In this document: positions 1 through 64,000 of the stretch, in pieces
How the letters are laid out: each line of letters starts with the position of its first letter
How positions within the stretch are numbered: position 1 is the first letter of the stretch
DNA from: an uncultured Bacteroidales bacterium
GTDB taxonomy: Bacteria > Bacteroidota > Bacteroidia > Bacteroidales > UBA10428
Reading direction: 5' to 3'
DNA length: 64,000 nucleotides
NCBI GenBank assembly: GCA_963717995.1
Contig: CAVQXX010000006.1
Span: forward strand, 102,357-166,356
Made by a program: the position numbers and the translations under genes
The notes under the pieces: model-generated
Told to the model about the DNA's origin: nothing
The model's database searches: none
Seen by the model: only the letters and a program-made list of their open reading frames with translations

Positions 1-185
1 CACTGAATGATGAAAATACAGCCACCGTCGAATATCAGCTAAACAAGCGACCCAAGGATATGTGGAATTTTGTCATCGGGTCCCAATACCAGATCAACAA
101 ACATTTTATGATCCGTGCAGAAATGGGCTTTCTGGGCAGCCGGACGCAATTCATCGGAGGACTGCAATATCGTTTTGGTCTATAA
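1..185 (+). CDS. C-terminal fragment of an outer-membrane beta-barrel protein (5' end outside window)
   Basis: Frame-3 reading frame is open from the window start to TAA at 183-185. It ends ...MIRAEMGFLGSRTQFIGGLQYRFGL, a beta-strand-like alternating pattern with an aromatic residue near the C-terminus. Confidence 0.5.
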   Translation, partial: LNDENTATVEYQLNKRPKDMWNFVIGSQYQINKHFMIRAEMGFLGSRTQFIGGLQYRFGL

Positions 186-197
186 AAATTCTACTCA

Positions 198-908
198 ATG
201 AAAAAATACTTACTCTTTGCCGGTTTGCTTTTCACAGGTTACACAACCAACGCCCAGGTACTTATTTCCCTTATTTTCGGGGATAAACTGAATTCCCCGA
301 ATATTGAATTCGGGCTGGATGGCGGACTTACGCTTGCATCGCTTCCAGGTCTTGATGATTCTAAAACAAGGTCAGCTTTCAATCTTGGCTTCTATTTTGA
401 TTTCAGGCTTAAAAATAATCCATCCCTTTTTATTAATACGGGTGTAATGGTAAAGGGCCCCATGGGAGTGAACAAACTCCCGGTTTACAGTCTTGATAAT
501 GAAGCGCTTGACTCTTCTTTTACCGGCGGGGATGTGGAAAGGAAGCTCAATTATTTTTATGTGCCTTTTACGTTAAAATATATGTTTAAGAATAATTTTT
601 ATGCCAAGGCCGGTATCCAACTCGGGCTTCGTAACTCATGTACGGATGTTTTTACAAATACATTGGAAGACAAGGAAGACCTCGTCTTCAAGAAGGACGT
701 AAAAAGTCTGTATCATAATCTGGACGGGGGGCTGACATTTGGCATTGGTTATCATCTGTTGAAGGGACAGGGGATGAATTTTGGAATTACCTATTACCTT
801 GGGCTGATTGATGCCCGTGTGGAGGATGCAGGTGCTAACCAGTTTAACAGGGCATTTTATTTCAATGTGGGCATTCCGATCGGAAAGGACCCTGTGAAGA
901 AGGAGTAG
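198..908 (+). CDS. outer-membrane beta-barrel (porin-family) protein
   Basis: 236-aa ORF with signal peptide MKKYLLFAGLLFTGYTTNAQ. Gly/aromatic-rich alternating strands (GLDGGLTLA, GFYFDF, GLTFGIGYHL, FYFNVGIPIG). Confidence 0.7.
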   Translation: MKKYLLFAGLLFTGYTTNAQVLISLIFGDKLNSPNIEFGLDGGLTLASLPGLDDSKTRSAFNLGFYFDFRLKNNPSLFINTGVMVKGPMGVNKLPVYSLDNEALDSSFTGGDVERKLNYFYVPFTLKYMFKNNFYAKAGIQLGLRNSCTDVFTNTLEDKEDLVFKKDVKSLYHNLDGGLTFGIGYHLLKGQGMNFGITYYLGLIDARVEDAGANQFNRAFYFNVGIPIGKDPVKKE

Positions 909-967
909 TCTGAGTCCTTTCTGGTTTGAACAGTAAGACTGATTTTTTTAAATACCAAATCTGGCTT

Positions 968-2035
968 ATGAGTACAATCCATGAAAATGATCCTCATTTT
1001 GAATGGAAGGGTATTGATTTCACCATTAAACTAATACTGATCCTTGTTTTACTGGCATGGTGTGTGATGATCGTGCTTCCCTTCCTGGTGCCTGTTCTCT
1101 GGGGCATCATCCTGGCTATTACTTTATTTCCGTTATACCGGAAACTGCTCAGATTGTTAAAGGGTAGAAGGGGACTGGCCAGCTCGATCATAACCGGGAT
1201 CTTGCTTATCCTGCTGATTGTTCCTTCCGTATTTCTCATATCAGCCCTTTTTAAAAACGCCAGGGAAATTATCACCTCCCTTCGCGATCAGACCCTGGCA
1301 ATACCCCCGCCGGATCCATCTGTGGCCGACTGGCCAGTGGTGGGAAAACCCATCTATAATGCCTGGCAAACACTCAATACAAACCTTGAAAGTGCTATCG
1401 TGCAATACAGGGAACAAATTATTCAAGTCGGAGAACGTCTGTTGGGGGTTGTTAAAAGTGTCGCATCAAATTTCATCATGATGATCCTTTCGATCATTAT
1501 TTCCGGAATAATGCTGGCCCGTTCGGAATCTTCTGAAAAATCTTCGGCCAATTTTGCTTCCCGGATTGTGGGCAAAGGCGGGGATGAAATAATATCGATG
1601 ATAGTCCTTACCATCCGCAATGTGGCCAAGGGTATCCTTGGTGTGGCTTTCATACAGTTTGTGCTGATCGGTGCCAGTCTGATCGTAGCCAAGGTGCCGC
1701 TGGCTGGCCTATGGGCATTGCTGGTACTGATCTTTGCCATCGTTCAGTTACCGGTAGGAATTATCGCTATTCCGATTATCATTTATCTCTATTCTGCCCG
1801 CGAGCCATTACCTGCTACATTATGGAGCGTATTGATCCTTATTTTTGCCATGCTTGACAACGTTCTTAAACCCTGGCTTATGGGGAAGGGTGCCCCGGTA
1901 CCCATGCTCGTTATTTTCCTCGGTGCCATCGGCGGAATGATCATGTCGGGATTCCTGGGACTGTTTACAGGTGCCATCGTTCTTTCTCTGGGTTATAAAA
2001 TGTCCACTATATGGATACAGGGAAGTAAATCATAG
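968..2035 (+). CDS. AI-2E family (PerM/UPF0118) transporter
   Basis: Multi-TM protein with the family-typical C-terminal part (LDNVLKPWLMGKGAPVPMLVIFLGAIGGMIMSGFLGLFTG). First ATG is at 968; the ORF is open from a TTG at 926. Confidence 0.8.
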   Translation: MSTIHENDPHFEWKGIDFTIKLILILVLLAWCVMIVLPFLVPVLWGIILAITLFPLYRKLLRLLKGRRGLASSIITGILLILLIVPSVFLISALFKNAREIITSLRDQTLAIPPPDPSVADWPVVGKPIYNAWQTLNTNLESAIVQYREQIIQVGERLLGVVKSVASNFIMMILSIIISGIMLARSESSEKSSANFASRIVGKGGDEIISMIVLTIRNVAKGILGVAFIQFVLIGASLIVAKVPLAGLWALLVLIFAIVQLPVGIIAIPIIIYLYSAREPLPATLWSVLILIFAMLDNVLKPWLMGKGAPVPMLVIFLGAIGGMIMSGFLGLFTGAIVLSLGYKMSTIWIQGSKS

Positions 2036-2051
2036 TTTAATACTTGTACCT

Positions 2052-2789
2052 ATGTTGAATTCATTTTTATGGGGACTTCTTGCTACCTCCTCCCTGATAT
2101 TGGGAGGCATCCTGGCATCCCGGTTAACTTTCGGCAAAAAACTTCTGGGTATTATTATGGCTTTTGGCGCCGGAACATTGATTTCCGCTGTTTCCTATGA
2201 ACTGGTTTATGAGGCTGTTAAACTTGGCCGGGGGACAGGATTTCCCGCATTCGGACTATTTGCCGGGGCGCTTGCTTTCTATTTCAGCGAAAAAATGATC
2301 GACAATGTAAGCAAGGGAAAGTCAGGGATTAATTCATCACAACAATCGGGTTTGCTGGTTCCCATGGTGCTGGCCATCATTCTGGATGGTATTCCGGAAT
2401 CCATTGTGATCGGGTTGAGCATTTTTGAAGGGGGTACCGTCAGCCTTGCCATGCTTTTTGCCGTATTTATCTCCAATCTGCCAGAGGCCATTGCCGGAAC
2501 CACGGGCATGAAAAATGCCGGCTGGAGCCGTGGAAAAATTGCCCTGCTTTGGATCATCATTGCCCTGGTCTGTGCCCTGGCCTCTGTTGCTGGCTTTGGT
2601 TTATTCAGCCGGGTTTCCGATACCTGGCTGTCATTTATCCAGGCGTTTGCAGGAGGAGCCATTCTTATCATGCTGGCCAACTCAATGATACCTGAATCTT
2701 ATGAACACAGTGGCAAGACAGCCGGATTATTCACCATACTCGGTTTCTCAGTCGCTGCAACTGTTGTTTTGCTGGAATATGCGGCCTGA
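2052..2789 (+). CDS. ZIP family metal (Zn/Fe) transporter
   Basis: ZupT-like motifs LAIILDGIPESIVIGL and FISNLPEAIAG; about 8 TM segments. ATG at 2052 avoids overlap with the upstream gene. Confidence 0.85.
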   Translation: MLNSFLWGLLATSSLILGGILASRLTFGKKLLGIIMAFGAGTLISAVSYELVYEAVKLGRGTGFPAFGLFAGALAFYFSEKMIDNVSKGKSGINSSQQSGLLVPMVLAIILDGIPESIVIGLSIFEGGTVSLAMLFAVFISNLPEAIAGTTGMKNAGWSRGKIALLWIIIALVCALASVAGFGLFSRVSDTWLSFIQAFAGGAILIMLANSMIPESYEHSGKTAGLFTILGFSVAATVVLLEYAA

Positions 2790-2868
2790 GGGGCTTATTG
2801 TTTGAATCAAGTCAAATAAATCGTGATGCAATAGAGTTTAATATTTCCCGGTAATCAAATTTAAGCAT

Positions 2869-5319
2869 ATGAAAAATAGGCAGATGAGTAAACCGGAAAC
2901 AACATCTGAGGCATTAGGGTTTTTGTATGATCAGCATTTGATGTCGGACAATCTCACGGATCATGAAAGGGCGCAGGCACGTGAGCGATACGAGGCATTT
3001 GCCAGCCTGATTCGTGATACGCTTGCTCCTCAATGGGTTAAAACTGAGGAAACGTATAAACGTGAAAATGCGAAGAGAGTATATTACCTGTCCATGGAGT
3101 TTCTGATTGGCCGTTCACTTTCCAATAACCTGATTAACCTGATGCTGCAACCGGCAGCTATGGAAATGGTTAAAAAGAAAGGGGTCAACTGGATTGAATT
3201 GCTTGAACAGGAACCTGAGCCGGGACTGGGGAACGGGGGGCTGGGCCGACTGGCTGCCTGTTTCCTTGATTCCATGGCCACCCTGGGTATACCGGCTATT
3301 GGATACGGGCTCAGGTATGAATATGGGATCTTTGAACAAACCATCCTGGAGGGCTGGCAGCACGAAAAACCGGCCAACTGGCTCCGCTATCGCGATCCGT
3401 GGGAGATTCCCCAACCCGAAAAAGCGGTGGAAATCAGGCTGAACTGTTCTTTTGAGGTCCATGAAGAAACGTTGCGGGCGATCCCCGGAAAACCTTCTGT
3501 GTTAATTGGCATACCTTATGACAGGCCGGTTGTCGGATTCGGGGGCAAAACCATAAATACCCTCAGGCTTTGGAGTGCAGCTGTACCGGATTATTTCGAC
3601 TTCGGGGAATTCAGCACGGGTGATTTTGTGGGTGCCATTGCAGGGACCCTGGCAGCTGAATCCATTACCAGGGTTTTGTATCCGGATGATTCTACCAGCA
3701 AAGGCAAGGCCCTGCGTTTTGTTCAGGAATACCTTCTGGTTGCCTGTTCCCTGGCTGACATAACCAGGCGGTTCCAAAAGACCGGAAGGGCCTGGAAGGA
3801 ATTTCCGGACATGGCCTCCATCCAGATGAACGATACGCATCCGTCCATGGCAGTTATGGAACTGATGAGGATCCTGCTGGATGAAGCTCAACTGGAATGG
3901 GACGAAGCCTGGGACATTTCCTGTAAAACCCTTGCCTATACAAATCATACACTGCTGCCTGAAGCGCTTGAAAAATGGCCGTTTGAATGGTTCAGGCAAG
4001 TACTGCCGCGTTTGCTTGAAATTACCTTTGAGATCAACCGGCGCCTTATGATACTGGTATCCTTGAAATTTCCAGGTGATAACCTGAAAATGGAGCGAAT
4101 TTCACTTTTTGAGGAATTCCCGGTGAAAAAGGTACGAATGGCCAATCTCGCTATTGTGGGATCACATAGTACGAATGGTGTTGCAGCCAAACACTCGGAA
4201 TTGCTGCGTACAACCACCGTTAAGGAATTGGCTGAATTATACCCTGAAAGATTTAATAACAAAACCAACGGGATCACTCCCCGCAGGTGGCTGTTGCTGT
4301 CAAATCCCGAACTTTCGAATGTCATTACCCGGGCAATCGGGGACGGATGGATCACAAATCTCGACCTGTTGCGCAATTTGAAACCGCTGGCAGATAAAAT
4401 TGACTTCAGGAACGCATTTCTCAAGGCTAAACAGGATGCAAAGCTACGATTTGTCGATTGGGTCCGTAACACACAAGGGATAATTCTGAACCCGGACAGT
4501 ATTTTTGACTGCCAGGTAAAGCGTATCCATGAGTACAAACGACAGTTACTGAACGCCCTTAGGATAATTATTCTGTATAACAGGCTCCACGACAATCCCG
4601 GTCTCAATGTGAACCCGAGGACCTTTTTTTTCGCAGGAAAGGCTGCCCCGGCCTATCGGCTGGCCAAACTGATCATCAAACTGATCAATAACCTGGCAGT
4701 AACCATTGATAAGGATCCGCAGATCAGCAAGAAAATCAAAGTCGTCTTTCTGCCGGAATATTGTGCCACCCTGGCTGAGAGGCTAATTCCTGCAAGCGAT
4801 GTTTCGAACCAGATATCCACAGCCGGGTATGAAGCCAGCGGGACAAGCAATATGAAGTTTATGCTGAACGGGGCCCTTACAGTCGGAACCTGGGATGGGG
4901 CAAATATTGAAATGGCGGAGGAAGCCGGAGAAGAACATTTCTTTATGTTCGGGTTGAACGCTGATGAGGTGGCGGGCAGCCGTTCATGGTACAGCCCCTA
5001 CTGGCACTATGAACATGATGAGGAAACGCGCAGGGCGCTCGATCTGGTCTTTTCAGATCATTTCAGCGACAATGAAAAAGGTATATTTGAGCCCATCCGC
5101 GAGGTTTTACTGACTCAGGGAGACCATTATATGCACCTGGCTGATCTCAAATCATTTTGTGAAGCCCATGACAGGGTTGATGAGGCGTTTGGCAACAAGG
5201 AAAAATGGGCCCGTATGGCCATCCTGAATATTGCCGCATCCGGAAAATTTTCGAGTGACCGGACTATCAGCCAGTATGCATCGGAGATATGGAAGGTTAA
5301 ACCCTGCCTGATAAAATAA
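2869..5319 (+). CDS. glgP: glycogen/alpha-glucan phosphorylase
   Basis: 816 aa. Phosphorylase pyridoxal-phosphate signature EASGTSNMKFMLNGALTVGTWDGANIE, plus GLGNGGLGRLAACFLDS and RIHEYKRQLLN blocks. Confidence 0.95.
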   Translation: MKNRQMSKPETTSEALGFLYDQHLMSDNLTDHERAQARERYEAFASLIRDTLAPQWVKTEETYKRENAKRVYYLSMEFLIGRSLSNNLINLMLQPAAMEMVKKKGVNWIELLEQEPEPGLGNGGLGRLAACFLDSMATLGIPAIGYGLRYEYGIFEQTILEGWQHEKPANWLRYRDPWEIPQPEKAVEIRLNCSFEVHEETLRAIPGKPSVLIGIPYDRPVVGFGGKTINTLRLWSAAVPDYFDFGEFSTGDFVGAIAGTLAAESITRVLYPDDSTSKGKALRFVQEYLLVACSLADITRRFQKTGRAWKEFPDMASIQMNDTHPSMAVMELMRILLDEAQLEWDEAWDISCKTLAYTNHTLLPEALEKWPFEWFRQVLPRLLEITFEINRRLMILVSLKFPGDNLKMERISLFEEFPVKKVRMANLAIVGSHSTNGVAAKHSELLRTTTVKELAELYPERFNNKTNGITPRRWLLLSNPELSNVITRAIGDGWITNLDLLRNLKPLADKIDFRNAFLKAKQDAKLRFVDWVRNTQGIILNPDSIFDCQVKRIHEYKRQLLNALRIIILYNRLHDNPGLNVNPRTFFFAGKAAPAYRLAKLIIKLINNLAVTIDKDPQISKKIKVVFLPEYCATLAERLIPASDVSNQISTAGYEASGTSNMKFMLNGALTVGTWDGANIEMAEEAGEEHFFMFGLNADEVAGSRSWYSPYWHYEHDEETRRALDLVFSDHFSDNEKGIFEPIREVLLTQGDHYMHLADLKSFCEAHDRVDEAFGNKEKWARMAILNIAASGKFSSDRTISQYASEIWKVKPCLIK

Positions 5320-5392
5320 GCAGGGGAATTGAGAATTTCTATGAGCGGAGGAATCAAATTAAAGGCATTACGAAAAATACAGCAGATTCAAC

Positions 5393-6178
5393 TCATTTCC
5401 AGCGTTCCCGCATAAATGTCAGGGCTTCCTGTACATCCATTTCCCTTGTTCCGGAGGCGGTACGTATGTAAAAATGTGCCTGCCTTTCCTCTGTAACATA
5501 AACCGGAATCGGGGAAGGCATTATTATGATCCGGCAAACCTCCCTGCCTTCATGCTCATGAAAAAGTATTCTTACCAGTCTGCAGGCTGGTGTACCCATT
5601 TTTTCTGAAATAGTCGAAGTAAGTAATTGTGTATAGCCGTCACTATCCTTCCGGTGCAATGTGTTGTAGTCATTTTCAAGGCCAAGGATCGTTCCGTCAT
5701 CGGCAACCCCTACGAGAAGCGATCCTCCCCGGGTATTCATGAAACCGGCGAGTGTTTTGGTTATAACGCTTTCAAGCGCTTTATTCACTTTCTGCTGCCT
5801 GTAATCATAGCGAAATGAAGATTTGAACTCGAGGTTATCATCCTCCCCGTTCTTTATTAGCGCTGCAAGGCTTTTACCAAGCTCATCGCGCAATTGCAAA
5901 ATAACTGAGTTTCTTTTTTTGTATGCAATAAGCGAAATAAGGGAAACACCACCCATCAAACCTCCAAAAACAAGGTAAAAAATGAACTTGACTGGTGTTT
6001 GTAATGTTATGGCACCGATAAACTGGTTATAAACAAACTGCCAGAGGGTTATCCCTGCGGATTGCTTATATTCGTAATAGGATGTTAACTCATTAATTGG
6101 CAGGAATACAAACAGGCCAAAGAGCAGGCCGATTAAAATGATAAGGGGGAATCTAAGAGTATCTTTCATTGGAATCAT
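5393..6178 (-). CDS. membrane-anchored protein with C-terminal AlbA_2 (Schlafen-like putative DNA-binding) domain
   Basis: N-terminal TM helices (FPLIILIGLLFGLFVFL, FIFYLVFGGLMGGVSLISLIAY), then EDDNLEFKSS...ITKTLAGFMNTRGGSLLVGVADDGTILGLEND, which matches the AlbA_2 core pattern. Confidence 0.5.
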   Translation of the reverse strand: MIPMKDTLRFPLIILIGLLFGLFVFLPINELTSYYEYKQSAGITLWQFVYNQFIGAITLQTPVKFIFYLVFGGLMGGVSLISLIAYKKRNSVILQLRDELGKSLAALIKNGEDDNLEFKSSFRYDYRQQKVNKALESVITKTLAGFMNTRGGSLLVGVADDGTILGLENDYNTLHRKDSDGYTQLLTSTISEKMGTPACRLVRILFHEHEGREVCRIIIMPSPIPVYVTEERQAHFYIRTASGTREMDVQEALTFMRERWK

Positions 6179-6283
6179 CTAATATCCGTAATTCAAAAAT
6201 ACAAAGAATCTTAATAATTTAAAGATTAGGGATGAATAGGTCGAAACTTAAATAAACATAACTTTAGGAATAAAGCATCTGAA

Positions 6284-7987
6284 ATGGCTATGAACCTGAA
6301 TCAAATATTTCCTCCTCTCCTTTGGATAAAGCATTATTCCCCCGTTTTTCTCCGAAGTGACATCATTGCGGGAATTACACTGGCTGCCTATGGTATGCCC
6401 GTTTCAATGGCCTATGCCAGCCTGGCCGGTCTTCCTGTGCAGTGTGGAATTTATGGGTACCTGATCGGCGGTCTCTTTTATGCCCTGTTTGGAACGGGAA
6501 GGCAGCTGGCCATAGGTCCTACGTCCGCCATATCACTGCTGATTGGTTCTTCATTGGCCACTATGGCCAGCGGCGATATTCAGCATTGGATGGATCTGGC
6601 CTCGCTCACTGCGCTGGTTATGGCATTATTCAGCCTGGCTGCCTTTCTCCTGCGATTAAGCAGCATTATCAATTTTATCAGTGAATCTGTGTTAATGGGG
6701 TTTAAGGCAGGCGCCGCCCTGACTATTGCCCTTACACAGATCCCTAAATTGCTGGGTATCCATGGTGGAGGGACCGGTTTCTTTGAACGTGCAGGAATTA
6801 TTATAAGCCAGATTCCGGAAACAAACGTGACTGTATTCCTGTTTGGTCTGGCCGGCATGGCATTATTGATCGCGGGAGCCAGGGTTCTGCCGGGGCGGCC
6901 TGTTGCCATCCTGCTTGTGGCAGGTTCAATTATTCTGATGTATTTTATTAACTCTGAGGGTGCCGGTTTTTCCCTGACGGGTCCTGTACCCCCGGGTTTG
7001 CCCACCCTGCATTTCCCATCCCCTGTCAGGCATGACCTGGAGCAGGTAATACCCCTGGCTTTTGCCTGCTTCCTGCTTGCCTATATCGAAAGTGTTTCAG
7101 CTGCCAGAACACTTGCTTCAAAAGAAGGCTATGAAATTGACACAAGGCAGGAATTGCTTGCCCTGGCTGTTGCCAATGCAACTGTGGCATTTGGTCACAG
7201 TTATCCCGTTACGGGGGGCCTGTCCCAGTCTGCCGTGAATAGCAAGGCCGGGGCGAAAACCCCGTTATCGCTTGTATTTGCATCTGTCACGATCGGCCTG
7301 TGCCTGATCTTCCTTACTGGACCCATCAGATATCTTCCGGATGTTATGCTGGCAGCCATTGTGCTGGTAGCTATCAGCGGACTTGTAGATATAGCCGGCA
7401 TGAAACATTTGTGGAAGGTAAGCCGCGTTGAATTTGTCGTGGCCATGATTGCCCTTGCCGGTGTGATTGGGTTGGGTATCCTGCGGGGAGTTATCCTTGC
7501 AGCCGTATCCTCCATCGTATTGCTGTTAAGGGCAATTGCCTCACCCTATGTGGCCTTCCTGGGAAAAATTCCCGGAACTGTCAGATATACCGATATAAAC
7601 AGACATCCGGATAATGAAGTGATCCCAGGGTTCCTTATCCTCCGGGTAGAATCCTCGATATTATATTTCAATGCTGAAAATATCAGGAAGGCAATCCTGG
7701 CTAAAATTCTCGAGTCGGAAGTAAGCATTCATTGTGTAGTGTGGGACCTCAGTTCCACTCCCCATGTTGATATCACAGGTGCCCGCCTGATAAAAAAACT
7801 TTATCTCGATCTTAGTAACCAGGGCATTGAGCTCAAAATAGCCGAAGCCCATGCCGGGGTTCGCGACATATTACGGGCCGAAGAACTCGAAGAGCTGACC
7901 GGTCATATCAGCCGGAAAGTTTCAGTCAATGACCTTGTGATAATAACCACTGGAAAAGACAAGGATGAGAATGTATCAAAAGAATAA
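6284..7987 (+). CDS. SulP family inorganic anion transporter with C-terminal STAS domain
   Basis: 567 aa with SulP-type TM core (AGITLAAYGMPVSMAYASLAGLP, GLSQSAVNSKAGAKTP) and a STAS-like tail (ILRVESSILYFNAENI...VVWDLSSTPHVDITGARLI). Confidence 0.9.
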   Translation: MAMNLNQIFPPLLWIKHYSPVFLRSDIIAGITLAAYGMPVSMAYASLAGLPVQCGIYGYLIGGLFYALFGTGRQLAIGPTSAISLLIGSSLATMASGDIQHWMDLASLTALVMALFSLAAFLLRLSSIINFISESVLMGFKAGAALTIALTQIPKLLGIHGGGTGFFERAGIIISQIPETNVTVFLFGLAGMALLIAGARVLPGRPVAILLVAGSIILMYFINSEGAGFSLTGPVPPGLPTLHFPSPVRHDLEQVIPLAFACFLLAYIESVSAARTLASKEGYEIDTRQELLALAVANATVAFGHSYPVTGGLSQSAVNSKAGAKTPLSLVFASVTIGLCLIFLTGPIRYLPDVMLAAIVLVAISGLVDIAGMKHLWKVSRVEFVVAMIALAGVIGLGILRGVILAAVSSIVLLLRAIASPYVAFLGKIPGTVRYTDINRHPDNEVIPGFLILRVESSILYFNAENIRKAILAKILESEVSIHCVVWDLSSTPHVDITGARLIKKLYLDLSNQGIELKIAEAHAGVRDILRAEELEELTGHISRKVSVNDLVIITTGKDKDENVSKE

Positions 7988-8003
7988 TGCAGGCGAAGTT
8001 GCC

Positions 8004-8067
8004 AGGCGAAGTTTGCAACTTCGCCTGATATATCAACATGCGCCAGCCGAAGTTTGCAACTTCGGCT
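8004..8067. repeat. tandem duplicated 10-bp-stem hairpins between convergent genes (probable bidirectional terminator region)
   Basis: Hairpin 1 is AGGCGAAGTT-TGC-AACTTCGCCT (8004-8026). Hairpin 2 is AGCCGAAGTT-TGC-AACTTCGGCT (8045-8067). Each is followed by GATAWATCAAC. An extra left arm lies at 7991-8000. Confidence 0.7.
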
Positions 8068-8105
8068 GATAAATCAACTCTTTAGTCAGTGTCTTCCTGA
8101 TTTAA

Positions 8106-8825
8106 CTATTTCTTTGCACCATTTAAATCAAATATCAATCCTCCGCCGAGATTCCACTGGTAAAAGGTTGAATAACCGGTTACCCCGGCTCCGGCACCGC
8201 CGGTACCGAAATAGAGTCCTCCACCCACGGATTGAACTGCTGATAGAAGTCCGGCCTGCATTTTAAGTCCTATTTTATCGGATAACCAAATATTTAAACC
8301 TGCTTTAATGCCCCAGGTAAATTTGGTTGTGCTTCCTGATTCTCCATTTTCCGGATTTTCAATATGAAAAATGCCCATGCCGGCCTGTAGACCAAAATAT
8401 GGCTCTAATTTAGGATTAACCAGGAGGTATCGGTTTCCGCCAATCATAAGATAATTTGAAGCCAGGTCAAATTCTGTTGATTTTGCTCCACCAATTCCAT
8501 TATCCCAAAATGTTATGGGTGCTTTTGAATCAAGCCGCAGATAGGATAATTCAATACCATAAGCAGGGCGCAAAATATATTCAAGACCACCGCCATATTC
8601 AAAGCCTCCGTTTATTGTGCCTTCAAAATAGTTCGTAGTTGAATAATAGGAATCCACCTTGTCATCGAATGCATAAGTGGTATAAGCATGAAGGCGCAGG
8701 GTTCCTGGTTTTTGATGTGAAACGGCTTCAGGTGCCACGGTTTGGGTTTGCTGAACAGTTTGTGCCATAATACAGCCTCCGGCGGTACAAAGAATCAGAG
8801 TTAATAGCTTTTTCATAGTAGGCAT
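8106..8825 (-). CDS. outer-membrane beta-barrel protein
   Basis: Signal peptide (MKKLLTLILCTAGGCIMAQ from the internal ATG at 8816), Gly/Tyr-rich alternating strands, C-terminal ...GGGLIFDLNGAKK. Confidence 0.65.
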   Translation of the reverse strand: MPTMKKLLTLILCTAGGCIMAQTVQQTQTVAPEAVSHQKPGTLRLHAYTTYAFDDKVDSYYSTTNYFEGTINGGFEYGGGLEYILRPAYGIELSYLRLDSKAPITFWDNGIGGAKSTEFDLASNYLMIGGNRYLLVNPKLEPYFGLQAGMGIFHIENPENGESGSTTKFTWGIKAGLNIWLSDKIGLKMQAGLLSAVQSVGGGLYFGTGGAGAGVTGYSTFYQWNLGGGLIFDLNGAKK

Positions 8826-8859
8826 ATTAAAATTTAAGTCAAATTATTTCATTTTCAAA

Positions 8860-9882
8860 TCAGAACGTATATCCCAAAGCTGTAATAATACCCCAGTCAT
8901 TCTTTGACGAAGCGCTGGCAGAGGGATTATTGTCATAGTTTTCATAAATCGTCAGGCTAAGATACAAATCTTTCAGAATTTCTATTTTGGCAGAGAGATC
9001 ATACTCGAATCGCACACGGCCGCCGGTGGTCAGACTGGGAAACAGGTTAAACCCGCTTGTGATATCTATTTTGGGACTTCGGTATTTGAACCATTTGTAC
9101 TGAACCGAAAATAAAAGCTCCAGGTTATAGGAAACCAATGATGAATCGATGGTGGATTCCCGGTTCGCCAGCAATCCTGCAAGACCATAAAGCCGTTGGC
9201 TGTTGCTTCTCACCACGTCGTAACCGGAACCCAATCCTCCCTGCACACGCGAATCCAGGTCAAGTTCCGTATTCTGCTGATATTTTGTTTCGGCACGTGC
9301 AAACCATTTACCCGGAAAATACCGTGTGACATTTATTCCAACATCATTATTCTTTGATATGACCTCATCCTGGTCAGACAGGATACTGCTCAGGTCAAAC
9401 CGGGTTGCATAATTTTCCGTCCGGTGTACCAGTGAAGCCATGAGGCTGTATTGGAAGAAATCACTGGCTTTCGTGAAATTTACGCCCAGGTCAAGGGAAC
9501 CATCTATTTTCTGAAAGAACTGATTCTTGATCGAGGTTATCTGCACGATATCCCAAAGCGGTTTTGGAATAGTATCCGTTTCTGTTGCCAGGTTTAATGT
9601 TCCGGGCGATTTAGATTTCTGAATTGAACCATAATACCTGTAACCCGAGGTAGTTCGAAATTCGAAATTCTTGGAGGAATATATGGTTGTAATCCGGTCG
9701 AATTCAATGGTTACGGTTTGCATGGCATCAGTGCTTAAAAAAAGGAGGCCATTTTCAAATTTTTTCAGTTCACCCGTGATCCGGTCCCCGTTGAATAAAT
9801 AGATTGTATCGTTTTTCTGGGCATTTGCCGCAACAAATAATACATTAATCAGACACACCAGAAAAAGTCTTATATTTCTCAT
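8860..9882 (-). CDS. DUF481-like outer-membrane beta-barrel protein
   Basis: Signal peptide MRNIRLFLVCLINVLFVAANAQ. The N-terminal LFNGDRITGELKKFENG module followed by a barrel ending ...ITALGYTF is recalled as DUF481-like; not verified. Confidence 0.45.
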   Translation of the reverse strand: MRNIRLFLVCLINVLFVAANAQKNDTIYLFNGDRITGELKKFENGLLFLSTDAMQTVTIEFDRITTIYSSKNFEFRTTSGYRYYGSIQKSKSPGTLNLATETDTIPKPLWDIVQITSIKNQFFQKIDGSLDLGVNFTKASDFFQYSLMASLVHRTENYATRFDLSSILSDQDEVISKNNDVGINVTRYFPGKWFARAETKYQQNTELDLDSRVQGGLGSGYDVVRSNSQRLYGLAGLLANRESTIDSSLVSYNLELLFSVQYKWFKYRSPKIDITSGFNLFPSLTTGGRVRFEYDLSAKIEILKDLYLSLTIYENYDNNPSASASSKNDWGIITALGYTF

Positions 9883-9902
9883 AATGGTGTTTTAAACCAG
9901 TT

Positions 9903-11225
9903 TTAAAAATTCACCATAAAATCAATATGAAAAATGCTTCCTGTATTTCCAACCTGGTATGGAAGTGATAATCCTCCTACAGGGCTTTCATCCTGATATA
10001 TGTATTCCGCATTCAGCCGGACAACCTGATTTTTCCAAGGGAATAGATTTAACCCGGCGCGAAATTCATCGGGATCCCCATATTCCCCGAATATCTTTGA
10101 ATAAGTAATATAAAGTTGCAGCAAAGAGTGAAGCATCATTCCCGATCCCTGAAACTGGAATCCGTGATCCAATAAATGATCAAATTGCAGTAGTTCCGTT
10201 CCAGCTCCTGATAAATGGTCAATCCTACGAAAATAATATTCCGCTTCTGCAGCAAATCCTTTATATTTCACTCCTCCATCAAGTCCTGCCATTTGATAGG
10301 TTGCGTTTTCAACTTGAATTCCATTTCCAAATAAATCGGGGGCGAAAATAACGCTTCCATCCGAAATGCGTATCTGCACATTTTCAAAAGCATCCGTTTT
10401 GGGTTGTCCCTGGCGGTCTTCATTACTTCGTGTATAGTGAATTCCCACCCTTGTAGCAACTTTCTCGTGGTTTTCAAAATCACCAAAGCTGCCATTTGAC
10501 CCGAATTCACCGGTTGTGGGAAAATAAGTCAGGGCACCTGAAAATGTGTTGAATCCTGCATCCAGTTGTCCGGCATCTACGCCCAATTGACTCAGGTTAT
10601 TTCCGAGCATAAGGTTATAGTTAAGCTTATTAACAATGAGACCCTTAATCCATATGCCCATAGTATAAGACGGCCTGAAAAACTCATCTGCGATTAACCG
10701 GTTGTCGAGTGTCAGCCAGTATGGAAAGCTGCCCTCAGTGCTTCTTACACCAGGTAGGGAGTTCACACCGCCACCCAATAAAAGATGCTTATTGAAATTG
10801 TAGGTGAGGTTTCCGGCTACAACTACTTGCGCTCCAAGTCCCTGGGCCGTATTATTGGTCCATATATAAAAAATATACCGGAATTTAGGATCAAGCAGCC
10901 AGCCGAGAAACTGAATATTTACCTTATTGAGCTGCAAATCCTGCCTCTTGTCAAGTTCGGATGTATTTCCGAAGGAGTTATTGGTACTATCCCTGAGACC
11001 CAATTGATTAAGATATCTTATATAGGAAAATATTTTTATATTCATTTCCCCAAAATCAGTTTTTACCACTTTAAAACCCAGTCCGGGAGAATATTTTCCG
11101 AAATTTTCAACTGATTTATCTGTATGTACCGGTTTGATCAGCGTATCCTTGTGCTGGCCAACGACTGTGCCATTGAGTAACGCAAGGCAAATAAAAGAAA
11201 TGAACCCGTGCAATAGTATTTTCAT
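9903..11225 (-). CDS. putative porin (paralog of 12412-13764)
   Basis: Signal peptide MKILLHGFISFICLALLNGTVVGQ from the ATG at 11225. Shares LMLGNNLSQLG, GDFENHEKVATR and GVKYKG blocks with the 450-aa neighbour. Beta-barrel-like throughout. Confidence 0.6.
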   Translation of the reverse strand: MKILLHGFISFICLALLNGTVVGQHKDTLIKPVHTDKSVENFGKYSPGLGFKVVKTDFGEMNIKIFSYIRYLNQLGLRDSTNNSFGNTSELDKRQDLQLNKVNIQFLGWLLDPKFRYIFYIWTNNTAQGLGAQVVVAGNLTYNFNKHLLLGGGVNSLPGVRSTEGSFPYWLTLDNRLIADEFFRPSYTMGIWIKGLIVNKLNYNLMLGNNLSQLGVDAGQLDAGFNTFSGALTYFPTTGEFGSNGSFGDFENHEKVATRVGIHYTRSNEDRQGQPKTDAFENVQIRISDGSVIFAPDLFGNGIQVENATYQMAGLDGGVKYKGFAAEAEYYFRRIDHLSGAGTELLQFDHLLDHGFQFQGSGMMLHSLLQLYITYSKIFGEYGDPDEFRAGLNLFPWKNQVVRLNAEYIYQDESPVGGLSLPYQVGNTGSIFHIDFMVNF

Positions 11226-11275
11226 TTTTTGAAAGATTTCTTCATGATCAGAAAGCCGGTAAAAACAATCCAGGA

Positions 11276-12364
11276 CTATTTTGCATTTGCCTTTTCCCAA
11301 GCCCTGACGTCGATCCGGGCTTTATCGAAAAGTTTTTCATAATTCTTTTTCAGGATCTTGTCCCGGGCTTCCGGTGTTAATCTCGTCCATAGGGGCTCAT
11401 ACATGTAATAAATATTCAGATCCTTTTCCTGGCTGTCCGGTGCTACATTGTCGGTTCCGAATAAAAAGCGGTCGGGGTATTTATTGATCAGGTAAGCCGA
11501 ATTGGAAAGGGAGGTATCCGAAGCCACAATGTATTTTGCCACTTCATCCCACGAAATATCAATATAAAGGTTATTGTAGGCCGGATCGGAAATGAGGCCT
11601 TCCATCAGGGTCACCATATCTTTTAAGGGAGCCACAATTCTTCCTACCCCGACATGGGCCCAGATGATTGTAGTTTTTGGATGCCGCTTAACAAGATCCT
11701 TCATTCCATCAAGGTAATTAGGCTTTCCCGGCTTCGGGAACGGATTGTCGATATCATTATGGACCAGGGCCACCAGGCCCACCTCGGCGCAAAAACTTAA
11801 AATGCTGTCCAGGGCAGGATCATTAAAGCTGGCAACATCCCCTTCTATTTTAGAGGAAACAAATTCCTTGTGAATTGAAAATTCGCCGATGCCTGAAAAT
11901 ACACCCGGAAATGTAAGCAATACCCTTCGTATATGGGCAGCGGCATACATATCGGTAGGATTGAACCCGATGATCATGGGATCGAGCCTTTGCTGCTGTT
12001 CCAAAGTCAGTGATTTATAAGCCATGGCTGTCATGGCATCTGTAAAGGAATAGTAATACAGGTGTGCATCCGTATCCAGGTAATAAACGGGTGCGAATTT
12101 TCCGGTAACGCGGTATGACCATTGTTGCTGTAGCGGAAGCCCAAACAGGGTTGACCGGCCGATTTTATCACCCATGATCTCATTAACGTACTTATGAATG
12201 TCTAATCCCTCCTGGATATAATTTGTCAGGTGGAAATGGGAATCATGGAAAAGATATTCGGGTTTGGCAGCTTTGCCGGAACCCTGTGCATTCAAGCCGC
12301 AAAAGGATGCAAGGAGGAGGAGAGGTATTAATAACCCTGCTGAATGTATAGGATTTGATTTCAT
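11276..12364 (-). CDS. secreted metal-dependent amidohydrolase-family (TIM-barrel) hydrolase
   Basis: Signal peptide MKSNPIHSAGLLIPLLLLASFCGLNAQ. HDSHFHLTNY (HxH metal motif), VHNDID, WAHVG and LFGTDN blocks are typical of the amidohydrolase superfamily. Confidence 0.65.
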   Translation of the reverse strand: MKSNPIHSAGLLIPLLLLASFCGLNAQGSGKAAKPEYLFHDSHFHLTNYIQEGLDIHKYVNEIMGDKIGRSTLFGLPLQQQWSYRVTGKFAPVYYLDTDAHLYYYSFTDAMTAMAYKSLTLEQQQRLDPMIIGFNPTDMYAAAHIRRVLLTFPGVFSGIGEFSIHKEFVSSKIEGDVASFNDPALDSILSFCAEVGLVALVHNDIDNPFPKPGKPNYLDGMKDLVKRHPKTTIIWAHVGVGRIVAPLKDMVTLMEGLISDPAYNNLYIDISWDEVAKYIVASDTSLSNSAYLINKYPDRFLFGTDNVAPDSQEKDLNIYYMYEPLWTRLTPEARDKILKKNYEKLFDKARIDVRAWEKANAK

Positions 12365-12411
12365 AGGTTCTCTTTAATAAAACTCAAAATGATAATTCAC
12401 AGAAGCTAAGT

Positions 12412-13764
12412 TTAGAGCAAAATATCCACACCCCCGGTAAATGTGGATCCTGTCTGGCCTGCTGTATACAACCCGAAAGTACCTCCTGCCGCTCCCTTAT
12501 AAACATACATTCCTTGCAGGTTGATTCTCCAGCTGCGGCTTTTCACCGGGTAAATATTCACACCGCCACCCACCTCATACGGATTTCGGCCGAATTCATC
12601 GAATATGGCGGAATTGATGCCATATATACAGAGAATCTTTGGCACGAGCATATATAGCACCTGGAGAGTATAACCCTTATCAGCAATTGATGACAGGGGA
12701 ACAGCACCATCCGTATTAAAATCAGAAAGTTTCCGGTAATACAATTCGGTATGTACAGCCAGACCCTTGTATTTGACTCCGAGATCGACCGCCAGCATAT
12801 CAAAATCAGCTTCTTCCACAGTTACGTTGTTCGCAAGCGCTCCGGTTTCAAAAAACAGGACTCCATCGGACATACGCACCTGGGTATTATCCGGGCTGGG
12901 TGTGCCTATATTATTGAAACGGTTTTCACGGCTGTGACAGAAAGAGGCTCCAAAACGGGTGGCTAGTTTGTCATGATGCTCGAAATCTCCATTACCTCCT
13001 CTTGGTCCGAATTCCTTCGTTGTTGGCATCCAGAACAGGGAGACACTTTTCGACATATGCCGGGTCAGCTTGGCGGCCTGGATGCCCAGCTGGCTCAGGT
13101 TATTACCGAGCATCAGGGAATAACGAAGTCCTGGAACAATTTCGCCATTGGCAAACAGTCCGTTGGTAAATCCTCCCCTGAGCGCATCTTCAGCCATGGT
13201 CCGATCGGTGGAAGTGAAAAAAGGAAACGGGCCCTGAAGGCTCCTGATACAAAGGTTTGGACTGATCCCAATACCTAACGTAATATGTTTATTGAACGAG
13301 TATTTTAAGTTTCCGTAAATCAGGGTTTGCTGGGTCGGAAAAATGGTCCATACGGTGGCCATATAAGTGAATTTTGGTGTTCCCACATACCCTGTTAACC
13401 ATATCATCGTGCGATGCCAGTAAAAATCATTTCGCCCGTTAAATTCTCTTTCATTACCAAGGTGATCATTCCATGTCGCTTCGACCGGCATCTGGTTGAG
13501 GTACCGCGCCATTGCATATAAGCTTATATTCAGGCTGGCAAATTTATTTTTAGCCAGCTGAAAACCTTTACCGGGGGTAAACTCGCCGGCTGACTGGTTA
13601 AAATAAACCCTGTCATTGGGATCCTCTGAAACCGGCCTCAAATTTACCGTATCAATAGCTTCCATCTGGCTGTAAATCTTTCCAGGCCAGAGTAACAGAC
13701 AAAGGACTGCTGGCAGAAGGATTCTACCGGCAGTCCTCCGGACACTTAACAACATAATTTTCAT
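12412..13764 (-). CDS. putative porin (paralog of 9903-11225)
   Basis: Signal peptide ...LLPAVLCLLLWPGKIYSQ. Shares SLMLGNNLSQLG, GDFEHHDKLATR and DLGVKYKGLA blocks with the 9903-11225 product. Confidence 0.6.
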   Translation of the reverse strand: MKIMLLSVRRTAGRILLPAVLCLLLWPGKIYSQMEAIDTVNLRPVSEDPNDRVYFNQSAGEFTPGKGFQLAKNKFASLNISLYAMARYLNQMPVEATWNDHLGNEREFNGRNDFYWHRTMIWLTGYVGTPKFTYMATVWTIFPTQQTLIYGNLKYSFNKHITLGIGISPNLCIRSLQGPFPFFTSTDRTMAEDALRGGFTNGLFANGEIVPGLRYSLMLGNNLSQLGIQAAKLTRHMSKSVSLFWMPTTKEFGPRGGNGDFEHHDKLATRFGASFCHSRENRFNNIGTPSPDNTQVRMSDGVLFFETGALANNVTVEEADFDMLAVDLGVKYKGLAVHTELYYRKLSDFNTDGAVPLSSIADKGYTLQVLYMLVPKILCIYGINSAIFDEFGRNPYEVGGGVNIYPVKSRSWRINLQGMYVYKGAAGGTFGLYTAGQTGSTFTGGVDILL

Positions 13765-13781
13765 ATAACATTTCTTTTGAT

Positions 13782-14810
13782 TTATTTCGGCTGAATGAGG
13801 AAAGGATTTACACCTAGTTTTTCAACCACATACTTGATCACCATCTGTGCTTTTACGCTGTTTCCGGCTGCATCCAGCGGGGGTGAAACAACAGCAATCC
13901 CGAATTTGCCCGGGCATACGGCAAGCAAACCACCGCCTACGCCACTTTTGGCAGGAAGTCCTGAATTATAATACCATATCCCGGAGTCGTCATAAAGGCC
14001 TGCGGATGCCATTACCGGGAGAGTATACATTACCGTTTCCGGAGATACCACCTTCTTTTTTGTTACAGGGTTAACGCCTCCGTTGGCCAGCGTTGCAGCC
14101 ATGGTGGCCAGATCTTTTGCATTCACATTGAGGGCGCACTGTTTGGTGTAAATATCCGTAGCCTGTACCGGGTCGAAATACATTCGGCCATAGGCAAGCA
14201 ACAAATGGGCAATGGCCTGGTTCCGGAGATTATCCCCTGCTTCGCTTATGTATACAGGCATGTTCAGGGACAGTTGCCTTCCTGCAAAATCACTGTGTAC
14301 CTGCACGATGCTTTTCCATTTGGCGGCAGAATCCGCACCATTGATGAGGCTTGTTGAAGCAATGGCACCCGGGTTGACAAGGGGATTGATTTCTTTTCCC
14401 CGCATTCTTTCCACTGCGGTAATGGAGTTAAAGACTTCCCCGGTTGCATCTACGCCGATCTTATCCTGCACTGCCTGGTGTCCCTGTTCTTCAATCACTT
14501 TGGCCAATGTAAATACCTTTGAAACACTCTGGATAGAGACTTTTGAATCAATGTCCCCCTTCGTGTAAACCACACCATCGGTAGTAACCAGTGCGATACC
14601 GAAAATTTTGGGATCCACATTGGCCAGTTCCTTTATGTAATCGGCATTTTTGCCATCCTTCACATCCTTATATTTTGTGTAAGCCTCATCCAGGGCTGCT
14701 TTTATTTTCTCGGGAGTAAGTGTCTGACCGTACAAAACAGCAAATTGTGTCATCAACAGGACAGCCACTGACAAAACCAGGAATCTTTTGGTACCGTTTA
14801 AATGTTTCAT
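13782..14810 (-). CDS. glsA: glutaminase A with N-terminal signal peptide
   Basis: Glutaminase blocks SIQSVSKVFT (Ser-x-x-Lys), NPLVNPGAI, GLPAKSGVGGG and LDAAGNSV. The N-terminus MKHLNGTKRFLVLSVAVLLMTQFAVLYGQ looks like a signal peptide. Confidence 0.9.
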   Translation of the reverse strand: MKHLNGTKRFLVLSVAVLLMTQFAVLYGQTLTPEKIKAALDEAYTKYKDVKDGKNADYIKELANVDPKIFGIALVTTDGVVYTKGDIDSKVSIQSVSKVFTLAKVIEEQGHQAVQDKIGVDATGEVFNSITAVERMRGKEINPLVNPGAIASTSLINGADSAAKWKSIVQVHSDFAGRQLSLNMPVYISEAGDNLRNQAIAHLLLAYGRMYFDPVQATDIYTKQCALNVNAKDLATMAATLANGGVNPVTKKKVVSPETVMYTLPVMASAGLYDDSGIWYYNSGLPAKSGVGGGLLAVCPGKFGIAVVSPPLDAAGNSVKAQMVIKYVVEKLGVNPFLIQPK

Positions 14811-14832
14811 ATCTGATAGATATTAATTATTA

Positions 14833-16047
14833 TTAATTACTGGATTTTCTATAAAAGGCTTGGGAAAATTTATATCTGAAAGAAAACTGGATCTTAAATA
14901 TGTCCGTGCTGAAATCATCACTGAAGTTCTCACGTGTTCCGTATTGCAGTTCCACTCCCATCATGGCATTGGCCGTAGGATAAAACAACAGGTTTCCGCA
15001 GGCATAATCGTCCCCGGTCAAAAGCAGAAGGATCCTGTCCGTCTGAATTGTCTAATGTCTACCATGGAATAACCAATTGAACTGCTGAATTTTTCACTCC
15101 ACTGCTGGTCAAAAAAGGCAACAAGTCCAAATACTGGCAGCGGCACACCGAGTACCGGCTGATCGGGATCTGAGAAATTTTCTTTAATCCCGATATCGGC
15201 AGGTGCATCATTCATATAGTTCTGAATTCCCTCGCCATATACGGCCTGGAATCTTCCCACGAGCGATTTGGTGATGTTAATGTTTGAACTTAGGTTCAGT
15301 CCCCATCCTACCGTTTCGTCACCGAGTTCATAGGCGTCTGCCTGGGTATCTTCCCATGAAATATATCGCAATATTCCGGCGAGCTCAACATATCCAAAAT
15401 TGCCTCCATACCGGTATTCTGCCGACAGATCGGGTATCGGAAACCGGGCCTGAATGCCGGAGAGTTCGATTCGGTCTCCGTAGACTCCCTGGTCACCGCT
15501 GGCACCCGGACGTTCCAGGGCAATGGTCAGCCTTGTGTCTCCCTGGATAGGCATGTACCGTATCTGGATATTCCGGAAAAATACCATTCCGTACCGGTCC
15601 CCAGTATTCCAATGTATTCGGAAATACATCCGCATCCATAAAGGGGCTCCAGTACTGGCCCACACCAAATTTGCCCAATTCGGCGTAGGCATGACGAAGC
15701 CGGAACGTGGTCTGCCCGGCATCCACACCGGTGCCGAAAAGTTCAAACTCAAAGGTTGTTTTCAGTTCACCAAGGGAGGTAGGCAGGTAGCTCTTTACGC
15801 CAAAACGGGTTTGCCTTACACTGAAGTAGGCGTTGCCGTCCGTGCCGAATTCACCTTCATAGGAAGGCAGTTTGGTAGGACGGATCACATCAAACCAGTC
15901 GGGATGGATCTGGTTGGCATTATAACCTGCATCGGTCATAACGAAACCATATACTTCAAACGATTTTTGTTCTGCTGCATCCTGTGCCTGTGCAGTTAAC
16001 ATAAAGATAAACAGGAGTATAAGACTGGTAATATCTTTAATTTTCAT
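14833..16047 (-). pseudogene. porin gene split into three ORFs by frameshifts
   Basis: ORFs 15493-16047 (signal peptide, then ...RLRHAYAELGKFGVGQYWSPF), 15018-15752 and 14833-15021 read as one barrel protein if the frame is corrected near 15589-15597, 15045-15056 and the CCCC run at 15012-15015. A third-frame stretch NSDGQDPSAFDRG bridges the last two ORFs. Confidence 0.7.
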
Positions 16048-16132
16048 GGAGGTAGAGTTATGGGTGAAGTAATTATCAAAATGAGTTAACTATTTACTAT
16101 TGAGTAGTTTTCACCTTAACAAAGAAATCTCT

Positions 16133-16170
16133 AAAAAGTTTCAGCCGGATGACAAACCACCCGGCTGAAA
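16133..16170 (-). terminator. intrinsic terminator after the DUF4136-OMP-DUF4136 operon
   Basis: On the minus strand: TTTCAGCCGG-GTGGTTTGTCAT-CCGGCTGAAA, followed by CTTTTT. It lies 16 nt downstream of the ORF end at 16186. Confidence 0.6.
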
Positions 16171-16185
16171 TGTTAAATCCTGTAT

Positions 16186-16729
16186 TTATATCAGAACCTG
16201 GGAGGATATTTCACAAATATCTGTTTCAACCGCGTAATTTATGTTTTCTTCGCGTTTTTGCGGACTGGCATCCTGATCAATGGTTTTGGTGCCACGACCC
16301 TGCCAAACCAGCTGTTTTTTCGAAGCATCAATCATATCAATGAACAAGGTACCATCAACGTACGTATCATAATTAATAGTGGTGGTTGAAAAGCCTCCGC
16401 CCTTAGCCATAACGGTATCCTGCGCCATAATATCCGCCGGAATTGGTAGCGGTGGCGGTTTGCTGCGTTTGCGTCTTGATTTTTACATCGATCAGAACAT
16501 CAGGGTTATCTGATTTGGTAAAACCTTTGGCAGCCAGTTCTTTTTCCACGGCTGCAATAAGGCGGTTACGGTTGATGTCATCGAGCGGCAAGGCCAGCGC
16601 TTCGGGTGTAAAGGCATACGTTTTATAAGCCGGAAATGTGGCTGTTTTGTCAAAGTCGGAAGACACCTTGATAGAACTGCAGGAGGTTACTCCAACCAGG
16701 ACTAATAAAAGGAAAATAAGTTTTTTCAT
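16186..16729 (-). pseudogene. DUF4136-type lipoprotein, frame-disrupted
   Basis: Lipoprotein signal MKKLIFLLLVLVGVTSCSS. ORF 16403-16729 stops at ...GAGYRYG*. The overlapping ORF 16186-16428 continues with GGGFSTTTINYDTYVDGTLFIDMIDA...LVWQG, the DUF4136 core. A further shift near 16221-16230 would restore a typical tail KQIFVKYPPRF. Confidence 0.65.
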
Positions 16730-16741
16730 AACTGTTTTGGA

Positions 16742-17329
16742 TTAGGGAACGAATACAAATCCGAAGTTGACCGTAAGATATGCCTGCGATGGCAAGTCGC
16801 CTGCTTTAAATCCATAATAATACTTGGCAGCCAGGGTTAGGCCAACTCCTGGAGCGGCCTTGATCAATACACCTACTTCAGGTCTGAGAGTAAAATGCCA
16901 GGCATCCTTTTCAAAAGTATAGGTTGCCATATCCGTATTCTGCAGGGTGTACATGGTACCGATACCCAGCCCGGCATAACCTGATAAATCGGCATCCGGT
17001 TTGAAATAATAATCCGCTGCAGCCAGCATGGGGAAATGATTGCTGTAGCGCCATTGTTTCCCCGAAAGGGTGACGTTTTTGTATTCGTACACATCATCGT
17101 CCATTTCTTCATAGAAGGTATTCCATCCAAATTCAACGCCAACGCCAATATTGGCTGTTGCCAGGTTCCTGTAGTCAAAAGTAAAGCCCCTGAAACTGGT
17201 CTTGCCTATAAAGTCACCCATATCACCCGTGCCAAACCCGATCGAATATTGGAGGGCTGTCAGATTCCGCTGCGGGAAAGCTGAAATGGCAAGTACAGTA
17301 AAAACAATTAGAATAAATATCTTTTTCAT
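16742..17329 (-). CDS. small outer-membrane beta-barrel protein
   Basis: Signal peptide MKKIFILIVFTVLAISAFPQ, alternating Gly/aromatic strands, C-terminal YLTVNFGFVFVP. Confidence 0.65.
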   Translation of the reverse strand: MKKIFILIVFTVLAISAFPQRNLTALQYSIGFGTGDMGDFIGKTSFRGFTFDYRNLATANIGVGVEFGWNTFYEEMDDDVYEYKNVTLSGKQWRYSNHFPMLAAADYYFKPDADLSGYAGLGIGTMYTLQNTDMATYTFEKDAWHFTLRPEVGVLIKAAPGVGLTLAAKYYYGFKAGDLPSQAYLTVNFGFVFVP

Positions 17330-17343
17330 AATCTTGAATATTT

Positions 17344-17979
17344 TTAGTTGGTTTTCAGATACGGTGACTGGTCAAATGCCTTGTCGATGGCTGTGTTTAC
17401 ACGTGTTGCATTATAGGTATTAGTTAACACGCCGTTGATAATGCCACTCCATTGTGTTACAGGATTGCCATTGGCTCCTATTTCGGTCTTATCTATAAGG
17501 TTCATCATCAAGGTTCCCGTTGTATAGGAGGTAACAGCTACCGGAGGATAGTAGGGATAATAACCGCCCCAGCCCCAGCCTGGATAATAGCCACCATACC
17601 ACCAACCCCAGTAATCATACCAGTACGAAATAGTCGTGGTTTCCCATGAAGCAGGCAAAAGCAATAAATCAGCATCTTCCGATGCAAGATCAACACGATC
17701 ATAACCCAGTGCATCCATGTTTTCTGCAATTTTTGAAAGAATAAGGGCTGCAGTAGCATCCGGTATAAAGACCGGTGCATCACCTTCCTGTAAATTGCCG
17801 GTGATCTTGACAATTCTGTCAGGCATGGAATAGGTAGCCTTCGTACCAAATTCATAGGTATCATTATGATACGTTAACACAACGTCAAGTTCTTCAACGT
17901 AGTCAGGCCCGTCCGGGTAACATCCGGACAGCAGTAACGCACTGAAGAAACTTACACAAATCAGGATTTTTCTTTTCAT
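17344..17979 (-). CDS. DUF4136-type lipoprotein with Trp/Tyr/Gly-rich insert
   Basis: Lipobox LLLSGC. Core TTGTLMMNLIDKTE...VTQWSGIINGVL. Insert ISYWYDYWGWWYGGYYPGWGWGGYYPYYPP. Confidence 0.65.
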   Translation of the reverse strand: MKRKILICVSFFSALLLSGCYPDGPDYVEELDVVLTYHNDTYEFGTKATYSMPDRIVKITGNLQEGDAPVFIPDATAALILSKIAENMDALGYDRVDLASEDADLLLLPASWETTTISYWYDYWGWWYGGYYPGWGWGGYYPYYPPVAVTSYTTGTLMMNLIDKTEIGANGNPVTQWSGIINGVLTNTYNATRVNTAIDKAFDQSPYLKTN

Positions 17980-18122
17980 GTTTAATCAGGTTTAAGTAAT
18001 TGAATTAATTAATAGTTTAAAAGTTTGTTCAATCAGGATTTTACATATGTTAATTTCATTCTAGCCGATTCCTAAAACTTATTACAGGTTATTTCATTAA
18101 CAATATCTCAGCCTTAAAGTTC

Positions 18123-18169
18123 CAAATGTACAGTCAATTTAAGTACCGGTAAATAGTACTTTAGTGCTA
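18123..18169 (-). promoter_or_regulatory. operator-promoter copy 1: 7-2-7 palindrome, 23-nt spacer, TAnnTTTG -7 box
   Basis: Minus-strand read: TAGCACTAAAGTACTA (18169-18154), 23 nt, TACATTTG (18130-18123). It lies upstream of the 17979->16186 operon. Confidence 0.6.
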
Positions 18170-18211
18170 AACAATGGACTGTTATTTCATTCGCGAAGAT
18201 AATATTCAAAA

Positions 18212-18967
18212 TTAAAATCTGAATCCCACATTGACAAGATAACGGTATCCAAATTCACCGCTCCGGAAAGATCCGCTCTTCCTTACCCCCTCTCCGTCAA
18301 TGACATAATTATATCCGGGAAATTTTTCCTTCAGTTGATTATTCAATTCCTCGTAAAATGCTTCCGAATCCTCAGGACCAAGGTCATGGTTTTTGGTGGT
18401 TTTCATATCAAAAAACCACAATCCCGGTCCCATGAATACTACATCCAATGTTAATCGTTCCCAGAATACAAACTGGTAACCCAGTTGAACACCGACCAGG
18501 TGCATATTCAGGCTCAACTCACTGATCAGTTCTCCGTTATAATCGCTGAAATTAAGGGTCCATTTATTTTCCCGCTGCAAATAGTTATAGGCGTAATAAG
18601 GACCGAAATATAATCCATGAGGAGCAGCAAATTTATTTTCCTTTGTTAAATAGATCCTGTAGTCAACTGAAAAATTAAATCCCTTGTCCTTATAATTCCT
18701 TTGCAGTTCAATGGAATCATCCACGAAAGGATCAAACTTGGGCATGGCAAACCGGCCGACATTCACCGAAAAAGACTGATCTTTTTTAACCTGCCGCTCA
18801 TATCCGAAGATATTGTTTTTAATGCCAAACAACACCGGATTGGAGAGATTCAGACGAATTGTATTTTTGAAAGCCCGGGAACTGTCAGATTCTTGTGCAT
18901 TACCATCCAGGATGATTAAAAGGCTTGTCAGCAACAGAATGAATTGATATGGAAATCTGGAATTCAA
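18212..18967 (-). CDS. uncharacterised secreted/OM protein, tandem paralog B
   Basis: Signal-like N-terminus ...FILLLTSLLIILDGNAQ. Colinear with the 19001-19786 product by eye (FKNTIRLNLSNP, NYKDKGFNFSVDYR, GYQFVFW, LGPEDSE, GYRYLVNVGFRF). C-terminal Phe. Confidence 0.6.
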   Translation of the reverse strand: MNSRFPYQFILLLTSLLIILDGNAQESDSSRAFKNTIRLNLSNPVLFGIKNNIFGYERQVKKDQSFSVNVGRFAMPKFDPFVDDSIELQRNYKDKGFNFSVDYRIYLTKENKFAAPHGLYFGPYYAYNYLQRENKWTLNFSDYNGELISELSLNMHLVGVQLGYQFVFWERLTLDVVFMGPGLWFFDMKTTKNHDLGPEDSEAFYEELNNQLKEKFPGYNYVIDGEGVRKSGSFRSGEFGYRYLVNVGFRF

Positions 18968-19000
18968 TTTATTTAAGTTGTTGATCTGGTGGTGAACCTC

Positions 19001-19786
19001 TTAAAATCTGAATCCAATATTAAACATATAGCGGTAACCCAATGTATTGGTACGAAAAGAACCTTTCTTTTTAAAACTTCCACCATCGATCACCAGGTCA
19101 GAACCCGGAAATTTATTATTGAGGGCATCATTGATTGTTTCAAAAAGCAAAGATTCATCTTCCGGTGAAAGGGTAGTTGTCAAATTCGCCTCGAGATTGA
19201 AGAACCACATACTGGGTCCCACCAGGATAAGATCCAGGGATACCCGTTTCCAGAAAATAAACTGGTAACCCAACTGAAATCCTATCGAATGCATATTCAT
19301 TTCAAGTTTCGTAGTGGCCTCGCCAACGAAGCTGGATGTATTCAATTCCCAGCTATTCGTACGCTGGAAATAATTGTAGGAATAAAAGGGGCCAATATAC
19401 ACTCCACGGGGGGCCTTATGAAGGTTTTCCTTCATGAGGTAAAAACGATAGTCAAAAGACATATTTAAGCCCTTGTCCTTATAATTTCTGTCAAGTCTAA
19501 GAGAATCGATATCCAAAGGGGAAAATTTCGGGAAGGCAAACCTGCCGAATCCAACTGAAAACGTTTGATAGTCATTTACAACACGCTCATAACCAATCAC
19601 ATTGAACTTTTCTCCAAAAATCAGGGGATTGGTTATGTTGATACGGATTGAATTTTTGAAATTTTTAGAGACCTTAACGGAATCCTTTTCCTGGCTATAA
19701 CCGGGATGTGTTATAATTCCGGAGTAAATTATAAACAGGATGGATATTCTGGTTAATTTCAAGGCAACCGGTTTGTTTTTCATCAT
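19001..19786 (-). CDS. uncharacterised secreted/OM protein, tandem paralog A
   Basis: Start moved to the ATG at 19786 (MMKNKPVALKLTRISILFIIYSG...) because the TTG at 19804 lies inside the predicted -7 box. Shares blocks with 18212-18967 and ends GYRYMFNIGFRF. Confidence 0.6.
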   Translation of the reverse strand: MMKNKPVALKLTRISILFIIYSGIITHPGYSQEKDSVKVSKNFKNSIRINITNPLIFGEKFNVIGYERVVNDYQTFSVGFGRFAFPKFSPLDIDSLRLDRNYKDKGLNMSFDYRFYLMKENLHKAPRGVYIGPFYSYNYFQRTNSWELNTSSFVGEATTKLEMNMHSIGFQLGYQFIFWKRVSLDLILVGPSMWFFNLEANLTTTLSPEDESLLFETINDALNNKFPGSDLVIDGGSFKKKGSFRTNTLGYRYMFNIGFRF

Positions 19787-19801
19787 GAATGGATAGTTAG
19801 T

Positions 19802-19848
19802 CAAATGTACTGCCTAAATAGGAGGAGATAAATAGAACCTTAGTGCTA
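19802..19848 (-). promoter_or_regulatory. operator-promoter copy 2: 7-2-7 palindrome, 23-nt spacer, TAnnTTTG -7 box
   Basis: Minus-strand read: TAGCACTAAGGTTCTA (19848-19833), 23 nt, TACATTTG (19809-19802). The ATG at 19786 follows 16 nt later. Confidence 0.6.
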
Positions 19849-20019
19849 GTAACTTCGGATTAGTAGAGAAAATTATTCGTAAAATTAAATGATAATTATT
19901 AAAAAATATTGAATATCAGCCAGATAAAATTTCATCCTATATCAAAAGTATCAAATTCAATTGTTTTTTCAAAAGGGATTCGCTATTTTCCCCTAAGTAT
20001 TACCAATAATGGGACTTCC

Positions 20020-21693
20020 ATGAAAATTATCTGTAAATTCCCGGGGAGACACGGATTTTTGTCCGCCTTGTTTTCATTTTTTTCACTCTATTGCTGTTTC
20101 CCTTTTATCGCATATGCCCAAAGCAATAGTGATGTAGATCCGGATCTGCAGGAAGTGCAAAAAATGATCGCTCCGGTAAAGTTTGACGGGGAGATTTTAT
20201 TCATGGTCCGTGGCACTACCTCATTTCCCGCAGCTCAACGGGCACAAAGCATTAAGAGAAGGCTCAGGAAGGCGGGGGATAACCCTGCCCTAACAGTGGA
20301 TTCCATTAAGATAATCCCGGAGGGCGAACATTTGCAGGTTTATGTCGGTCGGGAATTCATAATGAATATCTATGAAGGGGATGCAGAGGTAGAGAATCTC
20401 AATATGGTTACTTTTTCCGAACTGGTTAAAAGAAAGATCGGAACAGCCCTGACATTATACCGGTATGCGCGAAGCAAGCCGATCCTGATCAGGAAATCCA
20501 TCCAGGCCCTGGCAGCCATGGCGCTACTGACCCTGATCCTTTTCCTGTTTTTCTGGCTTTTCAGGAAACTGAATGCATTTCTGAAAACCAGGATTGAAGC
20601 AAAAATCAACTCTGTGGAAGATAAATCATTCAAACTGATTCAGTCCACGCAGATATGGAAAGCATTTCACGTGTTATTTAAAACCCTCAGAATTATTATT
20701 GCCATTATCCTGATATCCGTATTCATTAATTATGTTTTAAGTATTTTCCCCTGGACGAATAATGCTGCAACCTTTATCCTGAAATTATTCCTGGATCCAG
20801 TTGCGGCTATTGGCTCCGGAATCTATCATTTCCTGCCCAGCCTGGCTTTCCTCATCGTTATTTTCCTCGCGACAAGGTATTTGCTGAAACTGATCAGGTT
20901 GCTTTTTACCGGTTTATCCCAGGGTGGGATTGTGATCAAGGACTTCGATCCTGACTGGGCCATGCCCACATTTAAAATTTTGCGTATCCTGATTGTCGCT
21001 TTTGCGGTGATTATTGCCTATCCTTACATTCCCGGTTCCGATTCGAGCGCTTTCAAGGGAGTGTCTGTATTTATGGGTCTTTTGTTATCCCTGGGATCTT
21101 CCTCTTTTATTTCCAATGTTATTGCCGGATATTCATTAACCTATCGCCGGGCATTCAAAAAGGGTGACCGGATAGAGGTAAATGAAAAGGTCGGGTTTGT
21201 AGAAGAGCAAAAATTGCTGGTTACCCGGTTGCGCTCAATTAAAAATGAAGAAATCATTGTTCCCAATTCAATGTTGATCAACAGCAGCATTATTAACTAC
21301 AGTATCGGAGCCCGGGGTAAAGGGATCATACTGCATACTGTTGTTGGCATAGGGTATGAGACACCGTGGAGACAGGTGGATGCTATGCTCAGGCTGGCAG
21401 CCGACCGTACCGATGGCATACTGAAGAATCCCCCGCCCTTTGTACTCAAACTGTCCTTGGGAGATTTTGCGGTAAATTATGAAATTAATGCGTTTTGTGC
21501 CGACGTGGACCGGATGCATCTTATTTACAATGCCTTGCACCAGAACATCCTGGATATATTTAATGAAAACAATGTACAGATAATGACTCCTGCATACGAA
21601 GGGGATCCTGCGGAGCCCAAGGTTGTTCCAGAGGAACAGTGGAATGCTCCTGTGAAAAGTAGTGAAAAGAAAGTGATGAGTGATGAGCAATGA
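20020..21693 (+). CDS. mechanosensitive ion channel (MscS family) protein
   Basis: ATG at 20020 gives a signal/TM N-terminus. Several TM helices, then the MscS beta-domain FKKGDRIEVNEKVGFVEEQKLLVTRLRSIKNEEIIVPNSMLINSSIINYS. Confidence 0.85.
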   Translation: MKIICKFPGRHGFLSALFSFFSLYCCFPFIAYAQSNSDVDPDLQEVQKMIAPVKFDGEILFMVRGTTSFPAAQRAQSIKRRLRKAGDNPALTVDSIKIIPEGEHLQVYVGREFIMNIYEGDAEVENLNMVTFSELVKRKIGTALTLYRYARSKPILIRKSIQALAAMALLTLILFLFFWLFRKLNAFLKTRIEAKINSVEDKSFKLIQSTQIWKAFHVLFKTLRIIIAIILISVFINYVLSIFPWTNNAATFILKLFLDPVAAIGSGIYHFLPSLAFLIVIFLATRYLLKLIRLLFTGLSQGGIVIKDFDPDWAMPTFKILRILIVAFAVIIAYPYIPGSDSSAFKGVSVFMGLLLSLGSSSFISNVIAGYSLTYRRAFKKGDRIEVNEKVGFVEEQKLLVTRLRSIKNEEIIVPNSMLINSSIINYSIGARGKGIILHTVVGIGYETPWRQVDAMLRLAADRTDGILKNPPPFVLKLSLGDFAVNYEINAFCADVDRMHLIYNALHQNILDIFNENNVQIMTPAYEGDPAEPKVVPEEQWNAPVKSSEKKVMSDEQ

Positions 21694-21764
21694 GAGATGA
21701 GAGATGAAACCATCGAAAGTTTGCTTATTTTTGTTTGATTGAAGAATTTACTGAATTGCCGTAA

Positions 21765-22850
21765 ATGTCGAGATTTAAACAATATACATATCCTGCCGTT
21801 TTTGTTTTTCTTTTCACGTTTGCTTTAACATGCTCTGCAGAAAGTAAAGTCCGCACGGTTGTCATGTTTTTCTCCTGGAATGTCTCATTACCTGCATTCC
21901 ATAATCCTGAAGCCGTTTCAATCCTGGCAAAATATTGCGGTGCGCCGGTCATTCATTTTGGGGAAATTAAACCAATTAACTCAACCTTCTACCAGCCCTC
22001 ATTTATTAATCTTTATAAAGGGTTTATGGTTGCTGTTTCTATTTTGTTGATTTCTCAAACCTTGTTAATCATGTACCTCGTAAAATTAAACAGTCGGCAG
22101 AAAAAAATTGCCAGGCAGAAAGAGGAGACTGAGCGCATTTACAGAGAGGTAGTGCGCGAGGACAGGTTACTCAAAATGTTTGAATTAACGGCATCCCTTT
22201 CCCATGAGCTTAACCAGCCTCTTACGGCCATATTATATAATGCCCAGGCAGGTAAACGTTTTCTGCAATCCGGTAAGGTGGATATAAAACAGACAGAAGA
22301 AATATTCGATTACATTATTGAAGATGACAAACGGGCCGGTGGAATCATAAGCAGTGTCAGAAGCCTGATGAAACTCGAGGACAGGGAAAAGGAAAATGTA
22401 AGCCTTCGGGTGTTGGTACAGGAGACGCTTGACATATTTCATTCCGAGGCAATCAGGAACAATGTTAGGGTTGAAACGAGCTGTTGTCCCGATCCGGTAT
22501 GGGTTTACGGTGACAAGATACAGCTTCAGCAGGTTTTGCTGAATTTTATGCGGAATGCGATAAATGCCATGGATGGTATACGGCCAGGCAACCGTTTAAT
22601 GGTTGTTATTTTGAGCGCGGACAAAGGTTCGGCAACAATTTCCGTTCATGATTCCGGACCGGGAATCGCCCCGGAAATCAAGGACCGGCTGTTTAAACCT
22701 TTTGTAACGAATAATAAAAAAGGTTTCGGAATCGGCCTGGCACTCAGCCGTTCCATCATTGAGAAACACAATGGTGAGATCTGGGCTTTAAATCTTCCGG
22801 GTGGCGGGGCACAATTTTCATTCAGGTTAAAAATTGCGAAGGATGCCTAA
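21765..22850 (+). CDS. sensor histidine kinase (FixL/DctB-like HisKA plus HATPase_c) with short extracytoplasmic loop
   Basis: H-box SLSHELNQPLTAILYNAQA, N-box LLNFMRNAINAM, G-boxes VHDSGPGI and GFGIGLALSRSI. Two TM segments flank a loop of about 70 aa. Confidence 0.9.
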   Translation: MSRFKQYTYPAVFVFLFTFALTCSAESKVRTVVMFFSWNVSLPAFHNPEAVSILAKYCGAPVIHFGEIKPINSTFYQPSFINLYKGFMVAVSILLISQTLLIMYLVKLNSRQKKIARQKEETERIYREVVREDRLLKMFELTASLSHELNQPLTAILYNAQAGKRFLQSGKVDIKQTEEIFDYIIEDDKRAGGIISSVRSLMKLEDREKENVSLRVLVQETLDIFHSEAIRNNVRVETSCCPDPVWVYGDKIQLQQVLLNFMRNAINAMDGIRPGNRLMVVILSADKGSATISVHDSGPGIAPEIKDRLFKPFVTNNKKGFGIGLALSRSIIEKHNGEIWALNLPGGGAQFSFRLKIAKDA

Positions 22851-23475
22851 TGATTCAGAAACCATATTTGTAATAGATGATGATAGATCCGTAAGAAGAT
22901 CAGTTTCCCTGTTTCTTTCGGCCACCGGATACCAGGTTGAATCATTTGAGAGCGCCGAAGAGTATCTCGAGAGAGAACCATTTACCAGTGCGGGTTGTCT
23001 GATTCTGGATGTGAATCTTGCAGGAAAATCCGGCCTGGAACTGCAAAAAAAGATGGTCATCCTGGAATCTCATCTCCCCATCGTATTTATCACTGGAAGA
23101 GGTAATATTCCCATGAGTGTGGATGCTCTCCGAAACGGGGCAGTTAATTTTCTTGAGAAGCCTTTTAAAGAAGAAGTGCTGATAGAATCAATCAATGAAG
23201 CCTTATCTTTAAGTAAAAAACTACTGGCTGAAAAACAGGAATTTCATCAGGCGCAGAAGCTGATTGAGTCCCTTACGGCAAGGGAACTGGAGGTATTGAA
23301 ATATATCATTACGGGAGTGCTGAATAAACAGATTGCAGGTATGCTGGGCATTGCCGAACACACCGTGAAGCTTCACCGGCACAGCATCTGTGAGAAACTC
23401 GGGGTTAAATCGCTTCCTGAAATTATCCGTATTGCTGATAGGGCGGGAATTGTTGCTGGGGAGAAGAGGCTGTAG
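22843..23475 (+). CDS. NarL/FixJ-family response regulator (REC plus LuxR-type HTH)
   Basis: REC domain (IFVIDDD...CLILDVNLAGKSGLEL...VFITGRGNIPMSVDALRNGAVNFLEKP) plus a GerE/LuxR HTH (LTARELEVLKYIITGVLNKQIAGMLGIAEHTVKLHRHSICEKLG). The ATG overlaps the kinase stop by 8 nt. Confidence 0.9.
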   Translation: MPNDSETIFVIDDDRSVRRSVSLFLSATGYQVESFESAEEYLEREPFTSAGCLILDVNLAGKSGLELQKKMVILESHLPIVFITGRGNIPMSVDALRNGAVNFLEKPFKEEVLIESINEALSLSKKLLAEKQEFHQAQKLIESLTARELEVLKYIITGVLNKQIAGMLGIAEHTVKLHRHSICEKLGVKSLPEIIRIADRAGIVAGEKRL

Positions 23476-23588
23476 TTATCCCACGCTGGCGGGGGCAAGG
23501 GGTGGACTGACGTAATCCTCCCCCTGCACCCTCCGAAGGGGGACATCATCACGGGAATATAACCTCAGCGCCGCAGAACTTCTTGTTC

Positions 23589-23635
23589 TAGCACCAAAGT
23601 ACTATAGATTTGTTTTTTATTATGCCGTAAGTTTG
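23589..23635 (+). promoter_or_regulatory. operator-promoter copy 3: 7-2-7 palindrome, 23-nt spacer, TAnnTTTG -7 box
   Basis: TAGCACCAAAGTACTA (23589-23604), 23 nt, TAAGTTTG (23628-23635). It lies upstream of the orphan receiver gene. Confidence 0.6.
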
Positions 23636-23681
23636 ATCAGGTAAATTGATAATACCCTCAATTTTTGCTAATCCAGGTTTC

Positions 23682-24035
23682 ATGGTTTATTTAATTGATG
23701 ATGACGAATCGGTAAGAAGGGGCTTCAGGCTTTTTCTGAATTCTGCCGGAATCGATCATCAGGCATTTCAAAATGCAGATGAATTTTTAAAAGTATTTAA
23801 ACCCAGGGAAAGGGATTTGCTGGTTCTTGATCTGAATCTTCCGGGAACCAATGGAATCGATTTGTTAAGGACCATTGAAAGTCTTGGTATTCATATATCG
23901 GTTATTGTTGTCACCGCCCATGATGAACCGAAAAGCCGGGAGTTTTGCAAGCATTATGGAGTAAAGGCTTACATGAGGAAGCCGGCAGATGCGGAAGCCC
24001 TCCTGGATATTATCCAGTATGATATGGCCAAATAA
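23682..24035 (+). CDS. single-domain (CheY-like) response regulator receiver
   Basis: MVYLIDDDESVRRG...DLLVLDLNLPGTNGIDLL...VIVVTAHDEPKSREFCKHYGVKAYMRKP, with no output domain. Confidence 0.85.
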   Translation: MVYLIDDDESVRRGFRLFLNSAGIDHQAFQNADEFLKVFKPRERDLLVLDLNLPGTNGIDLLRTIESLGIHISVIVVTAHDEPKSREFCKHYGVKAYMRKPADAEALLDIIQYDMAK

Positions 24036-24077
24036 AGGGTATTTCTGGTGATGGATTGAATAAATCTCCAGTTAAAC

Positions 24078-24293
24078 ATGAAACAAATCAGTATACTGTT
24101 GGAGCAATCGGGCAGTTTTACTTCCCTGATGCTTGAATTTGCATTTGTAATTTGCATTTGTGTCGGTTTTGTTGCCACAGTTGTTCTCCTGCTTCAGTTA
24201 AAAAAGCGGACCTTTACTCACATACACAGAAGAATGAAACTGACTTTTGGGGGATGGCTTGCGCTTGCCCTTGAATTTCAGCTGTCATCTTAG
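24078..24293 (+). CDS. possible small membrane protein (weak)
   Basis: 71-aa ORF with one hydrophobic stretch (FAFVICICVGFVATVVLLLQL). No recognisable family, so it may be non-coding. Confidence 0.2.
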   Translation: MKQISILLEQSGSFTSLMLEFAFVICICVGFVATVVLLLQLKKRTFTHIHRRMKLTFGGWLALALEFQLSS

Positions 24294-24373
24294 ATATGGA
24301 AATGGTAAAAAGTTCTCCTGAAGATAAAACACTGATCAAACAATCCTGATAAAATACCCGAAAAGCATGCAAT

Positions 24374-24772
24374 ATGAGTGAGGAAAAAGACAATCAGGTT
24401 CAGCCTGTGGACAAAAACACGGAACTGGCAAAAGAAAGGACACATGATGCGTTCGAAAGGACGCTGATGGCCTGGATCAGAACCGGCTTGTCGCTAATAG
24501 GTTTTGGCGTTGGCATTATTGAGTTTACTGAAAGAACAGGCGGAGAATCAATATTGAGAAGTTCAAAGGTTGTAGGCCTCCTTTTCATCATCCTGGGTAT
24601 TGCTTCTGTTATACTTGCTATAAAAGACAATAAAATTAACCATGAACGGCTTCTCAGAAATGAAATCCTTTATAACAGGAAATCTTCCCTTGGGATCATG
24701 GTTGGATATGCCCTAATTATCATTGGCATCATTGCCATTATTCATGTAATTTATAATTTCTTTGAAATATGA
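24374..24772 (+). CDS. DUF202 (YidH-like) membrane protein
   Basis: LAKERTHDAFERTLMAWIRTGLSLIGFGVGI is the DUF202 signature; three TM helices. The stop overlaps the next start (ATGA at 24769-24772). Confidence 0.75.
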   Translation: MSEEKDNQVQPVDKNTELAKERTHDAFERTLMAWIRTGLSLIGFGVGIIEFTERTGGESILRSSKVVGLLFIILGIASVILAIKDNKINHERLLRNEILYNRKSSLGIMVGYALIIIGIIAIIHVIYNFFEI

Positions 24773-25626
24773 GCATAAATTTGGAATACGCAGGCAGAGA
24801 TCTGCAGGGAAAATCATTTAAAGGCGCCGATCTGAAATATGCTAATTTTAGCGGTGCTGATCTGCGGAGTGCCGATTTTACAGGTGCCGATCTGACGGGA
24901 GCGGATTTTTCAAAATCCGTAACAGGCATGAAATTATCTTACAAGATCCTGATCTTTATTGGGGCCCTTGTTATTTCCCTATTTTCAGGATATCTTGCCA
25001 TGATGCTTGGGACAACAGTGCAGGGAATGATCAAATCGACAGACTGGCATGAACATTATGCAGGTCTTATTGCCTCGGGTTTCATTGTGATTTTTACAGG
25101 TTTCTCCATGTGGAAAGGTATTTACACGGCCACAAGGAGGGTGCTGCCCATCATGCTCGGGATTCCGTTGGTGACTGGATTATTTATGGTCCTGTCCGGA
25201 TTTGGTACCGGCAGCGGCTCTTTTTATGGATTATATGCCATATTGCTCATGGCTTGTATGTTTACGGTCGGCACTATATCCCGTGCCGCTGCCGGAACAC
25301 TTGCCTCCGGTATCCTGTTTCTCGTTGTGGCTGTGGGAGGCGGGTTATTCGGCCGAACGGTCGGCGGCGGGATTGGAACCGTGGTATTGGCTGTATCCTG
25401 TGCCATCATCAGCAAGCAGGCCCTGAAATTGGAAAATTCACGGTCAATTCTCAAAAAAATAGCCCTTACGATGGGAACCTTTTATGGTACATCCTTCAGG
25501 AAAGCCAACCTCACCCAGGCAAATTTCACTGAAGCTGTCGTGAATAACACAGATTTTTCCAAAGCCGATTTATCCGGGGTCAATTGGACCCATTCAAAAA
25601 AACTCTATACACTTGGAGAAAATTAA
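24769..25626 (+). CDS. pentapeptide-repeat membrane protein (repeat-TM-repeat layout)
   Basis: N-terminal A(D/N)LxG repeats (FKGADLKYANFSGADLRSADFTGADLTGADFSKS), about 5-6 TM helices, then C-terminal repeats (FRKANLTQANFTEAVVNNTDFSKADLSGVNW). Confidence 0.8.
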   Translation: MSINLEYAGRDLQGKSFKGADLKYANFSGADLRSADFTGADLTGADFSKSVTGMKLSYKILIFIGALVISLFSGYLAMMLGTTVQGMIKSTDWHEHYAGLIASGFIVIFTGFSMWKGIYTATRRVLPIMLGIPLVTGLFMVLSGFGTGSGSFYGLYAILLMACMFTVGTISRAAAGTLASGILFLVVAVGGGLFGRTVGGGIGTVVLAVSCAIISKQALKLENSRSILKKIALTMGTFYGTSFRKANLTQANFTEAVVNNTDFSKADLSGVNWTHSKKLYTLGEN

Positions 25627-25670
25627 CCGAAATTTGATTGAAATTTCTAATAACCTAAAACTGACGATTT

Positions 25671-27998
25671 ATGGCATCAAAGGATTTCAAGGGAGTTATG
25701 AAACTCGATGTACGCGATTCGGTACCGGACTGGACACCGTTTATTCCCGCCAGGGCTCCCAAAGACTCACCCAATATTCTGCTGGTTCTTTATGATGATA
25801 CCGGATTGGCAGCCTGGTCACCCTATGGAGGAGGCATCAATATGCCAACGCTGCAAAAACTGGCAGACAGGGGCCTGATGTATTCACAGTGGCACACTGC
25901 AGCGCTTTGTTCACCTACCCGTTCCATGCTGCTTACCGGCCGTAACCATCACCTGAACGGATGCTCCTGCATCACAGAAGGGGCAAACGGATTTCCGGGA
26001 TGGTCGGGCCGCATTCCCGACGCATGCGCAACAATTGGCCAGGTCCTGCAGGACAGCGGATGGAGTACGTTCTGGCTGGGCAAGAACCACAACGTTCCCG
26101 AACAGGATGTCAGTTCCGGGGCAAGCCGTAAAGAATGGCCGCTGCAGAAAGGATTCGATCGTTTCTACGGATTCATAGGCGGGGAAACCAATAACTGGTA
26201 CCCCGACCTGATTGAGGATAATCATTTCATTGAACAGCCCTACGCCCCGGAGGAGGGATATCATCTTTCCAAAGATCTTGCCGATAAGGCTATCGGGATG
26301 ATCCGCGATCAGAAAGCGAGCAATCCCTCCAAGCCCTGGTACATGTGGTTCAATCCTGGTGCCAACCATGCCCCGCATCATGCCCCCGAAGAATACATAA
26401 AAAAATACGCCGGCAAGTTTGATGACGGATATGAAGCTTATCGTGAATGGGTTCTTCCGCGCATGATTGAAAGGGGAGTGCTTCCGAAAGATACCCCGCT
26501 TACTCCGATCAATCCCCTGCCGGAAAATGTGGCCAACCCTGCCGATTTTGTAAGACCCTGGAATACACTTAATGCGGATGAGAAGAAATTGTTCTCGCGC
26601 CTGATGGAAGTATATGCCGGGTTCTCGGAATACACCGATGTGCAGATTGGCCGAATTATTGACTATCTCGAAAGGTCGGGTCAGCTTGATAATACGATGG
26701 TAATTTATGCAGCCGACAATGGCGCGTCCGGCGAAGGAAGCCCCAACGGATCGGTTAATGAAAACAAATTCTTTAATGGGTATCCTGATGAATTATCGGA
26801 AAACCTGAAGCTGATCGACGTGCTGGGCAGTCCGGATACCTATGAGCATTTCCCGACAGGATGGGCAGTTGCCACTTCCGCTCCTTTTAAGATGTTCAAA
26901 CGGTATTCCGAATATGCCGGTGGTACCTGCGACCCGCTGGTTATATCATGGCCTAAAGGAATTAAGGCTAAGGGTGAGGTTCGTGACCAGTATCATCATT
27001 GCAACGATATCGTGCCCACTATCCTGGATATTTGTGGACTGGAAATGCCAAAGGTATACAAGGGAGTCGAGCAATACCCGCTTTCGGGAATTTCTATGAA
27101 ATATTCCTTTGATGCTGCGAAAGCACCTACAAAGAAAAAAACGCAATATTATGCCATGCTGGGCACTCGAGCTATCTGGCAGGATGGGTGGAAGGCAGCT
27201 GCCCTGCATGCCCCGCTGACAAGCAAGGGTCATTTTGATAAAGACGAATGGGAGCTATATCATGTGGATACCGACCGTGCAGAATCAAAAAACCTGGCTG
27301 CCGAACATCCTGAAAAAGTAAAGGAACTGATCAAGGTTTGGTTCGAGGAAGCAGATAAAAACCTGGTTCTGCCGCTCGATGATCGCTCGGCGGTTGAATT
27401 GCTCGCCATTGAAAGACCTGCAGAAGAAGAACCCCGTGAGCGGTATGTTTACTACCCGGGTACTTCACCGGTTCCGGAAGGCGTGGCGGTGAACCTGCGT
27501 GGCCGCTCGTATAAAATTCTGGCTGATGTCGAGATAACGCAAACCGACTGTTCGGGCGTTATTTTTGCCCATGGTTCCCGTTTTGGGGGACATTCCTTAT
27601 TTATTAAGGACAAGAAGCTGCACTACGTTTATAATTTCCTCGGAATCAAACCGGAGCAAAAATTTGTTTCACCTGATCTGAAACCCGGAAAGCATGTCCT
27701 GGGTATGGAGTTTATCCGGGAGAGTGCCGGAAAACACCATGAATCGCTTGGCAAGACAAAACTTTATGTGAATGACAAGGTCGTTGCCGAAGGTCCAATG
27801 AAAACGCAACCAGGCAAATTCACCCTTTCGGGCGACGGGCTCTGTATTGGCTTCGACAGCGGCGATGCAGTCAGCAAGGACTATAAGACCCCCGGTGAAT
27901 TCAAGGGAGGAACCATCCTCGGGGTGGGAATCACCATTGAGAAAACCCAATACCTTGACCTTGAAAAAGAAGCGGCAGGTGCGTTTGCAAGGGATTAA
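25671..27998 (+). CDS. long (AtsA-like) Cys-type arylsulfatase, no signal peptide
   Basis: Sulfatase signature LCSPTRSMLLTGRNHH (Cys codon at 25908-25910), LVLYDDTG and ADNGAS blocks, plus an extra C-terminal domain of about 250 aa. Confidence 0.9.
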   Translation: MASKDFKGVMKLDVRDSVPDWTPFIPARAPKDSPNILLVLYDDTGLAAWSPYGGGINMPTLQKLADRGLMYSQWHTAALCSPTRSMLLTGRNHHLNGCSCITEGANGFPGWSGRIPDACATIGQVLQDSGWSTFWLGKNHNVPEQDVSSGASRKEWPLQKGFDRFYGFIGGETNNWYPDLIEDNHFIEQPYAPEEGYHLSKDLADKAIGMIRDQKASNPSKPWYMWFNPGANHAPHHAPEEYIKKYAGKFDDGYEAYREWVLPRMIERGVLPKDTPLTPINPLPENVANPADFVRPWNTLNADEKKLFSRLMEVYAGFSEYTDVQIGRIIDYLERSGQLDNTMVIYAADNGASGEGSPNGSVNENKFFNGYPDELSENLKLIDVLGSPDTYEHFPTGWAVATSAPFKMFKRYSEYAGGTCDPLVISWPKGIKAKGEVRDQYHHCNDIVPTILDICGLEMPKVYKGVEQYPLSGISMKYSFDAAKAPTKKKTQYYAMLGTRAIWQDGWKAAALHAPLTSKGHFDKDEWELYHVDTDRAESKNLAAEHPEKVKELIKVWFEEADKNLVLPLDDRSAVELLAIERPAEEEPRERYVYYPGTSPVPEGVAVNLRGRSYKILADVEITQTDCSGVIFAHGSRFGGHSLFIKDKKLHYVYNFLGIKPEQKFVSPDLKPGKHVLGMEFIRESAGKHHESLGKTKLYVNDKVVAEGPMKTQPGKFTLSGDGLCIGFDSGDAVSKDYKTPGEFKGGTILGVGITIEKTQYLDLEKEAAGAFARD

Positions 27999-28052
27999 TT
28001 TATCCGGCTGCAGTATACGGAATGTAGAATCAGGAAGGAAAAAAGCGTGAGC

Positions 28053-29237
28053 ATGCCAGTGGAAATTCCCGGGTCATTTCATATAATGGCCAAGCCTTCA
28101 GGATCAACGTGCAACCTGGGTTGTGATTATTGTTTCTTTTTGAAAAAGGAAGCGCTGTACCCGGGAAGTCATTTCCGGATGACGGAAGAGGTGCATGAGG
28201 CTTACATCCGGCAGCTCCTGGAATCGCATAAATCACCTTCCATTTCCATAGCCTGGCAGGGTGGGGAGCCCACCCTGATGGGCCTTGACTTCTACAGGCA
28301 TTCCCTCGAATTACAGCAGAAATACAGGAAACCGGGTACTGTTATCGAAAATACGTTCCAAACCAATGGTATCCTGTTGAATGATGACTGGTGCAAATTC
28401 TTTCATGACAATAAATTCCTGATTGGTCTTAGCATGGACGGGCCACGGCACCTGCATGATTTTTACAGGAAGGATAAGGGAGGCCACGGAACGTTTGACA
28501 ATGTGGAAAAGGCAGCGAAGTTGCTGCAGAAGCACCGGGTTGAATTCAATATCCTGTGTACGGTTAATTCTAAAAACGGGGACCATCCCCTGGAAGTATA
28601 TCATTATTTCAGGGATATATTGAAAACAGATTTTATTCAATTCATTCCAATTGTTGAACGGGTTAATAATACGGGATACCAGGAGGGAAATACCGTTACT
28701 GACCGGACTGTCCGACCGGATCAGTGGGGGAAATTCATGTCTGCCATTTTCGATGAATGGGTGAGGAGGGATGTGGGAAGGACTTTTGTTCTGAATTTTG
28801 ATGGCGCCCTGGCCGGATGGCTTGATATGGCCGGAACAGTATGCGTATTTGCCCCGACCTGCGGATTGGGCCTTGCATTGGAGCATAACGGGGACCTGTA
28901 TTCCTGTGACCATTTCGTTGAACCGGATCATTTCCTTGGGAATATTTTGAACACTCCCCTGATCGAACTTGTTGCTTCGCAGAAACAACGGCAATTCGGA
29001 TTGGACAAAAGAGATTCCCTTCCCCGTTATTGCAGGGATTGCGAGGTGTTAAGCATTTGTAACGGGGAGTGCCCGAAAAACCGTTTTACTGAAACGCCGG
29101 ACGGGGAGGCAGGTTTGAATTACCTGTGTGAGGGATATAAGATGTTTTTCAGGCACACCGATCCCAAAATGAGAATAATGGCCGGATTAATACGCCAGGG
29201 TAAACCTGCAGATGGCGTCATGCTGAAAAAACAGTAA
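28053..29237 (+). CDS. anaerobic sulfatase-maturating enzyme (radical SAM/SPASM)
   Basis: FHIMAKPSGSTCNLGCDYCF (CxxxCxxC), and Cys-rich SPASM region CDHF...CRDCEVLSICNGECPKNR. Confidence 0.9.
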   Translation: MPVEIPGSFHIMAKPSGSTCNLGCDYCFFLKKEALYPGSHFRMTEEVHEAYIRQLLESHKSPSISIAWQGGEPTLMGLDFYRHSLELQQKYRKPGTVIENTFQTNGILLNDDWCKFFHDNKFLIGLSMDGPRHLHDFYRKDKGGHGTFDNVEKAAKLLQKHRVEFNILCTVNSKNGDHPLEVYHYFRDILKTDFIQFIPIVERVNNTGYQEGNTVTDRTVRPDQWGKFMSAIFDEWVRRDVGRTFVLNFDGALAGWLDMAGTVCVFAPTCGLGLALEHNGDLYSCDHFVEPDHFLGNILNTPLIELVASQKQRQFGLDKRDSLPRYCRDCEVLSICNGECPKNRFTETPDGEAGLNYLCEGYKMFFRHTDPKMRIMAGLIRQGKPADGVMLKKQ

Positions 29238-29284
29238 TTTCTATCAAATGTGAATAACAACCAATACATAAAAAGAACCTGATT

Positions 29285-31651
29285 ATGAGTACTCCAGACA
29301 AAAAACATCGTTCGCATCTACCGATGCGGAACACCACACGGCCGCGGTTCATTGCCTATGATGCAAAGGATCCGGACAGTAAATTTCCCCCGATTGAGCA
29401 GTTACGTCCCCCTGAAGGGGCCCCGAACGTACTGATCGTGCTGATCGACGATGCGGGTTTCGGTTCTGCCAGTGCATTCGGCGGTCCCTGTTATACACCC
29501 AATGCAGAAAAATTGGCGGCTGAAGGCTTGAAATTCAACCGTTTCCATACAACCGCCCTATGTTCTCCCACAAGGCAGGCGCTATTAACGGGCCGCAATC
29601 ACCATTCGGCCGGGATGGGAGGCATCACGGAAATTGCTACCGGTGCACCCGGCTATTGCTCCGTACTGCCTAATACCATATCGCCCCTGGCAAAAACACT
29701 TAAATTGAATGGATACAGCACAGCCCAATTCGGTAAGTGCCATGAAGTGCCTGTGTGGCAGACCAGCCAGGCCGGCCCGTTCGATGCATGGCCAACTGGA
29801 GGAGGCGGTTTTGAATACTTCTATGGGTTCATAGGGGGGGAAGCAAACCAATGGTACCCCACGCTCTATTCAGGCACAACCCCAGTCGAACCCGATAAAT
29901 CACCCGAAGAGGGATATCACCTGGTAGACGACATGACGACCAAGGCCATGAACTGGATCAGCCAGCAGAAATCCCTGGCTCCGGATAAGCCGTTCTTCGC
30001 TTATTTCGCTCCCGGGGCAACTCATGCACCCCATCATGTACCCTTAGAATGGGCCGACAAATACAAAGGCAAATTCGACCAGGGATGGGATAAACTGCGC
30101 GAGGAAACAATAGCCCGCCAGAAAAAACTGGGTATTATCCCGGCCGATTGTGAGCTTTCTGCCCGTCATAAGGAGATCCCATCCTGGGATGAGACTCCCG
30201 AAGCCTTTAAACCGGTCCTCCGCCGGGAAATGGAAGTATATGCCGGATTTCTGGAATTCACCGATCACCATGTGGGGCGGTTGGTTGATGGGTTAAAGAC
30301 ACTTGGTGTTCTTGACAATACGCTCATTTATTATATTATCGGCGACAATGGAGCCTCTGCCGAAGGCGGCATAAATGGCTGTTTTAATGAAATGAGCTAT
30401 TTTAATGGTCTTCAGGGCTTTGAGACCCCGGAATATCTTATGGAACGTATCGAAAAACTGGGTGGCACCGAATCCTACAATCACTATGCTGTTGGCTGGG
30501 CACATGCCATGAACACCCCGTACCAGTGGACGAAACAGGTAGCTTCGCATTTTGGTGGCACGCGGAATGGCACCATCGTGCATTGGCCCAAAGGAATTAA
30601 GGCCAAAGGTGAAATTCGCTCCCAATTCTCCCATGTCATCGATGTGGCCCCGACAATCCTCGAAGCAGCCGGTATTCCCCAGCCGGAATCAGTAGAAGGA
30701 ATCCAGCAGGATCCAATTGAAGGTACAAGCATGCTCCAGGCCTTCGATTATGGCAAAGCCCCGGAATTTCATGAGACTCAGTATTTCGAAATGTTCGGCA
30801 ACCGGGGAATCTATCATAAAGGCTGGACAGCTGTCACAAAACATGTAACCCCATGGATAACAGAAGTAAAGGCAGCTTTGGATGATGATGTCTGGGAACT
30901 CTATGATACAACTAAAGACTGGAGCCAGGCAAAAGACTTATCAAAGGAAATGCCGGAAAAACTACATGAATTGCAGCGGCTGTGGCTGATTGAAGCAACA
31001 AGATACAAGGTATTGCCTATTGATGACCGTTTTATGGAAAAAATCAACCCAGACACGGCCGGCCGGCCCATTCTTATCAAGGGGAAAACGCAACTCTTAT
31101 TCGGGGGCATGGGACGCCTGTCTGAAAATTGTGTACTGAGTATTAAGAACAAATCACATTCCGTTACAGCTGAAATCATTGTACCAAAGGGCGGCGCTAA
31201 AGGTGTGATCATTTCCCAGGGCGCTAACATCGGCGGATGGAGCCTGTATGCAATCGACGGTAAATTGAAGTATTGCTATAACTGGGGTGGCTTAAAACAC
31301 TTCTTTGTTGAAGGTGGAGTAATTCCGGAAGGCCAGCACCAGGTTCGCATGGAATTCGCCTATGCCGGCGGCGGCCTTGGTAAGGGCGGCAAAGTAACTC
31401 TTTACACCGATGGCAAGAAAGTGGGTGAAGGAGACATTGCCGCTACCCTGGCTATGATTTTTTCTGCAGATGACGGCCTTGATGTGGGGGAAGATTCAGG
31501 AGCCCAGGTATCACCGGATTACGGCCCGCTCGGCAACCGTTTCAACGGGGAGATCAAGGGCGTTCAGCTTGCCATTCTGGATGCTGCTGAAAATTCGGAT
31601 CACCTGGTTAAAGCCGAAGATGCCATCCGCATGGCTATGGCACGACAATAA
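29285..31651 (+). CDS. long (AtsA-like) Cys-type arylsulfatase, no signal peptide
   Basis: LCSPTRQALLTGRNHH (Cys codon at 29561-29563), VLIDDAGFG and GDNGAS blocks. Colinear with the 25671-27998 product, including the C-terminal domain. Confidence 0.9.
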   Translation: MSTPDKKHRSHLPMRNTTRPRFIAYDAKDPDSKFPPIEQLRPPEGAPNVLIVLIDDAGFGSASAFGGPCYTPNAEKLAAEGLKFNRFHTTALCSPTRQALLTGRNHHSAGMGGITEIATGAPGYCSVLPNTISPLAKTLKLNGYSTAQFGKCHEVPVWQTSQAGPFDAWPTGGGGFEYFYGFIGGEANQWYPTLYSGTTPVEPDKSPEEGYHLVDDMTTKAMNWISQQKSLAPDKPFFAYFAPGATHAPHHVPLEWADKYKGKFDQGWDKLREETIARQKKLGIIPADCELSARHKEIPSWDETPEAFKPVLRREMEVYAGFLEFTDHHVGRLVDGLKTLGVLDNTLIYYIIGDNGASAEGGINGCFNEMSYFNGLQGFETPEYLMERIEKLGGTESYNHYAVGWAHAMNTPYQWTKQVASHFGGTRNGTIVHWPKGIKAKGEIRSQFSHVIDVAPTILEAAGIPQPESVEGIQQDPIEGTSMLQAFDYGKAPEFHETQYFEMFGNRGIYHKGWTAVTKHVTPWITEVKAALDDDVWELYDTTKDWSQAKDLSKEMPEKLHELQRLWLIEATRYKVLPIDDRFMEKINPDTAGRPILIKGKTQLLFGGMGRLSENCVLSIKNKSHSVTAEIIVPKGGAKGVIISQGANIGGWSLYAIDGKLKYCYNWGGLKHFFVEGGVIPEGQHQVRMEFAYAGGGLGKGGKVTLYTDGKKVGEGDIAATLAMIFSADDGLDVGEDSGAQVSPDYGPLGNRFNGEIKGVQLAILDAAENSDHLVKAEDAIRMAMARQ

Positions 31652-31712
31652 TGGCAAAAAAGTTCCCCCATCAGGTAATTGTCTGATGGGGGTTAACTTT
31701 TGTATCATACAA

Positions 31713-32708
31713 ATGACAGAAAACCAGGCCTATATAACAGACATGGTATTTATCCCGGGAGGTACATTTGCCATGGGTTCAGAAAATTTCTATCCCGAGG
31801 AACGTCCGGTGCAGAAGGTCAGTGTGGACGGTTTCTGGATTGATAAATTTGTTGTTACCAATGCAGAGTTTGCGCGTTTTGTGGCTTCAACCGGGTATAT
31901 TACCGTGGCTGAACGACCGCTCGATCCGGCTATATTTCCCGAGCTTCCCCCGGAAAGCCTGGCCCCGGGTGCACTGCTTTTTCATAAAACACCCGGGCCG
32001 GTTGATCTGAACAATTTTGCCAACTGGTGGTCGTGGATTCCCGGAACATCCTGGAATCATCCCTATGGCCCGGACTCGTCCCTGGACGGTTTGGAACAGC
32101 ACCCTGTAGTGCATGTCGCCTATGAAGATGCTGAAACCTATGCAAAATGGGCCGGCAAAGAACTTCCAACTGAAGCTGAATGGGAATATGCCGCCCGCGG
32201 GGGACTGGATGGAAAAAACTTCACCTGGGGTGATGAGGATCCTTCCGCTACTAATCCAATGGCTAATACCTGGCAGGGAGAGTTCCCGTGGCAAAACCTG
32301 CTTGTTGACAGGTATGAACGGACATCCCCAATAGGATCATTTGCTCCGAACGGGTATGGCCTCTACGATATGGCCGGCAATGTATGGGAATGGACCTGTG
32401 ACTGGTATATACCCCGTCGGGGTGTCGAGATCAGCAAGCCCTGCTGCACTCCCATGCTTAATCCAAGGGTGGTTACGCCTGAAAAAAGCTATGATCCGCA
32501 ACAACCCGGATTTAAGATTCCCCGCAAAGTACTCAAGGGCGGGTCTCATTTATGTGCACCCAATTACTGCCTGCGGTATCGCCCGGCAGCACGATCCCCG
32601 CAAATGATCGATACGGGAATGAGCCATGTGGGATTCCGTTGCATTATCCGTGAAAATAAACGGGACAGTGGGAAAAATGTACATGGCTTCCGGATTGCAA
32701 GGCCATAA
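31713..32708 (+). CDS. formylglycine-generating enzyme (FGE/SUMF1 family)
   Basis: MVFIPGGTFAMGS...ERPVQKVSVDGFWIDKFVVTNAEF...GNVWEWTCDWY...KGGSHLCAPNYCLRYRPAAR. ATG at 31713; the upstream part of the ORF overlaps the sulfatase gene. Confidence 0.9.
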   Translation: MTENQAYITDMVFIPGGTFAMGSENFYPEERPVQKVSVDGFWIDKFVVTNAEFARFVASTGYITVAERPLDPAIFPELPPESLAPGALLFHKTPGPVDLNNFANWWSWIPGTSWNHPYGPDSSLDGLEQHPVVHVAYEDAETYAKWAGKELPTEAEWEYAARGGLDGKNFTWGDEDPSATNPMANTWQGEFPWQNLLVDRYERTSPIGSFAPNGYGLYDMAGNVWEWTCDWYIPRRGVEISKPCCTPMLNPRVVTPEKSYDPQQPGFKIPRKVLKGGSHLCAPNYCLRYRPAARSPQMIDTGMSHVGFRCIIRENKRDSGKNVHGFRIARP

Positions 32709-32745
32709 TTTGACATGAGAATCAACCTATCGCTAACTATATTAC

Positions 32746-33912
32746 ATGAAATATCAGCTTATGCAAAAAGATAACAACGTTCCGGAATTTATCCTCCTTG
32801 GGGGACCGCTATATTGGCTTGGCGGCAAGCTTGGCCTGGTAAAAGGGACCAGGACATTCCCCTTTGGAATAGCGCTGGGCTTGTTTACCTGGGGCATTTT
32901 GATGATCTTTGTATTAGTGCATGGAATGCTGCCATTTGCCTTTTCGATCCACTATATCGGTGCTCATGTACGTTTACTGGTGGCTCTTCCCCTGCTGTTT
33001 CTTGCCGAAACCTGGGTGGTCCCGAGAATGGCGGAATTCGTTCATAACATTACGGATTCCGGAATGGTCCCGGAAGATTCTCTGCCCCAATTATCAAAGG
33101 ATATCCGTAAAATTGACCGGTTGAAAAATAATTGGATGCTTGAGATCCTTTTTGTCCTGGCTGCCATTATCTTACCCATGCTTTTTAGTTTTCCCGGAAG
33201 GACTGGTGCCATGGACACATTGAATGAACTATTGAAACACGCTGATACCCGGTTCTGGTACGTCTATTTTTGTCTGCCACTTTTCCGTTATATAACCCTG
33301 CGATGGATGTGGACGCTGATCCTCTGGTGGTACTTTCTTTACAGGGTCCAGAAATTAAAGCTTCACCTTGTTCCGACACATCCCGATGGCGCTGCCGGAC
33401 TGGGCTTCCTGGAGGTTGTACAATTGCATTTTGCCCCTATCGTTCTGGCTTCTTCTGCCATATTTTCAACTGCCTTTGCCGAGAATATTTCGGCAGGGAC
33501 CATGCGTTTTGAAGATCTGTATCATTTAGTACCTATAGTAATCCTTTTAAGCGCCGTTTTGTTTATCTGCCCGCTGTATATATTCTCAAGCAAACTTTGG
33601 AAAGCCAAGGTCACAGGGCTGAACGAATACATGGTAATGGCCCATCATTATGTAGATGCTTTTGACCGTAAATGGATACGGGGAGAAAACCCGTCGGGAG
33701 AGGAACAATTGGGTACAGGGGATATTCAATCCCTGGCAGACCTGAATAACAGCGTTAGTATTATTAAGAGTATGCGGGTTATACCGACCAGCCGGAATCT
33801 CATCCTTTCCATTGCGGGATCATGCATTATTCCGATGTTGCCATTGCTTTTGCTAAAGTACCCCCTGCTTGAAATTATAGGCACCTTGCTCAACATTTTG
33901 TCGGGTCAGTAG
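32746..33912 (+). CDS. uncharacterised multi-pass membrane protein
   Basis: 388-aa ORF with several long hydrophobic helices. No family recognised. Confidence 0.55.
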   Translation: MKYQLMQKDNNVPEFILLGGPLYWLGGKLGLVKGTRTFPFGIALGLFTWGILMIFVLVHGMLPFAFSIHYIGAHVRLLVALPLLFLAETWVVPRMAEFVHNITDSGMVPEDSLPQLSKDIRKIDRLKNNWMLEILFVLAAIILPMLFSFPGRTGAMDTLNELLKHADTRFWYVYFCLPLFRYITLRWMWTLILWWYFLYRVQKLKLHLVPTHPDGAAGLGFLEVVQLHFAPIVLASSAIFSTAFAENISAGTMRFEDLYHLVPIVILLSAVLFICPLYIFSSKLWKAKVTGLNEYMVMAHHYVDAFDRKWIRGENPSGEEQLGTGDIQSLADLNNSVSIIKSMRVIPTSRNLILSIAGSCIIPMLPLLLLKYPLLEIIGTLLNILSGQ

Positions 33913-34039
33913 GTTTATAAAATAAAATATTCAACTTATGGATTTGAAGCAATATCTTGTCGGCTTATTTTACCCGGGCATCCATGCCGTATTGATGAAG
34001 TATAAAATGACATCACCCCGTAACCTTAAACTTTTAACT

Positions 34040-34570
34040 ATGAATACAAAACTTCTTCTTATCTTTATTCTTTTCCTGAGTGTCGGAATAAATGCCTTTT
34101 CCCAGGAAGTATCCAGCAAAGAAGCCAAAGAAGCGCAAAAACTGGAAGTCCAGAAACAAATTGAGGAATTGCTCAATTCAAAAGAGTTTGTTTTTGTCGG
34201 GACAGATGCCTATCCCACCGGGTATAGAACGGTAAGCCTGACAAGCCGGCCAAACTTTGTAAAGTTTCACCCTGATCTAATAGACAGCGATATGCCCTAT
34301 TTCGGCAGGGCAAACAGCAGCGTGGCTTATGCCAGTACTTCCGATGCCGGTCTGAAATTCAAGGGGAAGCCGGACGATTATACAATCGAAAAGAAAAAAA
34401 AGAATTACCAGCTTTCCGCAGCGGTAAAAGAGGCAGGAGACTATTACAAGATCACCCTGGTCGTTCAGTTTTCAGGCAGTTCAACACTTACCATAATCAG
34501 TGGTAACCGCAGCCCGATTTCCTACAACGGTTATGTTGGAAAACCGGCTACCGCCGGTACAGGCAAATAA
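34040..34570 (+). CDS. DUF4251-like secreted protein
   Basis: ATG at 34040 gives signal peptide MNTKLLLIFILFLSVGINAFSQ. The FVFVGTDAYP...SDMPYFGRA...ISYNGYV pattern is recalled as DUF4251; unverified. Confidence 0.5.
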   Translation: MNTKLLLIFILFLSVGINAFSQEVSSKEAKEAQKLEVQKQIEELLNSKEFVFVGTDAYPTGYRTVSLTSRPNFVKFHPDLIDSDMPYFGRANSSVAYASTSDAGLKFKGKPDDYTIEKKKKNYQLSAAVKEAGDYYKITLVVQFSGSSTLTIISGNRSPISYNGYVGKPATAGTGK

Positions 34571-34603
34571 CAAAGAATTCTTAAACCTTTTATACTCTTA
34601 ATT

Positions 34604-35155
34604 ATGAAAAAAGCAATTTTCCTTTTCTTATCATGTATTTTTTTTACGGGTGCCATGGCCCAGGAAAACAGTCTCATTCTCAGTGGAGGTTATGTATTTA
34701 CAAATATTGAGAATAGTGATATTGATGCCAGTGGTTTCAGAATCAATGCCTTATATGATTTTAACCCACAAGGGGGCATGTTCTCCCATGGTTTTTCTTT
34801 TGGATATATTCACACTTCAGCAACTGATGACTCACAGTTAAATAATGCAGAATATAAACTTACTACTCTGCCTGTCTATTATGCTCCGAAAATATCCGTC
34901 GGTAAAGGATCTGTCAAAGGCTACCTGAAAGGGGCACTTGGAATTCATTTTTCTCATTATAAAAGAACCGGGGACCTGGCCGAAATAAACGATTGGGATG
35001 CCGGATTCTTTGGCGGTGCAGGTTTGGGTGTTTCGAAGACAATCAATGAAAAAATATTCGTAAATTTAGAATATGAATGGGATTACATGTCCAATACTGC
35101 CTATGTGGATGGATTTGTAAATTCTGTGATGCTTGGTGTTGGAATGAAATTTTGA
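34604..35155 (+). CDS. small outer-membrane beta-barrel protein
   Basis: Signal peptide MKKAIFLFLSCIFFTGAMAQ, alternating strands, C-terminal MLGVGMKF. Confidence 0.65.
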   Translation: MKKAIFLFLSCIFFTGAMAQENSLILSGGYVFTNIENSDIDASGFRINALYDFNPQGGMFSHGFSFGYIHTSATDDSQLNNAEYKLTTLPVYYAPKISVGKGSVKGYLKGALGIHFSHYKRTGDLAEINDWDAGFFGGAGLGVSKTINEKIFVNLEYEWDYMSNTAYVDGFVNSVMLGVGMKF

Positions 35156-35183
35156 TTTCGCTCAAATAAAAAACACGGTAATC

Positions 35184-36173
35184 ATGGGTAAAAAAAACAC
35201 TTCAAAAAGTAAAAGTTCTGATAAATTGAAATCAGAGGTAAAATCGAAGCTGATTGACGCCAGCAATCTTAAAAAAAAGGAACTGGTTGAACGGGCAAGG
35301 AAGTTTTCAGCACAATATCGCGTGGATGACAGGGATAAGTTCCGGTTGAAGGATTATGAAACTGAAGCCAAAATTGATCTGGATTCTGAAGATAAGCCGT
35401 TGATAAACCAAACTCTGCAATTGGGTGTGGAAGCACTGGCCGCCATGCAGGATATCCTGTATGCCCAGGATAAATGGTCAGTATTGCTTATTTTCCAGGC
35501 AATGGATGCAGCCGGCAAGGATGGCGCCATCAAACATGTTATGTCGGGTATCAACCCCCAGGGATGCCAGGTTACATCTTTCAAGGCTCCCAGTGCGGAA
35601 GAGCTTGATCATGATTTTTTATGGCGTTGCCAGCGACAATTGCCGGAAAGAGGCCGTATTGGTATTTTTAACCGTTCCTATTATGAAGAAGTGCTTGTTG
35701 TGAGGGTCCATGAGGAAATTCTGCAAGCCCAAAAGCTGGATAAAAAACTGATTACAAAAGAAATCTGGAAAGAGCGCTTCAAGGATATCCGGAATTTTGA
35801 GAAATACCTGTACCGGAACGGAACCATAGTTGTTAAATTCTTCCTTCATGTTTCAAAGGATGAACAAAAGAAACGGTTTATTGAACGGATCGATAATCCC
35901 GATAAGAACTGGAAGTTCAGCACTGCCGATGCCAAAGAAAGGACCTTTTGGAAGGATTATATGAATGCCTACGAGGATATGATACGGAATACCTCTACAA
36001 AAAAAGCGCCGTGGTATGTTGTGCCCGCCGATAACAAAGCGTATGCACGTATTGTGATCGCTTCAGCTATTATCAATTCCCTCGATGCTCTCGATTTGAA
36101 ATATCCGAAAGTAGGCAAGGAGAAAATAGCCGAACTCAATGAAATAAAAAAAATATTGCTCGGGGAAAAATAA
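35184..36173 (+). CDS. ppk2: polyphosphate kinase 2 family protein
   Basis: LLIFQAMDAAGKDGAIKHV (Walker A), SFKAPSAEELDHDFLWR, GIFNRSYYEEVLVVRVH, WYVVPADNK. Confidence 0.9.
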   Translation: MGKKNTSKSKSSDKLKSEVKSKLIDASNLKKKELVERARKFSAQYRVDDRDKFRLKDYETEAKIDLDSEDKPLINQTLQLGVEALAAMQDILYAQDKWSVLLIFQAMDAAGKDGAIKHVMSGINPQGCQVTSFKAPSAEELDHDFLWRCQRQLPERGRIGIFNRSYYEEVLVVRVHEEILQAQKLDKKLITKEIWKERFKDIRNFEKYLYRNGTIVVKFFLHVSKDEQKKRFIERIDNPDKNWKFSTADAKERTFWKDYMNAYEDMIRNTSTKKAPWYVVPADNKAYARIVIASAIINSLDALDLKYPKVGKEKIAELNEIKKILLGEK

Positions 36174-36199
36174 TAAATACAGTTACGCCCTGTTTTTTC

Positions 36200-37504
36200 T
36201 CAGAATACCTCCGATGCGGCCAGGTAAAACCCGAAGGATTTGTTGCCAAATCCGATATCCACGGCAAGATTTGTTCGTGATCGTTTATCGACCATGATCC
36301 GTAATCCGGCGCCATAACCGGGTTTAATGGATTCAAACAGTCCCAGATCCAGGGTTGGATTATCCGAAGTGGTACCGTTCACAAATACAACTCCCCCCAG
36401 GATCCCTCCGCACCTTGAAATAGGGAACCGGTATTCAGCCTCCCCGTAAACCAGGTTAGCCCCCCGGTATCGTCCCTGTGTGTATCCACGTCCGCTTCTT
36501 CCGCGTTGATCATATGAGGTTGCGGGTAACACAAGATAGGGAAGTTCACCAGCCGGCGAAAAGTCACCCATAAGCCAGAAAGCGAGAAGGTGCCTCGGAT
36601 TGCTCTTTGAAAAACTCTGGTAGGCCCGGAATTCTATTTGTGTAAGATTCGAGTAATTTTTATTGCCCAAAAACTCAAAACCACCGCGCCAGCTTGCCAT
36701 GGCATAGATCCCACGGTAAGGATTAATCATATTGTCGCGCGTGTCATATACTACCTTTACGTTTAATGCGGACACGGAATACTTCGATGTGTTATAGCCA
36801 TAATGCGTGCTGTACAGGTAGTGACTTGTCAGGAAAGTATCCGGTGGGGTCAGCCTGAGTTTTTCATCCTTGATTTTGGAGTAAGAATCAAAATAGAATC
36901 CCAATCCTGCATATAAACCAGGAGTTATTTTGTAGGATACCGATTGGTGGAACCTGCCAAAATTAAATTTCATGGGTTGTGTCAGAGAATCTTCGGTAGT
37001 TGAAGTGCCATATAAATTGTACTGATAATCGATAATGCCACCAACCGGCGCGTTGGTCCCTAACCCGTATGTAGATTGCGAATAAATAAGATACCGCCAG
37101 TCACCACTGAAAAAAATCCTGTTTGACCTTGTATATACATTATTTTTCAGCATGAATATCACCTGTGATTTCGTGGTAAACTGGGCACTTCCTGAAAAAT
37201 TAGAATACAGGGTGCTTCCGCTCATTTTAAAAGCATATTGCCCCCCGACGCCCACCATAAATCCTGTTGCAGGATTAGATCCGATTATGGGAAGCAGAAG
37301 AAGCGACCCGCTCGCTTCCGGCTTATTTTTTGGTGACTTGTGCAGGGCAGCCCGAAGCACGTCCCCCAGTTCCTTCTGCACACACCCGGTATCAGAGCTT
37401 ACCTTAAGAGAATCCTGGGCAGAGAGATCCGGGGATAATACAAAGCAGAAACCAAGGAAGAGCAACAAAAACAGGATTTTACTTTTTGAAGGAATAATCG
37501 GCAT
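36200..37504 (-). CDS. BamA/TamA-family (surface antigen D15-like) outer-membrane protein without POTRA region
   Basis: Signal peptide, long beta-barrel, and C-terminal block GAGLRIMVDKRSRTNLAVDIGFG...GFYLAASEVF typical of the Omp85 barrel end. Confidence 0.7.
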   Translation of the reverse strand: MPIIPSKSKILFLLLFLGFCFVLSPDLSAQDSLKVSSDTGCVQKELGDVLRAALHKSPKNKPEASGSLLLLPIIGSNPATGFMVGVGGQYAFKMSGSTLYSNFSGSAQFTTKSQVIFMLKNNVYTRSNRIFFSGDWRYLIYSQSTYGLGTNAPVGGIIDYQYNLYGTSTTEDSLTQPMKFNFGRFHQSVSYKITPGLYAGLGFYFDSYSKIKDEKLRLTPPDTFLTSHYLYSTHYGYNTSKYSVSALNVKVVYDTRDNMINPYRGIYAMASWRGGFEFLGNKNYSNLTQIEFRAYQSFSKSNPRHLLAFWLMGDFSPAGELPYLVLPATSYDQRGRSGRGYTQGRYRGANLVYGEAEYRFPISRCGGILGGVVFVNGTTSDNPTLDLGLFESIKPGYGAGLRIMVDKRSRTNLAVDIGFGNKSFGFYLAASEVF

Positions 37505-37597
37505 GTATCAGGAAAATTAGTATAATCGTCCATAAAAGTACACTAATTAAGTTGTTATTTCAAAACCCGTTAATGAATCGGATTTTATGTAAATTTG

Positions 37598-37774
37598 TTA
37601 GCAGGCTGCAGTCTGAAGGCTGCAGGCTATGATGTCTTCGAGATTCGAAATTCGGTGTTCCCCCGACAAAAGTCGGGACAGGCTTTGTTCGGTGTTATTT
37701 TGCCTTAAATAACACTGAACATCGAACACCCAACGGTGAATTCCGAAGACAATTGACTGCAAGACTGCAAGACT
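37598..37774. repeat. ~175-bp imperfect palindrome with two nested perfect hairpins
   Basis: Arms share TGCAGTCT/AGACTGCA, GTCTTCG/CGAAGAC and GGTGTTC/GAACACC. Inner hairpins are CCCGAC-AAAA-GTCGGG (37662-37677) and GTGTTATTT-TGCCTT-AAATAACAC (37692-37715). The right arm ends in GACTGCAA x2.5. Confidence 0.7.
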
Positions 37775-37870
37775 CATTAGCATATTAGCACATTAGCATA
37801 TTAGCATATTAGCACATTAGCATATTAGCATATTAGCACATTAGCATATTAGCACATTGACACATTGTAC
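37775..37870 (+). repeat. tandem octamer array (YATTAGCA) x10 plus 2 degenerate units
   Basis: CATTAGCA/TATTAGCA units run head-to-tail across 37775-37854, then CATTGACA CATTGTAC. The array runs into the TTG start of the next ORF. Confidence 0.9.
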
Positions 37871-38407
37871 ATAGTATTAGTCATATTCCTGGTTCTGCTG
37901 CTGAGCGTGTTATTCATGCCCATCCATGTCAGAATTAACCCGGAAGAGGGGCAGCACCTTCATGGAAAGGCTGGAATTTTACGGTTGAACATTGATCTGG
38001 ACGAAGAAAAACTCATCTCGGTAACACTTTATTTTTTTTATCTGAGATTTAGCTGGTACCCCTTGCAGAATAAAAACGGGCAACCTGCAAAGAAAAAGGA
38101 ATCAAATAAAAAGAGCAGGGTTAACATAATGAGCTGGAACCGCCTGAAATTCCTGATAAATGTTGCCTGGCAGTCAGTTAAAAAATCAAAGCTCAGAATA
38201 CTCTATCTTGACCTGGATACGCGAAACGTAATAATTAATGCAAACCTTTACCCTGTTTTTGAACTCATGAGCAAGAGACCAGGAATTAATCTCAATATTA
38301 ATTATGCAGGAAATTTTGCCCTGGTGCTTGATGTTGAGAATAACCTCTGGAATGTGGTGAGGATTTTTCTCTGGAATTTTGCCAAAAGGATAATTCATAT
38401 TAACTAA
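37865..38407 (+). CDS. DUF2953/YtfI-like membrane protein
   Basis: N-terminal TM helix (YIVLVIFLVLLLSVLF), then a PIHVRIN... pattern. It sits directly upstream of a YtfJ/GerW homolog, as in Bacillus ytfI-ytfJ. Only a TTG start retains the TM helix. Confidence 0.4.
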   Translation: MYIVLVIFLVLLLSVLFMPIHVRINPEEGQHLHGKAGILRLNIDLDEEKLISVTLYFFYLRFSWYPLQNKNGQPAKKKESNKKSRVNIMSWNRLKFLINVAWQSVKKSKLRILYLDLDTRNVIINANLYPVFELMSKRPGINLNINYAGNFALVLDVENNLWNVVRIFLWNFAKRIIHIN

Positions 38408-38418
38408 AAACTGCACAG

Positions 38419-38784
38419 ATGGAATTCAATCTCGATGAAATGCTCAACAAGGTCATTGACCAGTTGAGAACAATGTCCAAAACGGAAACGGTTATTGGTG
38501 AATCTTTCAAATTAGGTGAATTTGAATGCGTACCGGTAGTTAAAGTCAGCATGGGATTTGGCAGTGGCGGAGGATCCGGTGAAAGCAGCAAAAGCAACCT
38601 CGGCCAGGCGGGAGCGGCTGGGGCCGGTTTGGGCATAGAACCGCTTGGCTTCCTGGTTTCAAGAGGGGATGAAATTTCAATGATCAGTATTTCCCGGTCA
38701 AAGGGATTGCAGTCGGTTTTCGAAAAAGTTCCTGATCTGCTGGAGAAACTGGTTGATGTTAAACTGAAGAAGGATAGTAAATAG
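38419..38784 (+). CDS. GerW/YtfJ-family protein
   Basis: ETVIGESFKLGEFECVPVVKVSMGFGSGGGSGE...GAGLGIEPLGFLVSRGDEISMI matches the Spore_YtfJ pattern. Confidence 0.7.
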   Translation: MEFNLDEMLNKVIDQLRTMSKTETVIGESFKLGEFECVPVVKVSMGFGSGGGSGESSKSNLGQAGAAGAGLGIEPLGFLVSRGDEISMISISRSKGLQSVFEKVPDLLEKLVDVKLKKDSK

Positions 38785-38813
38785 GATTTACAGATCTCGT
38801 GCAGCATTTGGGT

Positions 38814-39254
38814 TCATCTCTTCCCTGCAAAGAAATTCTTCACCAGTTCACTGCATTCCCTGTTCATGATGCCACCCTGCACCACTGTCCGAGGGTGTAG
38901 CAAGGATTGCCGGACCAGGGTGAATCCGCGTTTTTCATCAGTAGCCCCATATACAATTTTGCCCAGCTGTGTCCAGAATGCAGCGCCTGCGCACATCACA
39001 CACGGTTCTACGGTAACATACATCGTGCATTCATCCAGGTATTTTCCGCCAATAGTATTGGTAGCTGAGGTAAATGCCTGCATTTCGGCATGAGCGGTTG
39101 GATCATTCAGGGTTTCCACCAGGTTATGGGCCCTTGCAATGATGCGGTTATTCCACACAATCACCGCTCCAATAGGCACCTCATCTTTTTGAAGTGCATG
39201 CCGGGCTTCCTTAAAGGCCTCATTCATAAAATATTCGTCACTGAACAATTTCAT
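38814..39254 (-). CDS. tadA: tRNA adenosine(34) deaminase
   Basis: CMP/dCMP deaminase zinc motifs HAEM and PCVMCAGA. ATG at 39254 (MKLFSDEYFMNEAFKEA). Confidence 0.9.
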   Translation of the reverse strand: MKLFSDEYFMNEAFKEARHALQKDEVPIGAVIVWNNRIIARAHNLVETLNDPTAHAEMQAFTSATNTIGGKYLDECTMYVTVEPCVMCAGAAFWTQLGKIVYGATDEKRGFTLVRQSLLHPRTVVQGGIMNRECSELVKNFFAGKR

Positions 39255-39368
39255 TTCAATTTGTTTTTTGTGGCTTGTAGAGCATCTGATTTCTGCGCTG
39301 TATGAGCAATCACTTGGCAAATATTGTAATTAAATTCATATTTTCGCATTCTACTAACTTCAATTACA

Positions 39369-41126
39369 ATGTACAGAACACATACCTGCGGCGAGTTAAA
39401 AATAGAAGATGCCCTTAAAAGCGTAACTTTGAGCGGATGGATACAACGGTCACGTGACCTGGGTGGAATGACGTTTATCGATTTACGTGACAGGTACGGC
39501 TTAACACAACTGGTCTTTAACATGGACACAAATCCTGCCCTTTGCAATGAAGCCCGCCGGCTGGGAAGGGAATTCGTGATACAGGTTGAAGGACTTGTTA
39601 GGGAAAGAAGCAACAAGAATCCCAAAATGCCTACAGGAGATATTGAAATCCAGGTAGAGCGCATGAAAGTGTTGAATAGTTCACTAACGCCCCCTTTTAC
39701 AATTGAAGAAGAATCGGATGGTGGTGATGAACTCAGGATGAAATTCCGGTATCTCGATTTGAGAAGACCTCCCCTTCAACATAACTTGTTACTGAGGCAT
39801 CAGATGGCTTTTGAATCAAGGAATTATTTAAACAGCCAGCATTTTATTGAGGTGGAAACCCCGGTTCTTATTAAATCCACGCCCGAAGGAGCGCGTGATT
39901 TTGTAGTGCCATCCCGTGTAAATCCCGGACAGTTCTATGCACTGCCCCAATCACCGCAAACCTTCAAACAGTTGCTGATGGTGGCTGGTTTTGACCGGTA
40001 CATGCAGATTGTGAAATGTTTCAGGGATGAGGATCTGCGGGCTGACCGCCAGCCTGAATTCACCCAGATCGACTGCGAAATGTCGTTTGTTCACCAGGAG
40101 GACGTACTGAATGTTTTTGAAGGATTGATAAAGCATTTATTCAGCAGCGTGAAGGGTATCGGTTTTAGTGAGCCTTTTCACCGGATGACCTTTGCTGAAG
40201 CAATTGAAAAATATGGAAATGATAAACCGGATATCCGGTTTGGAATGGAATTCAAGGACCTCACAAATCACGTAAAGGGAAAGAATTTTGCCGTATTTGA
40301 CAGCGCGGAATATATTGGTTGTATCATAGCCCCGGGCTGTTCAGAATATACACGGAAGCAGCTTGATGAATTGACCGAGTTCATAAGAAAACCGCAGATA
40401 GGGGGGAAGGGATTAATTTATATCCGTTGTAATCCGGACGGTTCCTTCAAGTCGTCCGTGGATAAATTTTATACCCCGGATGAATTACGGAAAATAGCAG
40501 CCACTGCAGGTGCAGTCGAAGGAGATCTTTTGCTGGTCATGGCAGGTGAGCATATGCCTGCACTTAGGGCTCTGAGCGAGCTTAGATTAGAAATGGGAAG
40601 CCGGCTTGGACTTAGGGAAAAAGGCGTATACAAACCATTATGGGTGCTTGATTTTCCATTACTTGAATGGAATGAGGAAAGCAAAAGGTTTTATGCCATG
40701 CATCATCCATTTACCTCACCCAAACCGGAAGATATTGAATTACTCAGTTCAGATCCGGCCAGGGTCAGGGCCAATGCATATGACTGTGTGATAAATGGAG
40801 TTGAGATTGGAGGCGGATCCATCCGGATACATGAAGAGGGACTCCAGAAGAAAATGTTCCAGGTTCTTGGATTTACGGATGCTGAGGCAGAGAACCAGTT
40901 TGGATTTTTAATGCAGGCATTCCGGTATGGCGCACCTCCTCACGGTGGAATCGCATTTGGTTTGGACCGGCTTGTTTCGCTTTTTGCCGGGGAAGACTCG
41001 ATCCGGGATGTTATTGCTTTTCCTAAAAACAACGCTGGCCGTGATGTGATGGCGGATGCACCCGGGGAAATATCATCAGAGCAATTGAAGGAGTTGTCAA
41101 TCTCAATTAAAATGGCAGTTAAATAG
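39369..41126 (+). CDS. aspS: aspartate--tRNA ligase
   Basis: [11 protein letters not shown]..., class II motifs [26 protein letters not shown] and [15 protein letters not shown]. Confidence 0.97.
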
Positions 41127-41139
41127 GAAGGTCAGGTTT

Positions 41140-41709
41140 ATGGAAAAAATTACAATGGGGGCCTATCCTTTTTTGTATCCGATGCCCACGGTGATTATCG
41201 GGACCCAGATCGAAGGAAAGCCCAACTTTATTACTGTTTCGTACTGTGGAATTATTCAGCACCGCCCTGCTATGATCTCAATTGCACTCATCGAGAAGCA
41301 TTATTCAAACAGGGGAATCAAGGAAAACGGGTGCTTCAGCGTCAATATCCCTAATACCCGCATGTTGAAAATCACTGATTATCTTGGTATTAATTCGGGC
41401 AATACGATAGACAAATCAGGCCTTTTTGACATATTTTACGGAAAACTGCCCAATGCACCCATGATCAGGGAAACTCCCCTGAACCTTGAATGTACTGTGG
41501 TAAAATCAATCGACCTGGGGAATGACTGCGAGATCTATATCGGAGAAATTGTTGAGTCATATACCGAAAAAAAATACCTGAAGAACGGGCGTCCCTATAT
41601 ACGCAAACTGGATCCTATCCTCTTCTCGATCAATTCAAACAATTATTTCAGGGTGGGTCGCAAATTGGGTCCTGCTTGGAGGTCCGGGCTGGATTTCAAA
41701 CCGAAATAA
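41140..41709 (+). CDS. flavin reductase family (FMN-binding split barrel) protein
   Basis: YPMPTVIIGTQIEGKPNFITVSYCGII...ISIALIEKHYSNRGIKENGCFSVNIP pattern. Confidence 0.8.
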   Translation: MEKITMGAYPFLYPMPTVIIGTQIEGKPNFITVSYCGIIQHRPAMISIALIEKHYSNRGIKENGCFSVNIPNTRMLKITDYLGINSGNTIDKSGLFDIFYGKLPNAPMIRETPLNLECTVVKSIDLGNDCEIYIGEIVESYTEKKYLKNGRPYIRKLDPILFSINSNNYFRVGRKLGPAWRSGLDFKPK

Positions 41710-41969
41710 ACCAATCTCTCGCAAATTTCGCACATATAAAATTTTAACGGGACTTTATTTCTCGCAGATTCACGCAAATTTCGCAGATTATGCGAATCCA
41801 TTCTATGAAACGGTCAATCGAATGCAATGAGATTTCTGTGTCCTCAGAGTATCGTTAAGCTCATCTCTGCTTTTAACTCTGTGGTTACTTTTTGGCAATC
41901 TCTCAATTTACCGTTACGCGTGTTTGATTTTGTGCAATACACGTATTGAATCAATACTGGATACAGGCA

Positions 41970-43757
41970 TCAATCCAGTTTCAGCACAGCTAAGAAGGCT
42001 GACTGGGGCACTTCCACATTACCAATCTGCCGCATCCGTTTTTTCCCCTTCTTTTGTTTTTCCAGCAACTTTCTTTTCCGGGTAATATCCCCACCGTAAC
42101 ATTTAGCCGTAACATCCTTTCTCACGGCTTTCACAGTTTCCCTTGCAATTACCTTGGCACCGATGGCCGCCTGAATAGCTATATCAAACTGCTGCCGGGG
42201 GATCAGTTCCTGCAATTTTTCACATATTCTCCGTCCGAACGCATAGGCATTATCACGATGGATAAGTGAGGAAAGGGCATCCACCATATCCCCGTTCAGC
42301 AGGATATCCAGTTTTACGAGGTTTGCTGGCTTATAGCCAGTGTAATGGTAGTCGAATGAGGCATAACCTTTTGAAATACTTTTCAGCTTATCATAGAAGT
42401 CAAATACAATCTCGGCAAGCGGCATTTCGAAACGGAGTTCGATGCGGTTGGTGGTGAGGTATATTTGATTCTTCAGCACTCCACGCTTATCAATGCATAG
42501 TTTCATTACCGGACCCACATAATCACTCTGGCAGATGATCTCTGCTTCGATATAGGGCTCTTCGATGATGTCAATATAGGTCTGGTCGGGTAGTCCTGAA
42601 GGGTTATGCACATCAATGGTTTCGCCCTTATTCGTAATAACCTGGTAAGATACGTTGGGTACTGTATTGATCACATCCATATTGAATTCGCGATCAAGCC
42701 GTTCCTGTACTATTTCCATATGCAGCAATCCCAGGAAACCGCAACGGAATCCAAATCCAAGGGCAGCTGATGATTCCGGAATAAATGAAAGAGAAGCATC
42801 ATTGAGCTGAAGTTTTTCAAGTGAAGCCCGCAATTCCTCATAATCATCTGCATCAATCGGATATATCCCGGCAAAAACCATGGGTTTAACTTCCACGAAA
42901 CCGGCAATGGCTTTATCACATTGCCTGTCATATTGTGTGATCGTATCACCCACCTTAACTTCTTTGGCCGATTTGATTCCGGAAATAATATAACCTACAT
43001 TTCCGGCCTTCAGTTCTTTCTGAGGTTCAAACCGCAATTTAAGCACACCGATCTCATCGGCATAATAGTCCATTCCCTGGTTCACGAATTTAACATGGTC
43101 CCCCTTGCGGATGGTTCCGTTCATGATTTTGAAATAGGCGTATATGCCGCGGAATGAGTTAAATACTGAATCGAATATAAGAGCCTGGAGCGGTGCCTCG
43201 GCATCACCCTTTGGAGGCGGAATGCGCTCGATGATCCTTGCCAGGATGGCCTCAACTCCTTGTCCTGTCTTGGCACTAACCTCCAGAATTTCTTCCCGCT
43301 TGCAACCGGTGAGGTCAACGATCTGATCCTTAACTTCCTCAGGCATGGCACTGGGCATGTCCATTTTATTCAATACCGGGATGATCTCCAGATAATGATC
43401 CACAGCCTGGTAAAGATTTGAAATGGTTTGCGCCTGGATTCCCTGGGTAGCATCTACCACCAGGAGGGCACCTTCACAAGCAGCAATGGCACGCGATACT
43501 TCATATGAGAAGTCAACGTGTCCCGGGGTATCAATCAGGTTTAGTATATAATTTTTTCCATCCAGCTCATATTCCATTTGAATGGCATGGCTCTTGATCG
43601 TAATTCCGCGTTCGCGTTCAAGGTCCATGTCATCTAGCACCTGGTCCTGAAAGTCCCTGTCTGCCAGGGTATGGGTTAATTGTATGAGACGGTCAGCCAA
43701 TGTGCTTTTACCGTGATCAATGTGGGCTATGATGCAAAAATTCCGGATGTCCTCCAT
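41970..43757 (-). CDS. lepA: translation elongation factor 4
   Basis: [29 protein letters not shown] and NKMD GTPase motifs, plus LepA C-terminal block [16 protein letters not shown]. Confidence 0.97.
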
Positions 43758-43784
43758 TTACAAAACATTATCTTTTAACGGACA

Positions 43785-43792
43785 CAAAGATA
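43785..43792 (-). promoter_or_regulatory. candidate -7 box (TATCTTTG) for lepA
   Basis: The minus-strand read TATCTTTG matches TAnnTTTG. It ends 27 nt upstream of the lepA ATG (43757). Confidence 0.35.
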
Positions 43793-43800
43793 TTTATAAT

Positions 43801-43834
43801 GTGCTAATATGCTAATATGCCAATATGCCAATTA
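43801..43834 (-). repeat. short octamer array in reverse orientation (4 units)
   Basis: Plus-strand GTGCTAAT ATGCTAAT ATGCCAAT ATGCCAAT TAGC. These are the reverse complements of ATTAGCAC / ATTAGCAT / ATTGGCAT x2. Confidence 0.85.
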
Positions 43835-43906
43835 GCTGACGCGGCTTGATTACTGCTAAAAAAAAGGCAGTCATGCAGTAAATGAAGTCTCATATAGCCG
43901 CGTCAG
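43835..43906. repeat. 12-bp perfect inverted repeat with structured 48-nt loop
   Basis: GCTGACGCGGCT (43835-43846) pairs with AGCCGCGTCAGC (43895-43906). Inner inverted repeat TTACTGC (43850-43856) / GCAGTAA (43874-43880) surrounds an A8 run. Confidence 0.85.
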
Positions 43907-44000
43907 CCATTAGCACATTAGCATATTAGCACATTAGCACATTAGCACATTATGCATATTAGCATATTAGCACATTAGCACATTAGCACATTAGCACATT
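43907..44000 (+). repeat. tandem octamer array (YATTAGCA) x11, one 9-nt variant
   Basis: CATTAGCA/TATTAGCA units run from 43907, one unit is CATTATGCA (43947-43955), and the array ends CATTG at 44000, 39 nt before the GNAT ATG. Confidence 0.9.
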
Positions 44001-44038
44001 GTTTTGTACTTTGGCCACACAATTCATAAAAGCATCTT

Positions 44039-44515
44039 ATGATTACTGACAATGTAGAAATTATTCCCTGCGATTTCAATAATCCTGACCATTGCAGGGC
44101 TCTCGTGAGTTTAATGAATGAATATATTTCCGATAAGATGGGTGATGGGATCCCCTATACCGAGGAACAAAAAGCAGCACTTGTGGAGGGCCTGCGCAGG
44201 CATGAATCAAAACTTATAGTGCTGGCAAAGGCTGGAGACCGGTATGTGGGATTGACAAACTGCTTCATTAATTTTGCCACATTCACTGTAAAACCCTTTG
44301 TGAATATTCATGATGTTATTGTAACAAGTGACTGGCGCAATAAAGGATTAGGCCGGTTGATGCTGTCAAGGGTAATTGAAAAGGCACATGAACTTGGATG
44401 CTCAAAAGTCACTCTCGAAGTCAGGGAAGATAATGACAATGCAAAGTATTTATATAACAGCCTGGGATTTCATGATGCCGAACCCAGGCAGTACTATTGG
44501 GCCAAATATCTTTAA
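44039..44515 (+). CDS. GNAT family N-acetyltransferase
   Basis: Acetyl-CoA-binding block IHDVIVTSDWRNKGLGRLMLSRVIEKAHELGCSKVTLEV...NAKYLYNSLGF. Confidence 0.85.
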   Translation: MITDNVEIIPCDFNNPDHCRALVSLMNEYISDKMGDGIPYTEEQKAALVEGLRRHESKLIVLAKAGDRYVGLTNCFINFATFTVKPFVNIHDVIVTSDWRNKGLGRLMLSRVIEKAHELGCSKVTLEVREDNDNAKYLYNSLGFHDAEPRQYYWAKYL

Positions 44516-44544
44516 AAACTGAATTATTCCGGCTCCCCTCACTG

Positions 44545-46974
44545 CTATTCGTATTTTAGCGCCGGGGCAGGATTGGAATGTGCCGCAACATAGGCCTGGT
44601 AATATACCGTAACCAGCGATATAATCAGAACTGCTGTAAACGGGACGAAGAAATAGAATGCATTCAGGCTGATCTTATATGCATATCCTGTAAGCCATGA
44701 ATCTACAAGGAAATAAACTCCAACCCAGGCAAGGATGGATGAAACCAATAGCAGCAGAATAATATTTCGTACTTCGAATAATATAATGGTTCCCGGATCC
44801 GCACCCATTGCTTTTCTTACACCCATTTCAAATCCACGCCGGCTGTAGGTATACGAAACAAGTCCGAATAAACCCAGACAGGCGATGAGCATGGCTACGA
44901 TCGATAAAACGGAGAAAATACGTCCGGTTTCTCTCACCCGGTTATAACGGTTTTGCAGGTCGCGATCGAGGAAATAAGAGACAAACGGGTAGGCTGCGGA
45001 AAATTTTTCCCACGTTGATTTTAAATCCTGAATTACCGGGGCCGGATCACCTGCATGAAGCCTTACTGTGAGATATCCTTCAAGGTTTCCCGGCATAAGC
45101 ACCATCACCATTGGAGCTACCGGATTTTCAAGTACTTCAAAATTAAAATCCTTTACAATGCCGATTATCCTGTAATTGTGCGTTTTCCGGGGAATAGCAG
45201 CCAATTGAATCAGATTCTTTCCTACCAGTTCCTTTTCTCCAAGCTTTCGTGCCATGGATTCATTGATCACGCAGGCAGTTGAATCCCCGGGATAGACTTT
45301 ATCAAAAAATCTGCCTGATGCTAAGGTGAGTTGATATACTGAGTCATAGTCATAACTGATAAAAATATGAGAAGCGGCATAATTCCTGGTTACTGATGTA
45401 CCCTCCAGATAATAGGGAATCCTGGGAAAGATACTTCCGGGTATGCTGGTACTGTTGGTTACAGTAACTACACCCGGATACTGGCTGATCTGTTTCTTGT
45501 ATTCTTCGAGCTGATTTTTAAGTCCATCAGGCCGTCTGATAATCAGCAGATTTTCCTTGTCAAAACCAAGGTCTTTATGGATCAGGTATTTGTACTGTCC
45601 CATCACTATGCCTGTCATCGTTATGACACCGATAGTGATAAAAAGCTGAAAGAGAACCAGTCCTGACCTGAAATAGTTTCTTCCTGCCAATTTGCGCCGG
45701 TGGTTCTGCAGCACATCCAATGGTTCGAAGGATGAAAAACGAAGCGCAGGATAAATTCCCGAAAATAGTCCAATGACCAGAATCAGACCGATCAATAACA
45801 AAGCACCGGATGAATTCAGCAGCTGTGATAATTTGAGATCAAGTTCCATGTACTGGTTGAAAAGAGGAAGGCAAAGTTCCGTGATAAATAATGCAAGCAA
45901 CATAGAAAGAAAGGCAAGTACAGAGGATTCAATAAGAAACTGCCGTATGAGAATGTTTTTCTCTGAGCCTGCAATTTTCCGGATACTGACTTCCCTGGCA
46001 CGATCAGCTGAACGGGATGTAGTAAGAGTAATAAAATTAACGCATGACAGTATAAGGATTATGATGGCAAGTGCCGTAAAAAGATAAACATATAAAATAT
46101 TGCCTACCGGTTCATATTCGTTATTGAAAGTAGATCTGAGATGAATATCTGTGATGGGCTGGATAATATAATTATAGCTGTCGTCGCTGTTATCTGCGCT
46201 TTTGGGATCTATACCCAGAAATTTGTGATAGTCGGGTAAAACATATTTCGGAATCAGAGCCTGCACGTATGCATCCAGTGTATCCATGGAAGACCCGGGC
46301 ATGACACTGAAATAGGTATACAGGTAATTGATCACCCAACGTTCGTCATGCATCATTTTGCTAAAGGTTGATAAAGAGCCGACCATGTCAAAATGCATGT
46401 GCGAATTCTCCGGAACATCTTCCATAACACCGGTTACACGGTAATAGGTAGAGTCATTTTCAATGCGCAGCAGCTTACCAACCGGATCATCATTTCCAAA
46501 ATAGGTGAATGCCTCGGATCGGCTCAGCACAATACTGTTTGGCTTACTTAGCACATCATCGGCATTTCCCTTCAACAGGGGAAATGAAAAAACAGAAAAA
46601 AAAGAACGATCGGCAAATATGATATTATCCTCATTATTCCGTACATCTCCCCGACGAACCAGCCAGGCGCCGAAGCGTGCAACACGAACGGAATTTTCAA
46701 CACCCGGTATTTCACGTTTTAAAGCTTCTGCGAGGGGTGCCGGAGTAACGGCATGATTGAAACGGTTGTCAGATATTTTTCCTTTGATCCCGACCCGGAA
46801 TATCCGGTCAGAATCCCTGTGAAAGCGATCGTAACTTGTTTCCTGGTATACATAAAGGAATATAATGATGCTAAAGGCCAGGCCAATGGCAAGACCGAAG
46901 ATATTGATAAGCGTATTCAACTTATCCCGAACCAATATCCTGAAGGCAACCTTGAAGAAACTGGTAAACATCAC
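44545..46974 (-). CDS. FtsX-like ABC transporter permease (MacB-type, double module)
   Basis: 809 aa. N-terminal TM, then a MacB-like periplasmic domain and an FtsX 4-TM block, repeated twice. This is the typical Bacteroidota ~800-aa permease layout. Confidence 0.85.
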   Translation of the reverse strand: MMFTSFFKVAFRILVRDKLNTLINIFGLAIGLAFSIIIFLYVYQETSYDRFHRDSDRIFRVGIKGKISDNRFNHAVTPAPLAEALKREIPGVENSVRVARFGAWLVRRGDVRNNEDNIIFADRSFFSVFSFPLLKGNADDVLSKPNSIVLSRSEAFTYFGNDDPVGKLLRIENDSTYYRVTGVMEDVPENSHMHFDMVGSLSTFSKMMHDERWVINYLYTYFSVMPGSSMDTLDAYVQALIPKYVLPDYHKFLGIDPKSADNSDDSYNYIIQPITDIHLRSTFNNEYEPVGNILYVYLFTALAIIILILSCVNFITLTTSRSADRAREVSIRKIAGSEKNILIRQFLIESSVLAFLSMLLALFITELCLPLFNQYMELDLKLSQLLNSSGALLLIGLILVIGLFSGIYPALRFSSFEPLDVLQNHRRKLAGRNYFRSGLVLFQLFITIGVITMTGIVMGQYKYLIHKDLGFDKENLLIIRRPDGLKNQLEEYKKQISQYPGVVTVTNSTSIPGSIFPRIPYYLEGTSVTRNYAASHIFISYDYDSVYQLTLASGRFFDKVYPGDSTACVINESMARKLGEKELVGKNLIQLAAIPRKTHNYRIIGIVKDFNFEVLENPVAPMVMVLMPGNLEGYLTVRLHAGDPAPVIQDLKSTWEKFSAAYPFVSYFLDRDLQNRYNRVRETGRIFSVLSIVAMLIACLGLFGLVSYTYSRRGFEMGVRKAMGADPGTIILFEVRNIILLLLVSSILAWVGVYFLVDSWLTGYAYKISLNAFYFFVPFTAVLIISLVTVYYQAYVAAHSNPAPALKYE

Positions 46975-47215
46975 CAGATATTTTTAGAAAAGAGAGAATG
47001 TCCAATGAACTTAACCAATATTCATGCCACCGGATATATATATTTAATTATCAAAACGATACGACTATATTTGTGCTTCATGTTACATAACCAGGAGTGT
47101 ACGCTTTCAATACACGTGGTGTACGAAAATGGATAATCGACGAAAAAAGTTTAATTTTGATACAGAAATACCAGTTAAAATCATTGTGACGATTTTAGCC
47201 TTAATATAAAGGGTT

Positions 47216-47863
47216 ATGAAAACAGGCAAAAGCATTATTATAATGCTACTCATGGCAATCAGCCTCCTTTTTGTGAGTGCACACTCATGGGCGCAGTCGA
47301 AACAGGCTGAAAGCGAAATCGACAAAAAAGTAAACGACTTTCTTAAAAAGCAGTCGAGTATGTGGCGGGATATGAATGTACCTGCAACCGACGGCAAATT
47401 GTTATTTGATATTATCATGGAAAACAAATACAAGAGTGCCGTTGAGATTGGAACTTCCACGGGTCACTCCAGTATATGGTTAGCCTGGGCCCTGAGCAAG
47501 AATGGAGGCAAGCTGATCACATTTGAAATTGATGAACGGCGGTATAAGGAAGCACTTTCCAATTTCGAAAAAGCGGGCTTGTCGAATTACATCGATGCCA
47601 GGCTGGGTGACGCCCATGATCTGGTTGCGAAACTGAATGAATCCATCGACTTTGTTTTTAGTGATGCAGATAAAGACTGGTACACCAATTATTTTAAGGC
47701 ACTTGATCCCCAACTGGTGGTAGGAGGATGTTTTACAGCTCACAATATTGAAATGTCAGGCGCCCGGGAATTCTATGAATATATCAGCAAACTTCCCAAC
47801 TATAAAACCATGGTGGATAACCGCGGTGCCGGCATGTCAATCAGCTACAAAACTGGTAAATAA
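47216..47863 (+). CDS. secreted class I SAM-dependent O-methyltransferase (family 3-like)
   Basis: Signal peptide, SAM motif AVEIGTSTGHSSIWLAWAL, GKLITFEID, GDAHDL, DFVFSDADKDWY. Confidence 0.8.
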   Translation: MKTGKSIIIMLLMAISLLFVSAHSWAQSKQAESEIDKKVNDFLKKQSSMWRDMNVPATDGKLLFDIIMENKYKSAVEIGTSTGHSSIWLAWALSKNGGKLITFEIDERRYKEALSNFEKAGLSNYIDARLGDAHDLVAKLNESIDFVFSDADKDWYTNYFKALDPQLVVGGCFTAHNIEMSGAREFYEYISKLPNYKTMVDNRGAGMSISYKTGK

Positions 47864-47875
47864 TAGTTACGCATT

Positions 47876-50032
47876 CTATAAGGCCGTTATCTCAAGTACC
47901 GTGCTGGTCAGAGCCTGGCCTGATGAAACCTGTAATCCTAACTTCATCAGATATTCCCCTGTGCAGGTTATCCCTTCTGCCGGAATTGAATTCGGTATAC
48001 CCGGGAAGAGATTAATCTCTTTTACTGAATAATACTTACCAGCATCAAGTCCCTGCAGCCTGACACGGTTGAAAGATTCCCCGAATCGCGAATTCAACGT
48101 ATATGAAAACAGCACGGCCTTTGACTTATCGTGATTTACATACATCAGAACAGCCCTGTTTTCTTCATAGGGTGAGACCATCCTGTACAAATCGCCACGC
48201 CAGATCACATCACTGAGCCGTTTATAGTTAGTTACAGCCTGCTGGCTGAATACAAGTTCCTGTTCAGTCAATCCTTTTACCTGCAGATCATATCCCAGTT
48301 TGCCCATCATGGCAACATCCGTCCGGTATTTCAGAGATTGTTTGCCCCAGGAGGTTACATGGTTGCAAACGGCAATTGCAGGAAAGAAGTTTGAATATCC
48401 CCATTGAATATATACCCTTTCCACCGGATCTGTATCATCACTGGCCCAGAATTCAGTAAAATACCGCAGTGCACCGTAATCAACCCGTCCACCACCGCCC
48501 GAGCAAAGCATCATGGGTATGTGGGGGTATTCCAGGCGCAGACGGTCAAGCACCTTGTACAGACCCAGTACATAATCAACATAAAGCTGTGACTGCTGAT
48601 TCTTCAAAAATGGCGAAAATGTATTGGTCATTAAGCGGTTACAGTCCCATTTAAAGAATCCTATTCCCGGATATTTCGTCAGTAAACCGTTCACAATCTG
48701 GTATACAAATTCCTGTACTTCAGGATTGGTTAGGTCAAGCACCAGCTGGTTCCGATAATAATTTTCAGGCCTGTTAGGCAGTTTTAAAATCCAGTCTGGA
48801 TGTGTTTCATACAATTCACTTTTTGGATTGACCATTTCCGGTTCTATCCAGATACCGAATGTCACATCCCGTTTTTCAGCTTCCCTGGTAAGAAATCCGA
48901 TTCCATTTGGCAATTTATCCTTATTCTCCTGCCAGTCTCCCAATCCTGCCTTATCATCATTTCGGGGATATTTGTTTGCAAACCAGCCGTCATCGAGAAG
49001 AAATAATTCCAATCCCATTTTTTTCGTATCATCGAACAATCCGGTGAGTTTATTTTCATCGAAATCAAAAAAAGTGGTTTCCCAATTATTCAGAAGGGTA
49101 AGCCTGGGCTGGTTGCCATCCAGTATGCCATAATTGACAGCCCATTTATGCAGGTTCCGGCTGGCCTGTCCCTTTCCATTGTCAGACCAGGTAAATATAA
49201 AAGAGGGAGTGATGAACGGTTTATCCGGTTGAAGAATATATTCCGACGCAAAGGGATTAATTCCCGAAATAACGCGAAGGGAATTCTTTTCATCCATCTC
49301 AAACAAAAACTGAAAATTACCTGACCAACCGAGCGTTCCTGCAATGAGTTCACCGGAGTTTTCATCAGATTTTTTATTTAACGATAGATAGAATACGGGT
49401 GTATGATACATATGGGCCCTTGCCCCAAGCTTGGTATCGATGATCTTGATGCCACTGCTCAATTCATTTTCCTGCATTTTCATTTCCTCTGCCCAGTCAC
49501 CATGAAACTGAGTTAGCCAGTAGTGGTTTGCATCAAAATGGAGCATAGATGAAGCATAATTGAACAGGGTTACGGGCCTGGCTTCATGATGGATGATCTC
49601 TGTCCATTGTTCCACCACGTTTTCCTTTGTAAAAGCTTTAAAATGCAGGATAACCTCCACCGGGTACTGCGGATCTTTCATCCGGATATGCGAGATGGTA
49701 ATGTCTTCACCCTGCTTTTCAACGTGATTGCTTACATATTTCAGTTCAAGCGAAGGGTTCCCGTCATTGTGTGTAATGCGTATGGCAGGAGAGAAAAGAT
49801 TATCTGTACCGGATGTAACATATGCCAGGTGTTCAGAAGTGCGGATGAGGGCTGAATCATTCATTGTGGAAAGCCTGTTGCCAAAATAATCCTGGTAAAG
49901 CCTGCCATCTGTACCCACCCTGAATATCAATTCAGAATCATCCGTTCTCACAGGGATCAATAAACCGGTTTGCGCACTTGTTTGCATGCCTGAACAGGCT
50001 ATCAAAATAAGCAGAGTATAAATTGATTTCAT
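47876..50032 (-). CDS. alpha-galactosidase, glycoside hydrolase family 36
   Basis: GH36 blocks ELFLLDDGWF, AGLGDW, FFKWDCNR and MLCSGGGGRVDYG, with a signal peptide. Confidence 0.9.
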   Translation of the reverse strand: MKSIYTLLILIACSGMQTSAQTGLLIPVRTDDSELIFRVGTDGRLYQDYFGNRLSTMNDSALIRTSEHLAYVTSGTDNLFSPAIRITHNDGNPSLELKYVSNHVEKQGEDITISHIRMKDPQYPVEVILHFKAFTKENVVEQWTEIIHHEARPVTLFNYASSMLHFDANHYWLTQFHGDWAEEMKMQENELSSGIKIIDTKLGARAHMYHTPVFYLSLNKKSDENSGELIAGTLGWSGNFQFLFEMDEKNSLRVISGINPFASEYILQPDKPFITPSFIFTWSDNGKGQASRNLHKWAVNYGILDGNQPRLTLLNNWETTFFDFDENKLTGLFDDTKKMGLELFLLDDGWFANKYPRNDDKAGLGDWQENKDKLPNGIGFLTREAEKRDVTFGIWIEPEMVNPKSELYETHPDWILKLPNRPENYYRNQLVLDLTNPEVQEFVYQIVNGLLTKYPGIGFFKWDCNRLMTNTFSPFLKNQQSQLYVDYVLGLYKVLDRLRLEYPHIPMMLCSGGGGRVDYGALRYFTEFWASDDTDPVERVYIQWGYSNFFPAIAVCNHVTSWGKQSLKYRTDVAMMGKLGYDLQVKGLTEQELVFSQQAVTNYKRLSDVIWRGDLYRMVSPYEENRAVLMYVNHDKSKAVLFSYTLNSRFGESFNRVRLQGLDAGKYYSVKEINLFPGIPNSIPAEGITCTGEYLMKLGLQVSSGQALTSTVLEITAL

Positions 50033-50098
50033 TATTAGTTGATTGATAAGTTATCTGTTCAGCGTCATTGCATGCCAGGCGAAGAGATCTGCCAAATA

Positions 50099-50389
50099 TT
50101 ATCTGGATTGCTGTTTTTGTTCATACTTGAGCTTATAAAAATCTTCCAGGTTATTCTCAATTACAAAAGTATCCCCCGGAGCCCATCTTTCGGCATATTG
50201 TTTTCCTTTAAGAAAATAATAGCGGGTATTGGCCGGATTAGTGAAAATCACTTTTTTTGCTTTCACCGAATGCACCAGGAGAACCTTTTGTTTATACAAA
50301 GCATAATGCGATTCCTCTATTTTATCGGAAGTCATATGAATTGCCGAACAGGAGGCCAGTAATGCTAAACAGGGAATGAAAATCCTCAT
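50099..50389 (-). CDS. small lipoprotein, unknown function
   Basis: 96 aa; lipobox in MRIFIPCLALLASCSA. Confidence 0.5.
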   Translation of the reverse strand: MRIFIPCLALLASCSAIHMTSDKIEESHYALYKQKVLLVHSVKAKKVIFTNPANTRYYFLKGKQYAERWAPGDTFVIENNLEDFYKLKYEQKQQSR

Positions 50390-50682
50390 GGTATATCCAG
50401 GTTAGAGCTTCAGTTCACCCCATTGATTGTAAGGCTTGGCAGAATTGTAAACCCGGCAGCTCCCATTGCTGACATTCCGACAAATTTCCGGCGCGTTAAA
50501 CCGGCTGATTTTTTCTTATGAGTTTTGTTTTTCATTGAAGAAGAAGTTTAAAGATTATGGGAGGAAGTATGATAAACTGGCTTGCATTCTAACAAATTTA
50601 ACTATTTTTCGTATTACATTTGCTGTAGCAGCTGTTTTGTTGAAATTCAACGTTTTTGGCAAGATCATTAAATTGCGTTTTT

Positions 50683-52179
50683 ATGCAACCGTTATTCAAA
50701 TTAAATTCGAATAACCTCCCCCTTATTCCACGGGAGGCTACGTTACCGGAATATGACCGGTCGGTTTTAAAAGCCGGAATTGTACACATTGGGGTTGGAG
50801 CTTTTCACAGGGCTCACCAGGCTCTTTATACGGATATGCTTCTGCAAAAACCCGGGAACGGGACATGGGGAATATGCGGTATTGGATTGCTCGAAACTGA
50901 CCGTAAGATAATCGACTGGCTTGTTCAGCAGGATGGCTTGTATACTGTGATGATCACTGAACCTGATGGAATCCTTTCTGCCAGGGTGATCGGCTCTGTT
51001 GTTGAATGTCTTTATGCACCGGATGACCCACAGGCGGCTATTGATAAAATGGCGGATCCTTACACTAAGATCATTACTCTCACCATCACTGAAGGTGGTT
51101 ATAATTTTGATTCGGCAACAGGTGAGTTTTTGATCAATGAACCCTCCATTCAGACCGATCTGAAGAATCCGGAATCCCCGAAAACAGTATTCGGATACCT
51201 CACCCGGGCACTCAAGCGGAGAATGGACAGGGGTTTAAAAGGATTAACCATTCAATCGTGCGACAATATTCCCCAAAACGGAGTCGTGTTAAAACGAATG
51301 CTGCTGGCATATGTGAAAGAAGCAGAACCGCTCATGACGGATTGGATCGAAAAGGAAATTACATTTCCCAACAGCATGGTAGACAGGATCACACCGGTAA
51401 CCTCACTTAAGGACAAGGAGAACCTGAAGGCGGTTTTTTCAATTGATGATGCATGTCCCGTAGTTTGTGAGCCATATATACAGTGGGTGATCGAGGATAA
51501 TTATGCCAACGGGCGACCATCGTGGGAAACCGTCGGGACTCAATTTGTGAAAGATGTGGTGCCCTATGAAAAAATGAAAATACGGCTTCTAAATGCCGGT
51601 CATTCCCTTCTGGGTTTTCTGGGTACCTTATCGGACTGTCATACGGTGGACGAAGCAGTTGAAGTACCCCTGATAGCGGATTTTCTGCGCAGTTTTATGG
51701 ACAAGGATGTTACCCCGGTTCTGGGAACCGTTGAAGGAATTGATCTGACAAAATACAAGGATAACCTTATTCAACGGTTTGGAAATTCCTATATAAAAGA
51801 CAATCTCTCCAGGATATGCATGGAAAGCTCGGCCAAAATTCCCAAGTTCGTTTTACCCACAATCCGGGAGAACCTGGAAAACGGCGGAGCAATCAAACAT
51901 ACTACTACTATTGTTGCTGCCTGGTGCAGCTACCTGGAACTGGCCGGAACGCCGGGACATACTTATGAGGTTCAGGATGGAATGAAGGATTTGTTGCAGA
52001 AGAATGCTCTTGCTTCTGTCAAACAGGATCCCCTCGCATTCATAAAAACCGCGAACATCTTTGGTGACCTGGTAAAATCAGAACGGTTTGTTACTGCCTA
52101 TCTGAGCGTCATTGATGCATTCAGGAAATTTGGTGTTGAGATTGTGATGCGATATATTGACCAGATTGTTACGACCTAA
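50683..52179 (+). CDS. long-chain mannitol dehydrogenase family oxidoreductase (mannitol 2-dehydrogenase / fructuronate reductase type)
   Basis: IVHIGVGAFHRAHQALYTD, QSCDNIPQNG, FPNSMVDRITP and LNAGHSLLG blocks. ATG at 50683. Confidence 0.85.
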   Translation: MQPLFKLNSNNLPLIPREATLPEYDRSVLKAGIVHIGVGAFHRAHQALYTDMLLQKPGNGTWGICGIGLLETDRKIIDWLVQQDGLYTVMITEPDGILSARVIGSVVECLYAPDDPQAAIDKMADPYTKIITLTITEGGYNFDSATGEFLINEPSIQTDLKNPESPKTVFGYLTRALKRRMDRGLKGLTIQSCDNIPQNGVVLKRMLLAYVKEAEPLMTDWIEKEITFPNSMVDRITPVTSLKDKENLKAVFSIDDACPVVCEPYIQWVIEDNYANGRPSWETVGTQFVKDVVPYEKMKIRLLNAGHSLLGFLGTLSDCHTVDEAVEVPLIADFLRSFMDKDVTPVLGTVEGIDLTKYKDNLIQRFGNSYIKDNLSRICMESSAKIPKFVLPTIRENLENGGAIKHTTTIVAAWCSYLELAGTPGHTYEVQDGMKDLLQKNALASVKQDPLAFIKTANIFGDLVKSERFVTAYLSVIDAFRKFGVEIVMRYIDQIVTT

Positions 52180-52198
52180 GGTATGAATTGTCATAAAC

Positions 52199-53068
52199 CT
52201 AATTTACGATCAGCACCTTTGCTGTTCTGGGTGCACCTCTTTTGGAATTCAACTTATAAAAGTAAATACCGTTGCTAAAGTTCCTGACCTGCACCCGGAG
52301 GAGACCCTGGTTTTTGTCAACCCTGATCCTCTGTACGGTTCTGCCCTGCTGATCAATCACTTCAATTTCACCTGAATTCTGATCTCCCGCCAGTTTATAA
52401 TCCATGTTCACAAATTCACTCGCCGGAACCGGGAAGGCATTCAGGTAGTTGTCGGACTGGGTGCCGGCACTTTTCAGATAGGTGGGTACTGAACCCGGCA
52501 GGGTGTACATATCGAAGCTGTATTTTCCTTCGTTGATGTAATATGCATCCAGGATCATTTTTGTTCCTTCGTTTGTATTGATCAATGAAGAAAGAATGGA
52601 TCCGTTTGCAATGGATGAATTGATAAGGAAGGCATTCGAATTGTCAATATCCGTCGCAAACAGCACACTGCCATTTTCATTGAAAACGATAACCTGGGCA
52701 TACAGTTCATTGTTGCTGTTGTAATAGGAAAACTGGCAGAGCAGTTCAATATCATTATCCAGGTCAAATGTATTCTCTGAAATGTAATCGACCTCCAGCC
52801 AGGGTGAATTGAAATCCGTGATGGCGATCAGATGATCCAGTTCCAGAGTCACAGTCCTGTATTCCGAATAATCGGAATTATAAAATAGGCACTGGTAATT
52901 TACGCTGTCCACCTGATTGACAACACAGGTTTTCTGGCCGGAGTTTTCCAACTTCACAATCTGTATATTAACGGATGCCTGGTCATCAAAGGCATGTTCC
53001 TTGATGATTTGTGCATTCAAATCCACAAGGACAATAGCTAAGCATAAAGGGAGTATAATTTTTCTCAT
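52199..53068 (-). CDS. secreted protein with T9SS C-terminal sorting domain
   Basis: Signal peptide MRKIILPLCLAIVLVDLNAQ. C-terminal ...GEIEVIDQQGRTVQRIRV...NGIYFYKLNSKRG..AKVLIVN is typical of type A T9SS sorting domains. Confidence 0.7.
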   Translation of the reverse strand: MRKIILPLCLAIVLVDLNAQIIKEHAFDDQASVNIQIVKLENSGQKTCVVNQVDSVNYQCLFYNSDYSEYRTVTLELDHLIAITDFNSPWLEVDYISENTFDLDNDIELLCQFSYYNSNNELYAQVIVFNENGSVLFATDIDNSNAFLINSSIANGSILSSLINTNEGTKMILDAYYINEGKYSFDMYTLPGSVPTYLKSAGTQSDNYLNAFPVPASEFVNMDYKLAGDQNSGEIEVIDQQGRTVQRIRVDKNQGLLRVQVRNFSNGIYFYKLNSKRGAPRTAKVLIVN

Positions 53069-53144
53069 AACCTGTTGGATATAAAGTTCAAGCAAAGTTA
53101 TGACATACCAATCTCAAATGCCCGTATTTGTTGAGGGATTTTGG

Positions 53145-54089
53145 CTACAGATATTTTTTCAACAGAAGTTGGGTGTTACGAACTCCGTCCTCTTCTGATT
53201 GATTGATACCTTCGAATTCAACGCCAATATATCCCTTAAAACCTGAAGACTTAACGATGCCGATCAGCCGCTGATAGTCGAGCAACGGTTGTTCTCCGTT
53301 TCCATCAAAATCATATGTTTTGGCGCTGACACCCTTGGCATACAGAAGCATTTGCTGTATTCCCTTATAAATATCGTACTTTTCATCACAACCCTCCTGT
53401 ATCGTGCCCCATGGATGGGTAATGCAAAAATTGCCAAAATCAGGCAGCAGTCCCACATTTTGCATATTTACCTGTTTCATGACATCGATAAGCCAGTCCC
53501 CATTGGAGGTGACGCTGCCATGGTTTTCAACCACCACATTCAGGTTCATCGGTTTTGCAAATTCACCCAGGAGACTCAGTGAATCCACAGACGCTTTCTT
53601 GCGGTCGTCCGGTGTTCCTTCTCCATGCAGGTTTACCCTGATCGTCCGGCATTTCAGGAATTTTGCAGCATCAAGCCATTTTTTATGATTATCAACAGAT
53701 TCAAGTCGTTCTTTTTTACCGGGAGTCGACAGGGGGCCTTCGTCGTCACACATCAGTAAATGATTGACGACGCCTGCATCCTGACTTCTTTTTAATAATT
53801 CATTGAGGTAGGGCTGATTTTTTGCGGCTTCCCTGAAATCCATCTTTGTACCGCCAAAAAATCCGTTTACATACTCCACGGCCGATATACCGAATTCATT
53901 CCTTGCCCTGGCCGGAAAATCGAGATGGTCCATTTTACCCGATTGAAGAGCCCTGTGAAAGGACCATTCTGCCAGTGAAATCTGAATATCCGGTTCCATT
54001 TTTACAAATGATCTGAAGGAGGAGGCAGCCATGAGGGTTCCGGCACCGACAAGCGATTGCCTGAGGAAATTGCGACGTGAAGTGGTCAT
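53145..54089 (-). CDS. Tat-signal sugar phosphate isomerase/epimerase (xylose isomerase-like TIM barrel)
   Basis: Twin-arginine leader MTTSRRNFLRQSLVGAGTLMAAS, and TIM-barrel blocks IRVNLHG, VVVENHG and GYIGVEFEG. Confidence 0.8.
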   Translation of the reverse strand: MTTSRRNFLRQSLVGAGTLMAASSFRSFVKMEPDIQISLAEWSFHRALQSGKMDHLDFPARARNEFGISAVEYVNGFFGGTKMDFREAAKNQPYLNELLKRSQDAGVVNHLLMCDDEGPLSTPGKKERLESVDNHKKWLDAAKFLKCRTIRVNLHGEGTPDDRKKASVDSLSLLGEFAKPMNLNVVVENHGSVTSNGDWLIDVMKQVNMQNVGLLPDFGNFCITHPWGTIQEGCDEKYDIYKGIQQMLLYAKGVSAKTYDFDGNGEQPLLDYQRLIGIVKSSGFKGYIGVEFEGINQSEEDGVRNTQLLLKKYL

Positions 54090-54210
54090 CCTTATAGGTT
54101 TTTGTTACAGTAATAATGCTTTTACCTGAAAGATAATAATTATTCCGTCCATGCATACATCTTCAAATCACTTATTTTATAAATTAGGCGATGCATAAAA
54201 ACCCCTGTAT

Positions 54211-54855
54211 ATGAAAAAAATACTCTTCTTCTTCATCGTGGTTGTCGCGCTGAGTTCCTGTGGGGACAAAAAGTGGCAACAGCTATTTAATGGTAAGGAT
54301 TTAGCCGGCTGGCAGCAGGTTGGTCCGGGTCAATTCGTAGTTGAAGACAGCCTGTTAAAGACAGTCGGTGGTATGGGAATGATCCTTTATCCTGCTGAAA
54401 AGTTTAGTGATGTTGTAATTCGAGTGGTTTACAAGGTAAAGGATAATGATTGCAATTCGGGTGTATTTATCCGGGTGCCTGAAAAACCCGCCGATGAGTG
54501 GGAGGCTGTAAATAAGGGATATGAGGTGCAGATTGATAACGGCACCAGGCATGTAGGAGGTGACTTTCACTGCACCGGCGTGCTTTATTCAATGACAAAA
54601 GCAATGGCCCATCCGCAGAATGCGCCGGGGGAATGGAATACAATGGAGATCACACTCGACGGACCCAGGACCATCGTTTTTGTAAACGGTGAAAAGGTTA
54701 CTGATTTTACAGAAGGGGAAGAAGTGCCGGCCAAGACAAGGGATTTTGAACCTAATCGCGGACCGAGGCCTTTAGCCGGGTATATCGGACTTCAGAATCA
54801 TGATTCCCTGTCAGTGGCTTATTTTAAAGAAGTGGCGATAAAGCCCTTAAAATAG
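54211..54855 (+). CDS. DUF1080 (3-keto-disaccharide hydrolase-like) lipoprotein
   Basis: Lipobox ALSSCG; W..LFNGKDLAGWQQVG, NSGVFIRV, GYEVQIDN and GYIGLQNHDSLSVAYFKEVAIKPL. Confidence 0.8.
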   Translation: MKKILFFFIVVVALSSCGDKKWQQLFNGKDLAGWQQVGPGQFVVEDSLLKTVGGMGMILYPAEKFSDVVIRVVYKVKDNDCNSGVFIRVPEKPADEWEAVNKGYEVQIDNGTRHVGGDFHCTGVLYSMTKAMAHPQNAPGEWNTMEITLDGPRTIVFVNGEKVTDFTEGEEVPAKTRDFEPNRGPRPLAGYIGLQNHDSLSVAYFKEVAIKPLK

Positions 54856-54870
54856 TGATATACTTGTTCC

Positions 54871-55629
54871 ATGATCAGAACCAAAATAATTGCATTCTGC
54901 CTGGTATTGCTTTTTCCTGGCATTACAATGTATGCATCTGAAAATTCAGATAGTACCAGATCAAAACTGAAAGCCGGGGCAATATTCAGCCTGAACAGCA
55001 ATGGCATCTCTTCGGTACCTGCTTTTTCACTGGGAAAGCCTGCTGCGATGGCCTCCGCATCCGTCGGTAAGGGCTGGTTCAGCTATGATCCGACACTGGC
55101 TTACAGCCTCGATGGGCACCCATGGTTCATTGATAACTGGCTGCATGCAAAGCTGTTCAACAGGCCTAAATTTGAATTGAGAACGGGAATGAACATCAGT
55201 TCCTACTGCAGCCCATATAATGTGCCTGAAGGAGAGTTCTACAGAGTGGAACGTTACTTTGCTTTTGAACTGGCTGCCACTTTCAGGTTTGCACACAATA
55301 TTTCCCTTCTTACTCAATACTGGAATGACCGGGGACAGGAAGACTGGTCATTAAAGGGACATTTTCTGAGCGCAATTGGGGAAAAGACGGATATGGCCAT
55401 AGGAAAGCACATATTATGTACCGCTACTCTTCAGCTATTCTATATTGGCTATGACAGCAACGATAATACAAACGACAACAATGACGGCCTTTTTGTGGCA
55501 CCGAGGGTTGCTTTTTCCGTAAGAAATTTCCCTGTATCTATTTTTTCCCAGGTTGTACAGGCTATTACAAGTAATATTGAACCCTTCCCCGGTTTTAATA
55601 TTAATGTAGGAATTGCATATACATTATAA
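54871..55629 (+). CDS. uncharacterised secreted/outer-membrane protein
   Basis: Signal-like N-terminus MIRTKIIAFCLVLLFPGITMYA. Ends NINVGIAYTL (barrel-like). No family recognised. Confidence 0.5.
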   Translation: MIRTKIIAFCLVLLFPGITMYASENSDSTRSKLKAGAIFSLNSNGISSVPAFSLGKPAAMASASVGKGWFSYDPTLAYSLDGHPWFIDNWLHAKLFNRPKFELRTGMNISSYCSPYNVPEGEFYRVERYFAFELAATFRFAHNISLLTQYWNDRGQEDWSLKGHFLSAIGEKTDMAIGKHILCTATLQLFYIGYDSNDNTNDNNDGLFVAPRVAFSVRNFPVSIFSQVVQAITSNIEPFPGFNINVGIAYTL

Positions 55630-55664
55630 AAATCATTATTTCAGCCACCCCGACGGGGTGGGGG

Positions 55665-56603
55665 TCAATGCAACACAGTTCCAATTATTGGCTTTCCATT
55701 TACGTCCAGGATCTGGATATTGGACATTGTTTTTAGCAAGGTATGATCGTTATATACCCATATAACCTCCTTCTCAGGTGTGATTTCGAAGGCATGAGGC
55801 GCTGTACCGAATTGATTATGTCCCAGCCAGTTTGTGAATACCCTGTTCCCGTTGGGGAGTATTTCCATACCCGTCATGAACTTGAGCTCTATTCCCGGTA
55901 ATTCGTTTTTTGTAATCTGCCAGGCAATGGTACCCGATTTTTCCATTTCAACGATCCGGGGTTCGCCATTATGGTCGGAACAGGCGATTAAAGTGTTTCC
56001 GTTTGGAAGCCGGATAACAGAATGCGGCCCGCCTTTAATCGGTATTTCCCACACAAGATGACCCTCTGGATCATATTCACTGACCTTATCCAGGCCATAA
56101 TGCGCTACCAGGTAATTGCCATTGTCAAGTTTCCTGGCATTGCGCATAAAGCCGTGACCACCGTCCATATTATCCGGCAGAAGGCTGATCCTTTTTACTA
56201 TCTGACTGGTGGGAGTAATTTCAAGCAACTGTCCGGAATTGCATTCCCCAATAAAAGTGTTTCCATGGGCCAATCGCTGGCAGGCATATATCTCGCTTTC
56301 TGATTCGTATTCAAACACCACCTTTTTATCACGTGTTACCTCCTTCACTCCTTTACCCGTATTAAATAACAGATTTCCATTGGGCAAAACCCACAGGTCA
56401 TTACAGTTTTCAGCAGGATATTGCCACAACAGTTTTCCTTCATCTGAAATGATGCAGATTGTTCCCTGGGTATAGTCAGTGCAGGCAAAAAAATGCTTTG
56501 TCGGATTTTCCTGAACTGTCTGGGCATGGAGCCCGGATATTAAGGTTAATAGAATCAGCAGGTATAAAAAGGTTCTTTTCATGTAAATAGTACCCAATGT
56601 CAT
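55665..56603 (-). CDS. secreted beta-propeller repeat protein
   Basis: Repeated LPNGN/LDNGN blades (LPNGNLLFN, LDNGNYLVAH, LPNGNTLIAC, LPNGNRVFTN). Signal peptide from the internal ATG at 56582. The ATG at 56603 overlaps the upstream stop (ATGA). Confidence 0.6.
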   Translation of the reverse strand: MTLGTIYMKRTFLYLLILLTLISGLHAQTVQENPTKHFFACTDYTQGTICIISDEGKLLWQYPAENCNDLWVLPNGNLLFNTGKGVKEVTRDKKVVFEYESESEIYACQRLAHGNTFIGECNSGQLLEITPTSQIVKRISLLPDNMDGGHGFMRNARKLDNGNYLVAHYGLDKVSEYDPEGHLVWEIPIKGGPHSVIRLPNGNTLIACSDHNGEPRIVEMEKSGTIAWQITKNELPGIELKFMTGMEILPNGNRVFTNWLGHNQFGTAPHAFEITPEKEVIWVYNDHTLLKTMSNIQILDVNGKPIIGTVLH

Positions 56604-58177
56604 TTAATTTCTATGTGAACCAATTCAATGCCTTCGTTTTTGCCAAGATTTCTGCTGTATTTCTTTTCGGTTGGATTATTCCAGTGCTCTGAGGTGCCCA
56701 AACTGGAAAGCCTTGTGCCGTCCCGTTCCGGATCATAAACTGTTCCTGATGGAGGATTATCGGCCATTGCACTTTCATTTACCGAATAATCGCTGTACAT
56801 CATATCCGGGGCATCAGGCCATTCGGCAATAATAAAGTCAAGAACCACTGCATCGATCGCAACGCCATCCTGAGAGGCAAACAGGCTATTGGGCCAATTG
56901 TTGTTGAAAGGGGCAAGCCGCCATTTATAGGCAGGAATCTTATCCACAAATTTATTGCTGTAAATGCCGTCGATCAGGAATAACATCGTTTTTGCACCGA
57001 GATCTTTATGTCCCATGTAATCTGCATAAACAGAATAGGTATGCAGGCCCTCGCGGTTCTGGCTAAAGCCAGCCGAGTGGGCATTCTTCCGCCAGTCGTC
57101 TTCTATGCTGGTACATCCGAAGAAATTCTTGGCACAAAGGGTGACTCCCTGGCTGACGTGACCTTTCATCAATGCAAGGTCGATTATATAATCCGCATTC
57201 ACCACACAGGAAGCCAGTCCCGTGGCTACTTTTCCATTATCTGCAGAGTAAGGAATGGCGTTTTCCACGAAGGTTGCCTTTTCGCGTCCGTCGCCCCCGT
57301 TATGATCTATGTAATGTACCTTCGGGAAAGCATTATAGCATTTGTCATACACGTTATTTGTAATAAACCGGCTGGGGTCGGTAACTGTAATGTTTTCCTG
57401 CTGAATACCTGCTTTGTTTACCAGGCTTTTCAGGAGGGACAGGATCAATTGCGGGTTGGCATTGATTTCATTGTTGCTTTCGTGGGAATAAGTGTTGTTC
57501 AGGTTTATTTTGATAGTCACCTTTTCACCCGGTTTATAGCCGGCATCGGTATTCCGATTTGTTTTATTGAAGAAGCGGAACAAGGCATTCCATGATTCCT
57601 GTTCTTTTTGCATTCCGGTAAGGGTTGACAAGGTTTTCGCCAGCAGTTTATCGGTTTCCTTTTCATTGTTGAACCGGTCTTCCCACCAAAATCCGGTTTT
57701 TTCATCCCAGGTAGCAATTTTGGGATTATGACCCCAGGCCACGCGGCCAGGATGAATGCCTTTGCCAACTCCAAGCGGTACATTGGGTTTATACCAGATT
57801 TTTAAATCAGTTGACTTTGTTTTTGCTTCTGACTCAAGTGTATAAAGATTAACGGCAACAACTCCGAGGATTACAAAAAGTGCGGATGCCAGGTATTTAG
57901 CTTGCAAATACTTAAGTTTTGCTTTTTTGAAAGCAAAAGTAGCACCTGCCACAGCCATGAGCCAGATAACAAAACCCGACATGACCGGTGCTGCCGCCTG
58001 CATACAGGGATAAGTAGCCCTGGAAGGTTTTGGAATCACCCTAACCAGGAACCAGAGGGTTGCCAGCAGTGATATCATAACATACACCAATATCCCCGGA
58101 ACCCTGATTCTCCGTAATAATCCTACTGTTATTCCAATCCAGCCGGGCAGCTTTTTAATTCTTTCTTCGGTTATCAT
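56600..58177 (-). CDS. membrane-anchored DUF362 domain protein
   Basis: N-terminal TM helices, then a DUF362-like core (VTIKINLN..., DYIIDLALMKGHVSQGVTLCAKNFFG). Confidence 0.6.
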   Translation of the reverse strand: MITEERIKKLPGWIGITVGLLRRIRVPGILVYVMISLLATLWFLVRVIPKPSRATYPCMQAAAPVMSGFVIWLMAVAGATFAFKKAKLKYLQAKYLASALFVILGVVAVNLYTLESEAKTKSTDLKIWYKPNVPLGVGKGIHPGRVAWGHNPKIATWDEKTGFWWEDRFNNEKETDKLLAKTLSTLTGMQKEQESWNALFRFFNKTNRNTDAGYKPGEKVTIKINLNNTYSHESNNEINANPQLILSLLKSLVNKAGIQQENITVTDPSRFITNNVYDKCYNAFPKVHYIDHNGGDGREKATFVENAIPYSADNGKVATGLASCVVNADYIIDLALMKGHVSQGVTLCAKNFFGCTSIEDDWRKNAHSAGFSQNREGLHTYSVYADYMGHKDLGAKTMLFLIDGIYSNKFVDKIPAYKWRLAPFNNNWPNSLFASQDGVAIDAVVLDFIIAEWPDAPDMMYSDYSVNESAMADNPPSGTVYDPERDGTRLSSLGTSEHWNNPTEKKYSRNLGKNEGIELVHIEIK

Positions 58178-58442
58178 AATTTATGTTTTGATATAGTTAT
58201 TTTCAGTTTATATCATATACAATCTTAGTAAATGACTCCTGCTTCATGATCTGATATTGGATGTAATTCCAAAAGTAATTAGAATATTGAATCGAATACA
58301 CCATCGCCTTCATTTTGTCAAAATCTCCTTGACTTTGCCTTCATATAGTCGTAACTTTCAACATATAATTGACTTTCCGGTATTTAATTCCAAAAATTAC
58401 GCACTGGTCTCATCCTTATTTATTTTAAAAAAGGAGGCGATT

Positions 58443-58736
58443 ATGAATACATACATTATTTTAATGAAAATGACAGGGCAGGGAATAAAAAGTGTGAAAG
58501 AAGCACCGCAGAGAGCTGAAGCTGGCATTAAAGCCTTTGAAAAGATGGGCGGGAAAGTGCTTGGTTTTTATGCAACCCTGGGAGAATATGATTATGTAAG
58601 TATCGGCGAGGCACCCAATGATGAGGTCGCCACTGCTTTCTCTCTTGCATTAGGTTCCTTGGGAAATGTGAGGACACTAAGTCTCAGGGCATTCACACTC
58701 AAGGAATTCACAGAAATAGTAAAAAAAGTGCCGTAA
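58443..58736 (+). CDS. GYD domain protein
   Basis: 97 aa, MNTYIILMKMTGQGIKSVKEAP...FYATLGEYDYVSIGEAPNDE. AGGAGG (58432-58437) lies 5 nt upstream of the ATG. Confidence 0.8.
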   Translation: MNTYIILMKMTGQGIKSVKEAPQRAEAGIKAFEKMGGKVLGFYATLGEYDYVSIGEAPNDEVATAFSLALGSLGNVRTLSLRAFTLKEFTEIVKKVP

Positions 58737-58760
58737 TCACACGGCATTTATTATCAGTTT
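58729..58760 (+). terminator. possible intrinsic terminator after the GYD gene
   Basis: TGCCGT-AATCAC-ACGGCA (58729-58746), followed by TTTATTATCAGTTTT. The stem is short, and the stop codon sits in the loop. Confidence 0.4.
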
Positions 58761-58966
58761 TAAAATTGGATGGGCCAGCGCGTTATCATTTGTAATAATG
58801 AATTTAGAATTCAATAGTAGATTTCTGTCTACACAACCTGAATATAGACGGACCGGATTTCTTTAACAGTTTTTCTCGCCATATTTAACGCATTTTGTAT
58901 ATTTAGTGTCTGTTAAGTTAGTTTTTCTGTTTGCTTAGCGTTTAATCTCTAAAAAATGGAGGCAAC

Positions 58967-60601
58967 ATGAGTGAAAATATGTCAATTAGTCCCAGCGGAG
59001 AAAAATTTCCTTTGCCAACACCAAATGAATACAAGACAGAATTCTTAAGCCTTAAAAAGCGTATTGATGAAGAACGGGCCAGAAATCGTGAAATTGTTGT
59101 GGTTATAGGTATCGGTTTTGTTGGTGCGGTTATGGCCGCTATCGTAGCTGATACTGTTGATAAAAGTGGTCAACCCTCAAAATTTGTTATTGGAATGCAG
59201 CGCCCGAGCGTGCGAAGTTTTTGGAAGATCCCTTTACTCAATCGCGGAGTTTCTCCGGTAAAAGCGGAAGACCCTGAAGTGGATCCAATGATTGCACGTT
59301 GTGTTAATGAGAAGAAAACCTTAATCGCAACTTATACGTATGAAGTCCTTAAACTTGCTGATATTGTAGTAGTTGATGTGCAGTGTGATTATATTAAAGA
59401 GGATTTGGGCAATGTTCGCAACGGCCAAACCGATATGGCTGCTCTGGAGGCTTCCATTAGTGTAATCGCCGAGCGCATTCCGCCAGGCACCCTCGTTTTG
59501 ATCGAAACTACTGTTGCTCCCGGAACAACTGAACAAGTGGCCTACCCGATAATGAAAAAAATATTTAAAAAGCGGGGGATTGAATCCGATCCATTGTTGG
59601 CCCACAGCTACGAGAGAGTAATGCCCGGCCGTGATTATGTTGCCAGTATACGTGATTTTTGGCGCGTTTGCAGCGGCATCAATGAAGAAGCAAAAGTTCG
59701 GGTGGTAAAATTTTTGAATGAAGTACTGAATACGGCAAAATATCCCTTGACGGTTATGGATAGGCCTATTGAGTCGGAGACAGCCAAGATTGTTGAAAAC
59801 AGTTACCGGGCCACCATTCTTGCTTTTCTGGATGAATGGAGTTTATATGCGGAGCGTAATGGCGTGGATCTGGTTAAGGTAATTAAAGCAATTAAGGTAC
59901 GCCCCACGCACAGCAATATTATTTTCCCGGGACCGGGAATCGGCGGGTATTGCCTGCCGAAGGACGGAGGCCTGGGTGTATGGGCTTATAAACATATCCT
60001 TGGCTTTGAGGATGATATTTTTAAAATTACACCCATGGCCATTGATATAAATGATACACGGGGTTTGCATGTCGGACAGCTTACCCGTGATGCATTGCGG
60101 AATATGGGCAAACAGATTGCCGCAGCTGAAATTTTGATATTGGGTGCAGCCTATCGCGAAGATGTGGGTGATACCCGTTACAGTGGTTCAGAAATTGTTA
60201 TTCGAAAACTTGCCGAAATGGGTGCTGAGATCAGGGTGCATGATCCTTACGTAGAACATTGGTGGGAATTTGAACAACAGGATACCTATCCGGCTACAGG
60301 ACAAAGCAAAGCGCGATTTTTCCGCAATCAGGAAAAATTAATGGATATGCATATTGAACAGGATTTAAAGAAATCATTAAAAGATGCAGAAGCAGTGATC
60401 TTTGCGGTACGCCATGAAGCATATCTCAATCTGGACCCGGATGAAGTAGTAGGAGCAATCGGCAAACCTGCTGCAATCATTGATTGTTTCGGAGTTCTGA
60501 CGGACGATAATATCCGGCGTTATTTTCAGCTTGGCTGTGAAGTTAAAGGATTAGGTCGGGGACATATTCAACGAATTAAAGATGAAATTCGGAAAGCATA
60601 A
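58967..60601 (+). CDS. nucleotide-sugar (UDP-glucose/GDP-mannose family) dehydrogenase, long form
   Basis: NAD fold VVIGIGFVGAVMAAIVAD, catalytic block PGPGIGGYCLPKD, C-terminal UDP-binding block ILGAAYREDVGDTRYS. GGAGG lies 4 nt upstream of the ATG. Confidence 0.85.
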   Translation: MSENMSISPSGEKFPLPTPNEYKTEFLSLKKRIDEERARNREIVVVIGIGFVGAVMAAIVADTVDKSGQPSKFVIGMQRPSVRSFWKIPLLNRGVSPVKAEDPEVDPMIARCVNEKKTLIATYTYEVLKLADIVVVDVQCDYIKEDLGNVRNGQTDMAALEASISVIAERIPPGTLVLIETTVAPGTTEQVAYPIMKKIFKKRGIESDPLLAHSYERVMPGRDYVASIRDFWRVCSGINEEAKVRVVKFLNEVLNTAKYPLTVMDRPIESETAKIVENSYRATILAFLDEWSLYAERNGVDLVKVIKAIKVRPTHSNIIFPGPGIGGYCLPKDGGLGVWAYKHILGFEDDIFKITPMAIDINDTRGLHVGQLTRDALRNMGKQIAAAEILILGAAYREDVGDTRYSGSEIVIRKLAEMGAEIRVHDPYVEHWWEFEQQDTYPATGQSKARFFRNQEKLMDMHIEQDLKKSLKDAEAVIFAVRHEAYLNLDPDEVVGAIGKPAAIIDCFGVLTDDNIRRYFQLGCEVKGLGRGHIQRIKDEIRKA

Positions 60602-60658
60602 TTGATACGCTCCCGAGATCGTTACCCTGCCGATCTAAACTCAATGCATAAGGATAGA

Positions 60659-62701
60659 CTACACCGGATTGAACCATGCCCTCTTGTTGATCTCGTTCCG
60701 CCATGCATATTCAATGATCCCCTGGTGACCGACCCGTTGTTTCGGACCCACATTCTGAAAGCCATGGCTTTTTTGCAGCTTTTCCCCCCTGACGCCGGGA
60801 CTGCTGATACATCCGCCTCCTGTAAATGCCCAGTAATGATAGAATGGGATGGAAGTCTTTAACGACTCCCAGTTATAATTGTACAGGCAATCGAAGCCCC
60901 AGCATTCATTTACTTTGGCAAGCAATTGATTTTTACCTCCCAGGATTCTCCTTAGTACACTGCCGCCGGCAGAATGCCCGGCAAGAATGATCCGTTGCGG
61001 TTCGGCGCCGGCAGTCAGATAATTTTTCGATTTGAGTTCCTTAAAGCATTCGGTCACATAGTTGTCGAACCCGTTCGCTTTTCCAAAAACAATAATGCTT
61101 TGCTGTGGATCAGAGGTAAGGGTAGGTGCCAGCAATACGGCATTCCTGTGGCTTTCGGCAAAACATGCCCGTATATTGGAATAATTCTTCCAATAGTATT
61201 CAATGCCGTTTATTTTGTTCCCATAGTTGTACAACCCGTGAAAATACACGATCAGATCAACCTTATCCTCCTTCCTGTATCCCGCAGGTATGAAAATGCC
61301 TGTTTTTAATGTTCGCTTTTCAACAGCACTGGTATTTAAATAATCCGTGATTCCCTGGGTCGGTGCAATATCAAATTCGCTACTGAACAAAGGTTCAGTG
61401 ATCTGATCCTCATAAGCCTCTTCATCCAGATACTGTTCTGTCTCTGCAGAGTCAAAACTCATTTCCGTATCAGCGTCTGAATCGGCTTCATATTGCATGC
61501 CTGCCTCGTCCACCATATCTGTTTCATCTATTGTTTCTGCATCAGCTTCCAGTGTTTCCGACATTTCTGCTTCGTCCGTTATTTCCTGCTCGTCCACCAT
61601 TTCTGACTCTTCCGGGGACTGTACGGATGATTTGGTGCCTGTTGTCGCAGGTCTAACCGGCGCTGTTTCGGACATTATAAGCGGTTTCATGCGGTGCCAT
61701 GTATTGGGGCCAATAATACCATCCGCATCCCTTTCTGAAAAACCCTGTTGCCGCTGGAATGCGGCTACTGCTTCGGCAAAAGATTCTTCTCCCAGACTTA
61801 TCCCGGATTGTCCTGTTACTTTCAACAGCAAATCATTGATTTCAATGACATATCGATCCCAGCCCAGTTCAAGGGAATACTTGCGGTTTAGCTGAATCGC
61901 CTTTGACCAATCCCTGGGTCCCGACGGTGCATCTGTTGTAACCGCCGTGGATAAGGCCTGTCCTGACCCTGTTAAGCCATACTTTTGCAGAAACAGCAAA
62001 TACGAGGTTGGGTTCAGAACTCCTTTCGGTGCTGAGCCTCCTACCATAAAGCGCTGGTTGGCCTTTGTACCTTTTATGTAAGTCTCGAAGTGCAGCATGC
62101 TCAAAACATACATTTTCCCGACGAACCCTATTACCTGCCCGGCCTTGACCCGATCACCGGTTTTTAAATGATTGGCCTTTAAGGAATCCTCATGGACTTC
62201 GCCATAATTGATCACCAGATTGTTGTGTTCAACCAGCAATGCATAGGTGCTGCGGTAGAAATGATAAAATGCGACAATGGTTCCATCCTCGCAGGCGACC
62301 ACCGGATCTTTATCATTTGCCCAAAGATCAATGCCCACATGATAGCGTCCTCCATCGCTGCGATGTGCCAGAAATCTTCTGCCACCCATACCGACAATGG
62401 TTTTATCGGTTCTGGTGAAAGCCACTTCTCTGCCTCTTGAATGAGATGTTATTACCGGCCAGTAACTTCCTGCTGCAGGAAGCGGGGCAAAAGGCACCGG
62501 GTTCTTTTCCGGAACCGGCAGGGATTTTGATACGGTTTCATCCTGAGCAGATTCTCTTTGATAGAAACCAATATCCCTGTCTTTTTCATGGCTTACAACT
62601 ACTTCCGGGTCCAAAAAGGGACTGACAACCAATACTTCATTATTCGTACTCCAGGCAACTTCCCTTTCAGGAACGACAATATCAATAAATGGTGATTTCA
62701 T
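60659..62701 (-). CDS. multidomain protein: M23 peptidase, PG_binding_1, acidic linker, alpha/beta hydrolase (GHSAG)
   Basis: M23 motifs RYHVGIDLWA (HxxxD) and SMLHFETY. PG-binding block AVAAFQRQQGFSERDADGIIGPNTW. Asp/Glu-rich stretch of about 80 aa. C-terminal VYFHG...IILAGHSAGGS nucleophile elbow. No signal peptide is visible. Confidence 0.8.
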   Translation of the reverse strand: MKSPFIDIVVPEREVAWSTNNEVLVVSPFLDPEVVVSHEKDRDIGFYQRESAQDETVSKSLPVPEKNPVPFAPLPAAGSYWPVITSHSRGREVAFTRTDKTIVGMGGRRFLAHRSDGGRYHVGIDLWANDKDPVVACEDGTIVAFYHFYRSTYALLVEHNNLVINYGEVHEDSLKANHLKTGDRVKAGQVIGFVGKMYVLSMLHFETYIKGTKANQRFMVGGSAPKGVLNPTSYLLFLQKYGLTGSGQALSTAVTTDAPSGPRDWSKAIQLNRKYSLELGWDRYVIEINDLLLKVTGQSGISLGEESFAEAVAAFQRQQGFSERDADGIIGPNTWHRMKPLIMSETAPVRPATTGTKSSVQSPEESEMVDEQEITDEAEMSETLEADAETIDETDMVDEAGMQYEADSDADTEMSFDSAETEQYLDEEAYEDQITEPLFSSEFDIAPTQGITDYLNTSAVEKRTLKTGIFIPAGYRKEDKVDLIVYFHGLYNYGNKINGIEYYWKNYSNIRACFAESHRNAVLLAPTLTSDPQQSIIVFGKANGFDNYVTECFKELKSKNYLTAGAEPQRIILAGHSAGGSVLRRILGGKNQLLAKVNECWGFDCLYNYNWESLKTSIPFYHYWAFTGGGCISSPGVRGEKLQKSHGFQNVGPKQRVGHQGIIEYAWRNEINKRAWFNPV

Positions 62702-62740
62702 ATCAACCCAATTTTAACAGGAATTACAGGCAGATGTTGC

Positions 62741-64000
62741 TTAATTCATTACCGGCTTTAAAGCGGATCCGTTTTGCTGGACTTTTACAGTGCCGGTTAC
62801 ATTGGCCTCCGGATTCTTGATCTTGTGTCCGGTTGCTTTTTCCCAGTTATTGATTATCAGGAGGAGCTCATTTAATGCCTGCCTGACCGGATCAGTCTGT
62901 GGTAAACCATCTTTCTGACTCTTAATAATGGCAGTTACTCCCGCTTCATTATTCGGGCTGTAATCACCCAGTTCAATTCTTCTTAATAATGTATTCATAG
63001 GGGGAGCAATGTCGAGCAGGCCTTCAGATTTGCTGTGTGCGGGCAATCCCACCCTGTTTCCGATGTTGATAAGTCTTTCACCGGGCGTATTTCCGTTGCA
63101 CCGTAAAAAATTTACTATCGGGGAATCATAGGAGACTACCTCATACAACCAGGACATCATCACCACGGAAGCGTATTCTTCCCTGGAAAGGTTGAAATAC
63201 CGGTAATTATCGAATGTTGTGTCCGTCGTTCTTCTCGACATGAGCATTTCCTGAATTTTCTGAGCCGTATCCACTATGACAAACATGTCGGTGGTATTAG
63301 CTCCTGATGTATTACTGGCATTTGTATAGGCCTGCCATATTTCCGTAAGGAACTTCTCGAATAACAGAATAAAAGGCTGGTTATTATACTCTGCCTTATA
63401 ATAGCTGACCGGATTGTTGGAAACGGCATCACCAAATGCAAGATCCATTCCGAACAACCTGTAATAGGCATGACGCCGGGTTGCGTCCGCGTTTTGCCGG
63501 AAATCGCTTGTAATGTTCCGGTAACTGGTATTCGGCAGATATTTATAAAACAGGTTTTCCGTATTCACCATCCATTGAAAGGCGAGACGGTTTTGACTCT
63601 GGGCTGTTGTGGCTTTATTCAGCTTTTCGTCGTGCATATACATGAAAAGAAGCTTTTCGAAAATTTGCACACACCGCGTGTTCTCTACCAGGTATGCGTA
63701 AATGAGGTGGTATGGAGGAATAAGATTGCTCACATCCAGGCGCTGACCTGCTGGTGGAACAGAACGGAACCGTGAATAATACTCTGTAGGATCTCCCGGC
63801 AAAGGAGGATTCTGGGGTTGCTGATTTACATAAACTCTTCCCGTCACGATGTCAGCCCAGTGTTTCTGGATGGCATTCTCAATAAAGGCCGAATCATCCA
63901 CAGCACAGAATTCCTGTATGGTTTCGATGTTAAAGGAATAATAATTCCCCCTGTTAATTGGGGTAAGTGGCGAAGGAAGTTCCGAAAGTATATTGATGAA
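62741..64000 (-). CDS. large uncharacterised protein, 5' end beyond window
   Basis: The frame stays open past the listed GTG (63901) to the window edge, giving at least 419 codons. It ends 39 nt upstream of the M23-hydrolase gene on the same strand. No family recognised. Confidence 0.6.
   Translation of the reverse strand, partial: FINILSELPSPLTPINRGNYYSFNIETIQEFCAVDDSAFIENAIQKHWADIVTGRVYVNQQPQNPPLPGDPTEYYSRFRSVPPAGQRLDVSNLIPPYHLIYAYLVENTRCVQIFEKLLFMYMHDEKLNKATTAQSQNRLAFQWMVNTENLFYKYLPNTSYRNITSDFRQNADATRRHAYYRLFGMDLAFGDAVSNNPVSYYKAEYNNQPFILLFEKFLTEIWQAYTNASNTSGANTTDMFVIVDTAQKIQEMLMSRRTTDTTFDNYRYFNLSREEYASVVMMSWLYEVVSYDSPIVNFLRCNGNTPGERLINIGNRVGLPAHSKSEGLLDIAPPMNTLLRRIELGDYSPNNEAGVTAIIKSQKDGLPQTDPVRQALNELLLIINNWEKATGHKIKNPEANVTGTVKVQQNGSALKPVMN

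Follow-up and report, generated by a model that had tools for sequence, protein, structure and literature searches.

A phased 16-bp palindrome as the probable operator of a StyR/FixJ-type response regulator in an uncultured Bacteroidales lineage

The heptamer consensus of NarL from Escherichia coli is TACYYMT. NarL/FixJ-type regulators that activate alone do so from inverted-repeat sites at about -40 to -45 relative to the transcription start, and in a class II arrangement the activator site overlaps the -35 region, with its centre near -41.5. A single NarL 7-2-7 site at -44.5, with its centre 32 bp from the -10 element, is enough to activate transcription (PMC9314961). In the StyS/StyR system of Pseudomonas, phosphorylation of StyR triggers dimerisation and DNA binding, activation requires StyR-P on the high-affinity STY2 site at about -40, and StyR can also repress, from additional sites (PMC2442086). 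The StyR box upstream of styA, as read from plasmid pSTY, is ATAAACCATGGTTTAT. The consensus of the Bacteroidota primary sigma factor consists of a -7 element, TAnnTTTG, and a -33 element, TTTG (PMC7366714, PMC2483708), and a weak -33 element results in lower promoter activity in this phylum (PMC2483708).

Three perfect TAGNACNNNNGTNCTA palindromes are present in the window (the whole 64-kb stretch of DNA that was analysed), where shuffled sequences lead to an expectation of 0.02. All are intergenic (3/3) and each is oriented toward the downstream gene. The palindrome is 16 bp long, has the form TAG[C/T/A]AC[C/T]-A[A/T]-[A/G]GT[A/T]CTA, and is made at all three sites of two inverted heptamers with a 2-bp gap (7-2-7). 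Its sequences, coordinates and strands were re-checked and are exactly those of the preliminary description, which had also recognized the layout of inverted heptamers.

18154..18169, minus strand: putative operator 1, TAGCACTAAAGTACTA, 7-2-7 inverted repeat, upstream of the DUF4136 operon
19833..19848, minus strand: putative operator 2, TAGCACTAAGGTTCTA, upstream of two tandem, probably outer-membrane, paralogs
23589..23604, plus strand: putative operator 3, TAGCACCAAAGTACTA, 114 nt past the regulator stop codon

A two-component system is encoded next to operator 3.

21765..22850, plus strand: histidine kinase, HisKA and HATPase_c, H-box SHELNQPL, overlapping the start of the regulator; presumed partner
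22843..23475, plus strand: response regulator, receiver (REC) and GerE/LuxR helix-turn-helix, StyR/FixJ subfamily; proposed palindrome binder

The gene directly upstream of the third copy had been taken for a LuxR-HTH regulator, and the Pfam search bears this out with a Response_reg domain (9.5e-24) followed by a GerE domain (2.3e-19). Its assignment to the NarL/FixJ type also stands, with NarL itself the less fitting comparison: among the solved relatives, StyR ranks first (1yio, E 3.2e-53 for residues 6-200, ~44-50% identity), FixJ comes second (5xso, E 2.8e-38) and NarL reaches only 1.7e-13. Orthologs are named FixJ-family regulators in public sources. The DDD pocket and the acceptor Asp56 are conserved in the ortholog alignment. 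The recognition helix reads IAEHTVKLHRHSIC, nearly the same as IAEVTVKVHRHNIM in StyR, and is invariant in 8/9 aligned orthologs (64-96% identity), only P0077 being different. We propose that the palindrome is the operator of this regulator, which would activate three promoters in the window from it; judged from the sequence evidence, we give this reading a probability of about 80%.

Each palindrome is followed at a fixed distance by a predicted promoter element.

18123..18130, minus strand: -7 box of promoter 1, TACATTTG, exactly 23 nt past operator 1
19802..19809, minus strand: -7 box of promoter 2, TACATTTG, 23 nt past operator 2
23628..23635, plus strand: -7 box of promoter 3, TAAGTTTG, 23 nt past operator 3
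18150..18153, minus strand: -33 position of promoter 1, TTTA, 19 nt upstream of the -7 box, degenerate relative to TTTG
19832-19829, minus strand: -33 position of promoter 2, TTTA, 19 nt upstream of the -7 box
23605-23608, plus strand: -33 position of promoter 3, TAGA, 19 nt upstream of the -7 box

The spacing of 23 nt given in the preliminary description is exact at 3/3 window sites, and the boxes match the TAnnTTTG element perfectly, here and in all relatives. The composite of palindrome, N23 and TANNTTTG was found three times in the window against an expectation of 0.00. By itself, TANNTTTG is unenriched (50 found, 55 expected), so the signal lies in the palindrome and its phasing, both the palindrome and the composite being far above expectation. 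None of the three window promoters has TTTG in the interval of about 19-21 nt ahead of its -7 box, in agreement with the earlier remark that copies 1 and 2, which both read TTTA, have none. The palindrome had also been said to occupy the -33 position. Instead, it ends exactly where this position begins and abuts it without overlap, and TTTA, TTTA and TAGA stand there. From its centre to the -7 box there are 31 bp, which would put the centre at about -43.5 if the box covers -12 to -5. Among 52 distinct sites, the palindrome is conserved symmetrically in its two halves and the -33 position reads T-W-K-A: the first T is found in 51/52, a G at the fourth position in 2/52 and TTTG in at most 2/52. 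The replacement of TTTG by T-W-K-A suggests that these promoters depend on an activator. Site 3 has, in addition, TAGATTTG at 23605-23612, another TAnnTTTG-like box, which lies immediately next to the palindrome.

The regulator could also use the palindrome to repress, or to act both ways, for example by hindering the polymerase at the -33 region. Such a role would suit a palindrome that directly abuts the -33 position and, at site 3, touches TAGATTTG, and for StyR itself repression from additional sites is described (PMC2442086). However, the consistently degenerate -33 position fits promoters that need help, not strong ones that need silencing. Rigid phasing on one face of the DNA, together with the geometry of the activating NarL (-44.5) and StyR (~-40) sites, points to recruitment, and the palindrome overlaps neither the -7 box nor the predicted start. 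We therefore consider repression unlikely.

The genes behind the three sites are assigned to the following predicted operons.

16139..17979, minus strand: target operon 1 (Pfam, terminator scan)
17979-17344, minus strand: DUF4136 lipoprotein, operon 1 (Pfam)
17329-16742, minus strand: OMP beta-barrel (OMP_b-brl), operon 1 (Pfam)
16729-16186, minus strand: second DUF4136, operon 1 (Pfam), in which a frameshift was found
16170-16139, minus strand: terminator hairpin ending operon 1 (terminator scan)
18212..19786, minus strand: target operon 2, two tandem paralogs, 51% identical (weak DUF3575-like match)
19786-19001, minus strand: first paralog of operon 2 (weak DUF3575-like match)
18967-18212, minus strand: second paralog of operon 2 (weak DUF3575-like match)
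23682..24035, plus strand: stand-alone receiver, 117 aa, acidic pocket and phospho-acceptor Asp intact
24078..27998, plus strand: putative continuation of operon 3 (short gaps, conserved synteny)
24078-24293, plus strand: truncated DUF1622, putative member of operon 3
24374-24772, plus strand: DUF202, putative member of operon 3
24769-25626, plus strand: pentapeptide-repeat membrane protein, putative member of operon 3
25671-27998, plus strand: sulfatase, 775 aa, putative member of operon 3

Pfam and the terminator scan confirm the earlier annotations of the DUF4136-OMP-DUF4136 operon with its terminator, the tandem paralogs, the regulator and the stand-alone receiver. The products of operon 2 are probably outer-membrane proteins; its first gene starts at ATG 19786, since the alternative TTG 19804 would fall inside the -7 box. 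What probably does not hold is the control of the receiver alone by site 3. Short gaps and conserved synteny indicate that this site probably drives a receiver-DUF1622-DUF202-pentapeptide-sulfatase operon, and the same DUF1622-to-sulfatase gene string follows a site in the related loci L005, L002 and L126. Across relatives, the gene that most often comes first behind the operator is that of the stand-alone receiver. Two target genes are broken in the window, the frameshifted second DUF4136 and the truncated DUF1622, and the kinase is without most of the periplasmic sensor domain when compared with its relatives (orthologous kinases of 620-642 aa adjoin the regulator in L006 and L126-L128). The two-component system may be deregulated or decaying in the lineage of the window.

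A scan of related genomes, as the preliminary description had proposed, allows the motif to be followed outside the window. Ten loci, among them L001-L006 and L126-L128, were fetched by regulator homology (63-96% identity) and not by motif. These loci and the window contain 22 perfect palindromes in all, 22/22 intergenic and none coding, with a TAnnTTTG box behind every one, at 23 nt in 21/22 cases and at 24 nt in 1/22. L128 holds an additional site with one mismatch and the same 23-nt spacing. The spacers, upstream flanks and 5' UTRs diverge between loci, unlike the palindrome. A site lies directly downstream of the regulator gene, as the equivalent of operator 3, in 10/10 regulator-anchored loci. 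Operator 1 is kept before DUF4136 orthologs in L001, L002, L050, L069, L089 and L105, and operator 2 before orthologs of the tandem paralogs in L001-L005 and L087. An MscS gene has its own operator in L003, L004 and L087, and is without one in the window.

In the genome-wide scan, 29 of the 125 matches listed fit the refined core, compared with an expectation of ~1.2%, and 27 of these 29 lie in MAGs of uncultured Bacteroidales, Lentimicrobiaceae or other Bacteroidota. Up to eight sites occur in one MAG among the matches listed; the regulon size and taxonomic range obtained in this way are to be read as "at least". Among the matches listed, a regulator ortholog adjoins the site in eight motif-anchored loci (L021, L034, L046, L063, L080, L087, L106 and L111), two of which, L063 and L106, are on the same contigs as L006 and L005 and thus duplicate anchored loci. 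In L011 and L080, the gene upstream codes at its end for a LuxR-type helix-turn-helix, and the operator begins with the TAG stop codon of this gene. In L007, L009, L061 and L071, one palindrome is shared by a pair of divergent promoters, with the 23-nt spacing on either side, which is what a symmetric dimer would allow. The recurrent architecture is an operator, a nearly invariant T, a degenerate -33 position and a -7 box fixed 23 nt on, sometimes mirrored about one palindrome.

These data support the earlier proposal that the palindrome is the operator of the adjacent NarL/FixJ-type regulator, by the linkage in 10/10 anchored loci, the kinship with StyR and the core and length shared with the StyR box. 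It is very improbable that another dimeric transcription factor, encoded elsewhere, binds the palindrome and that the adjacency of the regulator reflects conserved synteny only. Inverted repeats of 16 bp near -42 are used by other families too, and the scan matched unrelated GAAC-N4-GTTC boxes in other phyla. However, the regulator stays linked to the site in all ten anchored loci despite changing neighbour genes, and L003-L005 have sites with the regulator nearby and no kinase. The box bound by StyR, the nearest characterised relative, agrees in length and core. Moreover, of the nine aligned orthologs only P0077 departs from the common recognition helix, and its variant is accompanied by the site with one mismatch in L128.

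Hardly credible is a non-operator element (a composite ECF sigma promoter, a LexA/SOS box, an RNA hairpin or the end of a mobile element): the GNAC-N4-GTNC core is superficially like Gram-positive LexA boxes and ECF promoters are common in Bacteroidota (PMC7366714), but the half-sites are symmetrically conserved in an arrangement that works in either orientation, the -7 motif of the primary sigma factor follows downstream at a gap of 23 nt, too long for an ECF -35/-10 pair, a 7-2-7 palindrome is unable to form a stable hairpin, and the flanks are not conserved as in a mobile or repeat element. The Rfam search returned no match. A LexA/SOS box, GAAC-N4-GTTC, was rejected as a candidate: most half-sites are GCAC or GTAC, and the site precedes envelope, receiver and sulfatase genes instead of SOS genes. 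LexA-like boxes among the scan matches listed lie in other phyla.

For the StyR/FixJ-type regulator acting from its own operator, the following mechanism can be proposed. The adjacent histidine kinase would phosphorylate the regulator, which would dimerise and then bind the two inverted heptamers. The bound site would end 23 nt before TAnnTTTG, abutting a -33 element kept deliberately weak, with T-W-K-A in place of TTTG, so that the dimer could recruit the RNA polymerase with the Bacteroidota primary sigma factor and switch transcription on. The promoters under control would be those of the DUF4136-OMP-DUF4136 operon, of the tandem outer-membrane paralogs and of the receiver-first operon, which probably extends to the sulfatase. 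Once induced, the stand-alone receiver, which resembles the receiver domain of the regulator itself, would most likely compete for phosphoryl groups and thereby act as a feedback. Activation, as opposed to repression, is predicted only by where the site lies and by the weakness of the -33 element, and binding, phosphorylation dependence and start sites are likewise predictions.

The window thus most likely contains part of a new regulon of a well-known kind, by which operons for envelope proteins and sulfatases would be turned on in an uncultured freshwater lineage of the Bacteroidales. More tentatively, it could represent a phylum-specific activation module in which a NarL/FixJ-type dimer replaces the -33 recognition by the unusual Bacteroidota primary sigma factor. 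The module would serve a previously unrecognised envelope-plus-sulfatase stimulon, sensed via a periplasmic binding-protein-like kinase and damped by a single-domain receiver acting as phosphate sink.

Compared with a Bacteroidota primary-sigma promoter, the -7 box is the same and the -33 TTTG is replaced by T-W-K-A adjoining the operator. FixL/FixJ shares the class of the kinase H-box, but its haem-PAS oxygen sensor is absent here and its targets are unrelated. The site of NarL, only a distant relative of the regulator, has the same 7-2-7 arrangement and nearly the same distance to the promoter element (centre 32 bp from the -10 element, against 31 bp from the -7 box here), whereas the heptamer differs (TACYYMT versus TAG[C/T/A]AC[C/T]). 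Unlike in the StyR system, auxiliary low-affinity sites and an IHF site are not evident, the promoters are of the Bacteroidota -7/-33 type instead of -10/-35, and the targets are envelope and sulfatase genes instead of a catabolic operon. In contrast to StyS, the kinase is membrane-bound and of a type with a periplasmic binding-protein-like sensor, which is deleted in the window. The StyR box and the palindrome are both 16-bp inverted repeats of the same symmetry with a common ACCAWGGT core. However, the outer half-site bases are TAGC/TAGT in the window and ATAA in the StyR box, and because these four bases of each half-site differ, the specificity of StyR is not simply transferable. The palindrome matches neither the StyR box, with which it has only the central ACCAWGGT in common, nor the NarL heptamer, and is, as far as its letters tell, an operator with a specificity of its own.

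The three 16-bp palindromes lie at the positions reported in the preliminary description. On re-reading the sequence, a spacer of 23 nt separates each from a downstream TACATTTG, TACATTTG or TAAGTTTG, and the observation of three phased palindromes is confirmed. The 64-kb window contains the palindrome pattern TAGNACNNNNGTNCTA three times, where dinucleotide-preserving shuffles predict 0.02 copies, and the composite of palindrome, N23 and TANNTTTG is likewise present three times (0.00 expected). By itself, TANNTTTG is not enriched in the window (50 found vs 55 expected). Allowing two mismatches in the palindrome yields extra sites that all lack the box and are mostly intragenic. The earlier gene annotation is borne out by Pfam, and the features around the sites are as follows.

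Features around the three sites, in window coordinates
16170-16139 (-), strong terminator hairpin
16186-16729 (-), second DUF4136 gene (Pfam)
17329-16742 (-), OMP beta-barrel (Pfam)
17979-17344 (-), DUF4136 lipoprotein (Pfam)
18169-18154 (-), site 1
upstream of the DUF4136 genes (-), two tandem paralogs with 51% mutual identity and a weak DUF3575-like match
19848-19833 (-), site 2
(+), MscS-type channel (Pfam)
21765-22850 (+), HisKA/HATPase kinase (Pfam)
22843-23475 (+), REC+GerE regulator (Pfam)
23589-23604 (+), site 3, between the regulator and stand-alone receiver genes
23682-24035 (+), stand-alone receiver, 117 aa, sharing 30% identity with the receiver domain of the regulator

The first tandem paralog must start at ATG 19786, because TTG 19804 falls within the -7 box. 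Several genes of the region are irregular. The second DUF4136 gene (16186-16729, -) is frameshifted past codon 108, with the rest in another frame (16428-16186), which reflects either a pseudogene or an assembly error. The overlapping ORFs 15018-15752 and 15493-16047 (-), spanning 15018-16047, look like halves of one frameshift-split porin-like outer-membrane protein; their counterpart in L001, a locus from another genome, matches DcaP. The kinase (361 aa) has a periplasmic sensor domain, ABC_sub_bind-like in its 620-630-aa orthologs, that is reduced by ~260 aa: residues 1-47 align with 1-47 of the L006 kinase, 35-62 with 231-257, and 70 onward with 330 onward. This short form is shared with L001, and the long form is found in L002. 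In the GC-rich stretch between the regulator stop and site 3 (23476-23560), folding is no better than in shuffles (z 0.08), and an Rfam scan of 16000-24200 gave nothing near the gathering score. In the literature, DUF4136 is linked only to another two-component operon, of OmpR type, in Burkholderia, which says nothing about its function here.

The regulator has many orthologs in metagenomes. Loci of 20 kb were fetched around ten orthologs of 63-96% identity (L001-L006, L126-L128 and one more that lacked accessible DNA), the anchor being the regulator and not the motif. Together with the window they contain 22 perfect palindromes, all intergenic. Each is accompanied on one side by a TAnnTTTG box, at exactly 23 nt in 21 cases and at 24 nt in one, from a long-read assembly. 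L128 holds a further site with one mismatch and a spacing of 23 nt, and in every regulator-anchored locus a site lies shortly 3' of the regulator stop codon. Intragenic copies or copies without the spacing, which had been named as evidence against an operator, were not encountered in these loci. The 5' UTRs, upstream flanks and spacers are not conserved among the loci, and the palindrome stands out as a clear phylogenetic footprint.

The gap between gene and operator is filled in several relatives by tandem 7-8-nt repeats (GATACTG, CAGAACTG, ATCAGCTT, GATTACC), whose unit varies by locus. The gene 5' of the tract is the regulator, from its stop codon, or another gene. Such tracts occur in L087 (~5020-5150), L091 (~7510-7640), L005 (2560-2620 and 10640-10717), L006 (10830-10875) and L001 (10715-10750), with a remnant in the window (23560-23588). 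At two sites (L011 2407-2422, L080 4034-4049) the upstream gene's stop TAG is the operator's first triplet, with zero spacer; in both, the gene abutting the operator encodes a C-terminal LuxR-type helix-turn-helix.

Across 52 distinct sites the upstream flank is uninformative. The palindrome is followed immediately by T in 51 of them, and then come W, K and A. In Bacteroides promoters the -33 TTTG lies ~19-21 nt upstream of the -7 box, and for this tetranucleotide the distance is 19 nt. The palindrome thus directly adjoins a degenerate -33 element without replacing it, contrary to the preliminary proposal that it occupies the -33 place. Consensus -7 and -33 motifs have been published for Bacteroidota promoters (PMC7366714, PMC2483708); the G of the -33 TTTG is nearly always absent across the 52 sites. 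The half-sites differ in preference, TAGCAC being promoter-distal and TAGTAC or TAGAAC (other strand) proximal. Directly 3' of operator 3, a second TAnnTTTG-like box, TAGATTTG, is found at 23605-23612 (+); it is present in L001 and degenerate in L002 (TAGATTGG), and may be merely the -33-position TAGA plus chance.

A box at 23 nt is found on both sides of one palindrome in L007 (6464-6541), L009 (507-584), L061 (~6090-6167) and L071 (~438-515), although in L061 and L071 one of the two spacings is 24 nt. The genes face both ways; those of L007 encode a SHOCT-domain protein and a Phenol_MetA_deg outer-membrane channel. From the layout, one operator appears to serve promoters in both directions at these sites, which a symmetric dimer would permit.

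Taken from sequence comparison, the palindrome is probably (about 0.8) the operator of the adjacent regulator, used for activation. The kinase would phosphorylate the regulator, a dimer of which would bind the palindrome at ~-51 to -36 and make up for the poor -33 element through contact with RNA polymerase. We infer the transcription start sites, because searches for sequencing runs with the window DNA gave three DNA metagenomes and no RNA run. The main rival places the same regulator on the same site, next to the degenerate -33 element, with repression as the outcome; it is considered unlikely. Under activation, the regulator would switch on the operon of receiver and sulfatase as well as the envelope operons. 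The stand-alone receiver retains an acidic pocket and an acceptor Asp, and once induced it would probably drain phosphoryl groups from the same kinase, giving negative feedback.

The genes downstream of the sites belong to recurrent families.

Gene families behind the sites, by number of loci
Stand-alone receiver (family defined by ORF calls and clustering): at least 12
DUF4136 lipoprotein: at least 10
DUF3575-like outer-membrane protein and DUF4251, one cluster: at least 9
SHOCT-domain protein: at least 4
MscS channel: at least 3
RND-type membrane-fusion protein: at least 3
DUF1622: at least 2
One case each: Omp85-like protein, Phenol_MetA_deg outer-membrane channel, glycine-zipper lipoprotein, serine dehydratase, PFL-like enzyme

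The usual gene order is receiver, DUF1622, DUF202, a pentapeptide-repeat or SBF-like membrane protein, a sulfatase maturase and one or two sulfatases. In L005 the site lies directly 5' of DUF1622, without a receiver, and in L126 the entire gene string has its own site, 6 kb from the regulator. Site 3 had been assigned an orphan receiver as its only target; in the window the same string continues after the receiver, as in the relatives. Since the string is conserved in relatives and the gaps in the window are short, site 3 very probably drives more than the receiver. The window DUF1622 (24078-24293, +) is cut by a stop codon to 71 aa, vs 127 aa in L005, the aligned part being 56% identical. A separate operator with -7 box serves the MscS gene in L003 (7838-7959), L004 (7940-8059) and L087 (7830-7950), placed back to back with that of the DUF3575-like gene; neither the window nor L001 or L002 has this MscS site.

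When the composite pattern (16 specified bases) was run against a collection with a single genome for each species, it matched at least 118 stretches. Many of the matches are due to chance or other systems, among them GAAC-N4-GTTC boxes in Firmicutes and Chloroflexi. Among the matches listed, the refined core TAG[ACT]AC[CT]A[AT][AG]GT[AT]CTA fits 29 of 125 (~1.2% expected), and 27 of these 29 are from uncultured Bacteroidales, Lentimicrobiaceae or other Bacteroidota MAGs. One MAG holds at least eight refined-core sites, seven inside ~40 kb. A regulator ortholog adjoins the site in at least eight scan loci, of which L063 and L106 are on the same contigs as L006 and L005, respectively. Regulon size and taxonomic range, being scan-derived, are lower bounds. 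The by-catch includes a conserved element, TAGTACAAAAGTCCTA-TTCAG...CCCAG-TACATTTG, in at least seven Acidobacteriota MAGs, Terriglobia among them (L043, L059, L074, L096, L113, L119, L120), which may be located in a conserved gene or RNA.

No description of the operator or regulon was found in the literature searched. To our knowledge, few operators of Bacteroidota two-component regulators have been defined, and the interplay of activators with the unusual Bacteroidota primary sigma factor and -7/-33 promoters has been little studied. The system offers a clean, testable case, with a 16-bp operator, fixed 23-nt phasing, a degenerate -33 and a candidate regulator whose close relative has a solved structure. 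The putative regulon recurs across many uncultured Bacteroidales of freshwater, sediment and soil. Its motif can be used for regulon prediction in metagenome-assembled genomes and would place DUF4136, DUF3575-like, DUF4251, DUF1622 and DUF202 proteins, all of unknown function, under one common signal together with sulfatases. Another possible use is as an inducible promoter part in Bacteroidota. Concepts of gene regulation are unchanged by the finding.

The recognition helix of the regulator, IAEHTVKLHRHSIC, is invariant in eight of nine aligned orthologs (64-96% identity). The sole variant, P0077, comes from L128, the locus with the variant site. That some protein other than the adjacent regulator binds the palindrome is judged quite improbable. 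Non-operator readings are hardly credible, and LexA box, ECF promoter, hairpin and mobile-element readings were all rejected.

The best solved relative of the regulator is StyR (1yio, E 3.2e-53), followed by FixJ (E 2.8e-38), NarL being distant. The helix of the regulator differs from that of StyR (IAEVTVKVHRHNIM) at four positions. The StyR box ATAAACCATGGTTTAT, taken directly from the plasmid pSTY sequence, where it lies between styR and styA, shares its 16-bp length, symmetry and centre ACCAWGGT with TAGCACCAAGGTTCTA, whereas the outer bases are unlike. StyR-P, as a dimer formed upon phosphorylation, binds a high-affinity site at ~-40 without which there is no activation (PMC2442086). For NarL, one 7-2-7 site at -44.5, centred 32 bp from the -10 element, is enough for activation (PMC9314961); here, the palindrome centre is 31 bp from the -7 box. 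The type is ordinary, a NarL/FixJ-family regulator on a 7-2-7 inverted repeat just 5' of the core promoter; the new features are its specificity, regulon and host clade, together with very clean phasing relative to a Bacteroidota -7/-33 promoter.

Follow-up and report, generated by a model that had tools for sequence, protein, structure and literature searches.

What is the function of a 680-aa protein that joins an M23 peptidase, a peptidoglycan-binding module, an acidic linker and an alpha/beta hydrolase, and that is encoded near one end of the window (the whole stretch of 64,000 nt of an uncultured Bacteroidales bacterium that was analysed here)? In the original prediction it was suspected of being an injected antibacterial effector or a phage lysin, and an inspection of the region past the window edge for T6SS, contractile-injection or prophage genes was suggested. 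The region past the edge was found to hold, instead of such genes, a set of four orphan proteins (A–D, the gene of D straddling the edge) and a GerE regulator, which form one cassette with the 680-aa ORF. The 680-aa protein is the product of the exchangeable payload gene of this conserved, uncharacterised cassette and carries no export signal; on balance, it is likely to act as a tag-addressed enzyme of a new envelope-breaching module.

The cassette genes are co-oriented and tightly packed in the order GerE regulator, A (~850 aa), B (~420 aa, HExxH), C (short coiled coil), D (~440 aa), payload; the coordinates are collected in Table 1. The intergenic gaps from A through the payload are 10–39 nt, the payload ORF starting 39 nt 3' of gene D, and a convergent dehydrogenase gene is next after the payload ORF. 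The same gene order was found at loci L004–L006 and at 49 genome loci of Bacteroidota and Ignavibacteria, and homologues of the payload fill the same slot at related loci. Only the regulator, A, B, D and a slot for C are conserved across loci; recurrent flanking genes (transporter, ATPase etc.) were sought around the cassette loci and none was found. Literature searches gave no description of the cassette.

Table 1. Features of the payload ORF and of the cassette genes (window numbering; positions above 64000 are window-equivalent and lie beyond the window).
Feature	Position (nt)	Strand	Residues, motifs and basis
Payload ORF, 680 aa	60659..62701	(-)	ORF listing; final cassette gene; stop codon 60659–60661
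N-terminal acidic tag region	62522..62701	(-)	residues 1–60; MKSPFIDI nt 62678–62701, VSPFLDP nt 62606–62626
M23 metallopeptidase domain	62057..62344	(-)	Pfam residues 120–215; homologous module ~61–260; key H121, D125, E168, M202, H204
Peptidoglycan-binding module, PG_binding_1-like	61652..61915	(-)	residues 263–350; weak Pfam match; NCBIfam match
Asp/Glu-rich linker	61382..61651	(-)	residues 351–440; composition count
Alpha/beta-hydrolase domain	60662..61381	(-)	residues 441–680; H488-G489, S577, D604, H659; 22-sequence alignment
Core gene D, 456 aa	62741..64000 in the window (3' 1260 nt), continues to 64111 beyond it	(-)	ORF
Core gene C	64136–64633		ORF
Core gene B (HExxH)	64659–65924		ORF
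Core gene A	65935–68349		ORF
GerE regulator gene	~68453–68905		ORF

The N-terminus of the payload (MKSPF...) is fixed, since an in-frame stop is situated just 4 codons 5' of the ATG. No hydrophobic segment was found at this N-terminus (maximum Kyte–Doolittle 19-residue average across the whole protein, 1.19), no lipobox was seen on inspection, and no Por_Secre_tail match was obtained in the Pfam search; the absence of a signal peptide was judged by inspection and hydropathy only. The leaderless character that had been ascribed to the protein was borne out, and so was the four-module layout proposed for the ORF, with the PG-binding module and the Ser-Asp-His alpha/beta hydrolase as probable assignments.

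The match of the payload to Peptidase_M23 (PF01551) is significant (E 5e-12; 46.2 bits vs cut-off 28.7), the motifs being HVGID (residues 121–125) and LHFE (residues 203–206). PDB profile matches of the M23 segment were lysostaphin and LytM; designed 'Cake' repeat proteins, which scored above the true lysostaphin matches in this search, were discarded as spurious. Among 52 sequences of the M23 subfamily, the HxxxD residues (H121, D125) are invariant (52/52). H204, the second His of HxH, was seen in 51/52, with a gap at this position in the other sequence, and Met stands in place of the first His of this canonical motif in 51/52 (Met202, SMLHFE). The first His of HxH is the catalytic His in LytM. 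M23 activity is not certain because this His is missing; an invariant NYGE168 motif may compensate for it in the subfamily.

The peptidoglycan-binding module was matched below threshold by Pfam PG_binding_1 (PF01471; residues 307–338; 18.4 bits vs 23) and by NCBIfam PG_bind_siph with E 1.5e-7. In related payloads the assignment is firmer (best E 1.2e-19; PG_binding_1 significant in 15/41 payloads), and peptidoglycan binding is the module most widely common to payloads. The linker that follows contains 32 D/E vs 1 K/R and is probably disordered.

In the C-terminal domain, GHSAG (residues 575–579, nt 60965–60979) holds the candidate nucleophile S577. Alignment of 22 sequences showed H488-G489, S577 and D604 to be invariant and H659 to be conserved in at least 90%; these residues read as an oxyanion HG motif and a predicted Ser-Asp-His triad. 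Pfam gave sub-threshold matches only (PGAP1, 0.002; Esterase, 0.03; Abhydrolase_3), and the best PDB profile match was a CE1 feruloyl esterase (E 4.5e-4), covering only the N-terminal ~130 profile positions. By sequence, the domain appears nearest to esterases of the CE1/PHB-depolymerase type, and ester or lipid bonds are probably cut by it.

Payloads at other loci are 570–2400 aa in size, and modules are reshuffled among 60 payload homologues. Domain census of 41 payloads: PG_binding_1 – 15, Amidase_2 – 11, PLDc_2 – 9, M15_4 – 7, Hcp – 6, M23 – 4, OmpA – 4, YkuD_2 – 3, S8 (subtilase) – 2, VanY – 2, SLT – 2; the named catalytic domains that were matched all attack the envelope, and no match to nuclease-type toxin domains was observed in these 41 payloads. 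Esterases, too, belong to the payload repertoire. Where a payload includes Hcp, this module forms the C-terminal end or lies close to it, and it belongs to PF05638 rather than to the Bacteroidota TssD type. In the closest relative (G013), A and B are 82–88% identical to those of the window's genome and the payloads are different; payload turnover is fast between close relatives. The effector-like design that had been proposed gains from these data, the homologues freely reshuffling the same modules with other wall- or lipid-attacking domains, PLD and Hcp included.

The payloads and protein A have an N-terminal signature in common, a bipartite (S/T)PF motif. It was found in 28/39 first payloads and 41/42 A proteins, in 0/43 B proteins, and in 18/3575 ORFs of the window's own genome (0.5%), which corresponds to an enrichment over background with Fisher p ~4e-49. 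The two (S/T)PF motifs are spaced by ~25–30 residues, in a region that is acidic in payloads and in A and is probably disordered in both. When a stricter pattern was used (motif 1 at the start and a second motif), the payload ORF was the sole match in its own genome, where no further tagged proteins or extra payload copies were found. A tag look-alike in the same genome, a TonB-dependent receptor, was rejected, its motif not being at the real start.

Core proteins A, B and D gave no match in Pfam, NCBIfam, PHROG or PADLOC and no PDB profile match; no Pfam match was obtained with any of 43 B proteins. H192, E193, H196 and E233 are invariant in B (43 sequences), corresponding to HExxH and an invariant Glu downstream. 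Identification of B as a DUF4157 'PVC-metallopeptidase' was considered and rejected (hhalign vs the DUF4157-type protein of the closest relative, probability 0.1). The A and D families comprise ~250–370 sequence clusters each in metagenomes (D, 368 clusters, no Pfam), all members being named 'hypothetical'. The AF2 model of D (pLDDT 84, pTM 0.85) had no fold match in PDB or BFVD; the model of A was mediocre (pLDDT 66, pTM 0.39; N-terminus disordered), gave no Foldseek match, and no membrane-pore fold was detected in it. Hydropathy and Pfam searches of the cassette proteins revealed no transmembrane segment, membrane protein, ATPase or holin, so that the cassette genes account neither for export nor for the way in which the wall is reached.

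The cassette is an accessory, transferred element, rare and patchy in distribution: of 25 species of the genus two carry it, at loci that differ, and among 401 sampled genomes of the phylum only one does, namely the window's own genome. Ordinary glycan-metabolism genes flank it. Cultured Dyadobacter, Niastella, Chryseolinea, Hymenobacter and Paraflavitalea are among the carriers, with Dyadobacter fermentans, Niastella yeongjuensis and Chryseolinea sp. H1M3-3 as examples. A secreted small ORF downstream of the payload is absent at 29/33 loci; immunity-like secreted ORFs after the payload (4/33) are crude candidates, and at least one of them is a conserved flanking gene. The cognate immunity gene looked for on the strength of the original prediction is found neither after the payload ORF here nor at most other loci. 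For a weapon used among kin immunity genes are expected, and their absence at most loci counts against a weapon.

A housekeeping wall-remodelling enzyme (MepM, NlpD or EnvC-like M23 protein with accessory domains) is extremely improbable: septal and elongation hydrolases often pair an M23 domain with a PG-binding module, and weak NCBIfam matches to ShyC and ActS were seen, but the payload shows neither a signal peptide nor a lipobox, and neither LysM nor the architecture of a coiled-coil activator, the neighbourhood is no division or cell-wall operon, and 23 of the 25 species in the genus, like each of the 400 other genomes sampled from the phylum, lack an orthologue. Very improbable, too, is a prophage endolysin or virion-associated lysin. 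PHROG endolysin families do match the M23 and PG-binding modules, and the modular shuffling is endolysin-like; however, A, B and D have no PHROG match, 20 kb of context is free of phage genes, and no match was obtained for D among 50,697 phage records and 72,556 plasmids or for B among 2.9 million viral contigs, so that the phage-lysin option of the original prediction was abandoned. Programmed self-lysis (altruistic release or abortive infection) is a reading that we regard as somewhat unlikely. On induction, B would cut the tags of A and of the payload, A and/or the lipase or PLD domains would open the inner membrane from within the cell, after which the wall hydrolases would lyse the producer, in a manner akin to holin–endolysin or protease–gasdermin systems made of unrelated parts. 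This agrees with leaderless products throughout the cassette and no exporter, ATPase or membrane protein among them, with the scarcity of immunity genes, with the purely envelope-degrading catalytic domains matched in payloads, with a protease gene and a dedicated regulator within the cassette, and with a patchy, horizontally transferred distribution that is typical of defence islands. The flanks, however, are glycan-metabolism genes and no defence islands, A, B and D have no PADLOC match, A has no detected pore fold, and large polyvalent payloads with fast turnover and with Hcp and OmpA modules suit a weapon better. Phage holin–endolysin cassettes and type 10 secretion resemble the cassette in their signal-less modular wall hydrolases, which carry wall-binding modules and need a membrane breach; they differ in that holin, spanin, any membrane protein and phage context are absent here and in that the core proteins are orphans.

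A further reading takes the cassette for a loader and payload module of contractile injectors: by means of the tag, A and the payload would be loaded inside, or attached to, a T6SSiii (here) or an extracellular CIS (relatives), and GerE would be an injector-associated regulator. A T6SS does exist in the genome, as a T6SSiii on contig C15, ~831–844 kb (TssC PF17541, E 5e-224, with TssD, VgrG, PAAR and TssF); the cassette, on the other hand, is on contig C6, and the payload gene is not genetically linked with vgrG, hcp, PAAR or any adaptor gene. Bacteroidota T6SSiii are detected only by PF17541 and PF17642, such systems being missed by PF05943 (VipB) and PF05638 (Hcp). No contractile sheath was found in the window's own genome. 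In the closest relative, a complete AlgoCIS/tCIS-type cluster (profile matches: sheath to 7adz/7b5h, E 2e-133; tube, E 1e-61) borders the GerE gene on its upstream side in divergent orientation, and by synteny the window's genome has the same chromosomal slot without the CIS. In published eCIS cargos, the disordered N-terminal loading sequences are specific to each system; GerE adjoins 26% of eCIS loci, a link between eCIS toxins and the HExxH domain DUF4157 is described, and a peptidoglycan hydrolase as well as an L,D-transpeptidase are among the eCIS toxins of Bacteroidota (PMC8213781; bioRxiv 10.64898/2026.05.27.728243). A CIS sheath is present in 4/5 genomes with Hcp payloads vs 2/13 others (p 0.02), and a T6SSiii or CIS in 10/18 carriers vs 58/300, an enrichment confounded by phylogeny and genome size. 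The CIS beside the cassette in the closest relative, the Hcp in 6/41 payloads and the carrier enrichment point to a coupling with injectors. Against such a module stands the finding that 8/18 carrier genomes, including two isolates and one complete MAG chromosome, have intact cassettes and neither TssC nor a CIS sheath (carriers without CIS, 12/18; without TssC, 12/18). Moreover, a CIS adjoins the cassette at only 1 of ~45 loci, in a variable region, so that the co-location may reflect an insertion hot spot; the CIS of the relative has its own DUF4157-type cargo without an SPF tag; B is unrelated to DUF4157; and no AAA+ loader is present in the cassette. The loader reading is considered fairly unlikely.

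With the eCIS cargos themselves (AlgoCIS Cgo1/Cgo2, PVC Pdp1/Pnf, Afp18) the payloads have in common that they are leaderless and that a disordered N-terminus, common within one system and differing between systems, precedes a variable effector; both are accompanied by a GerE regulator and an HExxH protein; and the acidic N-terminal bipartite-motif region is common to payloads and A, whose N-terminus is disordered in the AF2 model. The cassette differs from eCIS cargo modules by the lack of sheath, tube, baseplate and AAA+ loader, its own genome being without a CIS; B is not a DUF4157 protein, the tag has defined (S/T)PF motifs, and none of the four core genes is a known eCIS gene.

The reading that we prefer, slightly likelier than not, is that of a tag-addressed payload in a new envelope-breaching module. 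In its boldest form, which is less likely than not, GerE-A-B-C-D would be an autonomous new delivery or envelope-breaching apparatus made of four proteins without known relatives, D having a confidently predicted new fold; it would read the (S/T)PF tag on A and on exchangeable payloads, license these via a new HExxH protease, and bring them to a cell wall with no ATPase, membrane component or injector. The module is judged to work alone and not as an obligate client of a contractile injector, because 8/18 carriers keep intact cassettes without TssC or sheath. In the sequence of events set out below, each core protein is given its role from position, motifs and the tag alone. The double (S/T)PF motif would serve as an address tag, and the untagged core (D and/or B, with C as scaffold) would recognise A and the payload. 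B, as a gluzincin-like metallopeptidase, might clip the tag or acidic pro-regions and so yield the active enzyme; A, with amphipathic or hydrophobic helices and a beta-rich domain, could aid passage of the enzyme across a membrane. The enzymes would then degrade the wall and the ester or lipid bonds of the cell envelope. Other bacteria, with a chance close to even, are a likelier target than the producer itself, which is a doubtful candidate. No exit route from the producer is encoded in the cassette; the simplest option would be the lysis of some producers.

If the autonomous module is real, it would represent an undescribed deployment route for wall- and membrane-degrading enzymes in Bacteroidota and Ignavibacteria, in which a simple and portable N-terminal tag serves as the address and payloads are plugged into a slot. 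The core would contribute three to four families of orphan proteins, and the known bacterial weapons or lysis systems would gain a new branch; the payloads would constitute a natural library of multi-domain lytic enzymes. The proposal would be directly testable, since cultured carriers exist. It would also bear on the recognition of leaderless effectors, for which the loading sequence of eCIS cargos, itself still poorly understood, offers the nearest parallel.

Antibacterial effectors of T6SS include the Tae amidases, the Tle lipases with the PLD-type Tle5, L,D-transpeptidase-like Tlde1, and Hcp-fused effectors. The payload repertoire of the cassette (amidase, M23, YkuD-like, PLD, GxSxG hydrolase, Hcp fusion) is similar, and a T6SSiii is present in the same genome; unlike T6SS effector genes, the payload gene is not near vgrG, hcp or PAAR and has no immunity genes, the Hcp near the C-terminus is of the PF05638 type, and 12/18 carriers are without TssC. 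Class III bacteriocins or bacteriolysins (lysostaphin, zoocin A, enterolysin A) also combine an M23 endopeptidase with a wall-targeting domain and lyse other bacteria. Theirs, however, are Sec-secreted Gram-positive pro-enzymes with the canonical HxH, whereas the payload is leaderless, comes from a Gram-negative bacterium, has MxH and a second hydrolase, and would depend on a multi-gene cassette.

The target ORF was found to be the exchangeable payload gene of a conserved cassette of orphan proteins; its product is tagged, has no leader and joins a variant M23 peptidase to a wall-binding module and a hydrolase with a catalytic triad. The frame is intact in the ORF listing, and the N-terminus (MKSPFIDIV...) is set by an in-frame stop four codons 5' of the ATG. 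All four modules named in the original prediction were located (Pfam, NCBIfam, composition, alignment): M23, residues 120–215 (Pfam E 5e-12, over cut-off; PDB sequence matches: lysostaphin, LytM); PG_binding_1, residues 307–338, below the Pfam threshold (NCBIfam PG_bind_siph, E 1.5e-7); linker, residues 351–440 (32 acidic vs 1 basic, composition count); C-terminal domain with GHSAG at residues 575–579. The protein is leaderless, as had been claimed: a hydrophobic N-terminal segment, a lipobox and a T9SS tail were looked for (inspection, hydropathy, Pfam) and none is present.

Across the alignment of 22 related C-terminal domains H488-G489, S577 and D604 never vary and H659 hardly does; these residues make up an oxyanion HG motif and a Ser-Asp-His triad. 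Curated families match below threshold only, and the best solved relative by profile is a CE1 feruloyl esterase (E 4.5e-4), ahead of a PHB-depolymerase-family esterase. The domain is therefore a predicted alpha/beta hydrolase; the label 'lipase' is unsupported. The M23 domain belongs to a distinct subfamily marked by MxH for HxH and by NYGE (51–52 of 52 members): Met stands in for the first His of HxH (SMLHFE) in 51/52, the second His is retained in 51/52, and the HxxxD residues and NYGE are invariant. The catalytic arrangement of this subfamily may be altered.

Home locus (the window is C6:102357-166356 of an assembly of 5.7 Mb, 16 contigs): four genes, A–D, precede the target ORF with gaps of 10–39 nt; a GerE/LuxR regulator gene lies before them (103-nt gap), and just upstream of it a terminator-like hairpin ends the gene of a T9SS protein. 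On the other side a dehydrogenase gene converges on the target ORF and stops 57 nt past it. The T9SS-secreted protein gene tabulated below stands just upstream of the cassette, within a variable region. The GYD-domain and dehydrogenase genes look like a lineage-specific insertion; they are missing from the syntenic site of G013, the closest relative, where the DUF362 gene follows 260 nt after the payload.

Location of the cassette, its neighbours and related features (L numbers, retrieved loci; L001 coordinate + 60000 = window equivalent)
Feature	Location	Strand	Remarks
Target ORF (payload)	window 60659-62701	-	680 aa
M23 domain	window 62057-62344	-	within target ORF
D	upstream of target ORF	-	456 aa
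C	L001 4136-4633 (window-equivalent 64136-64633)	-	165 aa, coiled coil
B	upstream of target ORF	-	421 aa, HETGH
A	upstream of target ORF	-	804 aa
T9SS-secreted protein	L001 9063-11948 (window-equivalent 69063-71948, beyond window)		961 aa; phosphotriesterase, CUB, five BACON domains
GYD-domain and dehydrogenase genes	window 58257-60601		dehydrogenase 544 aa; between payload and DUF362 gene
T6SSiii, own genome	contig C15, ~831-844 kb (L057 9592-19412)		PAAR, TssB-like, TssC (PF17541), VgrG, TssF, two to three TssD (PF17642); complete-looking
CIS, G013	contig_942, ~2,307,849-2,333,960 (L056 and L007 1-6113)		sheath, two tube paralogues, VgrG-like, PAAR-like, gp25-like, large baseplate proteins, AAA+-sized genes
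ORF after payload, G418	L061 12848-13303		151 aa, lipoprotein-like N-terminus (…LTAC…)

Homologues of the 680-aa protein have only parts in common with it, in varied order and joined to other domains, and their contigs repeat one gene order: GerE, a protein of ~805–850 aa, one of ~420 aa, a short one, one of ~425–455 aa, and at the end one or two large proteins that vary. Scanning of species-representative genomes with a B profile gave 49 cassette loci, in Chitinophagaceae, Cytophagales (Dyadobacter, Hymenobacter, Chryseolinea), environmental Bacteroidales, Ignavibacteria/Melioribacteraceae and one 'Dadabacteria' MAG. None of these loci lacks A, B or D, and the three are syntenic throughout; clustering of all flanking ORFs yielded no other recurrent flanking gene. 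The gene after D varies from 570 to 2400 aa. Pfam census of payloads (n = 41): PG_binding_1 15, Amidase_2 11, PLDc_2 9, Peptidase_M15_4 7, T6SS_HCP 6, M23 4, OmpA 4, YkuD_2 3, S8 2, VanY 2, SLT 2, DUF2272 1, SH3_3 1. The named catalytic domains are all envelope-attacking; in the 41, large stretches of many of which are unannotated, Pfam matched neither a nuclease nor any other toxin domain that acts in the cytoplasm.

The payloads start with the consensus M-x-(S/T)-P-F-x-(D/N)-(F/Y), and a second xPF/xPL motif stands ~25–29 residues on (target ORF: MKSPFIDI, VSPFLDP). The pair recurs in protein A (...YETPFAD... and ...ESPFSRTYE..., spacing 30–31 residues; P11, F12, D14, P42 and F43 invariant) on an N-terminus that is disordered in the AF2 model. 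Occurrence of the relaxed pattern: first payloads, 28/39; A, 41/42; B, 0/43; D, 6/43; long ORFs of the own genome as background, 18/3575 (p about 4e-49). A stricter pattern, which requires motif 1 at the start as well as the second motif, matches no ORF of the genome but the target ORF.

A, B and D gave zero matches in Pfam, NCBIfam, PHROGs and PADLOC. B has invariant H192, E193, H196 and E233, a predicted gluzincin-like HExxH...E arrangement; hhalign showed no kinship with DUF4157, an HExxH domain linked to eCIS toxins. The model of D is confident and mostly helical (pLDDT 84, pTM 0.85), and neither PDB (best E 0.36) nor BFVD (best E 0.47) offers a fold that matches it significantly; that of A is weaker (disordered tag, helical region, well-predicted beta-rich domain at 460–640) and is likewise without a match. 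No clear transmembrane segment was seen in any cassette protein, A having a single borderline hydrophobic stretch at 327–345. Clustered at 90% identity, the D family falls into 368 clusters and the A family into 248, every one named 'hypothetical', with no Pfam domain and no fusion. C begins with four tandem 10-residue units (YDALKKKASS, YEELKKETNA, YEELKKQATA, FEELKKQVGP) and changes at a much higher rate than the proteins beside it (67% identity to G013 vs 82–88% for A and B).

The cassette is rare and patchy: it occurs in 1/401 sampled genomes of the phylum, namely the window's own, and in 2/25 species of the genus. The second same-genus copy (genome G418) is divergent (A 56%, B 65%, D 70% identical), lies at another site, carries another payload and has no GerE gene directly upstream. 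B and D were not found in phage, plasmid or viral-contig collections; the phage-lysin idea of the original prediction was dropped and a prophage reading rejected, as was a housekeeping one.

The upstream region, to which the original prediction had looked for injection genes, holds the four core genes and the regulator; a T6SS of the Bacteroidota type (T6SSiii) does exist in the genome, but on contig C15 (TssC PF17541 at E 5e-224, TssD, VgrG, PAAR, TssF). Pfam PF05943 and PF05638 miss it entirely, a trap when Bacteroidota are screened for T6SS. No sheath of a contractile injection system (CIS) was found in this genome. G013 (B 88% identical) has a complete AlgoCIS/tCIS-type system immediately upstream of the GerE gene, in divergent orientation; the system also includes a 1255-aa protein with a DUF4157-type 'GDxFEQEAD' signature. 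The flanks are common to both genomes and enclose ~31 kb including the CIS in G013 vs ~10 kb of other genes in the window's genome, where unrelated genes occupy the CIS slot.

This adjacency, seen at only 1 of about 45 loci, keeps alive the reading of the target protein as cargo of an injector, which is nevertheless judged unlikely, intact cassettes being present in genomes without one; because they persist there, an autonomous module is favoured. Among 18 carrier genomes, several of them MAGs of unknown completeness, T6SSiii was found in 6, CIS in 6, either in 10 and neither in 8, the last including the isolates Chryseolinea sp. H1M3-3 and Hymenobacter wooponensis and a complete 7.1-Mb MAG chromosome. 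Against the phylum sample (TssC 9/300, CIS sheath 54/300) carriers are enriched for either system (p about 0.001), a figure confounded by phylogeny and genome size. A CIS sheath accompanies Hcp-bearing payloads in 4/5 genomes vs 2/13 others (p 0.02). The nearest known analogy is cargo loading in extracellular CIS. According to published work, disordered N-terminal loading sequences are specific to each of these systems, GerE regulators flank a quarter of their loci and an HExxH domain is tied to toxins; loading there requires an AAA+ ATPase, whereas the cassette has none.

For the autonomous module we infer that the tag would direct both A and the payload to the core proteins without a tag (D, B, C), B would process the two, A would help them cross a membrane, and the enzymes would breach a cell envelope. 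An outward antibacterial role is favoured on account of fast payload turnover between close relatives, polyvalent payloads and Hcp modules in some. Self-lysis or abortive infection is possible, if on the improbable side, and stays under consideration because immunity genes and any exporter are lacking. The original prediction saw no immunity gene, in agreement with the convergent orientation of the next gene at the own locus; at only 4/33 loci is the payload followed by an ORF that runs in the same direction and has crude signal-peptide features, at least one of the four being a conserved flanking gene. A single clear candidate for an immunity-type partner was seen, the 151-aa ORF that lies 15 nt behind the payload in G418. 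The fused payload Hcp is the sole PF05638 Hcp in three genomes; in G002, another carrier with an Hcp-bearing payload, three identical 193-aa PF05638-type Hcp ORFs lie on the small contigs C7, C8 and C30.
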